This document shows, in pieces, positions 1 to 64,000 of a stretch of DNA of 64,000 bases. The notes below the pieces were generated by a model. It was not told the DNA's origin. It was given only the letters and a program-made list of their open reading frames with translations, and ran no database searches. A program made the translations under genes and the position numbers. The stretch is from Malacoraja senta (Eukaryota): contig CM075988.1 of the NCBI GenBank assembly GCA_038087875.1, positions 23,004,001 to 23,068,000 on the forward strand. The letters run 5' to 3'. Position 1 is the first letter of the stretch. Every line of letters starts with the position of its first letter.

Positions 1-864
1 GGGTGCAAATGTCAAATACCAGAGCAAAGAATTTCACTGTGACTTGTCACATGTGACAATGAAGTGTTCATGCATTCATTCCGAGGTCATTGGTTTCAGG
101 TGAGAGAGGGAAAGATTAAAGGAGACATGCGGGGCAAATTTTTACACAGAGAATGTGCTGTCAGGGTAAGTGCTGGAAGTGGATATGATGGCAATGTCTA
201 AAAAATATGTGAACTGACACAGGGACAGGCAGGGAATGGAGGGATGTGGACCATTTGCGGGTAGATGGGATGACTTCAGATTGGCACCATGATCAGTGCA
301 GACATGGTGGGCAGAAGGGAAGCAAATCCCAGGCCTTTTTTTTAATCATATTTGCTTGCCTTTGCTTTTTGCAGAATTTCCAACTTTGGTCAAATGAGAA
401 CTGTCTCGTTTAAAAGAATGAGGAGTTCAGAAGTGTTGCTGAGGTGAAAATTGATGCAGTGCAAGACTACCAGTTTGATGCCTTGCTCTATATTTTACAT
501 GGAAACATAGAAACATAGAAAATAGGTGCAGGAGGAAGCCATTCGGCCCTTCGATCAGCCCATTCATTGTGATCATGGCTGATCGTCCCCAATCAATTAC
601 CCGTGCCTGCCATATCCCTTGATTATTGATCAATTAGTTGAGGCAGGTTCGGTAATAACATTTAAAAGACACTTGGACAGGTACATGGATAGGGAAGGTT
701 TGGGGGGACATGTGTCAAATGCAGGCAAGTGGGACTAAATTAGTTGGGCCAAAGGGCTTGTTTCCATGTCCTATGACTCAATTAACTGCAAGAATGTGCC
801 ATTGATTGCATTATAATGTCTCATTATGTTTGCATAATAAACTTTTCATCTCCTTCCTCTTCAG

Positions 865-910
865 ACAGGAACCAACTCTTCTCAACCATCACCTTATGTC
901 CAAATGTCTG
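865..910 (+). CDS. POU2AF2: POU2AF2/OCA-T1 (C11orf53) short internal coding exon (equivalent of human exon 3)
   Basis: Pyrimidine tract plus AG (ctccttcctcttcag, ends 864) and donor GTAAGT at 911. The 46 nt read TGTNSSQPSPYVQMS-G, resembling human GSVSSSQSPFVQMP-G (recalled). The phase 1 end joins in frame to the exon at 1966. Confidence 0.85.
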
Positions 911-1965
911 GTAAGTGGAATTTTCTGCCAAATATTTGCAAAGTGCTAAAAAGGATGTAAGGATGTTTAGAATATGGTTTGGGGTCTTTCTTCTTGCTTC
1001 CCTCATGAGGTTGTCTTTACCGTTACACAAACTAACAATAACCATTCACAAAGTACAAGGCAGTGTTTAGTTTCGTTTTTAGTTTACAGCGCTGTATTTA
1101 GAGATACAGCGCAGAAACAGGCCCTTCGGCCCACCAAGTCCGCACTGACCAGTGATCCCTGCACATTAGCACTACCCTACACACACGAGGGACAATTTTA
1201 CAGTTACACCAATCCAATTAACCTACAAACCTGTACGTCGTTGGATAGTTCAGTTACCTGTAACAGCTTCAGTAACTTGGTCTCACCCTGACCCCCAGTG
1301 TGTGTGTGTGGAGTTTGCACGCTCTTCCTGCGACCATATGGGATTTCTTTGGGTGCTCCAGATTCCACCCACATTACAAGGATATGCAGGTCGGTAGGTT
1401 AATTGGCTTTTGTAAATTGCCCTCAGCGTGTAGAATGTAAACGTTGGATAACATAGAACTAGTGTGAATGGTTAATCGATGGTCGGAGTGGACTCGGTGG
1501 GCCGAAGGGCCTGTTTCCATGCTGTTTCTCGAAACTAAACTAAAACAGAATCTTGAATTCTCTACAATGCCTCAAACGAAATGTAGGAAAACAATGATAT
1601 TTGGAAATAATAATAATAATAATAATAATCATTTTATTTACTGGCGCCTTTCTAAAACCCAAGGACACCTTACAATGCATAGAATCACAACAAAACAAAA
1701 AAACACATAATCGGAATAAATTAAATATAAAAACACCACAGTACACAAATCAAGGACAGAATTCAATTTCAAGAGCACCAAAAGAAAATAAGAAACACAA
1801 TAAGAAATGGATTGAGTCCTTTGGTTCAATGATTTCTAAAGCCAATGATTGAATTCTATTACCAGTGATGGTCCCGTAAACTGCAGCATTGTGTGATGGT
1901 AATTAATGATGAGTTTCATCGCTGGTTGTAGTGAGTGCTAACACATTTCATATCTATTTGTATAG

Positions 1966-2273
1966 GTGCCCATGTTATACCCAGCTACTATGGTGTAAGA
2001 AGACCGTATCTATCAGATTCTGACTTGCCTCATTGTCACTCATCGAAGCAGTACTCAGCGGACGTGTACTCACCTTCAATGGGCAGCAAGTCCTTTGGAT
2101 GTGACGCACCGGCAGTATCTGGTTACCCACACCTCTTCGACCCCTACATTGCGGAAACGTTCGGAGATTACCGAGCGCCAACGTTCCCATCCGGAGCAAG
2201 TTCCATTTTCACGCCTCAGCCTCTGACACCCCTCATTCCTCCGTATCCCAATGAGGCATCCCATTTCCTGTTG
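1966..2273 (+). CDS. POU2AF2: POU2AF2/OCA-T1 penultimate coding exon
   Basis: Acceptor tatttgtatag|GT and donor TTG|gtacgt. Encodes (G)AHVIPSYYGVRRPYLSDSD...FGDYRAP...PYPNEASHFLL, matching recalled human C11orf53 GYYGVRRSFLSDSD...YGDYRPP...PFPGDPAHFLF. Confidence 0.93.
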
Positions 2274-3557
2274 GTACGTAATTACCCACCTTGCCTCTTG
2301 TTTGCGGCTAAGTAAGCGAAATGGGTAGGAAGGAACTGCAGATGCTGGTTTACACCGAAGATAGACACCAAATGCTGGAGTAACTCAGCGGGACAGGCAG
2401 CATCTCTGGAGAGAAGGAATAGGTGGCGTTTCGGGTCGAGACCCTTCTTCAGACTGAGTTAATCCAGCATTTTGTGTCTATCTTCGGTCCTAGTAAGCAC
2501 CTACTTTGACCAAAGGCTTTGGAATTTGTGCTTGAACTGAGTGTGAAATCTTGTAGAAGAATTCAAACCCGGGACTGCTGAGGCACGCTGTACATTTTAA
2601 TGTCACCAGGGAATGTGGAGCTCAGCTTTGGTAGACTTCCTTACCAGATATTAGCCATGATTGAATGGCAGAGTAGACCCGATGGGCCGAATGGCCAAAT
2701 CCTGATGCCATGACACTTGAGCATAGAATTATGGTAAACAAATAGAACCAGGTTTTTTAATGCTCAATGCCTCAATGTCTAGGCCAAGTTGACACAGACG
2801 ATGACACTTGTGCTGGCAGCTACAGCTGTTTGGAAAATGATAACACAGAGTCGTAGAGAGATACAAGAATGAAACAGGCCCTTCGGCCCACTGAGCCTGT
2901 GCCGGCCATCCACCACCCATTTACACTAATCATACATTCTCATCACCTCCCCCTGATCTACACTAGGGGCAATTTACAGAGGCCACTTAACTTACCAACC
3001 AACATGTGGGGTGATACTGGAGCACCCAAATGAAACCAATATGGTCACAAAGGGAACATGCAAACTCCACATAGACAGAAACCGAGGTCAGGATTGAACC
3101 TGGGTCTCTGTTGCTCAGAGGCAGTGGCTATACTAGCTGTGCCATTGTGCTGACCTGTCGACTATATATCTAGAATGCCATTAGAGGCCATTCAGTCTAA
3201 GGTTATTTGTTGAATTGTTGAAATGTAAAATAATAATAATAATAATAATAATAGATTTATATTTATATAGTCATGATAAACTCACCACAACACTGGAGGA
3301 GATGATTTGGCCCATCAACACTATTCGTATGGAGCAATCTCGGCAGTCCCATTCTCCCTCCGTGTGTGTCTCTTGGTTGACATTGGCCCTGGCCCCATCA
3401 CCCTTTACTGACCACCTTTACATTCCAGATCACAACCAAATACTGGCTTAAAATAAACATCTTTCTTCACACCCCTCCCAGTATCTTTTCACCTTCACTT
3501 CGCATCTGAATCCCTGGATCACAGTTTAATATTTTATTTTATTTTAAGGCAAGTGGG

Positions 3558-3850
3558 GCGGCACGGTGGCGCAGCGGTAGAGTTGCTGCCTTACAGCGCC
3601 AGAGACCCGGGTTCGGTCCTGACTACGGGTGCTGTCTGTGCGGAGTTTGTACGTTCTCCCCGTGACCGCATGGGATTTCACCGGGTGCTTCGGTTTCCTC
3701 CCACACTCCAAAGACGTACAGGTTTGTAGGTTAATTGGCTTTAGTAAAATTTGTATATTGCCCCAAGTGTGTAGGATAGTGTTAGTGCACGGGGCGATCG
3801 CTGGTCGACATGGACTCCGTGGGCCGAAATAACCTGATTTTGTGCTGTAT
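3558..3850 (+). mobile_element. tRNA-derived V-SINE (HE1-like)
   Basis: Pol III A-box (TGGCGCAGCGG) and B-box (GGTTCGGTCC), plus the V-domain core GGAGTTTGTACGTTCTCCCCGTGACC...GGTTTCCTCCCACACTCCAAAGAC. Confidence 0.85.
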
Positions 3851-4499
3851 AGGGCCTGTCCCACTTAGCAATTTTTTCGGCCACTGTCAGCATCATTGAC
3901 TGACGTATCAGGTCACCGATAAAATCGCGGCGTGACGTGGCTTTTTTGTTTTTGTTTTTTGTTTTTTGCCTTATGACCTAATTTATAAAAATGAAAAAAA
4001 GGAAAGAAAGAGAAAGCAAGAAAGGAAAGAAGTAAAAAGTGAAAAGATAGAGTAAAGGAGAACAAGAGAGTACCCTAAACTACCAAAGAGGTGCAGCAGA
4101 AAGATAGAAGAATTTAAAAAAAGAAAAATGGAGATATACCTTGCCCCTCGACCCCCCCCCCCCCCCCCGCCTCACCCAACATAGCATCGGATTTTAATTT
4201 AAATTTGGGTTTCACCATACTATTGTTGTAAAAATTCAGTAAAGGGTGTCCATGTCTTAAGAAATTGGTCTGTTTTTTCCGCCAAGACAAGCCTAATGTT
4301 TTCCAATTGTAGTGTCTCGGACATATCTGTGATCCAGACGTGGCGCGGTGACGTATTGACGCACGGTGCTTCCTCAAGTGTCGCAACATTTTTTTTGTTG
4401 CCGATGGATTTTTAAATGTTCAAATTCTTTCGGCGACCCTGATATGTCAGTCAATGACGCCGGCAATAGCCAAAGAAATCGCCAAGTGGGACAGGCCCT
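3851..4499. mobile_element. Non-autonomous DNA transposon (MITE, PIF/Harbinger-like) interrupted by an L1 fragment
   Basis: TIRs AGGGCCTGTCCCACTT and AAGTGGGACAGGCCCT, with a 3-bp TAT duplication. Inserted in the 3' end of a SINE. Confidence 0.7.
3942..4336 (-). mobile_element. L1/Tx1-type LINE 3' fragment
   Basis: Minus strand reads LQLENIRLVLAEKTDQFLKTWTPFTEFLQQ*, like a fish L1 ORF2 C-terminus, followed by an A-rich tail. 8-bp TSD GACGTGGC (3934-41 and 4337-44). Confidence 0.7.
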
Positions 4500-4530
4500 T
4501 ATCCCTAACGTTGAGTAAAGTAATAAATGT

Positions 4531-4996
4531 AAGGTAGACACAAAATGCTGGAGTAACTCAGCGGGACAGGCAGCATCTCTGGAGAGAAGGAATGACACGA
4601 GTCAATAAGCTAAACTAAGCTAAACTGTGAGGGAGTTGCATTACAAGTTTTGGCCTTCATTCGAGGCCAGATATTGTTGCCTTTCAATGAAATTCTCCAA
4701 CAGAGAACACCTCTCTCGCTGCGAGACTATGCAGAACATAGAACAGTCCAATCTCTCCAGATTCCTTCTATCCAGAAATGCTGCCTGTCCTGCTGAGTTA
4801 CTCCAGCATTTTGTGCCTACCATAGAACAGTACAACTGGATAGAAGGAATGGGTGAGGTTTCAGTCCGAAGAAAGGACTCGACCCGAAACGTCACCCATT
4901 CCTTCTCTCCAGAGATGCTGCCTGTCCCGTTGAGTTACCCCAGCACTTTGTGTCTATCTGCGGTATAAAACCAGCATCTGCAGTTCCTTCCTGCAC
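4531..4996. mobile_element. Composite Penelope-derived insertion
   Basis: Several arms of the same family with intervening sequence. 14-bp TSD AAAGTAATAAATGT (4517-30 and 4997-5010). Confidence 0.65.
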
Positions 4997-6749
4997 AAAG
5001 TAATAAATGTGATTGGTGATCTTAATGCAAGATTAGAAGCTGGTTAGTGGGTTTTGTATCGAGATAGCTGGCATTGAAGCAAAAAAAAAAAAAATCAGTA
5101 TTCCTGGAATCTGAAATCTGAAGGTTTTGCTGCCTTCCAAACAGACATAATCCCACTGGAGAAAATTCCTCCGACCTGCAACTGAATAGCAGCCAGAAAC
5201 TCAGAGCCATTAGTTAATCTGGTTTAATAGGATTAATCCTGAGGGAGGTGAACGATGAAAATACTGTCGAGAAGCGTGATGGTGATCCATTTATGCCAAG
5301 CAGAAACATAATGCAGAAGCCATAATCATTTTTTGAGAATGTTGGGGCTGTAAATCTGCAAATTTCTGCTCTAATGTCTTGTTGAATATAAATTCTGCAA
5401 CAGAATAGACTGCACTGTGCCAGCAGTAATTGAAGTGCTGAAGAAACGTTAATGGCTCCAGGCAATATCATGAAGTGTTTTTAGATATACAGCACATCCT
5501 TCAATCTATTTTAGATACTTAGAAACATTAACATTTTTGGCAGGTGGATCAGGTCTGACGAGATTGGTAAATACAGTTTATAAGCTTTACTTTGTACCTG
5601 TGTGTCCAAGTCACTCGTAGAGAGCTACACACCTGTTTAACGTAGTGCAGTGGCTGGGATATTCAAATACCTACCTGTAAAATTTATTAATTGTCAAGAA
5701 CATCAGGCACATCCTGCCCTAAGTCATCAGGTAGCCAATTATAAAAATTCTCTCATTGCCGAGTTCAGAAACCACATCAAGGGAATAATTGAGCCTTGAT
5801 AATTAACAGTTGAAGACATTAAAGTTTTACAGTTACATCGAATTTACAGGACAAAAACATCCCATTTATCTGGCTGTGGATAAACCTCCCCTTCACTGAA
5901 CTCTATTGCTTAAAGACACAGGGACAGGTTGAGTAGACTGGGACTCTTTTCCTTGGAGCGCAGGAGGATGAGCGGTGATCTTATAGAAGTGTATAAAATC
6001 ATGAGAGGAAGAGATCGGATAGATGCACGGAGTCTCTGGTCCAGAGTAGGTGAATTGAGGACCAGAGGACATAGGTTTAAGGTGAAGGGGAAAAGATTGA
6101 ATAGGAATCTGAGGGGTAACTTTTTCACACAAAGGGTGGTGGATGTATGGAACAAGCTGCCACAGTAGTTGGTAGCGGTTGGGACCATCCCAACATTTAC
6201 GAAACAGTTAGACAGGTACATGGAACGGACAGGTTTGGAGGGTTATGGACCAAACGCGGGCAGGTGGGACATGTTAGCCGGTGTGGGCAAGTTGGGCCGA
6301 AGGGCCTGATTCCATGCTGTATCACTCTATGACTCTATGACACACTGAACTGCAGATGTTGGAATCTTGCGTGGAACACAGAGTGCTGGAATAACTCAAC
6401 ACGGCAGGCAGCATCTCCGGAGAACGTGGATAGGCGACATTTTGGTCACAACAGCACACTGGCCTCAGTGTGGTACAGTGGTAGAGTTGCTGTCTTACAG
6501 CGCCAGAGACCCGGGTTCGATCCTGACTATGTACAGAGTTTGTCTATGACGGCATGGGGTTTCACTGGATGCTCAGGTTTCCTCCCACATTCCAAAGACG
6601 TGCAGGTTTGTAGGTTAATTGGCTTGGGTAAATCGCCCCTAGCGTTATAGGATAGAACTAGTGTCTGGGTGGTCGATGTTGGTCGGCACAGACTCAGTGG
6701 GCCAAAGACCTGTTTCTCTAAAAAACCAAAACTTAAACAAAAAACTATA

Positions 6750-7032
6750 AAGCATTCTCACTCTCACTATTGAGTCAGAAGATTGTGGGTTCAAATCCCA
6801 CTCTGGAAACATAAGCACTGTAGCGTTGGCAGTACTGTCTTCTGGATGAAACATTGTACATTGGACCTGTCTATTGTTTCCCACAGACAACAATGTGCGG
6901 CGCAGATCAAGTAGAAGATCCCTTGCCACTATTTAAAAGTTAGATCGATAGTCTTAGTATCCTGGCCACCATTTTGCATTTTAACCAGTGTTATTAAAAT
7001 AGATCTTGATCATATCGCTGTTTGTGGGAGAC
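6750..7032 (+). mobile_element. Ancient DeuSINE-type (SacSINE1/AmnSINE-like) remnant in the last POU2AF2 intron
   Basis: GAGTCAGAAGATTGTGGGTTCAAATCCCACTC...GAAGATCCCTTGCCACTATTT...TCCTGGCCA...GCTGTTTGTGGGAG matches the recalled Deu-domain consensus. Confidence 0.55.
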
Positions 7033-7249
7033 ACTATTCATGAACATAGCACAGTCAAAGCCCTTTTTCCCAACTTGTCCTCGTCAACCAAATTGCCTCA
7101 GTGAGAATGTGCCACTTGCCTGCATCTGGGCCATATCTCTCTTAACCTTTCCTATCCACATACCCAGGATGGCGGGACTGTCATATGTTGAACGAATGGA
7201 GCGACTGGGCTTGTATACTCTGGAATTTAGAAGGATGAGAGGGGATCTT

Positions 7250-9036
7250 CAAGTCAAGAGAGTTTATTGTCATGTGTCCCAGATAGGACAATGAAATTCT
7301 TGCTTTGCTGCAGCACAACAGAATATTGTAGGTATAAATACAGATCAGATCAGTGTGTCCATATACCATAGAATGTATATATACACAAATAAATAAACAG
7401 ATAAAGTGCAATAGGTTGTTACAGTTCAGAGTTTGTTTGAAGTTGTGTTTAATAGTCTCATGGCTGTTGGGAAGACGCTGTTCCTGAACCTGGATGTTGC
7501 AGATTTCAGGCTCCTCTACCTTCTACCTGATGGCAGTGGAGAGATGAGTGTGTGGCCAGGATGGTGTGGGTCCTTGATGATGCTGGCATCCTTTTTGAGG
7601 CAGCGACTGCGATAGATCCCCTCGATGGTAGGGAGGTCAGAGCCGATGATGGACTGGGCAGTGTTTACAACTTTTTGCAGCCTGTTCCGCTCCTAGACGC
7701 TCAGGTTCCCGTACCAAGCCATGATGCAACCGGTCAGCATGCTCTCTACTGTGCACCTGTAGAAGTTTGAGAAAGTCCTCCTTGACAAACCGACTCTCCG
7801 TAATCTTCTCAGGAAGTAGAGGCGCTGATGTGCTTTCTTTATGATGGCATCAGTGTTCTGGGACCAGGAGAGGTCTTCGGAAATATGCACGCCCAGGAAT
7901 TTGAAGTTCTTGACCCTTTCCACCATAAACGGGACTGTGGGTTCCCATCCTACCCCTTCCGAAGTCCACAATCAGTTCCTTGGTTTTGCTGGAGTTGAGA
8001 GCCAGGTTATTGTGCTGGCACCATCTGGTCAATCGGTCGATCTCACTTCTATACTCTGACTCGTCCCCATCAGTGATACGTCCCACAACAGTGGTGTCGT
8101 CGGCGAACTTGATGATGGCGTTCGCACTATGTCCAGCTACGCAGTCATGAGTATGGAGTGAGTACAGCAGGGGTCTGAGCACGCAGCCTTGAGGTGCTCC
8201 CGTGCTGATTGTTATCGAGGATGACACATTTCCACCAATACGGACAGACTGTGGTCTGAGAGTGAGGAAGTCGAGGATCCAATTGCAGAGGGATACGCAG
8301 AGACCCAGATCTGAGAGTTTGGTAACTAGCTTGGAGGGGATGATTGTATTAAATGCCAAGCTGTAGTCAATGAATAACAGCCTGACATATGAGTTTTTGT
8401 TGTCCAAGTGGTCCAGAGCGGAGTGGAGAGCCAGTGAGTTCGCATCCACCGTTGATCTGTTGTGGCGGTAAGCGAACTGCAGTGGGTCGAGGTTCTTGTC
8501 GAGGTAGGAGTTGATTTGCGCCATAATCGACCTCTCAAAGCACTTCATCACCACAGACGTTAGTGCCACGGGTCGATAGTCATTGAGGCACGTCACCTTG
8601 CTCTTCTTGGGCACCGGTATTATTGATGCCCTTTTAAGGCAGGTGGGAACCTCAGACCTCAGAAGTGAGAGGTTGAAAATGTCCGTAAGAACTCCAGCCA
8701 GTTGATCCGCACAGGTTTTTAAAACACGCCCGGGTATGCCATCAGGTCCAGGCGCTTTCCGAGGGTTCACCCCCCTGAAGGATCTTCTGACATCGACCTC
8801 TGTGACTGTGACCGAAATACCATCACGGCGAATGGGGGCTCAGGAAGACACATCAGTGTTCTCTCTATCAAAGCGTGCGTAAAACGCATTGACTCGTCAG
8901 GGAGTGATGCTTCGCTGACATTTGAGCTGCCTCCTGATTTCGCCTTATAGGAGGTGATTGCATTCAAGCCCTGCCGCAGTTGCCGAACAACCGTCTCATC
9001 CTCCAGCTTGGAGCAGAAGTCCCTTTTGGCCTTACC
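7250..9036 (-). mobile_element. 5'-truncated Rex1/Babar-type non-LTR retrotransposon (RT pseudogene) inserted in a CR1 fragment
   Basis: ORF 7850-8770 has RT motifs ([33 protein letters not shown]) and continues in a shifted frame (KFLGVHI...RLYFLRRL). 3' tail lies at about 7250. ATCTT is duplicated at 7245-49 and 9037-41. Confidence 0.88.
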
Positions 9037-9929
9037 ATCTTATTGAAACATATACGATTATTAAGGGCTTGGACACGCTAGAGGCAGGAAACATGTTCCC
9101 GATGTTGGGGGAGTCCAGAACCAGGGGCCACAGTTTAAGAATAACGGGTAAGCCATTTAGAACGGAGACGAGGAAAAACATTTTCACCCAGAGAGTTGTG
9201 AATCTGTGGAATAGATTTTGTTGGTTAGGCTTCTGTAGTTTGCCCCTAGTGTGTACGATGCAAAAGTGGGATGACATAGAAGTGAGTGATCCATGATTGG
9301 TATGGACGTGGTGGGCTGAAGTAAGTTTATTGGCCAAGTATTCACATACAAGGAATTTGCCTTGGTGCTCCGCCCACAAGGGCCTGTTTCTACGCTGTGT
9401 CCCTAAATAAATTTAATTTATTTTTTAAAAAGCTACGTTTCAGGTCAGGACCTTTCAACAGAGAAGAGTCCCTACCCGAAATTATCCATGTTCTTCAGGG
9501 TTGCTGCCCGATCTGCTGAGTTACTCCAGCACTCTGTTCATTTCACTTGTAAACCAGCATCTGCAGTCCCTCGTGCCTAACCCATACTAATCCCATTTTC
9601 CAGCAGTTGGTCCATAGCCTTCTGCTCCTCGGTGATTCAAATGTTCTTGCAGATGCCTCTTAAACAATGTGATGTTCTCAAATGTTGAAACGTTTCGTAA
9701 TGCCACAGAGGGCTGTGGAGGCCGAGACGATGGATATTATGAAGGCAGAGAGATGGATTCTTGATTAGTACGGGTGTCAGGGGTTGCGGGGAGAAGGCAG
9801 GAGAATGGGGTTGAGAGGGAAAGAAAGATCAGCCATGATTGAATGGCGGAGTAGATGATGGGCCGAATGGCCTGATTCTGCTCCGATCACTTATGAACCT
9901 TATGAATGTACTCTTGATTTGTTCTACAG

Positions 9930-10367
9930 AGAGATTCGTGGGAAAGTGTGCAAGAAAACGGCAGCCAGAGTGAGACGATCTGTGATACCCTCCAGCAGAT
10001 GCAGACGTCACCGACTGATTGTCCATCGCAACACCACGGCAACCACACCCTGCCTGACACTGACTCTGCCTCTCCAGCCCAGTACAAGAGCACTGCCCGC
10101 AACAGCAACGGGCCCGGCCCCAGTTCCCAGCCCTACTCTCTGTACCCGCTGGACGAGATGCACTTCGGCCCTGGTTATCCATCCACCTCGGCTTACGGCT
10201 GCACCCCCTTCATGACTGTAGCCTCCGAGCTGGCGGCCAAGTCCCTCCATCTCACGTCCGAAGATTCGTCCGACACCCCCGCCCCGTCCATGCTTGACAT
10301 GTTGCCCTGGGCCAAAGAAGAAGCCGGCACCAGCTGGCCTTTGTATGAAGTCAGGCGGACCTACTGA
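9930..10367 (+). CDS. POU2AF2: POU2AF2/OCA-T1 last coding exon
   Basis: Acceptor gttctacag|AGA in phase 0. Reads RDSWESVQ...QPYSLYPLDEMH...TPFMTVASEL...PWAKEEAGTSWPLYEVRRTY*, versus recalled human RDSWEQTL...QSYSLHALEDLH...TPFMTVSNDL...PWVKEDGSIAWGSYECRRAY*. Confidence 0.93.
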   Translation, partial: RDSWESVQENGSQSETICDTLQQMQTSPTDCPSQHHGNHTLPDTDSASPAQYKSTARNSNGPGPSSQPYSLYPLDEMHFGPGYPSTSAYGCTPFMTVASELAAKSLHLTSEDSSDTPAPSMLDMLPWAKEEAGTSWPLYEVRRTY

Positions 10368-11539
10368 GGAGTCTTGGTTGCCCGCACAATTGTAAAGCTA
10401 GTTAGATGAAGGGCTGGAGATGTCTACGTCAAGTTGTAGTGGGCTTTCTGTCAGGGAGAAATAATTAAAATACAAATACACTTTTAATCTTGCATTAGGA
10501 AAGGACTTGTGATTGTTGGACAACAGTGTTGCACAAATCTGGTGCAGCCATAGAATATGAAGTAAATAGTTAAATCAGACCAGCAGACGTGGCGTAAACT
10601 CATTTCAATGTTATGGGCCTTTCATGGAGTGAAGTAAGTGAAGACAGACAGGTAAGTGAGCCAGGCTTGGGACAATATTTTACGCAGGGACATTAGAGAT
10701 TCAAGATTCAAAAGAGTTTATTGTCATGTGTCCCAGATAGGACAATGAAATTCTTGCTTTGCTTCAGCACAACAGAATATAGCAGGCATAAATAAATACA
10801 GATCCTAGAGGCTGAGAAGATGGTGGTCCTCAAGGGGGGGGGGGATAGAACTGGGGGTTTTGCGGCTATAATCTCAGGTTAAAGGGCCACTCATTACGGA
10901 CAGGAGTCAATAGGCAATAGACAATAGGTGCAGTAGGCCATTTTGCCCTTCGAGCCAGCACCGCCATTCAATATGATCATGGCTGATCATCCCCAATCAG
11001 TACCCCGTTCCTGCCTTCTCCCCATATCCCCTGACTCCGCTATTTTTAAGAGCCCTATCTAGCTCTCTCTTCAAAGCATCCAGAGAACCTGCCTCCACCG
11101 CACTCTGAAGCAGAGAATTCCACAGACTCACAACGCTCTGTGAGAAAAAGTGTTTCCTCGTCTCCGTTCTAAATGGCTTACTCCTTATTCTTAAACAGTG
11201 GCCCCTGTTTCCTGCCTCTAGTGTGTCCAAGCCCTTAACAATCTTATATGTTTCAAAGAGTCAGAAGATATTCCTTCTCTCAACAGGATCATGAATCTTT
11301 GGAATTGTTAATACAAGTGAGATGGGAAAACTCTCTGGGGTCGATATATATATATATATATTGAATATATTCTCTCCAGTAGATGTGTTCAAGACTGGGA
11401 TAGAATGAAATGTAAATCGAGGCTTATGGGGCAAAGTTAGGATAGAGTTGAGGCCAAGGTCAGGTCAGCCATAATCTTACTAGACTGTGGAGAAAGGGCG
11501 TAGGCCACAGAGCTAACTTCTACTCATATTTCCTGGGTA

Positions 11540-11850
11540 TTTAGTTTAGTTTAGAGATACAGTGCGGAATCAGGCCCTTCGGCCCATCGAGTCTGCACCA
11601 TCCAGCGATTCCCGCACATTAACACTATCCTACACACACTGGGGACAATTTACATCCAGCCCAAGCCAATTAACCTACAAACCTGTACATCTTTGGAGTG
11701 TGGGAGGAAAACAAAGATCTCAGAGAAAACCCTCGCAGGTCACGGGGAGAACGTACAAACTCCGTACAGACAAGCATCGGTAGTCGGGATCGCACCCGCG
11801 TCTCTGGTGCTGTAAGGCAGCAACTCTACTGCTGCGCCACTGTGCCGCCC
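11540..11850 (-). mobile_element. V-SINE (HE1-like), full length
   Basis: Reverse complement of the same SINE, with a (CTAAA)n tail. Confidence 0.85.
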
Positions 11851-12344
11851 ACATTTTGTTAACCCTGTGGGACATACTTCCGACACTCAGCCGGTAGATA
11901 ACTCAGTGTCATCATTCTCCAAGTCCAACATCTTATGCTCAACCATGAAGTATGAAGTGAAGGCAATGTGTTGAACATTTCCATGCTAACTAACATCACC
12001 TTTCCCAATGGAATCAGAATCTTCCCAACCACCTGTTATCTGACAATAATCTTTATTTTTTAATTTCCTGCATTTGGGCATTATTGGCAAGGGTAACATT
12101 TCTTATCCATCCCAAATTAGCCTTGAGAAGGGTGTTGATGAGCCTACACTTAATTGCTAAACCCATACATACCTTCTGCACATCCCAAGGGGAGGACACC
12201 CTTACAGAAGCCATTTTCTAGATGTGAAATCTCTCATGTAATAGTAATCTTCAGAAATAGTAATCTTCAGAAATATTTATAGTTATGGTTAGCTTCGAAA
12301 GTTGGCTAAGCTGGCAGTGTGACTGAAATAAAAATCTTCATAAC

Positions 12345-12990
12345 ATAGAAACATAGAAACTTAGAAAATAAGTTGCAGGAGTAGGCCATTCGGCCCTTCG
12401 AGCCTGCACCGCCATTCAATATGATCATGGCTGATCATCCAACTCAGTATCCTGTACCTGCCTTCTCTACATACCCCCTGATCCCTTTAGCCACAAGGGC
12501 CACATCTAACTCCCTCTTAAATATAGCCAATGAACTGGCCTCAACTACATTCTGTGGCAGAGAATTCCACAGATTCACCACTCTCTGTGTGAAAAATGAT
12601 TTTCTCATCTCGGTCCTAAAAGACTTCCCCCTTATCCTTAAACTGTGACCCCTTGTTCTGGACTTCCCCAACATCGGGAACAATCTTCTTGAATCTAGCC
12701 TGTCCAACCCCTTAAGAATCTTGTAAGTTTCTATAAGATCTCCCCTCAATCTTCCAAATTATAGCGAGTACATGCCGAATCTATCCAGTCTTTCTTCATA
12801 TGAAAGCCCTGCCATCCCAGGAATCAGTCTGGTGAACCTTCTCTGTACTCCCTCTATGGCAAGAATGTCTTTCCTCAGATTTGATGACCAAAACTGTACG
12901 CAATACTCCAGGTGTGGCCTCACCAAGACCCTGTACAACTGCAGTAGAACCTCCCTGCTCTTATACTCAAATCCTTTTGCTATGAACAAT
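12345..12990 (-). mobile_element. CR1-type LINE 3' fragment
   Basis: Reads LYRVLVRPHLEYCVQFWS...VQRRFTRLIPG...RGDLIETYKIL...RTRGHSLRI...FTQRVVNLWNSLP, with a (TTCTATGT)n tail. Confidence 0.9.
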
Positions 12991-13119
12991 TCTTTTAAAA
13001 GTTTTTACTTTTTATGATTTGATATCTACGCCCATGTTATTGGTCACTATTCTCCTGAGAGTAGTCAAAGCCACTTCCCACAATCAACAGTTCAAAATCA
13101 AATTACCACCCAGAACAGT

Positions 13120-13440
13120 GGTCATGGTGGCACAGTGGTCGAGTTGCTGCCTCACAGCGAATGCAGCGCCGGAAAACCATGTTCGATCCTGACAACGGGT
13201 GCTGTCTGTAGGGAGTTTGTACGTTCTCCCCGTGATCTGCTTGGGTTTTCTCCGGGATCTTCGGTTTCCTCCCACACTCCAAAGACCTACAGGTTTGTAG
13301 ATTAATTGGCTTGGTAAATGTAAAAATTGTCCCTAGTGGGTGTAGGATGGTGTTAATGTGCGGGGATCGCTGGTCGGCGCGGACTCGGTGGGCCGAATGG
13401 CCTGTTTCCACGCTGTATCTCTAAACCAAACCAAATTAAA
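13120..13440 (+). mobile_element. V-SINE (HE1-like), full length
   Basis: tRNA-like head, V core and a CTAAACCAAA tail. Confidence 0.85.
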
Positions 13441-14009
13441 CCAAAAAGACCAATTCATAAACTAATCAGTCTCTTCAGTGGCACTTGCAGGAGGTGACGG
13501 ATATATGTACTGAGAGTAACTCCCTTCCTAACTATTTCAGTCAGAATGGTTGTGCTCCTGCATTGATGCCCAATTTGATACTGCAAATTCTTAAAATTCA
13601 TTACAATTGTTTATTGCAGCTTTGTGTTAGATTTATGATGAAAAGTGGTGATAAATCTATGACTTAGATCTTCTGTAAATAGTTTTCAAGCAGACGTGTA
13701 ATTAATGAAGGAGAATAAACATGTTTATCAAAAGAAGTTGTTGAAGTGGCTCATGTGGAACATCACACCACTGATTTAGTTTTAATTTATAACATAGACA
13801 CAAAATGCTGGAGTAACTCAGCGGGACAGGCAGCATCTCTGGAGAAAAGGAATGGGTGACGTTTCAGGACGAGACCCTTTTTTAGAAGGCCCCCTCCTCC
13901 GCCTATCATGGACTTTTACTGTAAAGTCAAATCTCTTAACTGCTTGAGTGGGTCTTGCCATTTTTGAGCACATATCGACAAGATTTGCAGACATTGCGCT
14001 CAAGAAAAT

Positions 14010-14475
14010 ACCTTTCTGTCCTGGGCCTCCACCACTGTCAGAGTGAGGCCCATCACAAATTGGAGGAACAGCACCTCATATTTCACTTGGGCAGCTTACA
14101 ACCCAGCAGTATGAATATTGACTTCTCAAACTTCAAGTAACTTTTGCTTCCCCTCTCCCTCCGTCCCTCCCCCATCCTAGTTCTCCGACCAGTCTGACTG
14201 TCCTCCTGGTTAAATTTTACATTGTATGCCTCGTGGACACCTTCCGCTAGCTAACAATGATCTATTCGCCATTGTCCCCTTTGATCTCTCGTTTTCACAC
14301 CTTACCCTTCCATATCTCTTGTTTCCCTCTCCCCCGACTCTCAGTCTGAAGAAGGGTCTCGACCTGAAACGTCACCCATTCCTTCCCTCCAGAGATGCTG
14401 CCTGTCCCGCTGAGGTGCTCCAGCATTTTGTCTCCATCTTCGGTGTAAAGCAGTATCTGCAGTTTGTTTCTACAC
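14010..14475 (+). mobile_element. Penelope-like element 3' end (GIY-YIG C-terminus plus pLTR with hammerhead motif)
   Basis: Reads LSVLGLHHCQSEAHHKLEEQHLIFHLGSLQPSSMNIDFSNFK*, typical of the PLE endonuclease C-terminus. Followed by CTGAAGA-AGGGTCTCGACCT-GAAACGTC at 14346-14373. Confidence 0.8.
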
Positions 14476-14516
14476 AAGACATATATAGCCTTAAAAATAA
14501 GATAGAATGTGTTTGT

Positions 14517-14699
14517 AGACAAAAATGCTGGAGAAACTCAGCGGGTGAGGCAGCATCTATGGAGCGAAGGAAATAGGCAACGTTTTGGGCCGAAACGTTG
14601 CCTATTTCCTTTGCTCCATAGATGCTGCTGCACCCGCTGAGATTCTCCAGCATTTTTGTGTACCTTCGATTTTCCAGCATCTGCAGTTCCTTCTTAAAC
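14517..14699. mobile_element. Palindromic Penelope-derived element
   Basis: Inverted arms around CCGAAACGTTGCC. 15-bp TSD ATAGAATRTGTTTGT (14502-16 and 14700-14). Confidence 0.72.
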
Positions 14700-15469
14700 A
14701 TAGAATATGTTTGTGCTATTTCCAATTGGTGCTGTTCCCATTCTCTATTTTGTAAGGTGCTCCATCTGGTGGCAAACTTCAGAACTGCTACAAATTGAAC
14801 TAATTAGGGGTAATCAATTGAGATTTGAACATATCTACTTGAATCTAATAAATCAGATTTGAAACCACTGGGTCAATCAATACATATTTGTCTCATTCAC
14901 CTTTAATTTGTTGGTATCGTTCTTTTACATTCAGACTTAAATGTGATTTAATGTTCCCAGAAATGTATTTCAATTCACTTATTACACATTTTCAATAACA
15001 TGACTGGCTTAGTTATAAGAAAGAAACTAACAATCGAAACAAATTATTTAATTGTCAAGAACATATTCTTTGGCCTTTCTTTCTCTCCAGATAGTTATAC
15101 ATTGACAAGTGAAATGAAATCCAGCAATGCTCTGCAATAAGATCTCGTCTACTGGTCAAGGTGCAGCAGATGATGCTAGCACAAGGGGGAGCATTTTACC
15201 TACTTGCTGTGAGAAACAAAATGCATTTCTTTGACTCACAAATTTAATTTTGATTAGACTTCATATAAAAGATACTTCCTCTCAAGAGCTGAAAATAAGG
15301 TGTGACTATTCCAATAACATTTAAAATATAGTTAGATTGGAAGCTCTGATTCCTCTCCTTTTTTCAACATAATTTACTCTTAATTAAGTTAACCATGCAG
15401 TTGAGATTAAATCCACAGATAGACTTAAAACCGTGTTCATTGGCAGATAGTAACGTGTTATTGGCTTTT

Positions 15470-15776
15470 TTTTAGTTTAGATTAGAGATACAGTGCAGAA
15501 ACAGGCCCTTCGGCCCATCGAGTCCGAGCCAACCAGCGATCCCCGTACACCAGCACTATCCTACACACTAGGGACAATTTACGATTTTACCAAATTCAAT
15601 TAACCTACAACCCGCACGTCTTTACAATGTGGGAGGGAACCAGAACACCCGGAGAAAACCCACGCGGTCACGGGGAGAACGTACTAACTCCATATGGACA
15701 GCACCCATAGTCAGGATCGAACCCGGGTATATGGAGCTGTAAGGCAGCAACTCTACCACTGCGCCACTGTGCCACC
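15470..15776 (-). mobile_element. V-SINE (HE1-like), full length
   Basis: Same family on the minus strand. Confidence 0.85.
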
Positions 15777-16098
15777 CTCTTAGCATTTAATTAACATTAT
15801 TAATAATATAACATCACTGCATAATGTAACATACATTATCAGCATTTTTCAGATTATCATTTAGGCTGTTGATTTAATCAGAATTAATTGTAAAATTATA
15901 AATAAAACTGTGAGTTGCTTGTGTTTTAAAACACTAATGGAATTACCGATACTTTTGATTAATAAAAAAGGAAAACATATTTTCTTTAAGAGATGGGGAA
16001 GTGGAGGGGTGGGGATAAAGAGGAAGGAATGGGGAGGGGAGTGTGAAGTGTGGAAGGTAGTGAGTGGGGCAGTGCAAGGGTTATAGATTGTGGTCTAA

Positions 16099-16543
16099 AG
16101 GGCCTGATCCACTTGGCCGTCATTTGCGCCTCATTTGCGCGTCATATGTAAAATAGGTCGACTCGTCGTCACGTGTGATATCGCGCGTCATCACGCCGTC
16201 TGGTGCGTGTGACGTCATTAGAATACCCTGCGGCGCGCGGCGACACATGGTTACGCACGGTGACGTAACCATGTGATACACGTTAGACATCGGGACGCCA
16301 GCGTGCGACGCCAATGCGTCAGCTTGCGTACGCGATATGCACGCAGGTGGCGCGCAAGGATTTCGTGCAGCACGAAATCCTGGCACGCCGCTCGATACCG
16401 CTCGCAACTCCACACTCCTCCGCGCCTCTCCATGCGCCCGTCCCGCGCTACCCACACGCTACCCATGCGTCCGAAACGCGACAACCACATTTTTGGAGGT
16501 CGGGTAAATGGCGCGCAAATGACGGCCAAGTGGGACAGGCCCT
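16099..16543. mobile_element. CpG-rich MITE (PIF/Harbinger-like), same TIR family as 3851-4499
   Basis: About 31-bp TIRs AGGGCCTG(A/T)(T/C)CCACTTGGCCGTCATTTGCGC, with TAA/TTA flanks. Confidence 0.72.
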
Positions 16544-19151
16544 TTACTTCCATGAGGGTGGATGTTGTAAGCTCAAGGAGCTTACTTCTACATCCTTGTA
16601 TGTAGAAGTGGTTTGTGTGGGGATTAAATAATAAAGGCTAGAGGATACTTGCGGAAGTGACTGATCCCTTAACAGTAGCTACACAGTAGGGCAACGTGTA
16701 CAATGGTTACAAAGAGAGGTAGAATGGTAATCATGGGGGAACTGAATTCACATATAACTTGTAAAATCAAATGGGCAAAAATCAGTTTAGTTTAGCTTAT
16801 TTTTAAGAAAGAACTGCAGATGCTGGAAAAATCGAAGGTAGACCAAAATGCTGGAGAAACTCAGCGGGTGAGGCAGCATCTGTGGAGAGAAAGAATAGGC
16901 GACGTTTCGGGTCGAGACCCTTCTTCAGACTGATGTCAGTGGGGGGGGCAGGGGGGGCGAGAAAAATAAAGGAAGAGGCGAAGACAGTAGGCTTGTGGGA
17001 GAGCTGGGAAGGGGAGGGGAAGAAGGGAGAAAGCAAGTTTAGTTTATGGTCACGTGTACCGAGGCACAGTGAAAAGCTTTTGTTGCATGCTATCTAGTCA
17101 GCGGAAAGACAATACAAGATTACCATCGAACCATTTACAGTGTATAGATGCATGATAAGGGAATAACAGTGTAGTGCAAGGTAAAGCCAGCAAAGGCCGA
17201 ACAAGGATAGTCCGAGAAAAATAGCTATGATGAGAAGTTCACAGATTGTTTGATTAGAAAAGCACATCTCAGAGGCACCCAAAGAGCAGACTACAGTAGA
17301 ATTAGTGTTCTCAAAAGAGCCAGCTTTGATTAATGACTTCATTGTGAAGGCACTCCTAAATTTACTTTTAGGGAGAGAAGAATGAGCAATATTTTAAACT
17401 TTATAAAGGGGAATTAGCAGGAATAATAGAAGTGAACAGACAAAGTAGATTAATGGATTATAGATGCAAAAAGCTGGAGTAACTCAGCGGGACAGGGAGC
17501 ATCTTTGAAGAGAAGGAATAGGTGACGTTTCGGGTTAAGACCCTTCTTCAGATTAATGGATTGGTCAATTAAGATGCAGTGACAGCTACTGAGCGGGATC
17601 CTCCACAATGTACAGAATGGATACATTCCCAATGATGAAGAAGTACTCCATGATCCATCGTCAATGCTTAACTAAAAAAGTTAACAGTAATATCAAAGTT
17701 AAAAAGAAAACATTCAATTGTACAGAGACTGGTGGTAGGTCAAAAGATGGGACAGAATATAAAACGGCAAAGAATGGCTCAAAAAATAATACGGTTAGTT
17801 TATTTTATTATCGCCAGGTACAGTGAAAAGCTTTTGTTTGCGTGCTATCCAGACAAAGAAAAGATTATATAGGAATATAATCAAGCCATCCACTGTGCAC
17901 AGATTAAGGATAAAGGGGACAACACGATATAACATTGAAGATACTTCAAAGATCTCCAATGAGGTAGATGGGAGGTCAGGACTGCACCATAGCTGGTGAC
18001 AAATTAGAGGATAAGAGGAAGTTAGCCAGAAATATGAAAACAGATAGTAAGGATTTCTGCAGACATTTAAAAATCAAATCAAATCAAAAAGGACAATTGA
18101 ACGTGTGGGGAGTTAATGATGAGAAAACAATGAGATGGCAAATGAATTAAGAGGTATTTTGTATCAGTCTTCAAAGCAAAATATACAAGCAGCATCCCAG
18201 AATTAGCTTCTGATCAGGAATTAGAAGGGGAGTAGGAACTAGTGACTATTGCAATCACCAGGGGAGCGTAATGTTGGGACTCGAGGGTGAGAAGCCTTTG
18301 GGTCCTGGTGGATGAACCTGAAAAGGTCTGGCCAGTGAGATAGTTAACTTACGAGCACAAAGTGCAGGAACAGCTCAGTGGGTAAGAGGGCATCTCTGGA
18401 GGAGGTAGAGGCTTCATTTCGTGACGAGACCCTTCTTCAGATTCGTACGCAAAACGGGGTGGGAGATTGCAACCTTCACGCGGTCCGCCCTGTTTCGACG
18501 AATGCAATCAACCCGGCGTGCACAATCAAATAAGATCAAATAGAACAAGTTGTCCTTCAACTTTAGGCTGTGGACGCCATACGCACGAAGGAGAAGAAGA
18601 AGTACACGAAACGTCTCTGAAATAGTTAACATGTTGTAGAACACGTTGCCTTTTGACCTACACTGTCTGCCAAACATAATGCCGACACCAAGTCTTATTT
18701 CCCTGCACATCCATCAGTCTATCTAAATGTCCCTGAAACACCACTATTGTACCTGCCTCAAACACCACCCCAAGGCACTCACCACGTTCTGTGGGGAAAA
18801 AACTTGCCCCACTAACTTTGTCCCTCTTACCTTAAAGCTAGTTCCTCTCGTATATGATTTTCCATCCTGGAAGAAAGGTTCTGAGTGTCTACCCTATTAG
18901 TGTCTGTAATAATTTTATATGCTACTATCAGGTCTCTCCGCAAGCTCTGGTAATCCAGGGAAAACTTTGTTCAACTTGTCCCTATAGGAAATAGCTCCTA
19001 ATCCAAGCATCACTTTGGTAAACCTCCTCCGCACCCTTTCCAAAGCCTCCACATCCTTCCTGTAATGGGGCGAGCAGAACTGCATACAGTACTCTGAATG
19101 CGGACATAACTAACTTCCTATAAAGCTGCCTCCTAACATCCTGACTCTTAT

Positions 19152-19363
19152 GGTAGACACAAAATGCTGGAGTAACTCAGCGGGACACGCAGCATCTCTG
19201 GAGAGAAGGAATGGGTGACGTTTCGGGTCGAGACCCTTCTAAGTGTCTCGAACGGAAACGTCACCCATTCCTTCTCTCCAGAGATGCTGCCTGTCCCGCT
19301 GAGTTACTCCAGCATTTTGTATCTACCTTCGATTTAAATCAGCATCTGCAGTTCTTCCCTACG
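19152..19363. mobile_element. Palindromic (inverted-pair) Penelope-derived element inserted in a CR1 fragment
   Basis: Arms AGACACAAAATGCTGGAGTAACTCAGCGGG... and their reverse complement. 15-bp TSD CATCCTGAYTCTTAT (19137-51 and 19364-78). Confidence 0.75.
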
Positions 19364-20594
19364 CATCCTGATTCTTATACTCAATGCCCCAATCTATGAA
19401 GGCAAACATACCATATGTCATATTTACCACTCTATCTACTAGTGTTGCCACCTTCAGGGAGTTATGGGCTGGGACACCAAAATCCCTTGTTTTTAATTTT
19501 CCCCAATGGAAATATTAATTAGATTGGAAAATAGCAAATTTAGCTCTTTTATTGAAAACAGGAAGGAGAGAATGCAGGTGACTATAGGTTTTCTGGCTTA
19601 ACATCTGTCATTAGGAAAATATTAAATGCTCTAACAGGACACCATGCAAATTTCAAAATAAATCATATTTGATTAAATTATGGGAATTCCTCAAAAGATA
19701 ATGGATATTATCCAGGAGGCATTTTCTACAGCAAAGTTTATCGGACCAAGAGTTCAAGAGAGTTTATTGTCATGTGTCCCTAATAGGACAATTAAATTCT
19801 TGCTTTGCTTTAGCACAACAGAACATAGTAGGCATGAATACAGAACAGATCAGTGTGTCCATATACCATTGTATAAATATATACACACATGAATAAATAA
19901 ACTGATAAAGTGCAAATAAACAGATTATGGGCTATTAATGTTCAGAGTTTTGTCCGAGCCGAGTTTAACCTTAAAACATAGGACCAGAATTAGGCCATTC
20001 AGCCCTTCAAGTCTGCTCCGCCATTCGATTCAATTGATGGAAATGGGCATTGATGAGACATCCCGGTGACGTTCCCAGTTTCAAATTCAAATTCAGATTC
20101 AGATTCACATTTATTGTGGCATGCACCAATTAAGGTACAGTGATATTTGAGTTACCATGCAGCCATACAATTAAAAGAACACAACACAATTAAAAGAATG
20201 ATAGAACTTGACATAAACATCCACCACAGTGATCACTGTGATGAAAGGCAATAAAGTTCAGTCAGTCATCCTCCTTTTGTTCACCCGTGTTTGGGGCCTT
20301 GACCCTCTGCAGTCGAGCTATGGACGGCCCGATGTGCAAGCCCTCTCGTCGGGATGATCAATGCTCCGACGTCGGGACGGATGGAACACACTCCGCGGCT
20401 TGGAGTGCCCAAATCGTCCACTTTCTTTCCGGAGACCGCGGCTTCTCGATGTTATAGGCCGCAGGCAGGCCAGCAGTCAGAGCTCTTCTCCGGCGATCCC
20501 TGGCTCAGGGATGGTAAAGTCCGCTCCACGAGAAAGAAGCTCCGCAGACCACGGCTTCACGATGTTAAAGTCAGCAGGCCGGCGGTCGGAGCCA

Positions 20595-21205
20595 GCACGG
20601 AAACAGACCATTCGGCCCACCGGGTCCACACCATCCAGCGCTCCCCGTAAACTAGTTCTATCCTAGACACCAGGGACAATTTACAGAAGCCAACTAACCT
20701 ACAAACCTGCACGTCTTTGGATTGTGGGAGGAAACCGGAGCACCCGGTGAAAACCCACATGGTCACAGGGAGAACTGAGGATAAGTGATTCAGGGTTGAC
20801 ACGGTGGTACAGCAGTAGAATTGCTGCCGTACAGCGCCAAAGACCCAGGTTCAATCCTGACTACGGCTGCTGTCTTTATGGAATTTGTACGATTTCCCCG
20901 TGACCGCGTGGGTTTTCCCCGGGTGCTCCGGTTTCCTCCCACACTCCAAAGATGTACATGTTTGTAGGTTAATTGGCTTTGGTAAAGATTGTAAATCATC
21001 CCTCGTGTATGTAGGATAGTGCTAGTGTACGGGAATCGCTGCCTGGCATGGACTCCGTGGGCTGATAGGGCCTGTTTCCGTGCTGTATCTCCAAACTAAA
21101 CTAAACTAAACTAAACATGCAAACTCCACACAGACAGCACCTGTAGTCAGGGTCGAACCCAGGTCTCTGGCGCTGTAAGGCAGCAACTCTACCGCTGTGC
21201 CACAA
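20595..21205. mobile_element. Clustered or nested V-SINE copies
   Basis: A minus-strand copy is split by a plus-strand copy (about 20800-21115) with a CTAAA tail. Confidence 0.75.
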
Positions 21206-22076
21206 TGCCGTGTAACGTGCAAAATTCCTAGTGGGGAATCTAGAACAAATCTGGGGTCACACATTTTCGACAGACATGAGGAGGATTTCCTTCTCTCCAG
21301 GGTTGCAAATTTTCGGAATTCTCCAAAGCTGAGACATTGACTAAATTGTCGGCTGAGAGACACATTGTTAATCTTTGGGGAACAAGTTCAACAGTGGAGT
21401 TGAAGCCAAAATCAGATCAGCCATGAAACGGTGAAGCAAGCCTGAGAAGGTGTAAGGCTCCTATTTGCTCTATTTTTCGCTCGTATAAAATAACCAAACA
21501 CATTAAGGTCTGAACAAAGGCTCTTAACAGCGGAAGGGTAACTTAATCCCTTGTGTATTCCCCTTAATATAAAACTGATCGCCATTAACAATGTTTAAGA
21601 AAGAACTGCAGATGCTGGAAAAATCGAAGGTAGACAAAAATGCTGGAGAAACTCAGCGGGTGAGGCAGCATCTATGGAGCGAAGGAATAGGTGACGTTTC
21701 GGGTCGAGACCCTTCTTCAGACTGATCAATATTTTTGTCCAGCATTTTTGTCCACCTGCCATTAACAATGAATGTTTCTGTCACCTAGCTTTTATTGATT
21801 TGTTTTCTTCATCTTCAAATCTCTTTGCTCCACGACATTTGCCAAATTCTCACTATTTATTGCACATACCTGGCACACGGACGATTATTAGGGCATCGAT
21901 GTGACAATCTAATTTTTTACATCTTACTAACTAAAACCACAGGCTCGAAACTGCTCAGTTTGACTCATTCAGCAAGCTGTAATTGCAATACAATGCAGGC
22001 ACCATTCCCATTTCTAACTCAGTGAAACTAGTTCACTTTCACCCACATACCCATCCGTTGAATCGATGTTCAACAA

Positions 22077-22365
22077 TGGTGGCGCAGCGGTAGAGTCGCT
22101 GCCTCACAGCGCCAGAGACCCGGGTTCGATCCCGACTACGGGTGCTGTCTGTACGGAGTTTGTACGTTCTCCCTGTGACCATGTGGGTTTTCTCCGGGTG
22201 CTCCGGTTTCCTCCCACACTCCAAAGATGTGCAGGTTAAGTGGTAAAAATTGTAAATTGTCCATAGTGTGTAGGATAGTGTTAGTGAACTGGGATTGCTG
22301 ATTGGCATGGACTCGATGGGCCGAAGGGCCTGTTTCTGCGCTGTATCTCTAAACTAAACTAAACT
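22077..22365 (+). mobile_element. V-SINE (HE1-like), full length
   Basis: A/B boxes, V core and (CTAAA)n tail. Further full or partial copies lie near 1.1-1.5, 2.9-3.2, 6.5, 23.4, 24.05, 27.0, 31.4, 32.5, 34.3-34.8, 41.8, 43.3-43.8, 50.3, 53.7 and 61.7 kb. Confidence 0.85.
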
Positions 22366-25300
22366 AAGTCACTAGGCAGGGCAGGCTCTCTTTCTAAGCT
22401 GAAGATAGACACAAAGTGTTGGAGTAATGCAGCGGATTGGACAGCATCTCTGGAGACAAAGGATGGGTGGCATTTTGGGTCGGAAACCTTCTCCAGACTG
22501 ATATTCATCCTTTTGATATTTTGATACTTTGATATTTTGATATTCATCTTTTTACTCCAGAGATGCTGCCTGAGTTACTCCAACACGTTGTGTCTATCTT
22601 TGGTATAAACCAGCATCTGCTGTTCCTTCCTACCGAAAGACAGACACAAAATGTTGGAGTAACTCAGCGGGACAGGCAGCATCTCTGGATAGAAGATCTG
22701 GGTGACGTTTCTGGTCGAGACCCTTCCTACACTCTCTTTCTAAGCTGCCTGGTTCAAAATCACCTATTCCTTTGTATTCTCCCAGGCATCAGATATTGGC
22801 AGATGGGCATTTGACACACATACAAAACCATTTATTCTATGAATTGGGAAAATATGTTTAGCAGGAATCAGCTTGCATGAATGTGAAACATGATTCACAA
22901 ACTCGACTTTCCAGTTCTCTGCGGCCTGATCAGACTGATTCTATTATTCCACTATGCATAACTGCCAAACAGAGACAGGATTTGTGAAAATAGCTCTATC
23001 CAATGGCCATCCCAGTCACATAACCTCTTTTTAGTTGATGCATGTTTTGTTTGTCAAGGTAAGATAGCAGATTGCAGTCCAATGTTCTGAATAATTCTGT
23101 GTTGTTTGTGAGTCATAATCAGACTCTGTGTTCCACACCTCACCGCCCTCCTTCCCAAACAGGCTGTGCCTTACAAATGTGCCACGCCTGTCGAATCATG
23201 CCTGCTTCTTAGAAAGGTATGCCGCAGAGAGCTTATTTCCCAAACAAATATGGCCACCAGATAAACTATAACCAATACCGATGAAATGGGGAATCGTTTC
23301 GGAAACAATGAGTCCAAGAACACACTTCATTTCATTGCCTTAATGATGGGGTTTGTGTGTGGATAGGTGCTTGCCAGCATCACCTGGGGCGGCACGGTGG
23401 TGCAGCAGTAGAGTTGCAACCTTATAGCGCCAGGGACCCGGGTTCAATCCTGACCACATACGGAGTTTATCGTTCTCCCCGTCCCAGTGGCCGCATGGGT
23501 TTTCCCTGGATGCTCCGGTTTCCTCCCACACTCCAAAGACATACAGGTTTGTAGATTAATCAAATTTGTTCTTTGTAAACTGTCCCTAGTGTGTAAGAAG
23601 GTGATAATGGGCATGGTGATGGTGGGTCAGCACGGACTCGGTGGGCCGAAGGGCCTGTTTCCGCACTGTATCACTAAACTAAACTAAAATCTAACCTTAT
23701 GCTTGATACAGTTGGGGATGCCAGTTTGATAGGTGCGTGGACCCACTATGTAAAGCATAGACCAAGTGGATCCCCATTCCCTAAAGATTCTGAAGAAGGG
23801 TTCTGACCCCAAAATCCCACCTATCTATCTTCTCCAGGGATGCGGCCTGACCTGCTGAGTTACTCCAACTTATTGTGTCTATCTTTGGTATAAATCAGGA
23901 ATCTGCAATTCCTTTTTATTCTTTTTATCTCTTTCTTTCAAAGTAATCTCATGGCTAGTTCCACGGACTGAAGTGGTGGGAGCATCATGCCAAAAGTCAA
24001 AAATGTTTAATTGTCAAATGGACCGGAAATGGAACAATGGATCGGCAGGCAGGCACGGTGATGCAGCGGTAGAGTTGCTGCCTTACAGCGCCAGAGACCC
24101 GGGTTCGACTGACTGCCGGTGCTGTGTTTGTACAGAGATTGTACCTTCGCCCCACGGGCTGCATGGGTTTTCTCCGAGATCGTCTGTTTCCTCCCAAAAT
24201 TAATTTAAAAAACAGGTTCAGGAAGTGAAAAGAATGAATGAATAAGAAACTTGCTTCCATTAAAGAGTATATATGGTAAAATAATACTATCATGCATCAT
24301 TTCGGAAAAATGTGGACTGACATTTTGACATATGCCAAGAATTTACAATCAAAACATGACACGATCCTTAAACGCCACTATCGCACTCAAACATTACCTG
24401 ATTACTATCACAATGTTTGATACACATTTAGACAGGTACATGGATAGGACAGGTTTAGAGGGATATGGGTCACGTGCGGGCAGGTGGGACTAGTGTAGAT
24501 GGGGCATGTTGGTCAGTGTGGGCAAGTTGGGCTGAAGGGCCTGTTTCCATGCCCTATGACTCAAGGGCTCTATACACAATCAGAGGCTGCCCTTTATTAT
24601 GAATAAAACCACAGATTTTAAAGTATCTGATCAATGTTTAGAAAAATCTCTTACCTTGCCGGAGATGCGATTGTTTTCCGGATCATATCTCCGGTCGCTC
24701 TGCGGCCTAACATCATGGAGCTGGAGGCCTCGCTCGGGACTGATTTTGAGCCCCACCGCGGGGATGTGGACTTACCATCGGAGCCGATCCCTTGCCTGGG
24801 ATCGACGCTCCAACCGCGACCTGCGGAAATCTCACCATCTTCTACTTCTTCTTCTTCTTCTTCTTCTTCTTGCGTTTGAGGCAGCAGAAGTCTGCAGCAG
24901 GATGATGCCATCCGGTTCGACATCGGTAGGTGCCCGCCCCAAAAAGGGCGCATGCTCCGGGTTGGCGCCAAGCTGCGACGCTGCTGCTGTCTCTGTTTGT
25001 TGTCGTTCGCCAGACTGAGGTCAGTTGACAGGGCTCACCACGGGGAGGTCGACAACATGAGCCCCATTTCACCATCGGGGAGCTCGCAGTGTCGGGTAGA
25101 GACCGATGTCGGGAGCCCCAAACGACGCAGAAAGTTTCGACCAGCCGATGCAGGAGCTTGATCGCCCCGACGCGGAGGGCCTGACCGCCGGCTATGGGAG
25201 TCAAGATCGCCCCGTCAACAGAAGGCTCGAGGCCCCCGACCGCGGGAGAACAAAGAAGGGAAGAGATTGAACTTTTTTTTTGCCTTCCATCACAGTGGAG

Positions 25301-28300
25301 GAGTCACTGTGGTGGATGTTTATGTTAAAATGTGTTTTGTGTGTTCTGTTGCTTTTTATTGGTATGACTCTATGGCAATTGATATTCACGTATGTTGCAA
25401 AACATACTTGGCTAAAAAAGTATGATTATGATTATGATATTAACAATCCCTGCCCATGCAAAATACAACTGCCCTTGGCCGCTTCTGCTGTATCCCACGC
25501 ATTCAATACTACGAGGGCAGCTCTGTTCCTCCGTTTAGTTTATTGTTACGTGTACCGAGGTACAGTGAAAAGCTTTAGTTGCGTGCTACCCAGTCAGCAG
25601 AATGACAATACATGATTACAATCGATCCATTTACAGTGTATAGATACATGATAAGGGAATAATATTTAGTGCAAGGTAAAGCCAGCAAAGTCCGATCAAG
25701 GATAGTCATCAAAGAGGCAGATAGTAGTTCAGCACAGCTCTCTGGTTGTGGTAGGATCATTCGCTTGCCAGCTTGTTTAAGTTGAGGGCGTCTCCGAAAT
25801 ACATGCTACTAAATGCATTTAAGTTATTTGGATTGATTGCAGAAGTCAATTTGAGAGCCAGAACCTTGTCCCAACTGGAACTGTTATCCCAAAGCATACT
25901 TTCTGGCAAGCATAGGGTCATAGAATCCTACAATGTGGAAACAGGCCCTTGGGCACAACTTGCCCACACCGACCAACATGTCCCATCAACTCTAGTCCCA
26001 CCTATCTGTGTTTGGCCCATATCCCTCTAAACCTATCATGTCAAATGTACCTGTCTAAATGTTGCTTAAATGTTGCGATAGTACCTCCTCCAGCAGCTGG
26101 TTCCATACACCCATCTCCCTTTGTGTAAAAACGTTGTCCCTCAGGTTCCTGTTAAAACTTTCCCCACTCACCTTAAACCTATGTCCTCCACTTCTTGATT
26201 CCCTACTCTGGGCAAAAGACTCTGTGCATTTGCTGTATACTTGTTGCAACATACTTGTTACAACATACTTGTTACAACTTACTTGTTGCTTGTTTGATAC
26301 TTTATTGAAACAAGCTATAAAGTGAAGTCAATACATTTTAGTGGGAGGTAAGCATGCTTTCCTGTGCATACCAAATGTGATGCTAGTGCGGGTGTGCGGC
26401 CGGTCAGAAATACTTTTGGAATTTAGAGGTATTTGTCCTTTTCATATTTTAATTCAAATTTGTTGCTTCGGCAGCAAAAACAGCAGAGTTGATCGATCAG
26501 GCAGAATCCATTGCCTAAGAGCACATGTCAAGTCCTAAGGGTTGAATGCAATCTGATTATAGATAGACGTGGTGTTTTGATACTGTCAAATAGGTTAATT
26601 TCAACAAGTTCAAATCTGTAGATATTGTTATTATCCCTGCACCCACTTTTTTATTTGATGGTTCTCCTTGATTCCAAGCCAAGTCAGTAGGATCCAATTC
26701 TAGACCGCTTCCAAAAGCAAGCATATGTGAAAGATTTGCCAAATCTGACTCACGCAGGAGTTGAGAAATTCATGAGAGAGGGCACTGCAGAGGTTAGTCT
26801 TGAGCGTAGGCTATTTCTTTTAAAGTCACCACTTTCAAAATGATTCCGATCTTATCACTGCAACATTGACCTGTGGCAGGGGACATTAGTTAACATGGCA
26901 TCGTGGATTGAGGGTCGAACGGCCTGCACTGTTCTGTGTTCTGTTCTATGGATTGGAAAGATTTCGAGAGATATGGGCCAAATGGTAGCATAGATGGGGC
27001 ATCTTGGGCGGCAGGAATGATTGAGCCAAAACTCCGAAGACGTACAGGTTTGTAGGTTAATTGGCTTGGTGTGTGTAAATTGTCCCTAGTGTGTGTAGGA
27101 TAGTGTCAACGTGCGGAGATCACTGGTCGGTGCGGACTCGGTGGGCCGAAAGGCCTGCTTCTATTCTGTATCTCTAAACTAAACTAAATCAAAGGTCGGT
27201 AGTACCTCACAGACTGTACCTCAGTCTTTTGAGGTTCTGACCTTATTGCCTCATGCCAAGGGCAATGTCAGAAAACCAACACAATAATGACACTAAATAT
27301 ACTTTGCTTATCAGTTCAAACAACACAAACTTATTCTAAATGTTGAATATAACAAAAAACTGTTATATCTTTCAAAACCTTGTTTGATTTACAACTCTTC
27401 TTAGATCAATACATTATTGACCTGATGTATTAAGTTTGTTTCTTTCTCCATTGATGCTGCCTGGCCTGCTGAGTATTTCCAGCATCCTCTGTGTTAATTA
27501 CTTAATAATATGTAGCGTACATATAATCTAGATTTATGACCCAGCCATGATTGAATGGCGGAGAAGACGATGGGCCGAATGGCCTAAATCTGCTCCTATA
27601 ACTTATGAACTTAGACTCTACTCACCTTTGCGACTGGCCTTCCATATGTACAGGAGACAACCCCTCTCTTTGATTCTTGATCTGCACTCCAAACAAAAGT
27701 TGTTCCTTTTACAATATCATTAATGCAAAATGCTTTTACAAAACTATTCTCTGAAAGCTTTTTCCATGTGATGATATTATGATTTATCTAATGTTGTGTT
27801 CGATAAATCACCAGACTCAGACAACAGTTAGATTCACTAAGTAATTTATTACACTACTGAATAAGGCACATACACTCACGTATCCCCGAACGCACTCGCA
27901 AACCCCGAGTACACAGCAGAGTGCGCCGCAGGATGCTTATGTTCTCCATCACATGGCGCCGTTCATGACACCATCCAAGGCCGGGATTCTCTCTCCTCGT
28001 AAGGGCGGCCAACACCATCCTTTCTGGCATTTCGCATCCGAGCAGACCGTGCCACTGCCCCCTCCCCGAGCCAATTATAACCCCCCCTTGTCTGCAATGT
28101 TTCCGCGCTACTAGCGGCAGAGGCCGCGGGTGGTCGACCCAACTATTGCTGTTGTGTTTTGTTCACCAATGCTACGGTTTCCCATGGAATGGCCTGAGAA
28201 AGGCTACGCGCCCAGACAATGTGCACAGCTGCAAGGTCAATTCTAGGAGACAGTGCGTTTGAATCTTGTTTTCCAGCGGCTATGGAATGCAGTTTTGCTA

Positions 28301-28824
28301 ATATAGCTGATAACTCCATTTCACATTTAGGCTGTTTAATCCTTACACTACATCTAATTGCTCCATTTATCCTTCGGACTTGGCTTATTTGGTTGTCCAT
28401 TTCCAAGAACAACCAATTAGTTTCTTCGCGTTACCTCCAAGACCATTGTTTTCCCCAAACCATCCAATTGTTCACCAAAACCCCAAACCCAAAGTCTGTA
28501 TATTTCGGTGAGAACAACATAGTCAGTGAGTCTGAAAAGGTTTTCCGACCCAAAATGCCACCCATCCTTTTTCTCCAGAGATGCTGCCTGATCCGCTGAG
28601 TTACTCCAGCACTTTATGTCTACCTTTGGTATATACGAGCATCTGCAGTTCCATTCTACACAGTAAGTAAATGTTCATTTTAAAAATATCTTTTAACCAT
28701 CTATCTTTAGGGGGCAAAGGCAGGAGAATGGGGTTGAGAGGGAAAGATAGTTCAGCCATGATTGAATGGTGGAGTAGACTTGATGGGCCGAATGGCCTAA
28801 TTCTGCTCCTAGAACTTATGAATT

Positions 28825-29278
28825 ATTTTTTTTATTTTTTTATTATTTTTATTAGAAGCAATTGCACAAGAATAAAACATTTGGCATGTAAAATTATACA
28901 ATTATTGTACAGTTTCAATTTTGACCTTTTAACCTGAAAATGAGGGAAAAGAAGAGAGAAAGAACAAGAGAAGGAAGAAGTGAAAAGTGAAGAGATAGGA
29001 CCTCTAGACTCCCAAAGTAGTCTGGCCAAAGAATGAATAAAGATAGAAGAGAGGAAAAGGAAAAAAAGGAAAAAAGAAAAAAGTGGAGATATACCTGCCC
29101 CTCGTCCCCCCCCCCACCCCCCCCCCACCCCCCCCCACCCCACCCATCTCACCCAACCCATAGTTGGATTTAAATCCAAATTTATGTTGTGCCAAACTAT
29201 CTATGTAAGAATTCGCTAAAGGGTGTCCATGTCTTGAAAAATTGATCTGTTTTTTCTGCCAAGACAAGTCTAATATTT
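28825..29278 (-). mobile_element. L1/Tx1-type LINE 3' fragment, same family as 3942-4336
   Basis: Shares GGAGATATACC-poly(C)-...GGGTGTCCATGTCTT...GCCAAGACAAG with 4130-4295 and has an A-rich tail. Confidence 0.65.
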
Positions 29279-32200
29279 TTTATGAATTTATGAACCATGG
29301 AAGTTCTCTAATATTGACCAATACAGAGAAAACTGGTTTCATAATCCTTATATTCCAATAGTTTTTAGTGTCAGACATGTGGGCAATTCAACAACAAACT
29401 AACTGCATGGTTATAAATCACAAAACGTTAGCAGGCAGGTTCTACAAAAGATTAGTTAGGCAAATGGCATTGGAAGAAGTTGATGTTTAGATAGAGGAAG
29501 TCTAGTTACAATTGCAGGTACAATTGCAGTTACCGGTGAGGCTACACATGATGAACTGTATACGATTTGCATCTATTAATTTGAGAAAAGACACACTGGC
29601 ATTGGGAGCAGTCCAAAAGAGACTGATAATGCTGCTTCCAGACTAGCCCAGTTCCTGAAGGATGATGACTTAGCATATGCCTGGATGAAAAAGTTCTATT
29701 ATAAGCAGCTCAAATCAGGACGTCATGATGCAGCTTTATAGGACTTTGGTTAGGCCGCATTTGGAGTATTCCACGCAGTTCCAGTCGCCCATTGCAGGGT
29801 GGATGTGGAGGCTTTGGAAAGAATGCAGAGGAGGTTTACCAGAAGCATGCCTGGATTGGCGTGTATTAGCTACAGAGAGAGAGATCGGGTAGACTGTTTT
29901 ATGTTCTATCTTCTACGTGCTATTAGAATGTCAGAGAGATTCAAGACTCTAGGAATAACAGGCAGTTTCTCATGGGTATGGTCTCAGCCCCCTGTAATGC
30001 TGAAGGAGCCGGTTGAATGATGGGTAGTGCAGCAGGTAGTGCTGCTGCCTTACAGTCCCAGGTAGCTGCGTTCATTTCTGGTCTCGGGTGTAGTCTGTGC
30101 GGAGTTGTACATTCTCCGACAGGGAACACCATATTAGGCTTACTCAGGCATGCTTCTTGTGTCATTTCTTCATTAACTCTTGGCAGACACAACGCGTTTA
30201 ACACCTTTGCTACATTTCAGACCCACTACTGCATGTACAAACGCGGGTCACACAGAAACAATGTCAGTGAAAGGAGGCAAAATGAGTAGGAAACCACAGA
30301 ACGGCTTAAAACACATTGAAACATATAAGATTGTTAAGGGTTTGGACACGCTAGAGGCAGGATACATGTTCCTGATGTTGAGGTAGTCCAGAACCAGGGG
30401 CCACAGTTTAAGAATAAGGGGTAAGCCATTTACAACAGAGACGAGAAAACACTTTTTCTCACAGAGAGTGGTGAGTCTGTGGAATTCTCTGCCTCAGAGG
30501 GCGGTGGAGGCTTGTTCTCTGGATGCTTTCAAGAGAGAGCTAGATAGGCCTCTTAAAGATAGCGGAGTCAGGAGATATGGGGAGAAGGCAGGAACGGGGT
30601 ACTGATTGGGGATGATCAGTCATGATCACAATGAATGGCGGTGCTGGCTCGAAGGGCCGAATGACCTACTCCTGCACCTATTGTCTATCGTCTATTGTCT
30701 AATACCAATGTCCACTGATATTTACAAACACGCAAAAAATATTAAGAATCAATTCAACATTCCTAGTGTCAAAAACCTGAAAACCTTTTAATACAGTTAC
30801 AAATATTAAAGCAACTCAATTTTTTTTTTTTTAATGCAAATTATTTTATACTCCCTCTCCATTCAAATGAAGGGACTCACATCTAGTCCCTCACCATCAA
30901 ATGTCCTGGGCCCAGCACACCAATGCAATTGCAAAGAATTGATTGCAACTAACACTGACATGATCACGCATTGTCCACAAAACAAGATGGAGCACTGTCA
31001 TTACACCCTGTTGCCAATAGAGGATGCCAAACAGCTTCAGTTTAGCACATCTTCCCCAGTCTGAAGAAGGGTTTCGGCCCGAAACGTTGCCTATTTCCTT
31101 CGCTCCATAGATGCTGCTGCACCCGCTGAGTTTCTCCAGCATTTTTGTGTACCTTCCCCAGCTAATAATGGGCCATTATGGACTCCACACTTCCGGAGGT
31201 CATCCGTTTCCAGCCCTGACTTGTTCTAGCCCTCTCCATCTTTCAGTCTGAAGAAGGGTTCCGACCCGAAAAGTCACCTATTCCTTTTCTCCAGAGATGC
31301 TGCCTGTCCCGCTGAGTTACTCCAGCATTTTTGTGCCTATCTTCAGTATAGGTTTAGTTTTGGTCAGAGATACAGCGTGGAATCATGCCCTTTGGCCCAC
31401 CCAGTCCGCATCTACAGCACTATCTTACACACTAGGAATGATTTATATAAGTCAATTATCCGACAAACCTGCACATTTTTGGATTGTGGGAGGGAACCGG
31501 AGTGCCCGGTGAAAACCCACTTGGTCACAGGGAGAAGGTACGAACTGGTCTCGGTGGGCCGAAGGGCCTGTTTCCGCGCTGTGTCTCTACACTAAACTAG
31601 ACTAGCTCCAGTCTTCAGACTCAACAGCAACTGGATAGCCTGGCCGTGGACAACACTTCTGCCGCAGAATATCTTTGTTGCACCCAACTCCAGCGGTTGT
31701 GGGTGCGGGCAGCGACACACTGAATGCCCCGTGTAACCTAGTCTCAGCTCACAACATACAGAAATCCAATCTTAGTTTGTTCAGGCAGAAGCTGACAAAA
31801 TGTACTTTCCCCTCCACAGAAATGGTCTCAAGGTACGAACAGAATCATATTAGCATTAGCAGGAGTTACAGCGGATGAGAATAAATTAGAATAAGTTTTT
31901 GCTAAACCACTATATAACTTCTTTAGCTGCAACTTTGGTTACCAAAAAAAAGCCCGACTCAAGGCACAACTCCGAGCAACTTGACACAAAATGCTTCCGA
32001 AGAAGGGTCTCGACCCGAAATGTTACCCATTCCTTCTCCCCAGAGATGCTGTCTGTCCCGCTGAGTTACACCAGCATTTTGTGCCTATCTTCGGTTTAAA
32101 CCAGCATCTGCAGTTCCTTCCTATACAACTCCGAGAAGGGTTTAATGTCGTTTCATCCGATTATTAGATTAATTTCATAATTTATTAGATTATTCCTGTC

Positions 32201-32892
32201 ATATTGTGCCATAAATTTTACCATTTAATGCCAAGCGCCACCACTGTGTGATAATCAAGGTTCAGCTTTACGTATCCATATAAGGAAAAAACTTTCACTT
32301 TCACTCACTGTGTTTCTCAATGGTAGAGGGAGTGCGGGCACCTCACGCGAATATAAGGTGCCCTCGGGTACACTCCACCAACGTAAACTGCCTCCGAGAA
32401 TGTGGCAAACTGCTAAAGACTATATAATGCAGTACACGTGGGATGTATGTTGGTCCCGATATGTTGTCCGCCGCTGTCCAATGACTAGGAACACCGCCAA
32501 GATTTAAGTCCTCGGGTGCTGTCTGTGTGGAGTTTGCAAGTTCTCCCTGTGACCGTGTGGGTTTCCTCAGAGTGCTCCCGTTTCCTCCCACATTCTCACA
32601 AGACGTGCAGGTTTGTAGGTTAATTGGTTATGCCAAAAATGCCCCGAATTTGTAGGGAGTGGGTGCGCAAATGGGATGACATAGAACTAGTGTGAACGGT
32701 GTTGTAATGTCGTGGACTCGGTGGGCCGAAGGGCCAGCTTCCATGCTGTATCCATCCATCCATCCACTCACCCCACCCGTCAGCTACCAACCCTACTCCA
32801 CCTAATCCACCCGCCAACCCCACCCCACCCATTCACCCAAGTCACCCACCAATCCCACCCCACCCCACGCACCCACCTAAGCCACCCACCTA

Positions 32893-33018
<126 letters not shown>

Positions 33019-33034
33019 CCACAAGGAAAGAATG

Positions 33035-33497
33035 AGCAAATGAGGAAAGATTGAAAAGAGTGGGCTTGTATTCACTGGAGTTTAGAAGGATGAGGGAGGA
33101 TCTTATAGAAACATATAAAATTATAAAAGGACTGGACAAACTAGATGCAGGAAATGTTTCCCCAATGTTGGGCGTGTCCAGAACCAGGGGCCACAGTCTT
33201 AGAATAAAGGGGAGGCCATTTAAGACTGAGGTGAGAAAAAACCATTTCACCCAGAGAGTTGTGAATTTGTGGAATTCCCTGCCACAGAGGGCAGTGGAGG
33301 CCAAATCACTGGATGGATTCAAGAGAGAGTTAGATAGAGCTCTAGGGGCTAGTGGAATCAAGGGATATGGGGAGAAGGCAGGCACGGGTTATTGATTGGG
33401 GATGATCAGCCATGATCACAATGAATGGCGGTGCTGGCTCGAAGGGCCGAATGGCCTCCTCCTGCACCTATTTTCTGTTTCTATGTTTCTATGTTTC
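33035..33497 (+). mobile_element. CR1-type LINE 3' fragment
   Basis: ORF 33051-33395 has CR1 C-terminal motifs and a TTCTATGT tail. Similar fragments lie near 0.1-0.8, 5.9-6.3, 9.0-9.9, 10.9-11.25, 18.7-19.5, 25.9-26.2, 30.3-30.7, 40.8-41.2, 42.7-42.9, 45.8-46.7 and 58.0-58.4 kb. Confidence 0.9.
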
Positions 33498-33653
33498 AAA
33501 CATACATACTCGACACGATGCATACACACATACACACATACATACACACATAACCTTCTCTCCAGAGATAGACAAAAATGCTGGAGAAACTCAGCGGGTG
33601 AGGCAGCATCTATGGAGACAAGGAATAGGCGACGTTTCGGGTCGAGACGTTTC

Positions 33654-33689
33654 GGGTCTGAAGAAGGGTCTCGACCCGAAACGTCGCCT
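33654..33689 (+). ncRNA. Minimal type I hammerhead ribozyme motif (Penelope-associated), representative copy
   Basis: gggt-CTGAAGA-a-gggt(ctcg)accc-GAAA-CGTC-gcct contains the CUGANGA and GAAA boxes, a stem II hairpin, palindromic ACGU stem III, a GUC cleavage triplet and a 4-bp stem I with wobble pairs. Confidence 0.6.
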
Positions 33690-35183
33690 ATTCCTTCTCT
33701 CCATAGATGTTGCTTCACCCGCTGAGTTACCCCAGCATTTTTGTGTCTATACGCGAGTATATGTCGAGTCTATGTCGAGTATATGTTGATGTCTATAGCG
33801 GGGTCAGGGGATACGGGGAGAAGGCAGGAACGTGGTACTGATTGGGGATGATCAGCCATGTTCACATTGAATGGCGGTGCTGGCTCGAAGGGCCGAATGG
33901 CCTACTCCTGCACCTATTGTCTATTGTTTATTGTCTATTGTCTGTACTCGAGTATATTTTGGTGGTACAAGGTGTTGCAATATATGCCGTTAGAAGGTGT
34001 TACAATAGGTGTGAACACCGAGAGCGAGATCATTACACTGTCCACCACCACCCAGCCAATTACACTAATTCTATCTTTATCCCATTATAATTCTCCCTGG
34101 TTCTTCCCGACTCTGCACATTCCACGCATTGCCTACACTCTGGGCGCGATTCCCAGCAAAGATCCTCTAGCGGCTATAGGATCTTTGATTCACGGCGGGT
34201 CATTCACCTACCACCCAGGCGTGCTTGGGAGATCAAGTGACCGCAGATGCAAATGGAAATGGGCAGACGACGTTTCGGGTCGACAACCCTTTAGTCTTTC
34301 ATTTTTAGTTCAGAGATGCAGCGCGGAAACAGGCCCTTCGGCCCACCGAGTCCGCGCCGACCAGCGATCCCCGTCACACTTAGCACACACTACTGCACCA
34401 GGGACAATTTACAATATTTACAGAAGCCAATTAATCTACAAACCTGTTTAAGAAGGAACTGCAGATGCTGGAAAATCGAAGATAGACACAAAGTGCTGGA
34501 GAAACTCAGCGGGGTGCAGCAGCATCTATGGAGCGAAGGAAATAGGCGTTGCCTATTTCCTTCGCTCCATAGATGCTGCTGCACCCCGCTGAGTTTCCTT
34601 CGCTCCATAGATGCTGCTGCACCCGCTGAGTTTCTCCAGCACTTTTGTCTACCTTTAACTTACAAACCTGTTCGTCTTTGGAGTGTGGGAGAAAACCGGA
34701 GCGCCCGGTGAAAACCCACGCGGTCACGGGAAGAACATGCAAACTCCACACACAAACAGACAACGCCCGAGATCAGGATTGAACACTGGTCTCTGGTGCT
34801 GTGAGGCAGCGGCCACTGACAGGACCTCTCCTCTTTGTGTTCGCAGTTTTAAAACAAAATCTTCATCGCATGTAGTGCGATTATTTATAACTACTGTGGG
34901 CAGATGTAAAAGTAAGAATTCGCGCTCGAATATGTTGGAAAAATACAAATAATAAGTGTGTATCTAGATGGGAACGTTTTAATTACACAGGCAAGTGGGG
35001 GCATTAAAAGTTCCCGTAGATTTGGGATAATTTATATTAGAATTCGCGAGGGTCCCAGACGCATAGAAAGTAAAGATATTGCACACAATGTTGGATTTGT
35101 TATAATGCGTCCGTTCGTTTGTGATTCGGATTCACGCTCTCGGGCTCAGAATAAAGCGCCGCTTTCGCTTCTTACACGATTTT

Positions 35184-35215
<32 letters not shown>

Positions 35216-35230
35216 ACGCACACGCACACG

Positions 35231-35260
<30 letters not shown>
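35184..35260. repeat. (CA)n/(CACACG)n microsatellite
   Basis: Seen directly in the sequence. Confidence 0.95.
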
Positions 35261-35262
<2 letters not shown>

Positions 35263-36053
35263 GATACCTGCAGGACCAGCGCTGCGCTAAAATAAAATTT
35301 AAGTATAATTGTCCTGGAATTATAGCAAGCAAACGCGATCGGATTACATACAAGTGGTTCCTTGCTTTTTTCTTTAAAAAAAAGAAAAGACATTAACTAT
35401 TCCTGACAGTTCGACAGGATAGAGTCCAGGAAGGAGGGGGGATAAGCCAGGCCCCTCCCTCCCTGGTTTACTTTCGGTAACGCGAACACTGCCTTTAAAA
35501 ACGGCTGCAATAGCCGTGGCCCGCGCTTCTCCCAATGCCCTTTTCCGAAGCTCCCTGGTCGAGATTCACTCCGAATTATTTTTTTTAAACGTGCCTACAC
35601 GTCTAAAGATCAATTCGTTCCAGTAACATGCAATGAATTAGAAAAGCGCCACTGGAATTTTAAACAAGCGGGTCTCATTTATTTTAAGGCATTTGGTTCT
35701 TCCACGCCAAAATGTAACATTACAAGAAGAAATACGAAAGAAGATGAATAATCTGAACTCCCTATATCGTGGAGAACCACCTGAGCAGTGTGTTGAATTT
35801 TACAGCTAGCTCCAACATATTCAGTTAGGACGTGATACAAAAAAAAAATGTCTGAGCATTACATCTATTGTTTGATTTTCTTGTATCACACTCAGAATAA
35901 CCCGCCCACAGTTCCATTAATGAATCAGTCGTGAAATGAACGAGCAACACCTTGAAGTAGCGCATCGTTAGACACTCGGATCATTGTTTGGAAAGGGAAC
36001 TATCAACCAGAAATTAGTGGTCGATTTAACAATAGATTTTCTATGCAATACTT

Positions 36054-36565
<512 letters not shown>

Positions 36566-39370
36566 TAGCATTTTTCGGTTGAACAGTCGGATATGAACGT
36601 GGGACTGCGTGGTTTTATCAAAAATGTCGATCATCGTCAGAATATGTTTATTAGTTATGTACCATAATTAAATTAAAATCCGGTGAACATTGACACAATG
36701 CGTTTAAAACACAGCATCTGTGAGCTGGAATATTGTCCAAAGTCTCTCCCTTGCCCCAATGGGCCCATGTCAACTTTGTCAAGCAATAAATCTGCGTCAG
36801 AATGAGAAAGGGGACGCTAGGCGTTGCAGGTACAGCGTTAGACGGCTGCGCTGCGGTCCTGGGCCCTGCACTCACACCCCGGCCTGAAATTAGCGATTTT
36901 AAGGAGAAACGTGCTTATTAATAGGCATTGGGCGCAGAGGAAGCTGATGCGAGACCACGTGTGGGTCAGCACTCGCTCTTTCATTTCCAACAGTGTGATG
37001 GAATGAAGTCCGGAGTAGGCCACGCCCACAATCTGCCATGTTAGGCACCAAAATGTGAATGAATAGTACATTTCATAGTAAATCGACAATGTAAAGTATG
37101 TCCAAAGATTCAGGACATCCCTTGCAATCATGTTGGTGATGTTGGTGGTGGTTTGAGATTGAAAAGGCCTCGCAGATGAAAAATTATGGACATGTCTGGT
37201 ACTCTCAAAGCTTCCTGAGCAAAGATTGCTAAAATGATCAAAATGTACCAAATTCTGCTTAAAGTTCCACACTTTTACATTGTATTTTATTCCATTGAAG
37301 GCTTTAGTACATGGAAATGCACAGTGTTTTAGAAAGAGAGCAGTCTTTTTGTCTAGGCTTTGAATATTCAAATTGAAAGTATCGCGCAATCATTCGTTGT
37401 CAAATCATTGGATTGTAGGGGTTTTAAAAAGGTCGGCAAGTGTGCTCCAAAACTCTAAGTTATATTCTAAGCTATAGTGCAATAATTTTGTTTGTGACTA
37501 ATCCAAAGTTCGGCACTGCAGGGGAGAAATTGGCTTAATTTTAAAAATATTGCACTCTTGTGAACAAATCTGAAGACTAAGATTCACATCTTGGGGCCGA
37601 GTAAGCATCTATCCTGTAGTTAACAACAGCAAAATAATCTTATAATGTCTGGTAAGAATTTTTTTTTTCTCTTGTGGATTTTTTTTGCACTTGTTTTTCT
37701 TGTCTTGTCTCGCTTTGTATTCAGCTGTAAGAAAAGAAAGAGAGAAATCAAGCACAGCCTGGGTTATCACATAATGCTGAAATCCGTTATGTTCCTTTAT
37801 AACACCAGCTCAAGACCCACAGGGTTAAATATCGCAATTGTCACCTCAAAATTATGGGCGCACTTAATCCCTGGTGATTTTAAGTAATCATTAATGTTTT
37901 CGACGAGTTCTTTTTTTCTTTTGTACCCTTTTCTTTAAAAAAAAAAACCGTGCTGTTTTGGCAAAGTCAGGAACTAAATATTTGCGAGGAAGAATTTCTC
38001 CGTGTGCCTGTGCTCTGCTGGGCTTTTTAAAAACATCACCCGTTCACCCGTTCACTTGTTTTCTGAGCAATTATGGACTTTAAAAAATAAAATACCCCTA
38101 GTTTCGCCTACGATCCCTCAATTGATTTTTTTTTTTAAACGGGGCACGTGCTTCCACAAAGTAGAGAGTTGAGGAAAGATATGGGGGTATTTTTTTAGGG
38201 AGGGGCTGGGGTCCGCTGTAATTGTACGTTAATCTGGACGATGGAACTAACCGGGTCACTTTCTGGGCACAAATAATGAAACGCTAATGATCGGTGGCTT
38301 ATTTTTTAAAGTAATTACTTTTTAAGCGGCCAGCCACAAGGTGGAAAGGACCCAGATCCTTTGTTCGTTTAAATTAAAAAAAAAAAATCATTTTGCTTTT
38401 GCATTTGCATTTTGCATTTAATTTCAACATTTTGAAGTTGTGGGATTTGTCAGACACGGTTCTGGGGTCTTTTCGTGCGCGCAACAGCCACGGTTTCAAA
38501 CACGAAGAAAGGCGCAAAAGGAGTTTGTGTTTTTCGAGTCGGTGCGTTTGCAGGTTTGGACCAGAGGGTGGCACGTCTCGACAGGTGGAAGTCGAGTCAA
38601 CTAGCCACATCTGTCCGGAGGAATGAGACATCTTGGGAGCAACACTCCTTGCTCTTGGTTTCTGCAGGATAGCAGGGAAGAGGGGAGGGAGGGGAGAGGG
38701 GGGCGGAGATGAATTACCCTCAGAATTGTGACTCTATTCGCGGCGGTAAAAGACGGAATTGGAAAACCACTGAGACCGAATCGCTGCCACTGAAATTCGC
38801 TTTCTTTAAGGGGAGGGGAGACCCCCCCCCCCCATTTATCGGCTAAATTAAAGTTTTACATAGTTGAAGACATTGTCCTACTTATCCCCCCCCCCCCAAA
38901 CTCTTCACCATCGTTTGTATCCTGTGAACATACACAACATTGAGGCGTTTCCGTAAACTGATACCAAACAAAGGGTCCATCGCCTCCTCTCTCTAAGTTT
39001 TTTTTTAATGAAGCCTCAGCGACTGTAACTGGTACAAGAGTTGTCCTGAATGCCCGGTCAATGCCTCTTCACCAAGAGCAGTTTCACAGAAGGGTCCCGG
39101 CCCGAAACGTCACCCATTCCTTCTCTCCGGAGATGCTGCCTGTCCCGCTGAGTTACTCCAGCTTTTTTGTGTAGAGCTATATTCACAGTCTCGCCGACCG
39201 GTTTCGCCCAAATTAGCAAAGAAACAACCTTCCCCTATCACTGACCTGGCGCTCGGCGACCTCCGCGCCTCACCCGCTCGCCCGCCGGTTACTTTCAGCG
39301 CTTTGAGACAGATTGGGGTCGGGAACTCGGGAACTTTGTTCCCTTCCAAACGCGGGAGATGTCTTTGCCA

Positions 39371-39570
39371 NNNNNNNNNNNNNNNNNNNNNNNNNNNNNN
39401 NNNNNNNNNNNNNNNNNNNNNNNNNNNNNNNNNNNNNNNNNNNNNNNNNNNNNNNNNNNNNNNNNNNNNNNNNNNNNNNNNNNNNNNNNNNNNNNNNNNN
39501 NNNNNNNNNNNNNNNNNNNNNNNNNNNNNNNNNNNNNNNNNNNNNNNNNNNNNNNNNNNNNNNNNNNNNN
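39371..39570. other. Assembly gap (200 N)
   Basis: Run of exactly 200 N, a fixed-size scaffolding gap. Confidence 0.99.
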
Positions 39571-42500
39571 CAGGTGAAGGAATCTTCAACAAAACACAAT
39601 GTGCTGGAGTAATTCAGCAAATCAGGGAGGGAGTGGACAGGTCATTATCTCCATAGATGCTACCTGATCTGCTGAGTTACTGCAGCACTTTGTGTTTTGC
39701 TCAAGAGGTGAGTATTTTATGGATAGAAAATTAAGATCCATCATTTAAAACGGACGTCGGAGGATGATGGGATATATAATAATATCATATATTAGCAATT
39801 TATTAAATATTTTTATATAAGGTATCTCTTAATTAATATTTTTATATTAGATATTATATGGATTGACAATATAGAAAGAGCTGTCAGAAGAGGTAGTTGA
39901 GGCAAGTACTATAACAGTATTCAAAAGACACTTGGACAGGTACCTGAATAGGAAAGGTTTAGTGGGATTATGGGCCAAACACGGGAAAATTGGACTAGCC
40001 ATAGATAGGAAAGGTTTGGAGGGAGATAAGCTCAATATGGGCAAATGGGACAAGCTTAGATGGGGCATCTTGGTCTGCATATGCAGGTTGGGCCAATGTG
40101 TCGGAAGGAACTGCAGATGCTGGTTTAAACTGAAGATAGACACAAAAAGCTGGAGTAACTCAGCGGGTCAGACAGCATCACTGAAGATAAGGAATAGGTG
40201 ACGTTTTGGGTCGAGAATCTTCTTCAGACTGCCAATGGCCTGTTCCTCTATTGTACAATTCTACGAATCTATGAGTCTATGACTAATATATTTATATTAC
40301 ATCTTTAAATAAATTGCCAAACTATTCATCTCCTTACCCTTTTAAATAACAATGTTTTACATCGCAATTTTATATTTTAGGGCTAAACAGTATCAATGTA
40401 AACCACAGCCCAAGTAACACAGTTCAAATGAAGTATGTTGTGAAGTGTCAAAACTTCAAAGAGGATGTTTGTTGCTATTCAGCCAGCAACTGCACTGCCC
40501 TGATGTATATAAACCAAAAATGTATTTTCACACCTGTTTTGCATAACACATGAAATAAATAAAATTCACTGTTCGAGATTATTTTCATAAAAACAAAACA
40601 ATCTTATCTAGGTCATGCATAGACTTTTATGCATAAAGTTACTTACTGCTCTTAGAAAATGTCTGCTGTTTGCGTGAGAATTCTGGATGTATAAATACTG
40701 GATTAATGAGAGTTCATTGTAGGTTACAAGCTGACTAGAAACATAGGCAGTGTGCTTGAAAACCTGGAACAGACATTGTCTCTGAAACCGATGGACATTA
40801 ACTGAGCTGCTCCCGTATGAAACATATTGATAAGATTGTTAAGGGCTTGGACACGCTAGAGGCAGGAAACATGTTCCCGATGTTGGGGGAGTCCAGAACC
40901 AGGGGCCACAGTTTAAGAATAAGGAGTAAGCCATTTAGAACGGAGACGAGGAAACACTTTTTCCCACAGAGAGTGGTGAGTCTGTGGAATTCTCTGCCTC
41001 AGGTGGAGGCAGGTTCTCTGGATGCTTTCAAGAGAGAGCTAGATAGGGCTCTTAAGGATAGCAGAGTCAGGGGATATGGGGAGAAGGCAGGAACGGGGTA
41101 CTGATTGGGGGTGATCAGCCAAGATCACATCGAAGGGCCGAATGGCTTACTCCTGCACCTATTGTCTATTGTCTATTGTCTATTGAAGGGAAAGATTGCA
41201 ACCAGGAACTTGCAATGTCACTGGGTGAGGCTGCTGACCGTTGATCCTTAATCCCTATCAAGGATTATCAGGTGTCCAACTATTTATTATCGGAAACCTG
41301 AGTTTCTATATTGAACTTTATTGTCACATGTGACAAGTCACAGTGAAATTCTTTATTTACATGCCCAAGGTATGCAAATAGTCGCCCATAAAGGGCACTA
41401 ACAAAGTTACAAAGTACCCCTGCGCTAGAACCCCCTTTATTCTCCACCCCTCCCGCTCCTCACGGTAGTCCCCCCCCCCCCCCACATGCTGGGTTCTCCA
41501 TTGGTCTTCCCCCCGGCAACGGCGTCCTCACTTCCGCGAGTCCGTCCTCATCTATCGGTCGGCGCCATCATTGACCGCCACACCAACCTCTCCACTTTCG
41601 CCGCCGGGTCCTCTCCGGACATCTCCGTGACCCACCTCCGACCCGCTCGGGTCCAGGCTCGGCATCTTAGCGAATACTCATTGAAATGGGATGGAGAATA
41701 TATGTACGGATTGAACAAAGCCTATTGACTTGGCAAATAGGTTAATGATTTTAATGAAGTAACATGTTCTGGTTTTTGGACACAAATAGCTGGAGTAACT
41801 CAGCGGGACAGGCAGCATCTTTTAGTTTATACTTACCCTTCGGCCCACCGAGCCGAACCCCGCACATTAGCAGTATCCTACACACATTAGGGACAATTTT
41901 ACATTTATACCAAGCCAATTTACCTACATACCTGTACGTCTTTGGATTGTGGGAGGAAACCGAAGACCTCGGAGAAAACCCACGGAGGCCACGGGGAGAA
42001 CGTACAAACTCCGTACAGACCCGTAGTCGGGATCGAACCTAGGTCTCCAGCGCTGCAAGGCAGCAACTCTACCGCTGCGCCACCGTGCCGCCCTTGAGAG
42101 AAACCAAGACCCGAAACGTCACCCATTCCTTCTCTCCAGAGATGCTGCCTGTCCCGTTGAGTTACTCCAGCATTTTGTGTCTATCTTCGGTTTAAACCAG
42201 CATCTGGAGTTCCTTCCTACGCATGTTCTGCTTTTGTAAATGGGGCCATTAAATATTTGCTGCCTAGAGGCACTCCCTGCTTGCGTTGGATGTCCCCATC
42301 ACTCTTGGAATGTCTTACAAACTTCAATCCATGTCAGAACAAAAAAAACATTTCTCCATTGTTTCCATCGTTTAATTGCCTGATCATAAAAATGAATTAA
42401 TCCGACACACTTAGCTTTGAGGCACGTGTTTGCGAGGCTTAGAGTTCACCTAATGCAAACATAAATCATTTGTGTTTATATAATTTAAAACGGAGCATAG

Positions 42501-44218
42501 ATAGGAACAGAGAGTCACAATTTTGGGAAGTAACTGCAGATGCTGGTTTAAACTGAAGATACACAAAAAGCTGGAGTAACTCGGCGGGACAGGCAGCATC
42601 TCTGGAGGGAAGGAATGGGTGACGTTTCGTGTCGAAACCCTTCAGATAGTCACAATGTCTTTGTCAGTGGTAGGTGTATCAAAATCAAGAAGACACCGGT
42701 TTAAGACGATAGGGAGAAGTTTTAAAGGGGAGTTGAGGGGAAAGTTTTTTACACAAAGAGTGGTTAATATTTGGAACTTGCTGCCTGAGGAGGTGGTGGA
42801 GTCTGATTCAATCATTACGTTCAAAAGATATTTAGACAGGGACTTAAGTAGTCAAGGCATAGAAAGCAGAACTTAATGCGAGCAAATGGGATTAGTGTTG
42901 GTGAACGATCAACAACGACGAGACGGGTTAAAGAGCCAGTTCTATACTGCACAACTTTCCAATTCCACATTTGTCGGCAAGTCCCAAAAGATTAGATCCG
43001 CAGGCTCTCCCAAATCGCACAAACATCTTAAAGCTCCCCTTTGAAGCAGAAAATGCCTGGAAGCTGTTCGTTTCTCAGCACCAGTTGGAGGTCAAGAGAT
43101 GGTAATTAGCTTGGCAATGCTTTGAAGCAAACATTAATTCCAGGTGCGCCACACTTGCGGAATGTTGCCGACCATACTGCCGTCTTAAATGCCACAGGTT
43201 ATATCAACGCAACCAAGCTTTAGAAGCTTCAAAACAAGTATTTGCAGATTATCTTTCACAGTGACGCAGGTTCGATCCTGACTACGGGTGCTATCTCCAG
43301 GGGCGCTGGTTTCCTCCCACATTCCAAAGATGTGCAGGTTTGTAGATTAATTGGCTTCTGTAAATTGCTCCTAGTATGTTGGATGTGAGACAGGGATAAC
43401 ATAGAAACAGGCGAGTACGGGTGAATCGTAAATCGGCATGGACTCGGCGGGCCGAAGGACCTGTTTCTACATTGTATCTCGAAACCAAAACCAAAAATAC
43501 TAAACTTAATAGCGGCACAGCGGTAGAATTGCAGCCTTACAGCGCCAGAGACCCGAGATTGATCCTGTCTACGGGTGCTGTCTGTGTGGAGTTTGTACGT
43601 TCTCCCTGTGACCGTGTGGGTTTTCTATGGGAGCATTGGGTTCCTCCCACACACCAAAGGCGTGCAGGTTTGTTGGTTAATTGCCTTCTATAATTTCTCC
43701 CTTGTGTGTAGAACTGGTGTACGGTGATCATTGGTCAGCACAGACTCGATGGGCTGAGGGGCCTGTTTCTACGCTGTATCTCGAAAAACAATCAGAAAAT
43801 CCCAAAACACTCTTCAGCCCATCAGTGAAAATCCCAAAACACTCTGAGGGTGACATTCATCTTTGTTGATGCCAGCTCACCATAATCCTTTATCCCAATT
43901 CTGAAACTAGGACTTGAATACAGTCTCTCAGTCTCTTGACTAAGACTCCAGAACATTTGAATTCAAATGATATAGCACTATTTTTAAAGCACTGAACAGG
44001 GAGTGTCAGAGGCCTTGAGGGAGGGGACAAAGGCATAGCCTTAGGGAGGGAAGGAACATCGTGGGAGGGGGGGGGGGCATCGTGGGGGGGAGCGGAGATC
44101 TGCCTGGCGCAGATACTGTGTATACTTTGTAACTTTGTCAGAGCCCTTATGTGGCGACTATTTGCATACCTTGGGTCTTCAGAATTTCACTGTGACCTGT
44201 CACATATGACAATAAAGT

Positions 44219-44268
44219 ATTCATTCATTCATTCATTCATTCATTCATTCATTCATTCATTCATTCAT
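44219..44268. repeat. (ATTC)n tail of a retroelement 3' end
   Basis: ATTC array following GACAATAAAGT. Confidence 0.9.
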
Positions 44269-44984
44269 AGCCGTAGGAATTCATCATAGAGTTACCTGAC
44301 ATCCTCCATAAAGACACTTGGGTTGCCCTCTCCTTGGAGATCATTCCAGGTGGCAGCTAGAAATTCATGCTCATTCTCAATATACTGCTCACTGCAGCAG
44401 CAGAGAAGTCATCCAAGCTCTCGGTCAAGCAGCACCTATACAGTGAAGGAATAGGTGACATTTCGGGTTGAGACCCTTCTTCATTCTGAAGGCACGAAGA
44501 AGTACAAAGAACAAATGAGTGAAAGGTATGCAAAAGGAAAAAATCAAAGCCAGCAACGAAGATCAAGGAAAGGTGGAGCCCACAATGGTCCATTGTTGGC
44601 TGTGGAGAAGGTGAAGGGTCTTAACCCAAAATATTACCGATTCGTTTTCTCCCGAGATGCTGCCTGACCTGCTGAGTTACTCCGGCACATTGTGTCGATC
44701 TTCAGCGTAAACCAGCATCTGCAGTTCCTTCCTACACATCATTGCTCAAGCTGGATAAGCAGAATGGCACACTCTAATCCAAGTGCATTCTCACCAATGA
44801 CTTGTACAATTGTAACAACACCTTTGCAGGGTGATGGAGGTAAATGTGAGGAGTGGATCTAATTGTGCAACTCCATTAAGGAGCAGATCCATACTCAGCA
44901 AATGCAATGGAGAACTCTCCATGATGTGAATTTTGTGTCTTAAAGTTAATCTGATTTTTATAATTGTTTGATTTTTATAGAACA

Positions 44985-45796
44985 TTAGACCATGTGGGAG
45001 CCGTTGGGCCCTGTTCCCCCAACGCAATATTCCACCACTCACCCGTTCCCCAACGCAATATTCCACCACTCACCCGTTCCCCAAACGCAACCCATTTCCA
45101 CTACTCACCCGTTCCCCCAGTGTAACCCCGTTGCCCCAAAGCAATATTCCGCCACTCACCCATAGCTCTCAACTGCACAGGCACGGCTCATACACTCCCC
45201 CCTCCTTGTCACCCTCCCTCTTCTCTCCCCTCTTCTCCTCCCCTCCTCCATTCCCGCCCTCACCTCTCCCTCCCTCACCTTTTCCCTCGCCTCAGTCATT
45301 CCCTCTCTCACCTGTCCCCTATCGCACTCCCCCATTAAACACAATGTTTAATTATCATTTCTTCTCCTCCCCTCCTCCACTCCCTCCCTCTCCTAACAAC
45401 AATGTAACAAATCTCTCATTGCACTGGGTGGAACATTGTCGATTGGCAGCTTATGTAAATGAGATCCCATTGTGATGTCATTGTTGGGTGGAGCATTGTT
45501 CATGGCAGCTTATGTAAATGAGATCCCATTGTGATGTCATAGCTGCAAACTGCCAGAATCTGCCAGCAACTGCCACAACATATTGCTCTCAAAGTGGGGT
45601 TTTGTAAAGTTTTAAATGTCAATAACTTGTGAAATATAACATCAATCTGAACGAAACTTGACACAAATCACCACAGGACAATAGTGGGAGAGATGGTGCA
45701 AAAACTTTAGCATAGTTCCGGGATCATTCGAGCAGACACGCACGCTCAAACACACATAGAAATAAACAAGATACGTTTCAGTAATATATAGATAGA
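44985..45796 (-). mobile_element. Non-autonomous Helitron-like element with internal tandem repeats
   Basis: Minus strand begins A|TCTATCTATATATTAC and ends GGGCCCAACGGCTCCC (imperfect hairpin)-ACATGGTCTAA|T. No TSD. Internal repeats of about 30 bp (CCCCAACGCAATATTCCACCACTCACCCGTT) and about 60 bp. Confidence 0.55.
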
Positions 45797-46166
45797 TTGA
45801 GCAGTACAGGGCAGGAATGGCCCCATGATGTTTGTGCCGAACATGATGCCAAGTTAAACTGATCTCATCTGCCTGTACATTTCCAATATACCCACCATTC
45901 TCTGCACTTTCATGGGTCTATCTAAAAGCCTCTTAAACACCACTATCGTATCTGCCTCCACCACCACCCCTGGCAATGTGTTCCAGGCCCACACTGCTCA
46001 CTGTGTAAAACATTTGCCCCACACATCTCCATTAAACTTCCCCCCTCTAACGTTATAGCTCTAAAGTTGCACATTTCCACCTGGGAAAAAGGTTCTGACT
46101 TGTCTACCCTATCTACGCTTCTCATAATTTCATATACTTCTATCAAGTCTCCCCTCAACCTCCAAT

Positions 46167-46516
46167 TTAACCCCCTCCCATTCCCAATCGGACCTTTCTG
46201 TCCTGGGCCTCCTCCATTGTCAGAGTGAGGCCCAGCGCAAATTGGAGGAACAGCACCTCATATTTGGGTAGCTTACACCCCAGCGGTATGAACATTGACT
46301 TCTCGACCTTCAAATAGCACTTGTTTCCCCTCTCTCTCCATCCCCTCCCCCTTCCCATTTCCCCACCAGTCTTACTGTCTCCAACTACATTCGATCTTTG
46401 TCCCGACCACTCCCCTGATATCAGTCTGAAGAAGGGTCTCGACCCGAAACGTCACCCATTCCTTCTCTCCAGAGATGCTGCCTGTCCCACTGAGTTACTC
46501 CAGCATTTCGTGTCTG
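46167..46516 (+). mobile_element. Penelope-like element 3' fragment with hammerhead motif, inserted in CR1
   Basis: Same GIY-YIG C-terminal coding sequence as at 14010. Hammerhead core at 46426-46453. 15-bp TSD CCCTCAACCTCCAAT at 46152-66 and 46517-31. Confidence 0.82.
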
Positions 46517-47469
46517 CCCTCAACCTCCAATGTTCCAGAGAAAACAATCCAGGTCTATCCAACCTCTCCCTGTGGCTAAAACCCTCTAATCCAGGCACCA
46601 TTCTGGTAAACCTCCTCTGCACCCTCTCCAAAGCCTCCACATCTTTTCTGTAATGGGGCAACCAAAACTGCATGCAATACTCTATTTGCGCCTAACCAAA
46701 GTCCTACAGAGATGCATTTTTGTATGATTAATCACTGAAGCATAGCATATGATTATATATATTTTTTATTTTCTGAATTCATTAAAAATTTTATCTTTTC
46801 AAAACATAGGCTCAGTAGTACGTCAGTTCCGCGCAAGCGTAAGAATTTTATTCCTGTGAATAAAACTCATACAACATGAAGTAAAAAGGTTTAAAAAATA
46901 CATTTTATTCTGAAAAATATATTCTCTTGGCAATTAAAACAAATGACATATAGTTAAATGGAAAAATAAATTCAGAATAATTTGAATAAAAACTATTCCC
47001 ACATTATTTTGCCCTGTGAGATTAAACAATCTAATCACTGACCAGCACACGAGAAACAGCTGGAAAATATGGAAAGGTGCCATTTCTATTTTAATAAAGC
47101 TGAAATTTTAAACTGTGTAAAAGGGATTGGTTGCAAGAAAGCGATAGTTCCCCCTTCACCAATGGAAATTTGGTTAACCATTCAAGCATCAATAGGATTT
47201 ATTTTTTTCTTTCCTTCCGAAAGCAAAATGAACCTGGTGAGTTGTTTTTCCACGTGATGTGCGTGGTTTTACAATGTTCACTTGAATGATCCAAGAGTTT
47301 GAACATCTCATAGAAACGATCATTATAAAATCACCATCATCTCATGCTTCAATGGAAATTGAATGTCAAGCCTATTGACCTACAGGCAATAGAAATAACA
47401 TAAATAAAGCAATCTAGAGCTACACACTCAGGTAGTGTCAACTAATCCATTATCCATCATTCACATTAG

Positions 47470-47561
47470 TCTGAAGAAGGGTCTCGACCCGAAACGTCAC
47501 CCATTCCTTCTCTCCAGAGATGCTGCCTGTCCCGCTGAGTTACTCCACCATTTTGTGTCTA
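47470..47561 (+). mobile_element. 92-nt Penelope-derived hammerhead-bearing insertion
   Basis: Starts at tCTGAAGAAGGGTCTCGACCCGAAACGTC. Flanked by the 12-bp direct repeat CATTCACATTAG (47458-69 and 47562-73). Confidence 0.75.
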
Positions 47562-49873
47562 CATTCACATTAGGCCATTGGAAATCAATTTGGAGCTGGC
47601 TAATTGCAGTTTTAGTTCAGTGACCAATACATGAGCAGTGAACTCAATCACTGCGTATCAGCTTTGCATAATATGTACTTGGTATCGGCATGCAAACTTT
47701 ACATTTCATATGTAGTTGTCAGTCAAATGGAAACATAACAGCCAAAAAATGTCTTTGATCATCGAGTTGCTGTATTTCCGTAACTGATACAATGTTAAAA
47801 CGAGCATTCCAATGCCAATCTGGAACACCACGGAAACAGAAGCAACACTGGAAAGTAGCTCAAGCGATGAGAGTGGAGCAAGACGATGGAAGCAAGTCAG
47901 AACAATGATGTGCAGCTTCAGCAGGGCACTGCATTTCCAAGAGTAAGCTGAGCTGATTAAAGGCAGGTGAGGCCTGAGCTTGGTTTAGGTGGTGAGCAAG
48001 GGGGTAGACCTCACTGCACACGTCAATATTTGTGGTAGTCCTTCTGACCAAACCAATCTGCAATCACATTTGTAACAATCCTTCTCTATCCTGTATCCTG
48101 TATCTGTGCACTGTGGATGGCTGGATTGTAATCATGTATGGTTCACTCGCTGACTAGATAACACACTACAAAATGCTTTTCATCGTACCTTGGTGCACGT
48201 GACAATAGTAAGCTGAAATAAAATATCTAAATCTTCTCTCAGATACAAAATGATGAAAATGTTTTGTAATAAATGGTCGTTCAATTTTTTAAAGGTATAA
48301 AAAACATAAATTACATTTAAGTAGCTTGCATTAAAATTATAATCTTAAAATTGGTTGGTGTGGCTTCAGAAGTGTGTGCATTAAATGATTAGTCGCCGAT
48401 TGCTTTAGGGTAACATACAGTAATGGGTGAACTTTGGCAAAGCGATAAAAATCATGGCAAACAGCAGTCAACGTTCGAGATAAAAAATGTCACACACCTG
48501 ATCATAAGAATACATTTCTATGAAAAGAAAAGGTATTGGAATCAAGTAACTGTTGAATGAATTCTGAAATAAGGAAAGAGTAGTTCTTTCAAGTGAATGA
48601 ACTGTGGTGATTCAAATCACTTCTCCATCCACATTTATCACGTGAAATCGGGAATGGGATTATTAGTGCATCGATTGGATGGATTTTCAGATCACTGGTT
48701 GCATTCATTGTTAGGATGGTGGAATTTGCTGACTGCTGCATATTTAACATGTAAATGCTCTTCACTAACAATAAAAGCAGAAAGCATCCCAAATGTTAGC
48801 ATGTTCCCGCAAAAGCAAAACTAAAATATCCCGAAGCTCACAGTAAATGGCAAGCTGACTTAGCAAGGATCCTCCTTATCTGTGTGGCTCAATAGGTTTA
48901 TCCAGTGGTTAGTAAAAACATACAGGCTAGGAAGACCTGTATATTAGCAGAGTAGCTATTATTCTTCATCTCAGTGCCCTGTTTTACAGATCAGTTACTG
49001 CTGAAAAGTATTTAACTAATGTTTCCAGAATCCAACGTGTTGATATTTCCGTGACCACAGACAGATGTGCCGTGGAAAGCATTTTATCACTGCATGGTTT
49101 GGCTACAGCTCCATCCAAGACCGCAAGAAATGACAAAGAATTGTGGACGCAGCCCGGACCATCACACCGCCCGGACAACCTCCTTTCTATTAATTCCATC
49201 TACACTTCACACAAGACCACCGGCAAAATCAAGGATGAGTCTAACCTAGTCATCTTCTCCCCTCTCCCATCAGGCAAGAGGCACTGAAGTTTGAAAACGC
49301 ATACCTCCAGATTCAGGGACAGTTTCTTTCCAGTTAACATCAGACAATTGATCCATCCTATCACCAACTAGGTCAGACTCCCGAGCTATCATCTACCTCT
49401 TTGGAAACACTGGGACTATCTTTAATCAGACTTTACTGGGTTTTATCTTGCATTAAACGTTATTCCCATTATCATGTATCTGTGCATTGTGGACGGCTCG
49501 ATTATAATCATGCTGGCAGGTTAGCATGCAACATAAAAACTTTTCACTGTAGCTGTGTACCGTGACAATAAACTAAACAAACGAATTAACTACCTAAGGT
49601 AGAATATGCGACCAGGAGACATAGGGAGCAGCAGCACATGGTACTAACCCCCTTGCAAAAATACATTATAATTGGATGGAGCGTGAAAAAAAGTTACAGA
49701 GAAAATGAATGAAGAAAAGTTAAGGCAGCAGTAATTCTACTACTCTGGGTCTGGATGGCTTGGCCACACTGGTTTTACATTCTTGTTCAGAGGAATTACT
49801 CACATTTAAACACAACTAAAATTATTTACAGGCGCATAAGAAAGAAGATTGCAAAACATTCCTGATAATTTTT

Positions 49874-50194
49874 TCAATAGTCCAAACATTCACTTAGGGT
49901 TCCCCTCCAGAGATCCTCTGTGAGAAATCCCGATGAATAGTCCCTGTAGTCTGGGATTGTGAAGGACCCGTTTTCAGACACCGAGCCCATCTCCATGTTG
50001 TCTGGCATGCAGGAAAAGATGGAGCAGATAGCTGACGTGCAGCTGTAGTGTTGGTGGGCGAAGTACTCTTCCGAAGTCGGGTAAAAGGACTTAGGTTCCA
50101 AGTGCGAAGGTGGACAGAAGTCTTGCGGCGACAATGCAACACGCTGGGTGGAATATTCGTAATCCATTGAAGCGTAGGCAGGAGATCCTGCAAT
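49874..50194 (-). CDS. POU2AF3: POU2AF3/OCA-T2-like last coding exon
   Basis: Acceptor ttcctattag|ATT in phase 0. Reads IAGSPAYASMDYEYSTQRVALSPQDFCPPSHLE...EEYFAHQHYSC..AICSIFSC...ECLDY*, versus recalled human IPGSPS...LDYSYSP...APENYNSPASLD...EDHSYQH...SICYCASC. Proximity to POU2AF2 matches known synteny. Confidence 0.8.
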   Translation of the reverse strand: MAGSPAYASMDYEYSTQRVALSPQDFCPPSHLEPKSFYPTSEEYFAHQHYSCTSAICSIFSCMPDNMEMGSVSENGSFTIPDYRDYSSGFLTEDLWRGTLSECLDY

Positions 50195-52785
50195 CTAATA
50201 GGAACGGTACAATTATAAATGTGTACATTCGAAGAGATTTATGTCGCCAAATGTAATGAGCTCTCATATCTGTACACGGGAGACAGAAGGAACTGCAGAT
50301 GCTGAAATCTTGAGCAAAAACGACACAATGTTTAGTTTAGTTTAGAGATACAGTGCTGAAACAGGCCCACCGAGTCCGCACCGACAAGCGATCCCCACAC
50401 ACTAACACTATCCTACACACACTAGGGACAATTTACAATTTTACCAAGCCAATTAACCTACAAACCTGCGCGTCTTTGGAGTGTGGGAGGAAACCGGAGC
50501 ACCCGGGGGAAACCCTCGTGGTCACGGGGAGAACATGCAAACTCCAGCACTTTGTGTTTGTTTCTCTGTACAGTTGGTTCAAAGCCCGTTCTATGATATA
50601 AGCTAGGCTGGTAGTTTAGTGCCATAACTAGTGCAATAGGTTCTTCTGAACATGAACTCCGTACTTAATTACTCAAGTGAGAATTAAAAATCCAGTGCCA
50701 CATTTTAGAGGAAACATTATGAGTCTACTGAAGTATGAGTACTGAAACAATAGATATGAGTGTGTCTAAAGTATCTCTAAAGTTTAAAGTCCAAAGAGTG
50801 GATGGAGCCTTGAGTATTGCGAAGAGCTGGAGGGGAATAGAACTTGTGTGAATGGGTGATCGATGGTTGGCGTGGACTTGTCAACTAATCAACCAATCAA
50901 TCAATCAACCAACTAATCAATCAATCAATTCAAGTATCCAGTTTAATATTTATCACTTAGCCCCTGACCTCAAAAGAAATGAACAAGTCAAGCATCCAAA
51001 GGTTCTTTCACAGCTTTGAAAGTTTACTGTCATGTTTCTCGCTAAAGAAAACCCACTGAGGGAACTGTTCCAGAGCCTCTTGACCCAACGCGCTGTCGGA
51101 CCATTTCTCTCCACAGATGCTGCCTGGCCCATAGAGTTCCTCTAGCAGATAGTTACAAAGTGCTTGAGTAACTCAGTGGATCAGGCGGCGTCTCTGGAGA
51201 AAGAGGACGTTTCAGGTCGGAATCCTTCTTCCACCTCTTCCTCCGGCAGTTTGTTTTTTTGTTCCATATTTCGGCATCTGCCATCTCTTGTGTCTCTATT
51301 TCACAGCCATATTTATCTATATTTCAAAAACTAAACATTAATCTGCAAAGCTCTTGCGGATATGTAGAGAAGTAGGAAGTTAACTAACTGTGAGGTATTG
51401 TTTCATATCTGCAACAATTTCTCCCAGTGTGTGCTGGGCTCATACTGTTAAGAACGTTGTAGATTTCAGATCAAGTTCCTAATAACTGCTATACTACAAG
51501 ATGATTGAATTCTTCAAATGAAGATATCACAATAACTGCTTTACTACAAGATAAAGATGATTGAATTCTTCAAATGAAGATATCACAACAACTTGCGTCA
51601 AGAGCAGCAAAGTTCTAATCCTCAGGGTTGACCAATATTAGGAGTGTAATTGGTAGTCTACATTATCCCGTGGGAAGGAAGGCTTGTATGTGCAACTTTA
51701 TATAATCTCAAAGTATTTTGCAGCTAATGAAAGATGTTTGGAGTTATATTGCTCTTAGGCAGGCAGCATCTCTGGAGAGGAAATCGGGAGATATGAAAAT
51801 GTACATAGAACAAATTAATGAAAGATAATTTGTGGAGCCCACAATGGTCCATTGTTGGTGATAACTAGTAATACAAACAGTGAAACTCAGCAGGATGACA
51901 GTGAAACTAATACGATGACTAGGGTGGGTCATATTTCCTCCAACTTCTAAGGAATTAGATATAATGGGAATGAAAGATTACAGAAAGGCTTCCAAGATTA
52001 GCCATTGACCATCAAGGTTAGGCAGAAGAAATGTGTAGGAAGGAACTACAGATGCAAGTTTACACAGAAGATAGACATAAAATGCTGGAGTTAATAGCGG
52101 GACAGACAGCATCTCTGGATAGAAGGAATTGGTGATGTTTCTGGTCAAAACCCTTCTTCAGACTGAGATTCAGGGGAGTGGGAGACACAGAGATAAGGAA
52201 TGGTAAAGTGTGTGAAAACGAGATAAAAAAAGATGAAGTTTTAGGGGTCTATGTATGGTTGGGCAGCATGAGAGAGAGCAAATTTAATCTAGGACAAAAA
52301 ATAAGCAGTGATCATAATGTCCTGACTAATTAAAAAGGCGACGGACAATTCAATGCAAAGTTATTCCAGCACTTTGTGCCTATCCCTGGAAATAAACCAG
52401 ACATGGTACATGTGCAGGAAGGAACTGCAGATGCTGGTTTACACCGACAGAGACACAAAAAGCTGGAGTAACTCAGCGGGCCAGGCAGCATCTCTGGAGA
52501 GAAGGAATGGGTGACGTATCGGGTCGAGACCCTTCCTCTGACTTTTTTTTGTGTGTGTCTATCTTCGGTTTAAATCAGCATCTGCAGTTCCTTCCTACAA
52601 ATTCAATTCAAAGAACGACCTGAAGTAGAGAAAATTGAAAATTATTTGTTGCTACATTTTGAACATTGCTTTATTTTGGTGAAGTGAGATGTCACAGAGA
52701 AACGCCGTTGAAGGTGAATACTTAATAACTGTGTCAAGGGGGTCGTATAGCAGTGGGCTGGGAGTGTAGAGAGGTGTTTACTTAC

Positions 52786-53006
52786 CACAGCTGAGTGACT
52801 GCAGTGGGCTGGTGTCTGGTAACAGGCGGGGGGGTTGCAGAAGCTAGAAGTGTAAGTATTGTCAGCGCAGAGGTCAGACAGGCACGTCTCGTACACCTCG
52901 TCATACAAGATCGTGTTCTCGCCGTGCGAAGCATTCTCCGGGAACTGGCTGCCTTCATAGAAACTGGATTCACACCCGTTAGGTGGAGGGTTGTCATACT
53001 GAGGAG
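52786..53006 (-). CDS. POU2AF3: POU2AF3/OCA-T2-like penultimate coding exon
   Basis: Minus-strand acceptor tttgtttttacttgtggttccag|CT and donor GTG|gtaagt. The 221 nt (phase 1 to 0) read APQYDNPPPNGCESSFYEGSQFPENASHGENTILYDEVYETCL...HSAV, which aligns with recalled human YLQRGEFSSCVSCEENSSCLDQIFDSYL. Confidence 0.78.
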
Positions 53007-55077
53007 CTGGAACCACAAGTAAAAACAAACAAAAAAAAACAGAACGATTTAGCAACAATTTCTTCCCTGGCAAGCAGATTTGGAAGCGGTTGACAAACAA
53101 GTTGATGAATGCGGATTTGGAAATATTTCAAGTTCAGGGTGAAAACTGCCTCTCCGTCCAAACTGCAAGTGATGTTATTCGGAAATTTAAAAAACAAAAC
53201 AGGAAAATAAGCAGTGTGGGATTCGTGTGGAATGAAAAAAATTACAATTTCTTGAAATCGCATCGAAGATTGGACGCAAGCCTCGTTGCACAAGAAAGGG
53301 TGGAATTCTTTTAGCAACAAAAAAGAAGCAGGAGTCTTTTGCTTTGGCTTTTGAGCGGATAATGTGTGATTATTCGCCGTGGAGTGAGCTCTGTAGGGCG
53401 GGCGAGCGGACGGACTGTAATACATCAGGAGTGTCTCGGTGCCTAGAAATATCTGCGATAGATTTGGGTTGATGAATGTGGTTTACGCTCTGAGCTGATC
53501 ACTTGATTCCAGTCCTTGCGTTCAGCGAGGTAACTTTAATGTCCTTCAGTTCGACATTACTTTAAAATACTGTTGGCTCGAATGGAATCCGCTGCCTTTC
53601 AGATCTGTTTGGAGCTGGTCGGGGTTTTTGCGTTGGTTTGGTTGATTGCATTGATTGAGAGATGCAGCATGGAAACAGGCCCTTCGGCCCACCGAGCCCA
53701 CGCCGACCATCGGTCACCCCAGCTATGTGTGTTATCCTACTTTCTCATCCAATCCCTGCACATAAGGGGCTATTTCACAGAGGCCAATGAACCTAGGAAC
53801 CCGCACGTCTTTTGTGGATGCGGGAGGAAACCCAGGCGAGAACGTGCAAACTCCACACAGACAGCAGCCGAAGTCAGGATTCGACGCGGGTCACCGGGGC
53901 AGCGGCTCTACTAGCTGCACAACTATGTAGCAAAGATTGTTAGGTTCTTTCGAGCCAGGAGTATTCCTTAAATATATAAGGATTATAAGAATATAAATAT
54001 ATAAAAATTGCTGTAAAACTCAGCGGGCAAGATCTATAAGGAGGGAGTGAGAAGTCACCGATCATAGACTTAGCCTCCAGACCAATGCTGCCTCAGCAGC
54101 TCCGATCAAAGGCCAACGACTTGAAACGTTGCTTCTCTCTCCATGGATGCTGCCTGACCTGTTAATTCCGACAATCACCTGCAGAATTCCAGCATCTTGT
54201 ATTTCTGGTCACTGGCGGCTTAATTTAAAGCGCCCTGTCTCCAGTTCGGGCAGCTCATTCGGTGATAATTCTGAACAAGATACAGGAATCGCCTCACAAA
54301 CTGCCCCCATAGAACAGATTTCCAACGGGCGGGTATCACTGATGTCTCCGAGGTTAAAGCCAATGTAAACATAACAGCGCGTGGCGTGCGATTAATTACA
54401 ATTCTTACTGCTGCTTTCTGAATAAAGATTTTTATTTTGGATTGGGGAGGGGGGTGGGGGTGAAATGGGGGAGGGGAGATTTGGATTTTTGCCATTCACG
54501 TCTTACTTTAGGTCCCCCACGCTTCTGCCCCATCAGCTTGAGCGTTTGAATTTAAGGTGGGGTGGGGGGGTTGCCCGGTGTATAATCGACTGCAGCAGGT
54601 GAACAAGCTCTGGGAAACACGCTGGCCCACTGGCTTTTTGTGTGTGTCCACTCAGGGGTGTAATATGAGGGTTGGAGAGATTGCTGCATCTGAGAGCCGC
54701 CGTTTGCCTGGTAACAACCCAGCGAGAGAGGAAAGCCTTCAGCCAACAACAGCGGAGAAGCAGCGGTCACAGGGTTTTTGCGTTGAAACCGTGCCTTCCC
54801 ATTTGCAGCTGTGATGACGACCTTTTAAATGGAGTCACCTCTGCTAGTGAGATCGCTGGATGGCGGGCGACCCCTCTGTCTGATTCGTTCTAACCCATTC
54901 ATCTGCATTCCTTTCTCTCTATGTTTGTGTACCTGATTGGCGGATTGACTGACTTATGTGCTCTGTACTTTAATATGAAAGGATTGGGTGCATTATCTTG
55001 AAAGGCTGCAGGTTGAAATTGCTTGACCCTCTTTTGGGAGAGGTTAGTGCTGTGTCTTGGGTACCCTTTTAACTGAC

Positions 55078-55132
55078 CTGGATGTGAGAGAGCGGCTGGC
55101 TCGGCGATCTCTGGACTGTTGGCTCCGGTAAG
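55078..55132 (-). CDS. POU2AF3: POU2AF3/OCA-T2 (COLCA2)-like short internal coding exon
   Basis: On the minus strand, ttttttttaatatctttcag|CTT ACC GGA...CAT CCA G|gtcagt. The 55 nt read LTGANSPEIAEPAALSHP, phase 0 to 1, and join the 53006 exon in frame. Size and character resemble the human SGGSSVHLSDPVAPSSA-G segment (recalled). Confidence 0.7.
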
Positions 55133-58100
55133 CTGAAAGATATTAAAAAAAAACAATCCCAAGTAAACGGGGTGGGCTTTAGGCAAACGTGTGGGAGCAT
55201 TAAAAAAACCCAGCCTCAACCCGAGTAGCCAGGGATGAACTCGGATTTCTTACACTGATATCAACCAAATGCATTGCAAGTTAAGACACAGAGTGCTGGA
55301 GTAACTCAGCGGGTCAGGCAGCATCTCTATGGACAGGTCCCGAGCCGAAATGTCACCTCTCCATGTTCCCCAGAGATGCTGCCTGATGACCCGCTGAGTT
55401 CCTCCAACACTTTGCGACTTTATTTTTCCACCAGCATCTGCAGTTCCTTGTGTCTCCACTGTGAGTTATTTGCGTGTCATTTCTGTGCATGGCAGGCGGG
55501 TATTTGCGTGCAGATTTTTTGTTGGGACGATTTTTTTTACCCATTGTCGACCCTGGCTATTTATTTGCAGACCGGTAACCAAAGAACTTGCAAGCGATGA
55601 GTTATGGTGAAGATAAGACACAAAGAGCTGGAGTAACTCTGCGGGCCAGGTTAGCGTCTCTGGAGAGAAGGAATAGGTGGCGTTTCGGGTCGTTATAGCG
55701 CAGTTGGGGATTGGGTGGGAGTTTGTAATGAGGTTGATGTGTGGACCCGAGCGTGATAGATAGTACAGTCAAGTTGGTCAAAATCACACTTGTCTGGGTT
55801 TCTTCCCACTCACGTGACTTAAACTCAAGCCTGCCTGGATCGGATTTCAATTACATCACCCGGGACAGTCCCAGTACCAGATAGCTCTGGACTTTCTAAT
55901 CATTTTAACCCTGGAAATATTCTAGCAGTTTAACCGCGCTATCAGTTTAAACAGTGTATCTGTGTGCTTCGAATCTTATCATTGCCTGGACTTTCAGATG
56001 CGTTTCACTCCATGGCTAGACGCCAGGATCCTGGTGCTGTGGGCAGGGGGTTGGGATAATGTGTAGGTAGACTGTATGCCTCTATCCCGGGTGTGGTCCG
56101 GCCGGGATTTTCACAAACTGACGCTGTTGAGATTCGGAGTGAACTCGCGCCCGCAATGCACTTGATTGAATAGATAGATGCCTCTCAAACATGACAGACG
56201 GGGGGGGGGGGGGGTGTCGGTGGTGAGACGGTCCGGGTCTGAAGAAGGGTCTCGACCCGAAAGGTCACCCAATCCTTCGCTCCGGAGATGCTGCCCGTGT
56301 CCCCCCGCCGAGTTACTCCAGCATTTTGTGTCTATCTTCAGACTTGCTCAAAAAGTCAAATGTTGAATGTGGCAGAGATTCCTTCAGCCGTTTCCACGAG
56401 TGTTCTCTTCTCTTGGCGACATAGGTCGCGGCGAGTAGACCCGGCAATGTCACAGGGTCCAGCGGCCCTCTACCCCCCCCCCCCCCCCTGCTTCACTTCA
56501 TTTCGCTCGGGGCATCTCACTCCCTCTCTCTGCTGCAGTTTCAAAACTCTGCGTGGGCTGTTAACCATTTTGAGGGGGAGAAACCGGCTCATGTTTAGAC
56601 CAAGACCCCTCTTCAGTGAAGCATTAACTCTGAAGAGAGAGACACAAAATGCTGGAGTAACTCAGCGGGACAGGCAGCATCTCTGGAGAGAAGGAATAGG
56701 TGACGTTTCGGGTCGAGACCCTTCTTCAGACCCGAAACGTCACCTATCCAATTTCTCTAGCGATGCCGCCTGACCCGCTGAGTTACTCCAGCATTTCGTT
56801 TTTATCTTCGGTGTAAACCAACATCTGCAGTTCCTTCTTAAACATTAACCATGTTTCGCTGTCCACAGATGCTGCCTGTGTTCCCTGCGTTTTCTAATTT
56901 ATTTCAAATTCCCAATGTGTGAGGCGTTCTGCTTTTGCACTCTCGCTTTTGTCTAGATATATACAATGGCAATATCCATCCCTGCTCGAGCAATCCCCTT
57001 GATAATTGGAAATTAACTAACACGTCCCAACTCAAGCATGTGTACATAAATGGCCCTTGCGTGTCCGATATACTAAAAAGAGCGACGTGTATTGATACAG
57101 CGGAATTGAAACACATTGAGTCTACATCCAAAAAAACTCACAAGGACTCGGCTCTGTGACGCTTCTGATTTCAGATCCGCTTCATAACAAGAGTTTTTCC
57201 TAGCCGGAGAATGAATAGCGGTTTCCATAAGAGTATGGAGATGTATTTTTTATAGAAAAGGGTCAGTTTTTTGCACTGGTACTGTTATTGGAACATCTCA
57301 TTGACAGATGTTAAGTGTGCAACAATTTTGAGACCGTGTACTTTAACCTGCCATTATCACACCGATAGTGTTCAGCTGGTGCTGAATACATACAACGTTT
57401 ACCGTTGAAAGTGTAGTATATACCTTCCCCTAGCTAACAATAATCTATTCTACATTTTCCTTGATCCTCGTGCCATTTGATCTCTCATTTTCACACCTTA
57501 CCCTTCCATATCTCTGTGTCTCCCTTTCCCTCTCCCTCCCCCGAGTTCGATTTAGCTCTGATGGCTAAGGGAATCAAGGGATATGGGGAAAAAGCAGGAA
57601 CGGGGTACCGATTTTGGATGATCAGCCATGATCACATTGAATGGCGGTGCTGGTTCGAAGGGCCGAATGGCCTACTCCTGCACCTATTGTCTACGTGTCT
57701 ATGTTTCCCTTGAATCTCAGTCTAAAGAAGGGTCTCGACCCGAAACGTCACCCATTCCTTCTCCCCAGAGATGCTGCCCGTCCCGCCGAGTTTACTGCAG
57801 CATTTTGTGTCTATCTTCGATGTAAACCAGCATCTGCAGTTCCTTTCTACACGTGTAGTAGATGGAGGCTGGCGACAAGGGATCTGGGAGCATGCAAGTT
57901 GGGCTCTTTGAGGACAATTTCACTCCCAACACTTTATTAGGCCGGGGTATTAATCATCTGTGTTTAAATCTGTCACTATTTAAATCGCAAGGTCATCGGA
58001 TTACATGCACACTTAGAATCATAGAGTGATACAGCACTGATACAGGCCCTTCGGCCCAACTCGTCCATGGTGACCAAGATGCCCCATCTAAAATAGTCAA

Positions 58101-58699
58101 ATTTTCTGCTTTTAGCCCATGTCCATCAAAACGGTTCCCGTCCATGTACCTGTCAAAGAGTCTTTTAAATGATGTTACAACTACCTCCTTTGGCAACTCG
58201 TTCCATATACCCACCAACCATTTGAGTGAAAAAGTTGCCTCTAAGGTCCGTACTAAATCTTGCCCCACTCACCTTAAACATATGTCCTGTTGTTTTTTTA
58301 TTCCCCGAGCCAGGGTAAAAGACCCTGTGCATTCAGCCTATCCATTCCCCCACGTGATTTTAAACACCTCTATACTGTCACCCCCACAGCTTCCTGCGCT
58401 CCAAGGAGTTCAAGTTGTTGATCCTTCAAAACTGAAACATCAGAGCTGACTGAAGTTGCACAAATCAATCATGTATCAAAATTGTATGGAGTTGGAAATG
58501 TCATACCATTTAGCTTCAGCTTTTAGCTTCAACTTAGCTTTGAGTGTTGCTACAACAATTACATTCAGTGTTAAAATGCCCAAGGCTAAACACCTTAATA
58601 TGTAAATCAGTGTTGCATTTCGACATGATTTCTACTAGAAAGCAGGCAAATGTTTCAGGTGCGTGCCATTTGTGTTTAATTTAGTTTAGTTTAGTTTGA

Positions 58700-59205
58700 G
58701 CTACAGGGAAAAGCTTTTGTCTGCATCTAATCAAAGAGAAGACTATACATAAGTACACTCAAGCCATCCACAGTGCAGAAAAAGGATAAAGGGCACAACA
58801 TTTAGTGCAAGACAATAAACCAGTAAAGACCAATTAAAGATAGTTCAAATGTCTCCACTGAGGTAGATGGGAGATCAGGACCGCACTCTAGCTGATTAGA
58901 GGACCATTCGGTTGACTGGGATAACTGCTGGGATGATACTGTCCCTGAAACTGGAGGTATGCATTTTCATCCTTCTATACCTCTTGCCTGTTGGGAGAGG
59001 GGAGAAGAGGGTGCGACTGGGGCGAGACTGGTCCTTGATTATGCTGGTGGCCTTGCCGAGGCAGCGTGAGGTGTAGATGGAGTCGATGGAAGGGAGGTTG
59101 GTTCGTGTGATGGTCTGGGCTAACATTTGGGCCACAACCCTCTGCAGTTTCTTGCAGTCTTGGTTGGAACTGTTCCCAAACCAAGCTGTGATGCATCCCT
59201 ATAAA
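58700..59205 (-). mobile_element. Rex1/Babar-type LINE 3' fragment (related copy at about 49060-49575 on +)
   Basis: LPSIDSIYTSRCLGKATSIIKD...LFSPLPTGKRYR...FRDSIIPAVI is the typical C-terminus of this clade. Confidence 0.7.
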
Positions 59206-59344
59206 ATGTTTTCAAGTCCAAAATGCTGCTCCCTTTATCCTTTATCTGATCATAATCATGTATAGTCCCAGTTGTATATTACCAACATCATCGAATGTTA
59301 TTTTGCAAATATATAATAAGACAAATTATATTTGTTAGTCTTCT

Positions 59345-59705
59345 GCATCCTTGCAGAACCTCCCAAAGCACTCTAGTGCCAAAGGTGTACTTCTGAAGTA
59401 TCATTGCTGTTGGCAGACACTGTTGATAACAAGCAATGTAATGATGACCTGATCACTTGTTTTTAGTGGGGTTGAGAAGGGAGGAAATGGTGATTGGACA
59501 TGGAGGATAACTCTCCAGTACGTGAGATATGGAGCCCATCATGCCTATCTATGAGGGCAACATTTTTATGTCTCATCTTAAAGACAGTGCCGCAGAGAGT
59601 TGAGCACCCAGCTAGATAATTGCATCCAAGCCTCCAGAATAGATCGTTAAGCCTGAACCTTCCAAATGAAAGGCAACAGTTTGACCAACTGAACTGTAGC
59701 TGACG
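59345..59705 (-). mobile_element. Degraded DeuSINE-type remnant (another at about 60160-60680 on +)
   Basis: TCTCATCTTAAAGACAGTGCC...GAACCTTCC...ACCAACTGAAC resembles the reverse Deu-domain consensus (recalled). Confidence 0.4.
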
Positions 59706-61126
59706 CTGTCAAGATCTTGATACTTGATACTTGATACGTAAAAATGTTGGAATTTGAAATTCACAACCTCTAAACTTTAACCTCAAGTTGCCTGTGAATA
59801 TTTCAATCAAGAAAAGGTTGACTAGCCAAACAACTCTCTTTTCACTTAAGATTCCAGTTTTGGTTTTCAGGAAGGGCTTTCAGGAAGTCTGAAAATTTGG
59901 ACACCTCAATAGCAATAGGGACAACATGGTTAATGTAGTGAAACATTCCTCGGTTCTTCACAAAATGGGTATCACCAATGTCTTGTGTGAAGCTAATACT
60001 GAATCACGACCATCACCAGGAACTTGCATTCTAAATGGGAAGTCAAGGTGACAGTCCTCTCTCTGTATTAGAAAATGTTTGCTGTTTTTCAAATTCTTTG
60101 TTCTCAAGATTGAAGACAATGTTATTCCTAAGAGACTGGTCCAGTTATCAGGCATTAAGGATGACTCAGAAAGTTGTGGTTTCAAGTCCCCCCTTCAGAG
60201 TTCTGATACAAATCTAGGCTGAGTCTAGATAGACACAAAAAGCTGGAGTAACTCAGCAGGACAGGCAGCATCTCTGGAGAGAAGGAACGGGTGATGTTTC
60301 GGGTCGAGACCCATCTTCAAGAAGCGTCACCCATTCTTTCTCTACAGAGATGCTGACTGTCCCATTGAGTTACCCCAGCTTTTGTGTCTAGCTTCGGTTT
60401 AATACCAGCATCTGCTGTTCCTTCTTACACATAGACTGAGTCTAGCATTGGTACTATTGGCAGCTATCTTAATAAACCAAGACAATTATTCTTAATCAGT
60501 CAATTGTCTTCATGGATGTAAACTGTCCTGAGGGAAAGAGCATGAACCCAGATGTATACATCACATATACAACATCAATGTAATTGCTGTGCCTCCTATA
60601 TTACAAAAGTGACTGAATTTCAAAGATGCTGCTTTAGTTTTCAGGCATTAAAAAACATGCTCAATAAATGTCTTTCTTTCTCAAACCGACTAACTTAAGG
60701 GGCTATTAAAACCAAAACATGAACTAGTTAAAAACATTACAGAAAATCCATTTCCCCAGAAGCAAAATCAAATCTTACAATTTTACCGCAAGGAGAAGTG
60801 AACCAACGTCGGCACCTTCTCCCCTGACCAACGTCCTCAACAATGAGGTCCCAGTTGGACTCAGTCAGCTTCATTGGACAGGTGAAGCCATTCACACATC
60901 CAAACCCAGATTCCCAAAATAGAAATGATTCCAAATTCCGTCAGAGGAAATAATCAACCAGGTGGACAAAGTGAAACTCAAGTGTGGCTGGAAGATTCCT
61001 TAAAAAATAACTGCTCAAAGAGGGAAGGGTTGCTCTGACAGGTGAGATAATCCATAGATTTAGGACATCTTCCAGATGTAGTGGAGATGGAGAGTTTATT
61101 TGCTGCCAGCAGGGGATTTGCCTGCA

Positions 61127-61326
61127 NNNNNNNNNNNNNNNNNNNNNNNNNNNNNNNNNNNNNNNNNNNNNNNNNNNNNNNNNNNNNNNNNNNNNNNNNN
61201 NNNNNNNNNNNNNNNNNNNNNNNNNNNNNNNNNNNNNNNNNNNNNNNNNNNNNNNNNNNNNNNNNNNNNNNNNNNNNNNNNNNNNNNNNNNNNNNNNNNN
61301 NNNNNNNNNNNNNNNNNNNNNNNNNN
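61127..61326. other. Assembly gap (200 N)
   Basis: Run of exactly 200 N. Confidence 0.99.
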
Positions 61327-64000
61327 GATTAGTTGGTTGATTGATTGATTGGTTGATTAGTTGACAAGTCCACGCCAACCATCGATCACCCATTCACACA
61401 AGTTCTATTCCCCTCCAGCTCTTCGCAATACTCAAGGCTCCATCCACTCTTTGGACTTTAAACTTTAGAGATACTTTAGACACACTCATATCTATTGTTT
61501 CAGTACTCATACTTCAGTAGACTCATAATGTTTCCTCTAAAATGTGGCACTGGATTTTTAATTCTCACTTGAGTAATTAAGTACGGAGTTCATGTTCAGA
61601 AGAACCTATTGCACTAGTTATGGCACTAAACTACCAGCCTAGCTTATATCATAGAACGGGCTTTGAACCAACTGTACAGAGAAACAAACACAAAGTGCTG
61701 GAGTTTGCATGTTCTCCCCGTGACCACGAGGGTTTCCCCCGGGTGCTCCGGTTTCCTCCCACACTCCAAAGACGCGCAGGTTTGTAGGTTAATTGGCTTG
61801 GTAAAATTGTAAATTGTCCCTAGTGTGTGTAGGATAGTGTTAGTGTGTGGGGATCGCTTGTCGGTGCGGACTCGGTGGGCCTGTTTCAGCACTGTATCTC
61901 TAAACTAAACTAAACATTGTGTCGTTTTTGCTCAAGATTTCAGCATCTGCAGTTCCTTCTGTCTCCCGTGTACAGATATGAGAGCTCATTACATTTGGCG
62001 ACATAAATCTCTTCGAATGTACACATTTATAATTGTACCGTTCCTATTAGATTGCAGGATCTCCTGCCTACGCTTCAATGGATTACGAATATTCCACCCA
62101 GCGTGTTGCATTGTCGCCACAAGACTTCTGTCCACCTTCGCACTTGGAACCTAAGTCCTTTTACCCGACTTCGGAAGAGTACTTCGCCCACCAACACTAC
62201 AGCTGCACGTCAGCTATCTGCTCCATCTTTTCCTGCATGCCAGACAACATGGAGATGGGCTCGGTGTCTGAAAACGGGTCCTTCACAATCCCAGACTACA
62301 GGGACTATTCATCGGGATTTCTCACAGAGGATCTCTGGAGGGGAACCCTAAGTGAATGTTTGGACTATTGAAAAAATTATCAGGAATGTTTTGCAATCTT
62401 CTTTCTTATGCGCCTGTAAATAATTTTAGTTGTGTTTAAATGTGAGTAATTCCTCTGAACAAGAATGTAAAACCAGTGTGGCCAAGCCATCCAGACCCAG
62501 AGTAGTAGAATTACTGCTGCCTTAACTTTTCTTCATTCATTTTCTCTGTAACTTTTTTTCACGCTCCATCCAATTATAATGTATTTTTGCAAGGGGGTTA
62601 GTACCATGTGCTGCTGCTCCCTATGTCTCCTGGTCGCATATTCTACCTTAGGTAGTTAATTCGTTTGTTTAGTTTATTGTCACGGTACACAGCTACAGTG
62701 AAAAGTTTTTATGTTGCATGCTAACCTGCCAGCATGATTATAATCGAGCCGTCCACAATGCACAGATACATGATAATGGGAATAACGTTTAATGCAAGAT
62801 AAAACCCAGTAAAGTCTGATTAAAGATAGTCCCAGTGTTTCCAAAGAGGTAGATGATAGCTCGGGAGTCTGACCTAGTTGGTGATAGGATGGATCAATTG
62901 TCTGATGTTAACTGGAAAGAAACTGTCCCTGAATCTGGAGGTATGCGTTTTCAAACTTCAGTGCCTCTTGCCTGATGGGAGAGGGGAGAAGATGACTAGG
63001 TTAGACTCATCCTTGATTTTGCCGGTGGTCTTGTGTGAAGTGTAGATGGAATTAATAGAAAGGAGGTTGTCCGGGCGGTGTGATGGTCCGGGCTGCGTCC
63101 ACAATTCTTTGTCATTTCTTGCGGTCTTGGATGGAGCTGTAGCCAAACCATGCAGTGATAAAATGCTTTCCACGGCACATCTGTCTGTGGTCACGGAAAT
63201 ATCAACACGTTGGATTCTGGAAACATTAGTTAAATACTTTTCAGCAGTAACTGATCTGTAAAACAGGGCACTGAGATGAAGAATAATAGCTACTCTGCTA
63301 ATATACAGGTCTTCCTAGCCTGTATGTTTTTACTAACCACTGGATAAACCTATTGAGCCACACAGATAAGGAGGATCCTTGCTAAGTCAGCTTGCCATTT
63401 ACTGTGAGCTTCGGGATATTTTAGTTTTGCTTTTGCGGGAACATGCTAACATTTGGGATGCTTTCTGCTTTTATTGTTAGTGAAGAGCATTTACATGTTA
63501 AATATGCAGCAGTCAGCAAATTCCACCATCCTAACAATGAATGCAACCAGTGATCTGAAAATCCATCCAATCGATGCACTAATAATCCCATTCCCGATTT
63601 CACGTGATAAATGTGGATGGAGAAGTGATTTGAATCACCACAGTTCATTCACTTGAAAGAACTACTCTTTCCTTATTTCAGAATTCATTCAACAGTTACT
63701 TGATTCCAATACCTTTTCTTTTCATAGAAATGTATTCTTATGATCAGGTGTGTGACATTTTTTATCTCGAACGTTGACTGCTGTTTGCCATGATTTTTAT
63801 CGCTTTGCCAAAGTTCACCCATTACTGTATGTTACCCTAAAGCAATCGGCGACTAATCATTTAATGCACACACTTCTGAAGCCACACCAACCAATTTTAA
63901 GATTATAATTTTAATGCAAGCTACTTAAATGTAATTTATGTTTTTTATACCTTTAAAAAATTGAACGACCATTTATTACAAAACATTTTCATCATTTTGT
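61327..64000. repeat. Inverted duplicate of 48245-50918 (runs off the window end)
   Basis: Position x pairs with 112245-x at both ends and at the mirrored ORFs (62078/50167, 63453/48792, 61644/50601), so there is no net indel. It begins exactly at the gap edge. Confidence 0.97.
62051..62371 (+). CDS. POU2AF3: Second copy of the POU2AF3-like last coding exon (within the inverted duplicate)
   Basis: Encodes the same protein as 49874-50194. One synonymous difference was seen (CCA at 62117-62119 versus CCG). Probably a haplotype or assembly duplicate. Confidence 0.7.
   Translation: MAGSPAYASMDYEYSTQRVALSPQDFCPPSHLEPKSFYPTSEEYFAHQHYSCTSAICSIFSCMPDNMEMGSVSENGSFTIPDYRDYSSGFLTEDLWRGTLSECLDY

What the first reader, a model, noticed from the sequence alone, without database searches (positions are those of the whole stretch)
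33654..33689. Abundant minimal hammerhead-ribozyme motif in a Penelope-derived element family
Seen: a very frequent short repeat in the window carries CTGAAGA-a-GGGT(CTCG)ACCC-GAAA-CGTC, e.g. at 14346, 33658, 46426 and 47471 on +, and near 2430, 16905, 21700 and 56705 on -. Stem II variants keep their pairing: GGGT-TTCG-GCCC with a GUU triplet at 31061-31088, and GGGT-CCCG-GCCC at about 39092. Established: CUGANGA/GAAA/NUH is the hammerhead core, and Penelope-like element pLTRs encode minimal type I hammerheads with a palindromic stem III (here ACGU) thought to act as dimers. Two copies sit directly behind GIY-YIG C-terminal coding sequence. Inference: this genome may carry a very large number of potentially self-cleaving RNA motifs, some inside POU2AF2/POU2AF3 introns. 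Caveat: stem I is only 2-4 bp in these copies, so many may be inactive.
Basis: partly seen in the sequence, partly recalled or inferred. Interest (0 to 1): 0.75.

Follow-up and report, generated by a model that had tools for sequence, protein, structure and literature searches.

The report
Abundant Penelope hammerhead remnants in skate
The motif is a real minimal hammerhead ribozyme sequence carried by the end piece of a Penelope-like jumping gene, scattered about once per kilobase in this probably skate DNA; the kind is known and most copies are likely inert, but the copies mostly begin at the ribozyme's front edge rather than at its cut site, so they were likely copied from uncut RNA.

Summary
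Confirmed, and a known kind. The window holds 59 pieces (46 loci) of a 95/135-nt repeat: the 3' pseudo-LTR of a Neptune-type Penelope-like element (PLE). It has GIY-YIG remnants upstream of two copies, an optional ~40-nt tail, target duplications and 13 head-to-head pairs. Eight copies have an intact minimal hammerhead. A model built only from related non-skate PLEs, whose stems covary strongly, finds the flagged copy at E about 1e-8. Minimal hammerheads in PLEs were described in 2014, and this scan noted them earlier in three shark windows.

Corrections: skate copies show no stem covariation; true stem I is 2 bp (the flagged copy's 4 bp come from an inversion junction); the flagged copy is predicted to be buried in a long hairpin; no intact sense copy lies in the delimited POU2AF2/3 introns; a relative's RNA shows no cut ends or strand bias.

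Extra observation: 26 of 34 long-enough copies end at the ribozyme's 5' edge, not at the cut, and reads and contigs from related genomes agree. This fits reverse transcriptase running off an uncleaved RNA that starts at an initiator-like TCAGTC (inferred).

The parts
33658..33685 (+). Flagged minimal hammerhead: CUGAAGA, bulged A, 4-bp stem II with CUCG loop, GAAA, CG, UC; predicted cut after 33685
   Evidence: covariance model from non-skate PLEs, 40.6 bits, E about 1e-8
33656..33750 (+). Sense arm of the flagged insertion: pLTR fragment from -29 to about +62 relative to the cut, short form without tail
33566..33655 (-). Inverted arm of the same insertion (from -17, plus a 7-nt duplicated junction). 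It supplies the GG of the apparent 4-bp stem I and is predicted to pair with the sense arm in a ~90-bp hairpin
14012..14477 (+). Longest PLE 3' end: GIY-YIG C-terminal codons 14012-14137, stop 14138-14140, ~200-nt UTR, hammerhead 14346-14373, tail to 14477
   Evidence: reference
46161..46521 (+). Second PLE 3' end with frameshifted GIY-YIG remnant, a different UTR and an intact hammerhead 46426-46453; inserted in another repeat with a 10-15 nt target duplication
47465..47567 (+). Typical solo copy: 12-nt target duplication, 5' end at -30 to -28, intact hammerhead 47471-47498
31057..31156 (+). Solo copy of another subfamily (TTCG loop, U-G closing pair, GUU triplet); 9-nt target duplication; 5' end at -31 to -28
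21590..21763 (-). Copy with tail and intact hammerhead (21693-21720), short inverted partner, 13-nt target duplication
16799..17035 (-). Copy with tail, intact hammerhead (16901-16928) and about 100 nt of UTR
56624..56846 (-). Head-to-head pair with intact hammerhead on the minus arm (56702-56729); same GGGT junction as the flagged copy
14341..14347 (+). TCAGTCT at the 5' edge of the ribozyme: initiator-like (consensus recalled), its A at 14343 is position -30, where copy 5' ends pile up
   Evidence: sequence; loose ends and joints at 14341-14345

Best explanation
This is the minimal hammerhead in the pseudo-LTR of a Neptune-type Penelope-like retrotransposon, present here as dozens of 5'-truncated insertions that are likely inert relics; in the parent element it would cleave only as a dimer paired through ACGU and probably only with protein help. 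Shown here: PLE origin, the two 3' ends about 40 nt apart, target duplications, head-to-head pairs, and a sharp 5' boundary about 30 nt before the cut. Inferred: the element's protein nicks the target, starts reverse transcription at one of two sites about 62 or 103 nt after the cut site, and copies straight through an uncleaved ribozyme. It then most likely runs off the RNA's 5' end at the initiator-like TCAGTC, giving the 95- and 135-nt solo copies. Head-to-head pairs would come from two such cDNAs, one primed on each nicked strand, joined by short microhomology. A predicted alternative hairpin (GAAGAAGGGU with ACCCAUUCCUUC) would keep free RNA in an off state.
For: PLE origin: the 42-aa remnant is 83% identical to a skate gene model and 50-67% to shark and ray proteins carrying YIDD RT, a CX2-5CXXC linker and GIY-YIG. 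3' ends: 27 of 59 at +61 to +76 and 26 of 59 at +90 or beyond. Direct repeats of 8 nt or more at 13 of 46 loci against 1.9 in permuted pairs; 13 of 46 loci are head-to-head. Motif selected in the clade: 24 motifs in 20 of 80 related loci with no stem required, stem II >=4 bp in 23 of 24 and stem I >=3 bp in 21 of 24; 7 of 8 pairs have double changes in 16 aligned motifs, 0 of 500 shuffles reach the score; that model finds 26 window hits at E<=1. 5' ends: 26 of 34 copies that reach -21 stop between -40 and -21, 7.1 expected, P 6e-12 (hand-curated); no excess at +1 to +7 (6 of 22, P 0.16). In one search the best-supported 5' loose ends are at -32, -30 and -29 in raw RNA (1293, 1034, 842 reads) and at -32 to -29 in two DNA contig sets; the letters before -30 and -29 agree only 0.31-0.34, as unrelated flanks would. 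Frangieh 2024 (PMC11167929) reports two internal RT start sites, nicking and extension of both strands, a protein-assisted ribozyme and use of unprocessed RNA for an anole PLE.
Against: No cleavage, transcription start or protein binding was measured. No RT-coding part of this family is in the window, and no genome was held. The initiator match is weak evidence: two of its seven letters are fixed by the ribozyme core, and the motif is not shared by the non-skate relatives. In ORF-bearing relatives the second pLTR begins 46 to 300 or more nt upstream of C3 in all 5 loci with an interpretable second copy, not at the ribozyme edge. The -32 loose ends are partly other subfamilies' UTRs. One search lists only the best-supported rows (2330 loose-end and 699 joint rows hidden), and its begin/end table needs a fifth of the depth, so minor cleavage would be missed. 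Core A positions are slightly better kept than flank A positions (1 of 102 against 14 of 202, P 0.024), which may be selection on source elements but does not exclude some on copies. The off hairpin shows no covariation.
Confidence: 0.72

Rival explanations
1. Same element, but the 5' boundary marks where reverse transcriptase stalls on the 3' pLTR of a long transcript (bound protein, a ribozyme dimer, or the small CTGA..TCAG hairpin just upstream), not the RNA's start.
For: Fits the same end distribution. A 3-4 bp hairpin whose 3' edge is at -29 appears in the predicted fold with UTR. Eight of 34 copies do continue into the UTR.
Against: The main predicted hairpin spans -25 to +12, so a stall should fall on its 3' side, where no pile-up is seen. 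The upstream hairpin is very weak. UTRs differ between subfamilies while the boundary is shared.
Confidence: 0.25
2. One reading: many dispersed copies are working ribozymes that cut host transcripts, including POU2AF2/POU2AF3 pre-mRNA.
For: Eight intact motifs in 63.6 kb; 17,519 of 7.3 million polyA reads of a related species carry the family; tandem joints exist that could allow dimers (table 5).
Against: 2-bp stem I; predicted stem II probability about 0.03; modelled active half-dimer about -9 to -10 kcal/mol against -21 to -29 for the best dimer fold in the shortest context (7 of 8 copies). CpG positions in the core decay like neutral DNA (G12 5 of 34, C15.2 10 of 34). Sense and antisense depth are equal over the ribozyme (5313 and 5299). 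Published metazoan min-HHRs were inactive as monomers and weak as dimers (PMC4209133).
Confidence: 0.08
3. CAG|TCTGAAG is a splice acceptor, as at the Drosophila virilis Penelope ribozyme, and splicing brings in an exon end that lengthens stem I and switches the ribozyme on.
For: Pyrimidine-rich UTR followed by CAG at -31 to -29; precedent in PMC4209133; it would explain the unusually short stem I.
Against: No GT..AG joint ending at 14345 among the 15 joints shown, and 14345 is not among the six best loose ends of the raw RNA run. No shared upstream exon among window copies. It does not explain truncation at this point.
Confidence: 0.1
4. Chance resemblance: an abundant repeat that happens to contain the core boxes.
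For: No Rfam hammerhead hit; no covariation among skate copies; folding z-scores near zero for solo copies.
Against: The same architecture with covarying stems lies in 20 of 80 related PLE loci, with 0 hits in shuffled loci, at the pLTR position where the literature places it.
Confidence: 0.02

Closest known systems
Minimal hammerheads (min-HHR) in pLTRs of metazoan Penelope-like elements (Cervera and De la Pena 2014, PMC4209133)
   Same: Type I layout, extra base after A9, G10.1-C11.1 pair, palindromic 15.2-16.2, no stem III loop, pLTR position, mostly solo copies from truncated PLEs; reported in fish Xena, Poseidon and Neptune elements.
   Different: Stem I is 2 bp and stem II 4 bp (4-5 and 7-8 bp in their Schistosoma families; 2-bp stem I in D. 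virilis). Eight intact motifs in 63.6 kb would extrapolate far above their about 4,000 (coelacanth) and 9,000 (Xenopus) per genome. The text I read names no cartilaginous fish and does not map 5' ends.
Neptune clade of EN+ PLEs (Craig et al. 2021, PMC8557442)
   Same: C-terminal GIY-YIG; CX2-5CXXC linker in the nearest relatives; 5' truncation, inverted partners, optional 30-40 nt tail.
   Different: No full-length copy in the window; the clade is assigned through relatives, not by a tree, and Nematis shares the linker.
PAc, Poseidon PLE of Anolis carolinensis (Frangieh et al. 2024, PMC11167929)
   Same: Two RT start sites bounding the tail; no RNA-seq ends at the cut; ribozyme not needed for insertion. 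Several target duplications here begin with CAT or AT(T), similar to its ATT preference (by eye, not tested).
   Different: Other clade. There the ORF starts inside stem II; here no ORF start was located. Their activities were measured, these were not.
Non-LTR retrozymes (Li, Clavereau, Pollet 2026, 10.64898/2026.07.22.740005; Cervera and De la Pena 2020, listing only)
   Same: Non-coding, pLTR-derived, carry a type I hammerhead, many monomers.
   Different: Retrozymes are defined as tandem arrays with a complete ribozyme in at least two consecutive units; these copies are solo or head-to-head.

Membership tests
PLE min-HHR | CUGANGA, GAAA and UH core in type I order | tested here: met
PLE min-HHR | Extra nucleotide between A9 and 10.1; G10.1-C11.1 pair | tested here: met
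   A in 33 of 34 copies; G-C in 26 of 32
PLE min-HHR | Palindromic 15.1-16.1 for dimer pairing | tested here: met
   ACGU is the majority sequence; it decays at the CpG
PLE min-HHR | Stem covariation across families | tested here: inconclusive
   Strong among related non-skate PLEs; none among the window's copies
PLE min-HHR | Stem I closing the motif | tested here: inconclusive
   Only 2 bp in the family; 21 of 24 relatives have 3 bp or more; 2 bp has a precedent in D. virilis (PMC4209133)
PLE min-HHR | Located in the pLTR downstream of the ORF | tested here: met
   205 and 109 nt after the GIY-YIG stop
PLE min-HHR | Self-cleavage as dimer or with protein | not testable with these tools
   Needs an assay; no dominant ends in RNA reads
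EN+ Penelope-like element | GIY-YIG endonuclease at the ORF C-terminus | tested here: met
   Remnants match the C-termini of RT+GIY-YIG proteins; the remnants alone have no Pfam hit and the short relatives hit PF01541 below its cut-off
EN+ Penelope-like element | Penelope-type RT in the same ORF | tested here: inconclusive
   Absent from the window; present in relatives
EN+ Penelope-like element | 5' truncation, inverted partners, optional 30-40 nt tail, target duplication | tested here: met
Neptune clade | CX2-5CXXC linker between RT and EN; RT phylogeny | tested here: inconclusive
   Linker seen in shark and ray relatives only; no tree built
Non-LTR retrozyme | Tandem array with a complete ribozyme in two or more consecutive units | tested here: not met
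   No such array of identical units among the 46 loci; some tandem joints exist in related genomes
Rfam hammerhead families | Match to a curated model | tested here: not met
   None among 27 matches at E<=5

The most novel reading that the evidence does not exclude
The Penelope transcript starts at an initiator on the ribozyme's own 5' edge, so the 95/135-nt copies are strong-stop-like run-off products. Each carries start site, ribozyme and RT priming site, and so forms a self-propagating, SINE-like ribozyme mini-element of perhaps 10^5 to 10^6 copies in skates, locked off by a built-in hairpin until the element's protein binds. The shared ribozyme-plus-tail segment would also be the terminal redundancy through which a template jump rebuilds the pseudo-LTR.
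Probability: 0.25. Interest if true: 0.6.

Novelty: new member of a known kind. Interest (0 to 1): 0.33.

Why it matters
As a ribozyme find it adds a lineage and a very high density to a described class. The more useful point is mechanistic. How pseudo-LTRs form and what the PLE ribozyme does are open questions, and a genome with about one insertion per kilobase gives a large natural record of where reverse transcription started and stopped. The record here says the templates were mostly uncleaved and ended at the ribozyme's front edge, which one genome-wide junction count and one capped-end library could confirm or dismiss.

Tried and rejected
Whole genome: none held, so no genome-wide count. 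Rfam: no hammerhead hit. DNA pattern scan of metagenome contigs for more copies: 0 matches. Covariation among 32 skate copies: none for the hammerhead stems or for the off hairpin. Raw core-versus-flank conservation (4.9% against 10.4%, P 0.002) was set aside as biased by alignment ends, A-richness and subfamily-diagnostic flank sites; the A-only comparison is P 0.024. A pile-up of 5' ends at the cut site was tested and not found. A splice joint at -28 was not among the joints shown. The initiator-like context is not conserved in non-skate relatives. Untemplated G at the 5' junction: G is the last loose letter in 5 of 7 consensus rows at -30 and -29, but the inversion junction also gives G, so I do not count it. 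Automatic 5'-end mapping with many UTR references over-extends by chance, so the count of 26 is hand-curated. Lunse et al. 2017 is not held. Frangieh's supplementary figure 2 gave no text. Earlier-findings searches by sequence, by genome and for the truncation idea returned nothing. Runs with small word shares were not used, except X15, which was laid.

Full report
Observation. Positions below are given relative to the predicted cut (C17 = 0, C3 = -27). Self-BLAST with eight window slices found 60 pieces covering 8.7% of the called bases; I dropped one (61938) because it lies in a 2674-nt near-identical duplication, leaving 59 pieces in 46 loci.

What it is. The 42 codons at 14012-14137 are 83% identical to the C-terminus of a gene model of the skate Rhinoraja longicauda, apparently an exonised copy, and 50-67% identical to shark and ray proteins with YIDD RT, a CX2-5CXXC linker and GIY-YIG. 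I therefore read the window as skate DNA and the element as a Neptune-type PLE; both are inferences from relatives. The copies have the PLE hallmarks listed in PMC8557442: 3' ends in two groups (27 of 59 at +61 to +76, 26 of 59 at +90 or beyond, 6 shorter), 13 of 46 loci head-to-head, and boundary direct repeats of 8 nt or more at 13 of 46 loci against 1.9 by permutation. No RT sequence of this family is in the window.

Is it a hammerhead? Rfam finds none, and the 32 skate copies aligned (those reaching the core, picked by hand) show no covariation. The clade does. Of 80 related PLE loci from metagenome contigs (the best 80 of 521), 20 carry 24 motifs of the form CTGANGA..GAAACGTH found with no stem required; 23 of 24 have stem II of 4 bp or more and 21 of 24 stem I of 3 bp or more, and re-pairing stem I strands between families drops the mean from 3.1 to 0.9 bp. 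A stricter scan gave 23 hits in the loci and 0 in shuffled loci. In 16 of the 24 motifs, chosen as mostly non-redundant plus-strand examples, 7 of 8 pairs show double changes and 0 of 500 shuffles reach the score (related sequences inflate this). A model built from those 16 alone gives 26 window hits at E<=1, the flagged copy second at 40.6 bits. This is the min-HHR of Cervera and De la Pena 2014 (PMC4209133).

Is it active here? Probably not in most copies. Stem I is 2 bp in the family. The 4-bp version at 33654 exists because the inverted arm ends in the complement of stem II and joins through a shared GTC; the same junction recurs at 56237 and 56731. The whole flagged insertion is predicted to fold as a -150 kcal/mol hairpin that buries the core. 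Solo copies are predicted to pair G5 to U10.4 with +1 to +12; mean stem II probability is 0.03 in 9 window motifs against 0.87 in 20 relatives. That hairpin has no covariation support, and folding programs do not score hammerhead cores, so this is a hint only. Core CpG sites decay freely. In 7.3 million polyA reads of a related organism (run X21, about 6% read), 17,519 were laid; depth over the ribozyme is equal on both strands while the ORF end is 1.8 to 1, and no place has many molecules beginning or ending, at a threshold of a fifth of the depth. POU2AF2 exons are at about 1935-2312 and 9918-10364 (Pfam) and POU2AF3 exons at about 53016-52780 and 50194-49877 on the minus strand. The 8 and 7 family pieces between these exon pairs include no intact sense-strand motif. 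The flagged copy lies outside both mapped intervals.

The boundary. Of 59 pieces, 34 reach -21 or carry UTR. Eight carry UTR (one with the ribozyme deleted) and 26 stop between -40 and -21, against 7.1 expected from the loss rate just downstream (P 6e-12; hand-curated). By inspection most of the 26 abut a target duplication or an inversion junction; an unrecognised UTR subfamily could account for a few. There is no excess at +1 to +7 (6 of 22, P 0.16). One search gives independent support. In the raw RNA run, depth falls from about 9,000 at 14350-14367 to about 700 at 14314-14331. The best-supported 5' loose ends are 14341, 14343 and 14344 (-32, -30, -29) in X21, and 14341-14344 in contig sets X1 and X8; the cut site 14374 is not among the rows shown. 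Eight of the 10 inverted joints and 3 of the 4 tandem joints shown use 14341-14345. The -32 class is partly other UTRs; the -30 and -29 classes have unrelated flanks. Most rows of these tables were hidden.

Mechanism. Frangieh et al. [quoted passage not shown] The skate copies fit this: they keep the whole ribozyme, so their templates were uncleaved (this follows from the sequence, given retrotransposition). Why they stop at -30 is inferred. TCAGTCT matches the initiator consensus (YYANWYY and TCAKTY, recalled) with its A at -30, and D. virilis Penelope has an internal promoter in the pLTR (PMC2377424). I put run-off at the RNA start at about 0.5, a stall at 0.25, and other causes below that. 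Against it: the match is modest evidence, relatives lack it, and their second pLTRs start further upstream. Arkhipova 2013 (PMC3846280) explains head-to-head pairs by self-priming on an antisense template instead, which I cannot exclude.

Abundance. Eight intact motifs per 63.6 kb would be a few hundred thousand per genome if the window is typical and the genome 2-3 Gb (size recalled), against about 4,000 and 9,000 reported for coelacanth and Xenopus. One window cannot carry this; 109,180 and 173,832 contigs laid in X1 and X8 point the same way but are not copy numbers.

Literature seen. PMC4209133: parts 1-2 of 4, no supplements. PMC11167929: parts 1-2 of 4, supplement list, one figure file without text. 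PMC8557442, PMC2377424, PMC6765202, PMC3846280: passages. Lunse et al.: title and a review's summary only. Searches showed no paper on this skate family or on 5' ends at the ribozyme edge; the library lacks subscription journals and Repbase, and unseen supplements (alignments in the 2014 paper, junction plots in the 2024 paper) may already show either. Three earlier scan notes report the same kind in sharks.

Verdict. A new member of a known kind, mostly inert, interest 0.33. The end mapping is the part worth following up.

Noticed in passing
window 48245-50918 and 61327-64000: A 2674-nt inverted duplicate at 99.96% identity that starts right after the N gap at 61127-61326 and holds the last POU2AF3 exon twice. 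The piece between the two gaps has POU2AF3 on the minus strand; likely a haplotig overlap or a flipped contig.
   Followed up: partly
window 34269-34294 (-): Ribozyme remnant (GGGTTGTCGACCC GAAACGTC) followed by a different downstream sequence: probably a second PLE family.
   Followed up: no
window 51760-51860 (-): UTR joined directly to +10: the ribozyme is deleted, apparently through a CTCTCC microhomology.
   Followed up: partly
window 57415-57852 (+): PLE end interrupted 12-13 nt before the core by about 170 nt of another abundant repeat, with an 8-nt target duplication around the whole.
   Followed up: no
window 14514-14701, 34445-34655: Near-perfect palindromic pairs of one subfamily; they produce the sub-threshold Rfam miRNA hits. 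Many such pairs would give double-stranded RNA when transcribed.
   Followed up: no
P0001: A skate neuromedin-U receptor 1 gene model ends in about 50 residues of this PLE's GIY-YIG C-terminus: exonisation or an annotation error.
   Followed up: no
reference 14062-14097: The ORF end shows a 1.8 to 1 strand bias in polyA RNA, antisense if the library is of the usual stranded type, while the ribozyme region shows none.
   Followed up: no
window 7850-8839 (-): 329-aa open frame with an RVT_1 match, a non-LTR retrotransposon fragment in the POU2AF2 intron, unrelated to the PLE.
   Followed up: no
target duplications: Many begin with CAT or AT(T) in element orientation and overlap the element's 3' end, suggesting a target preference and priming microhomology; judged by eye.
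   Followed up: partly
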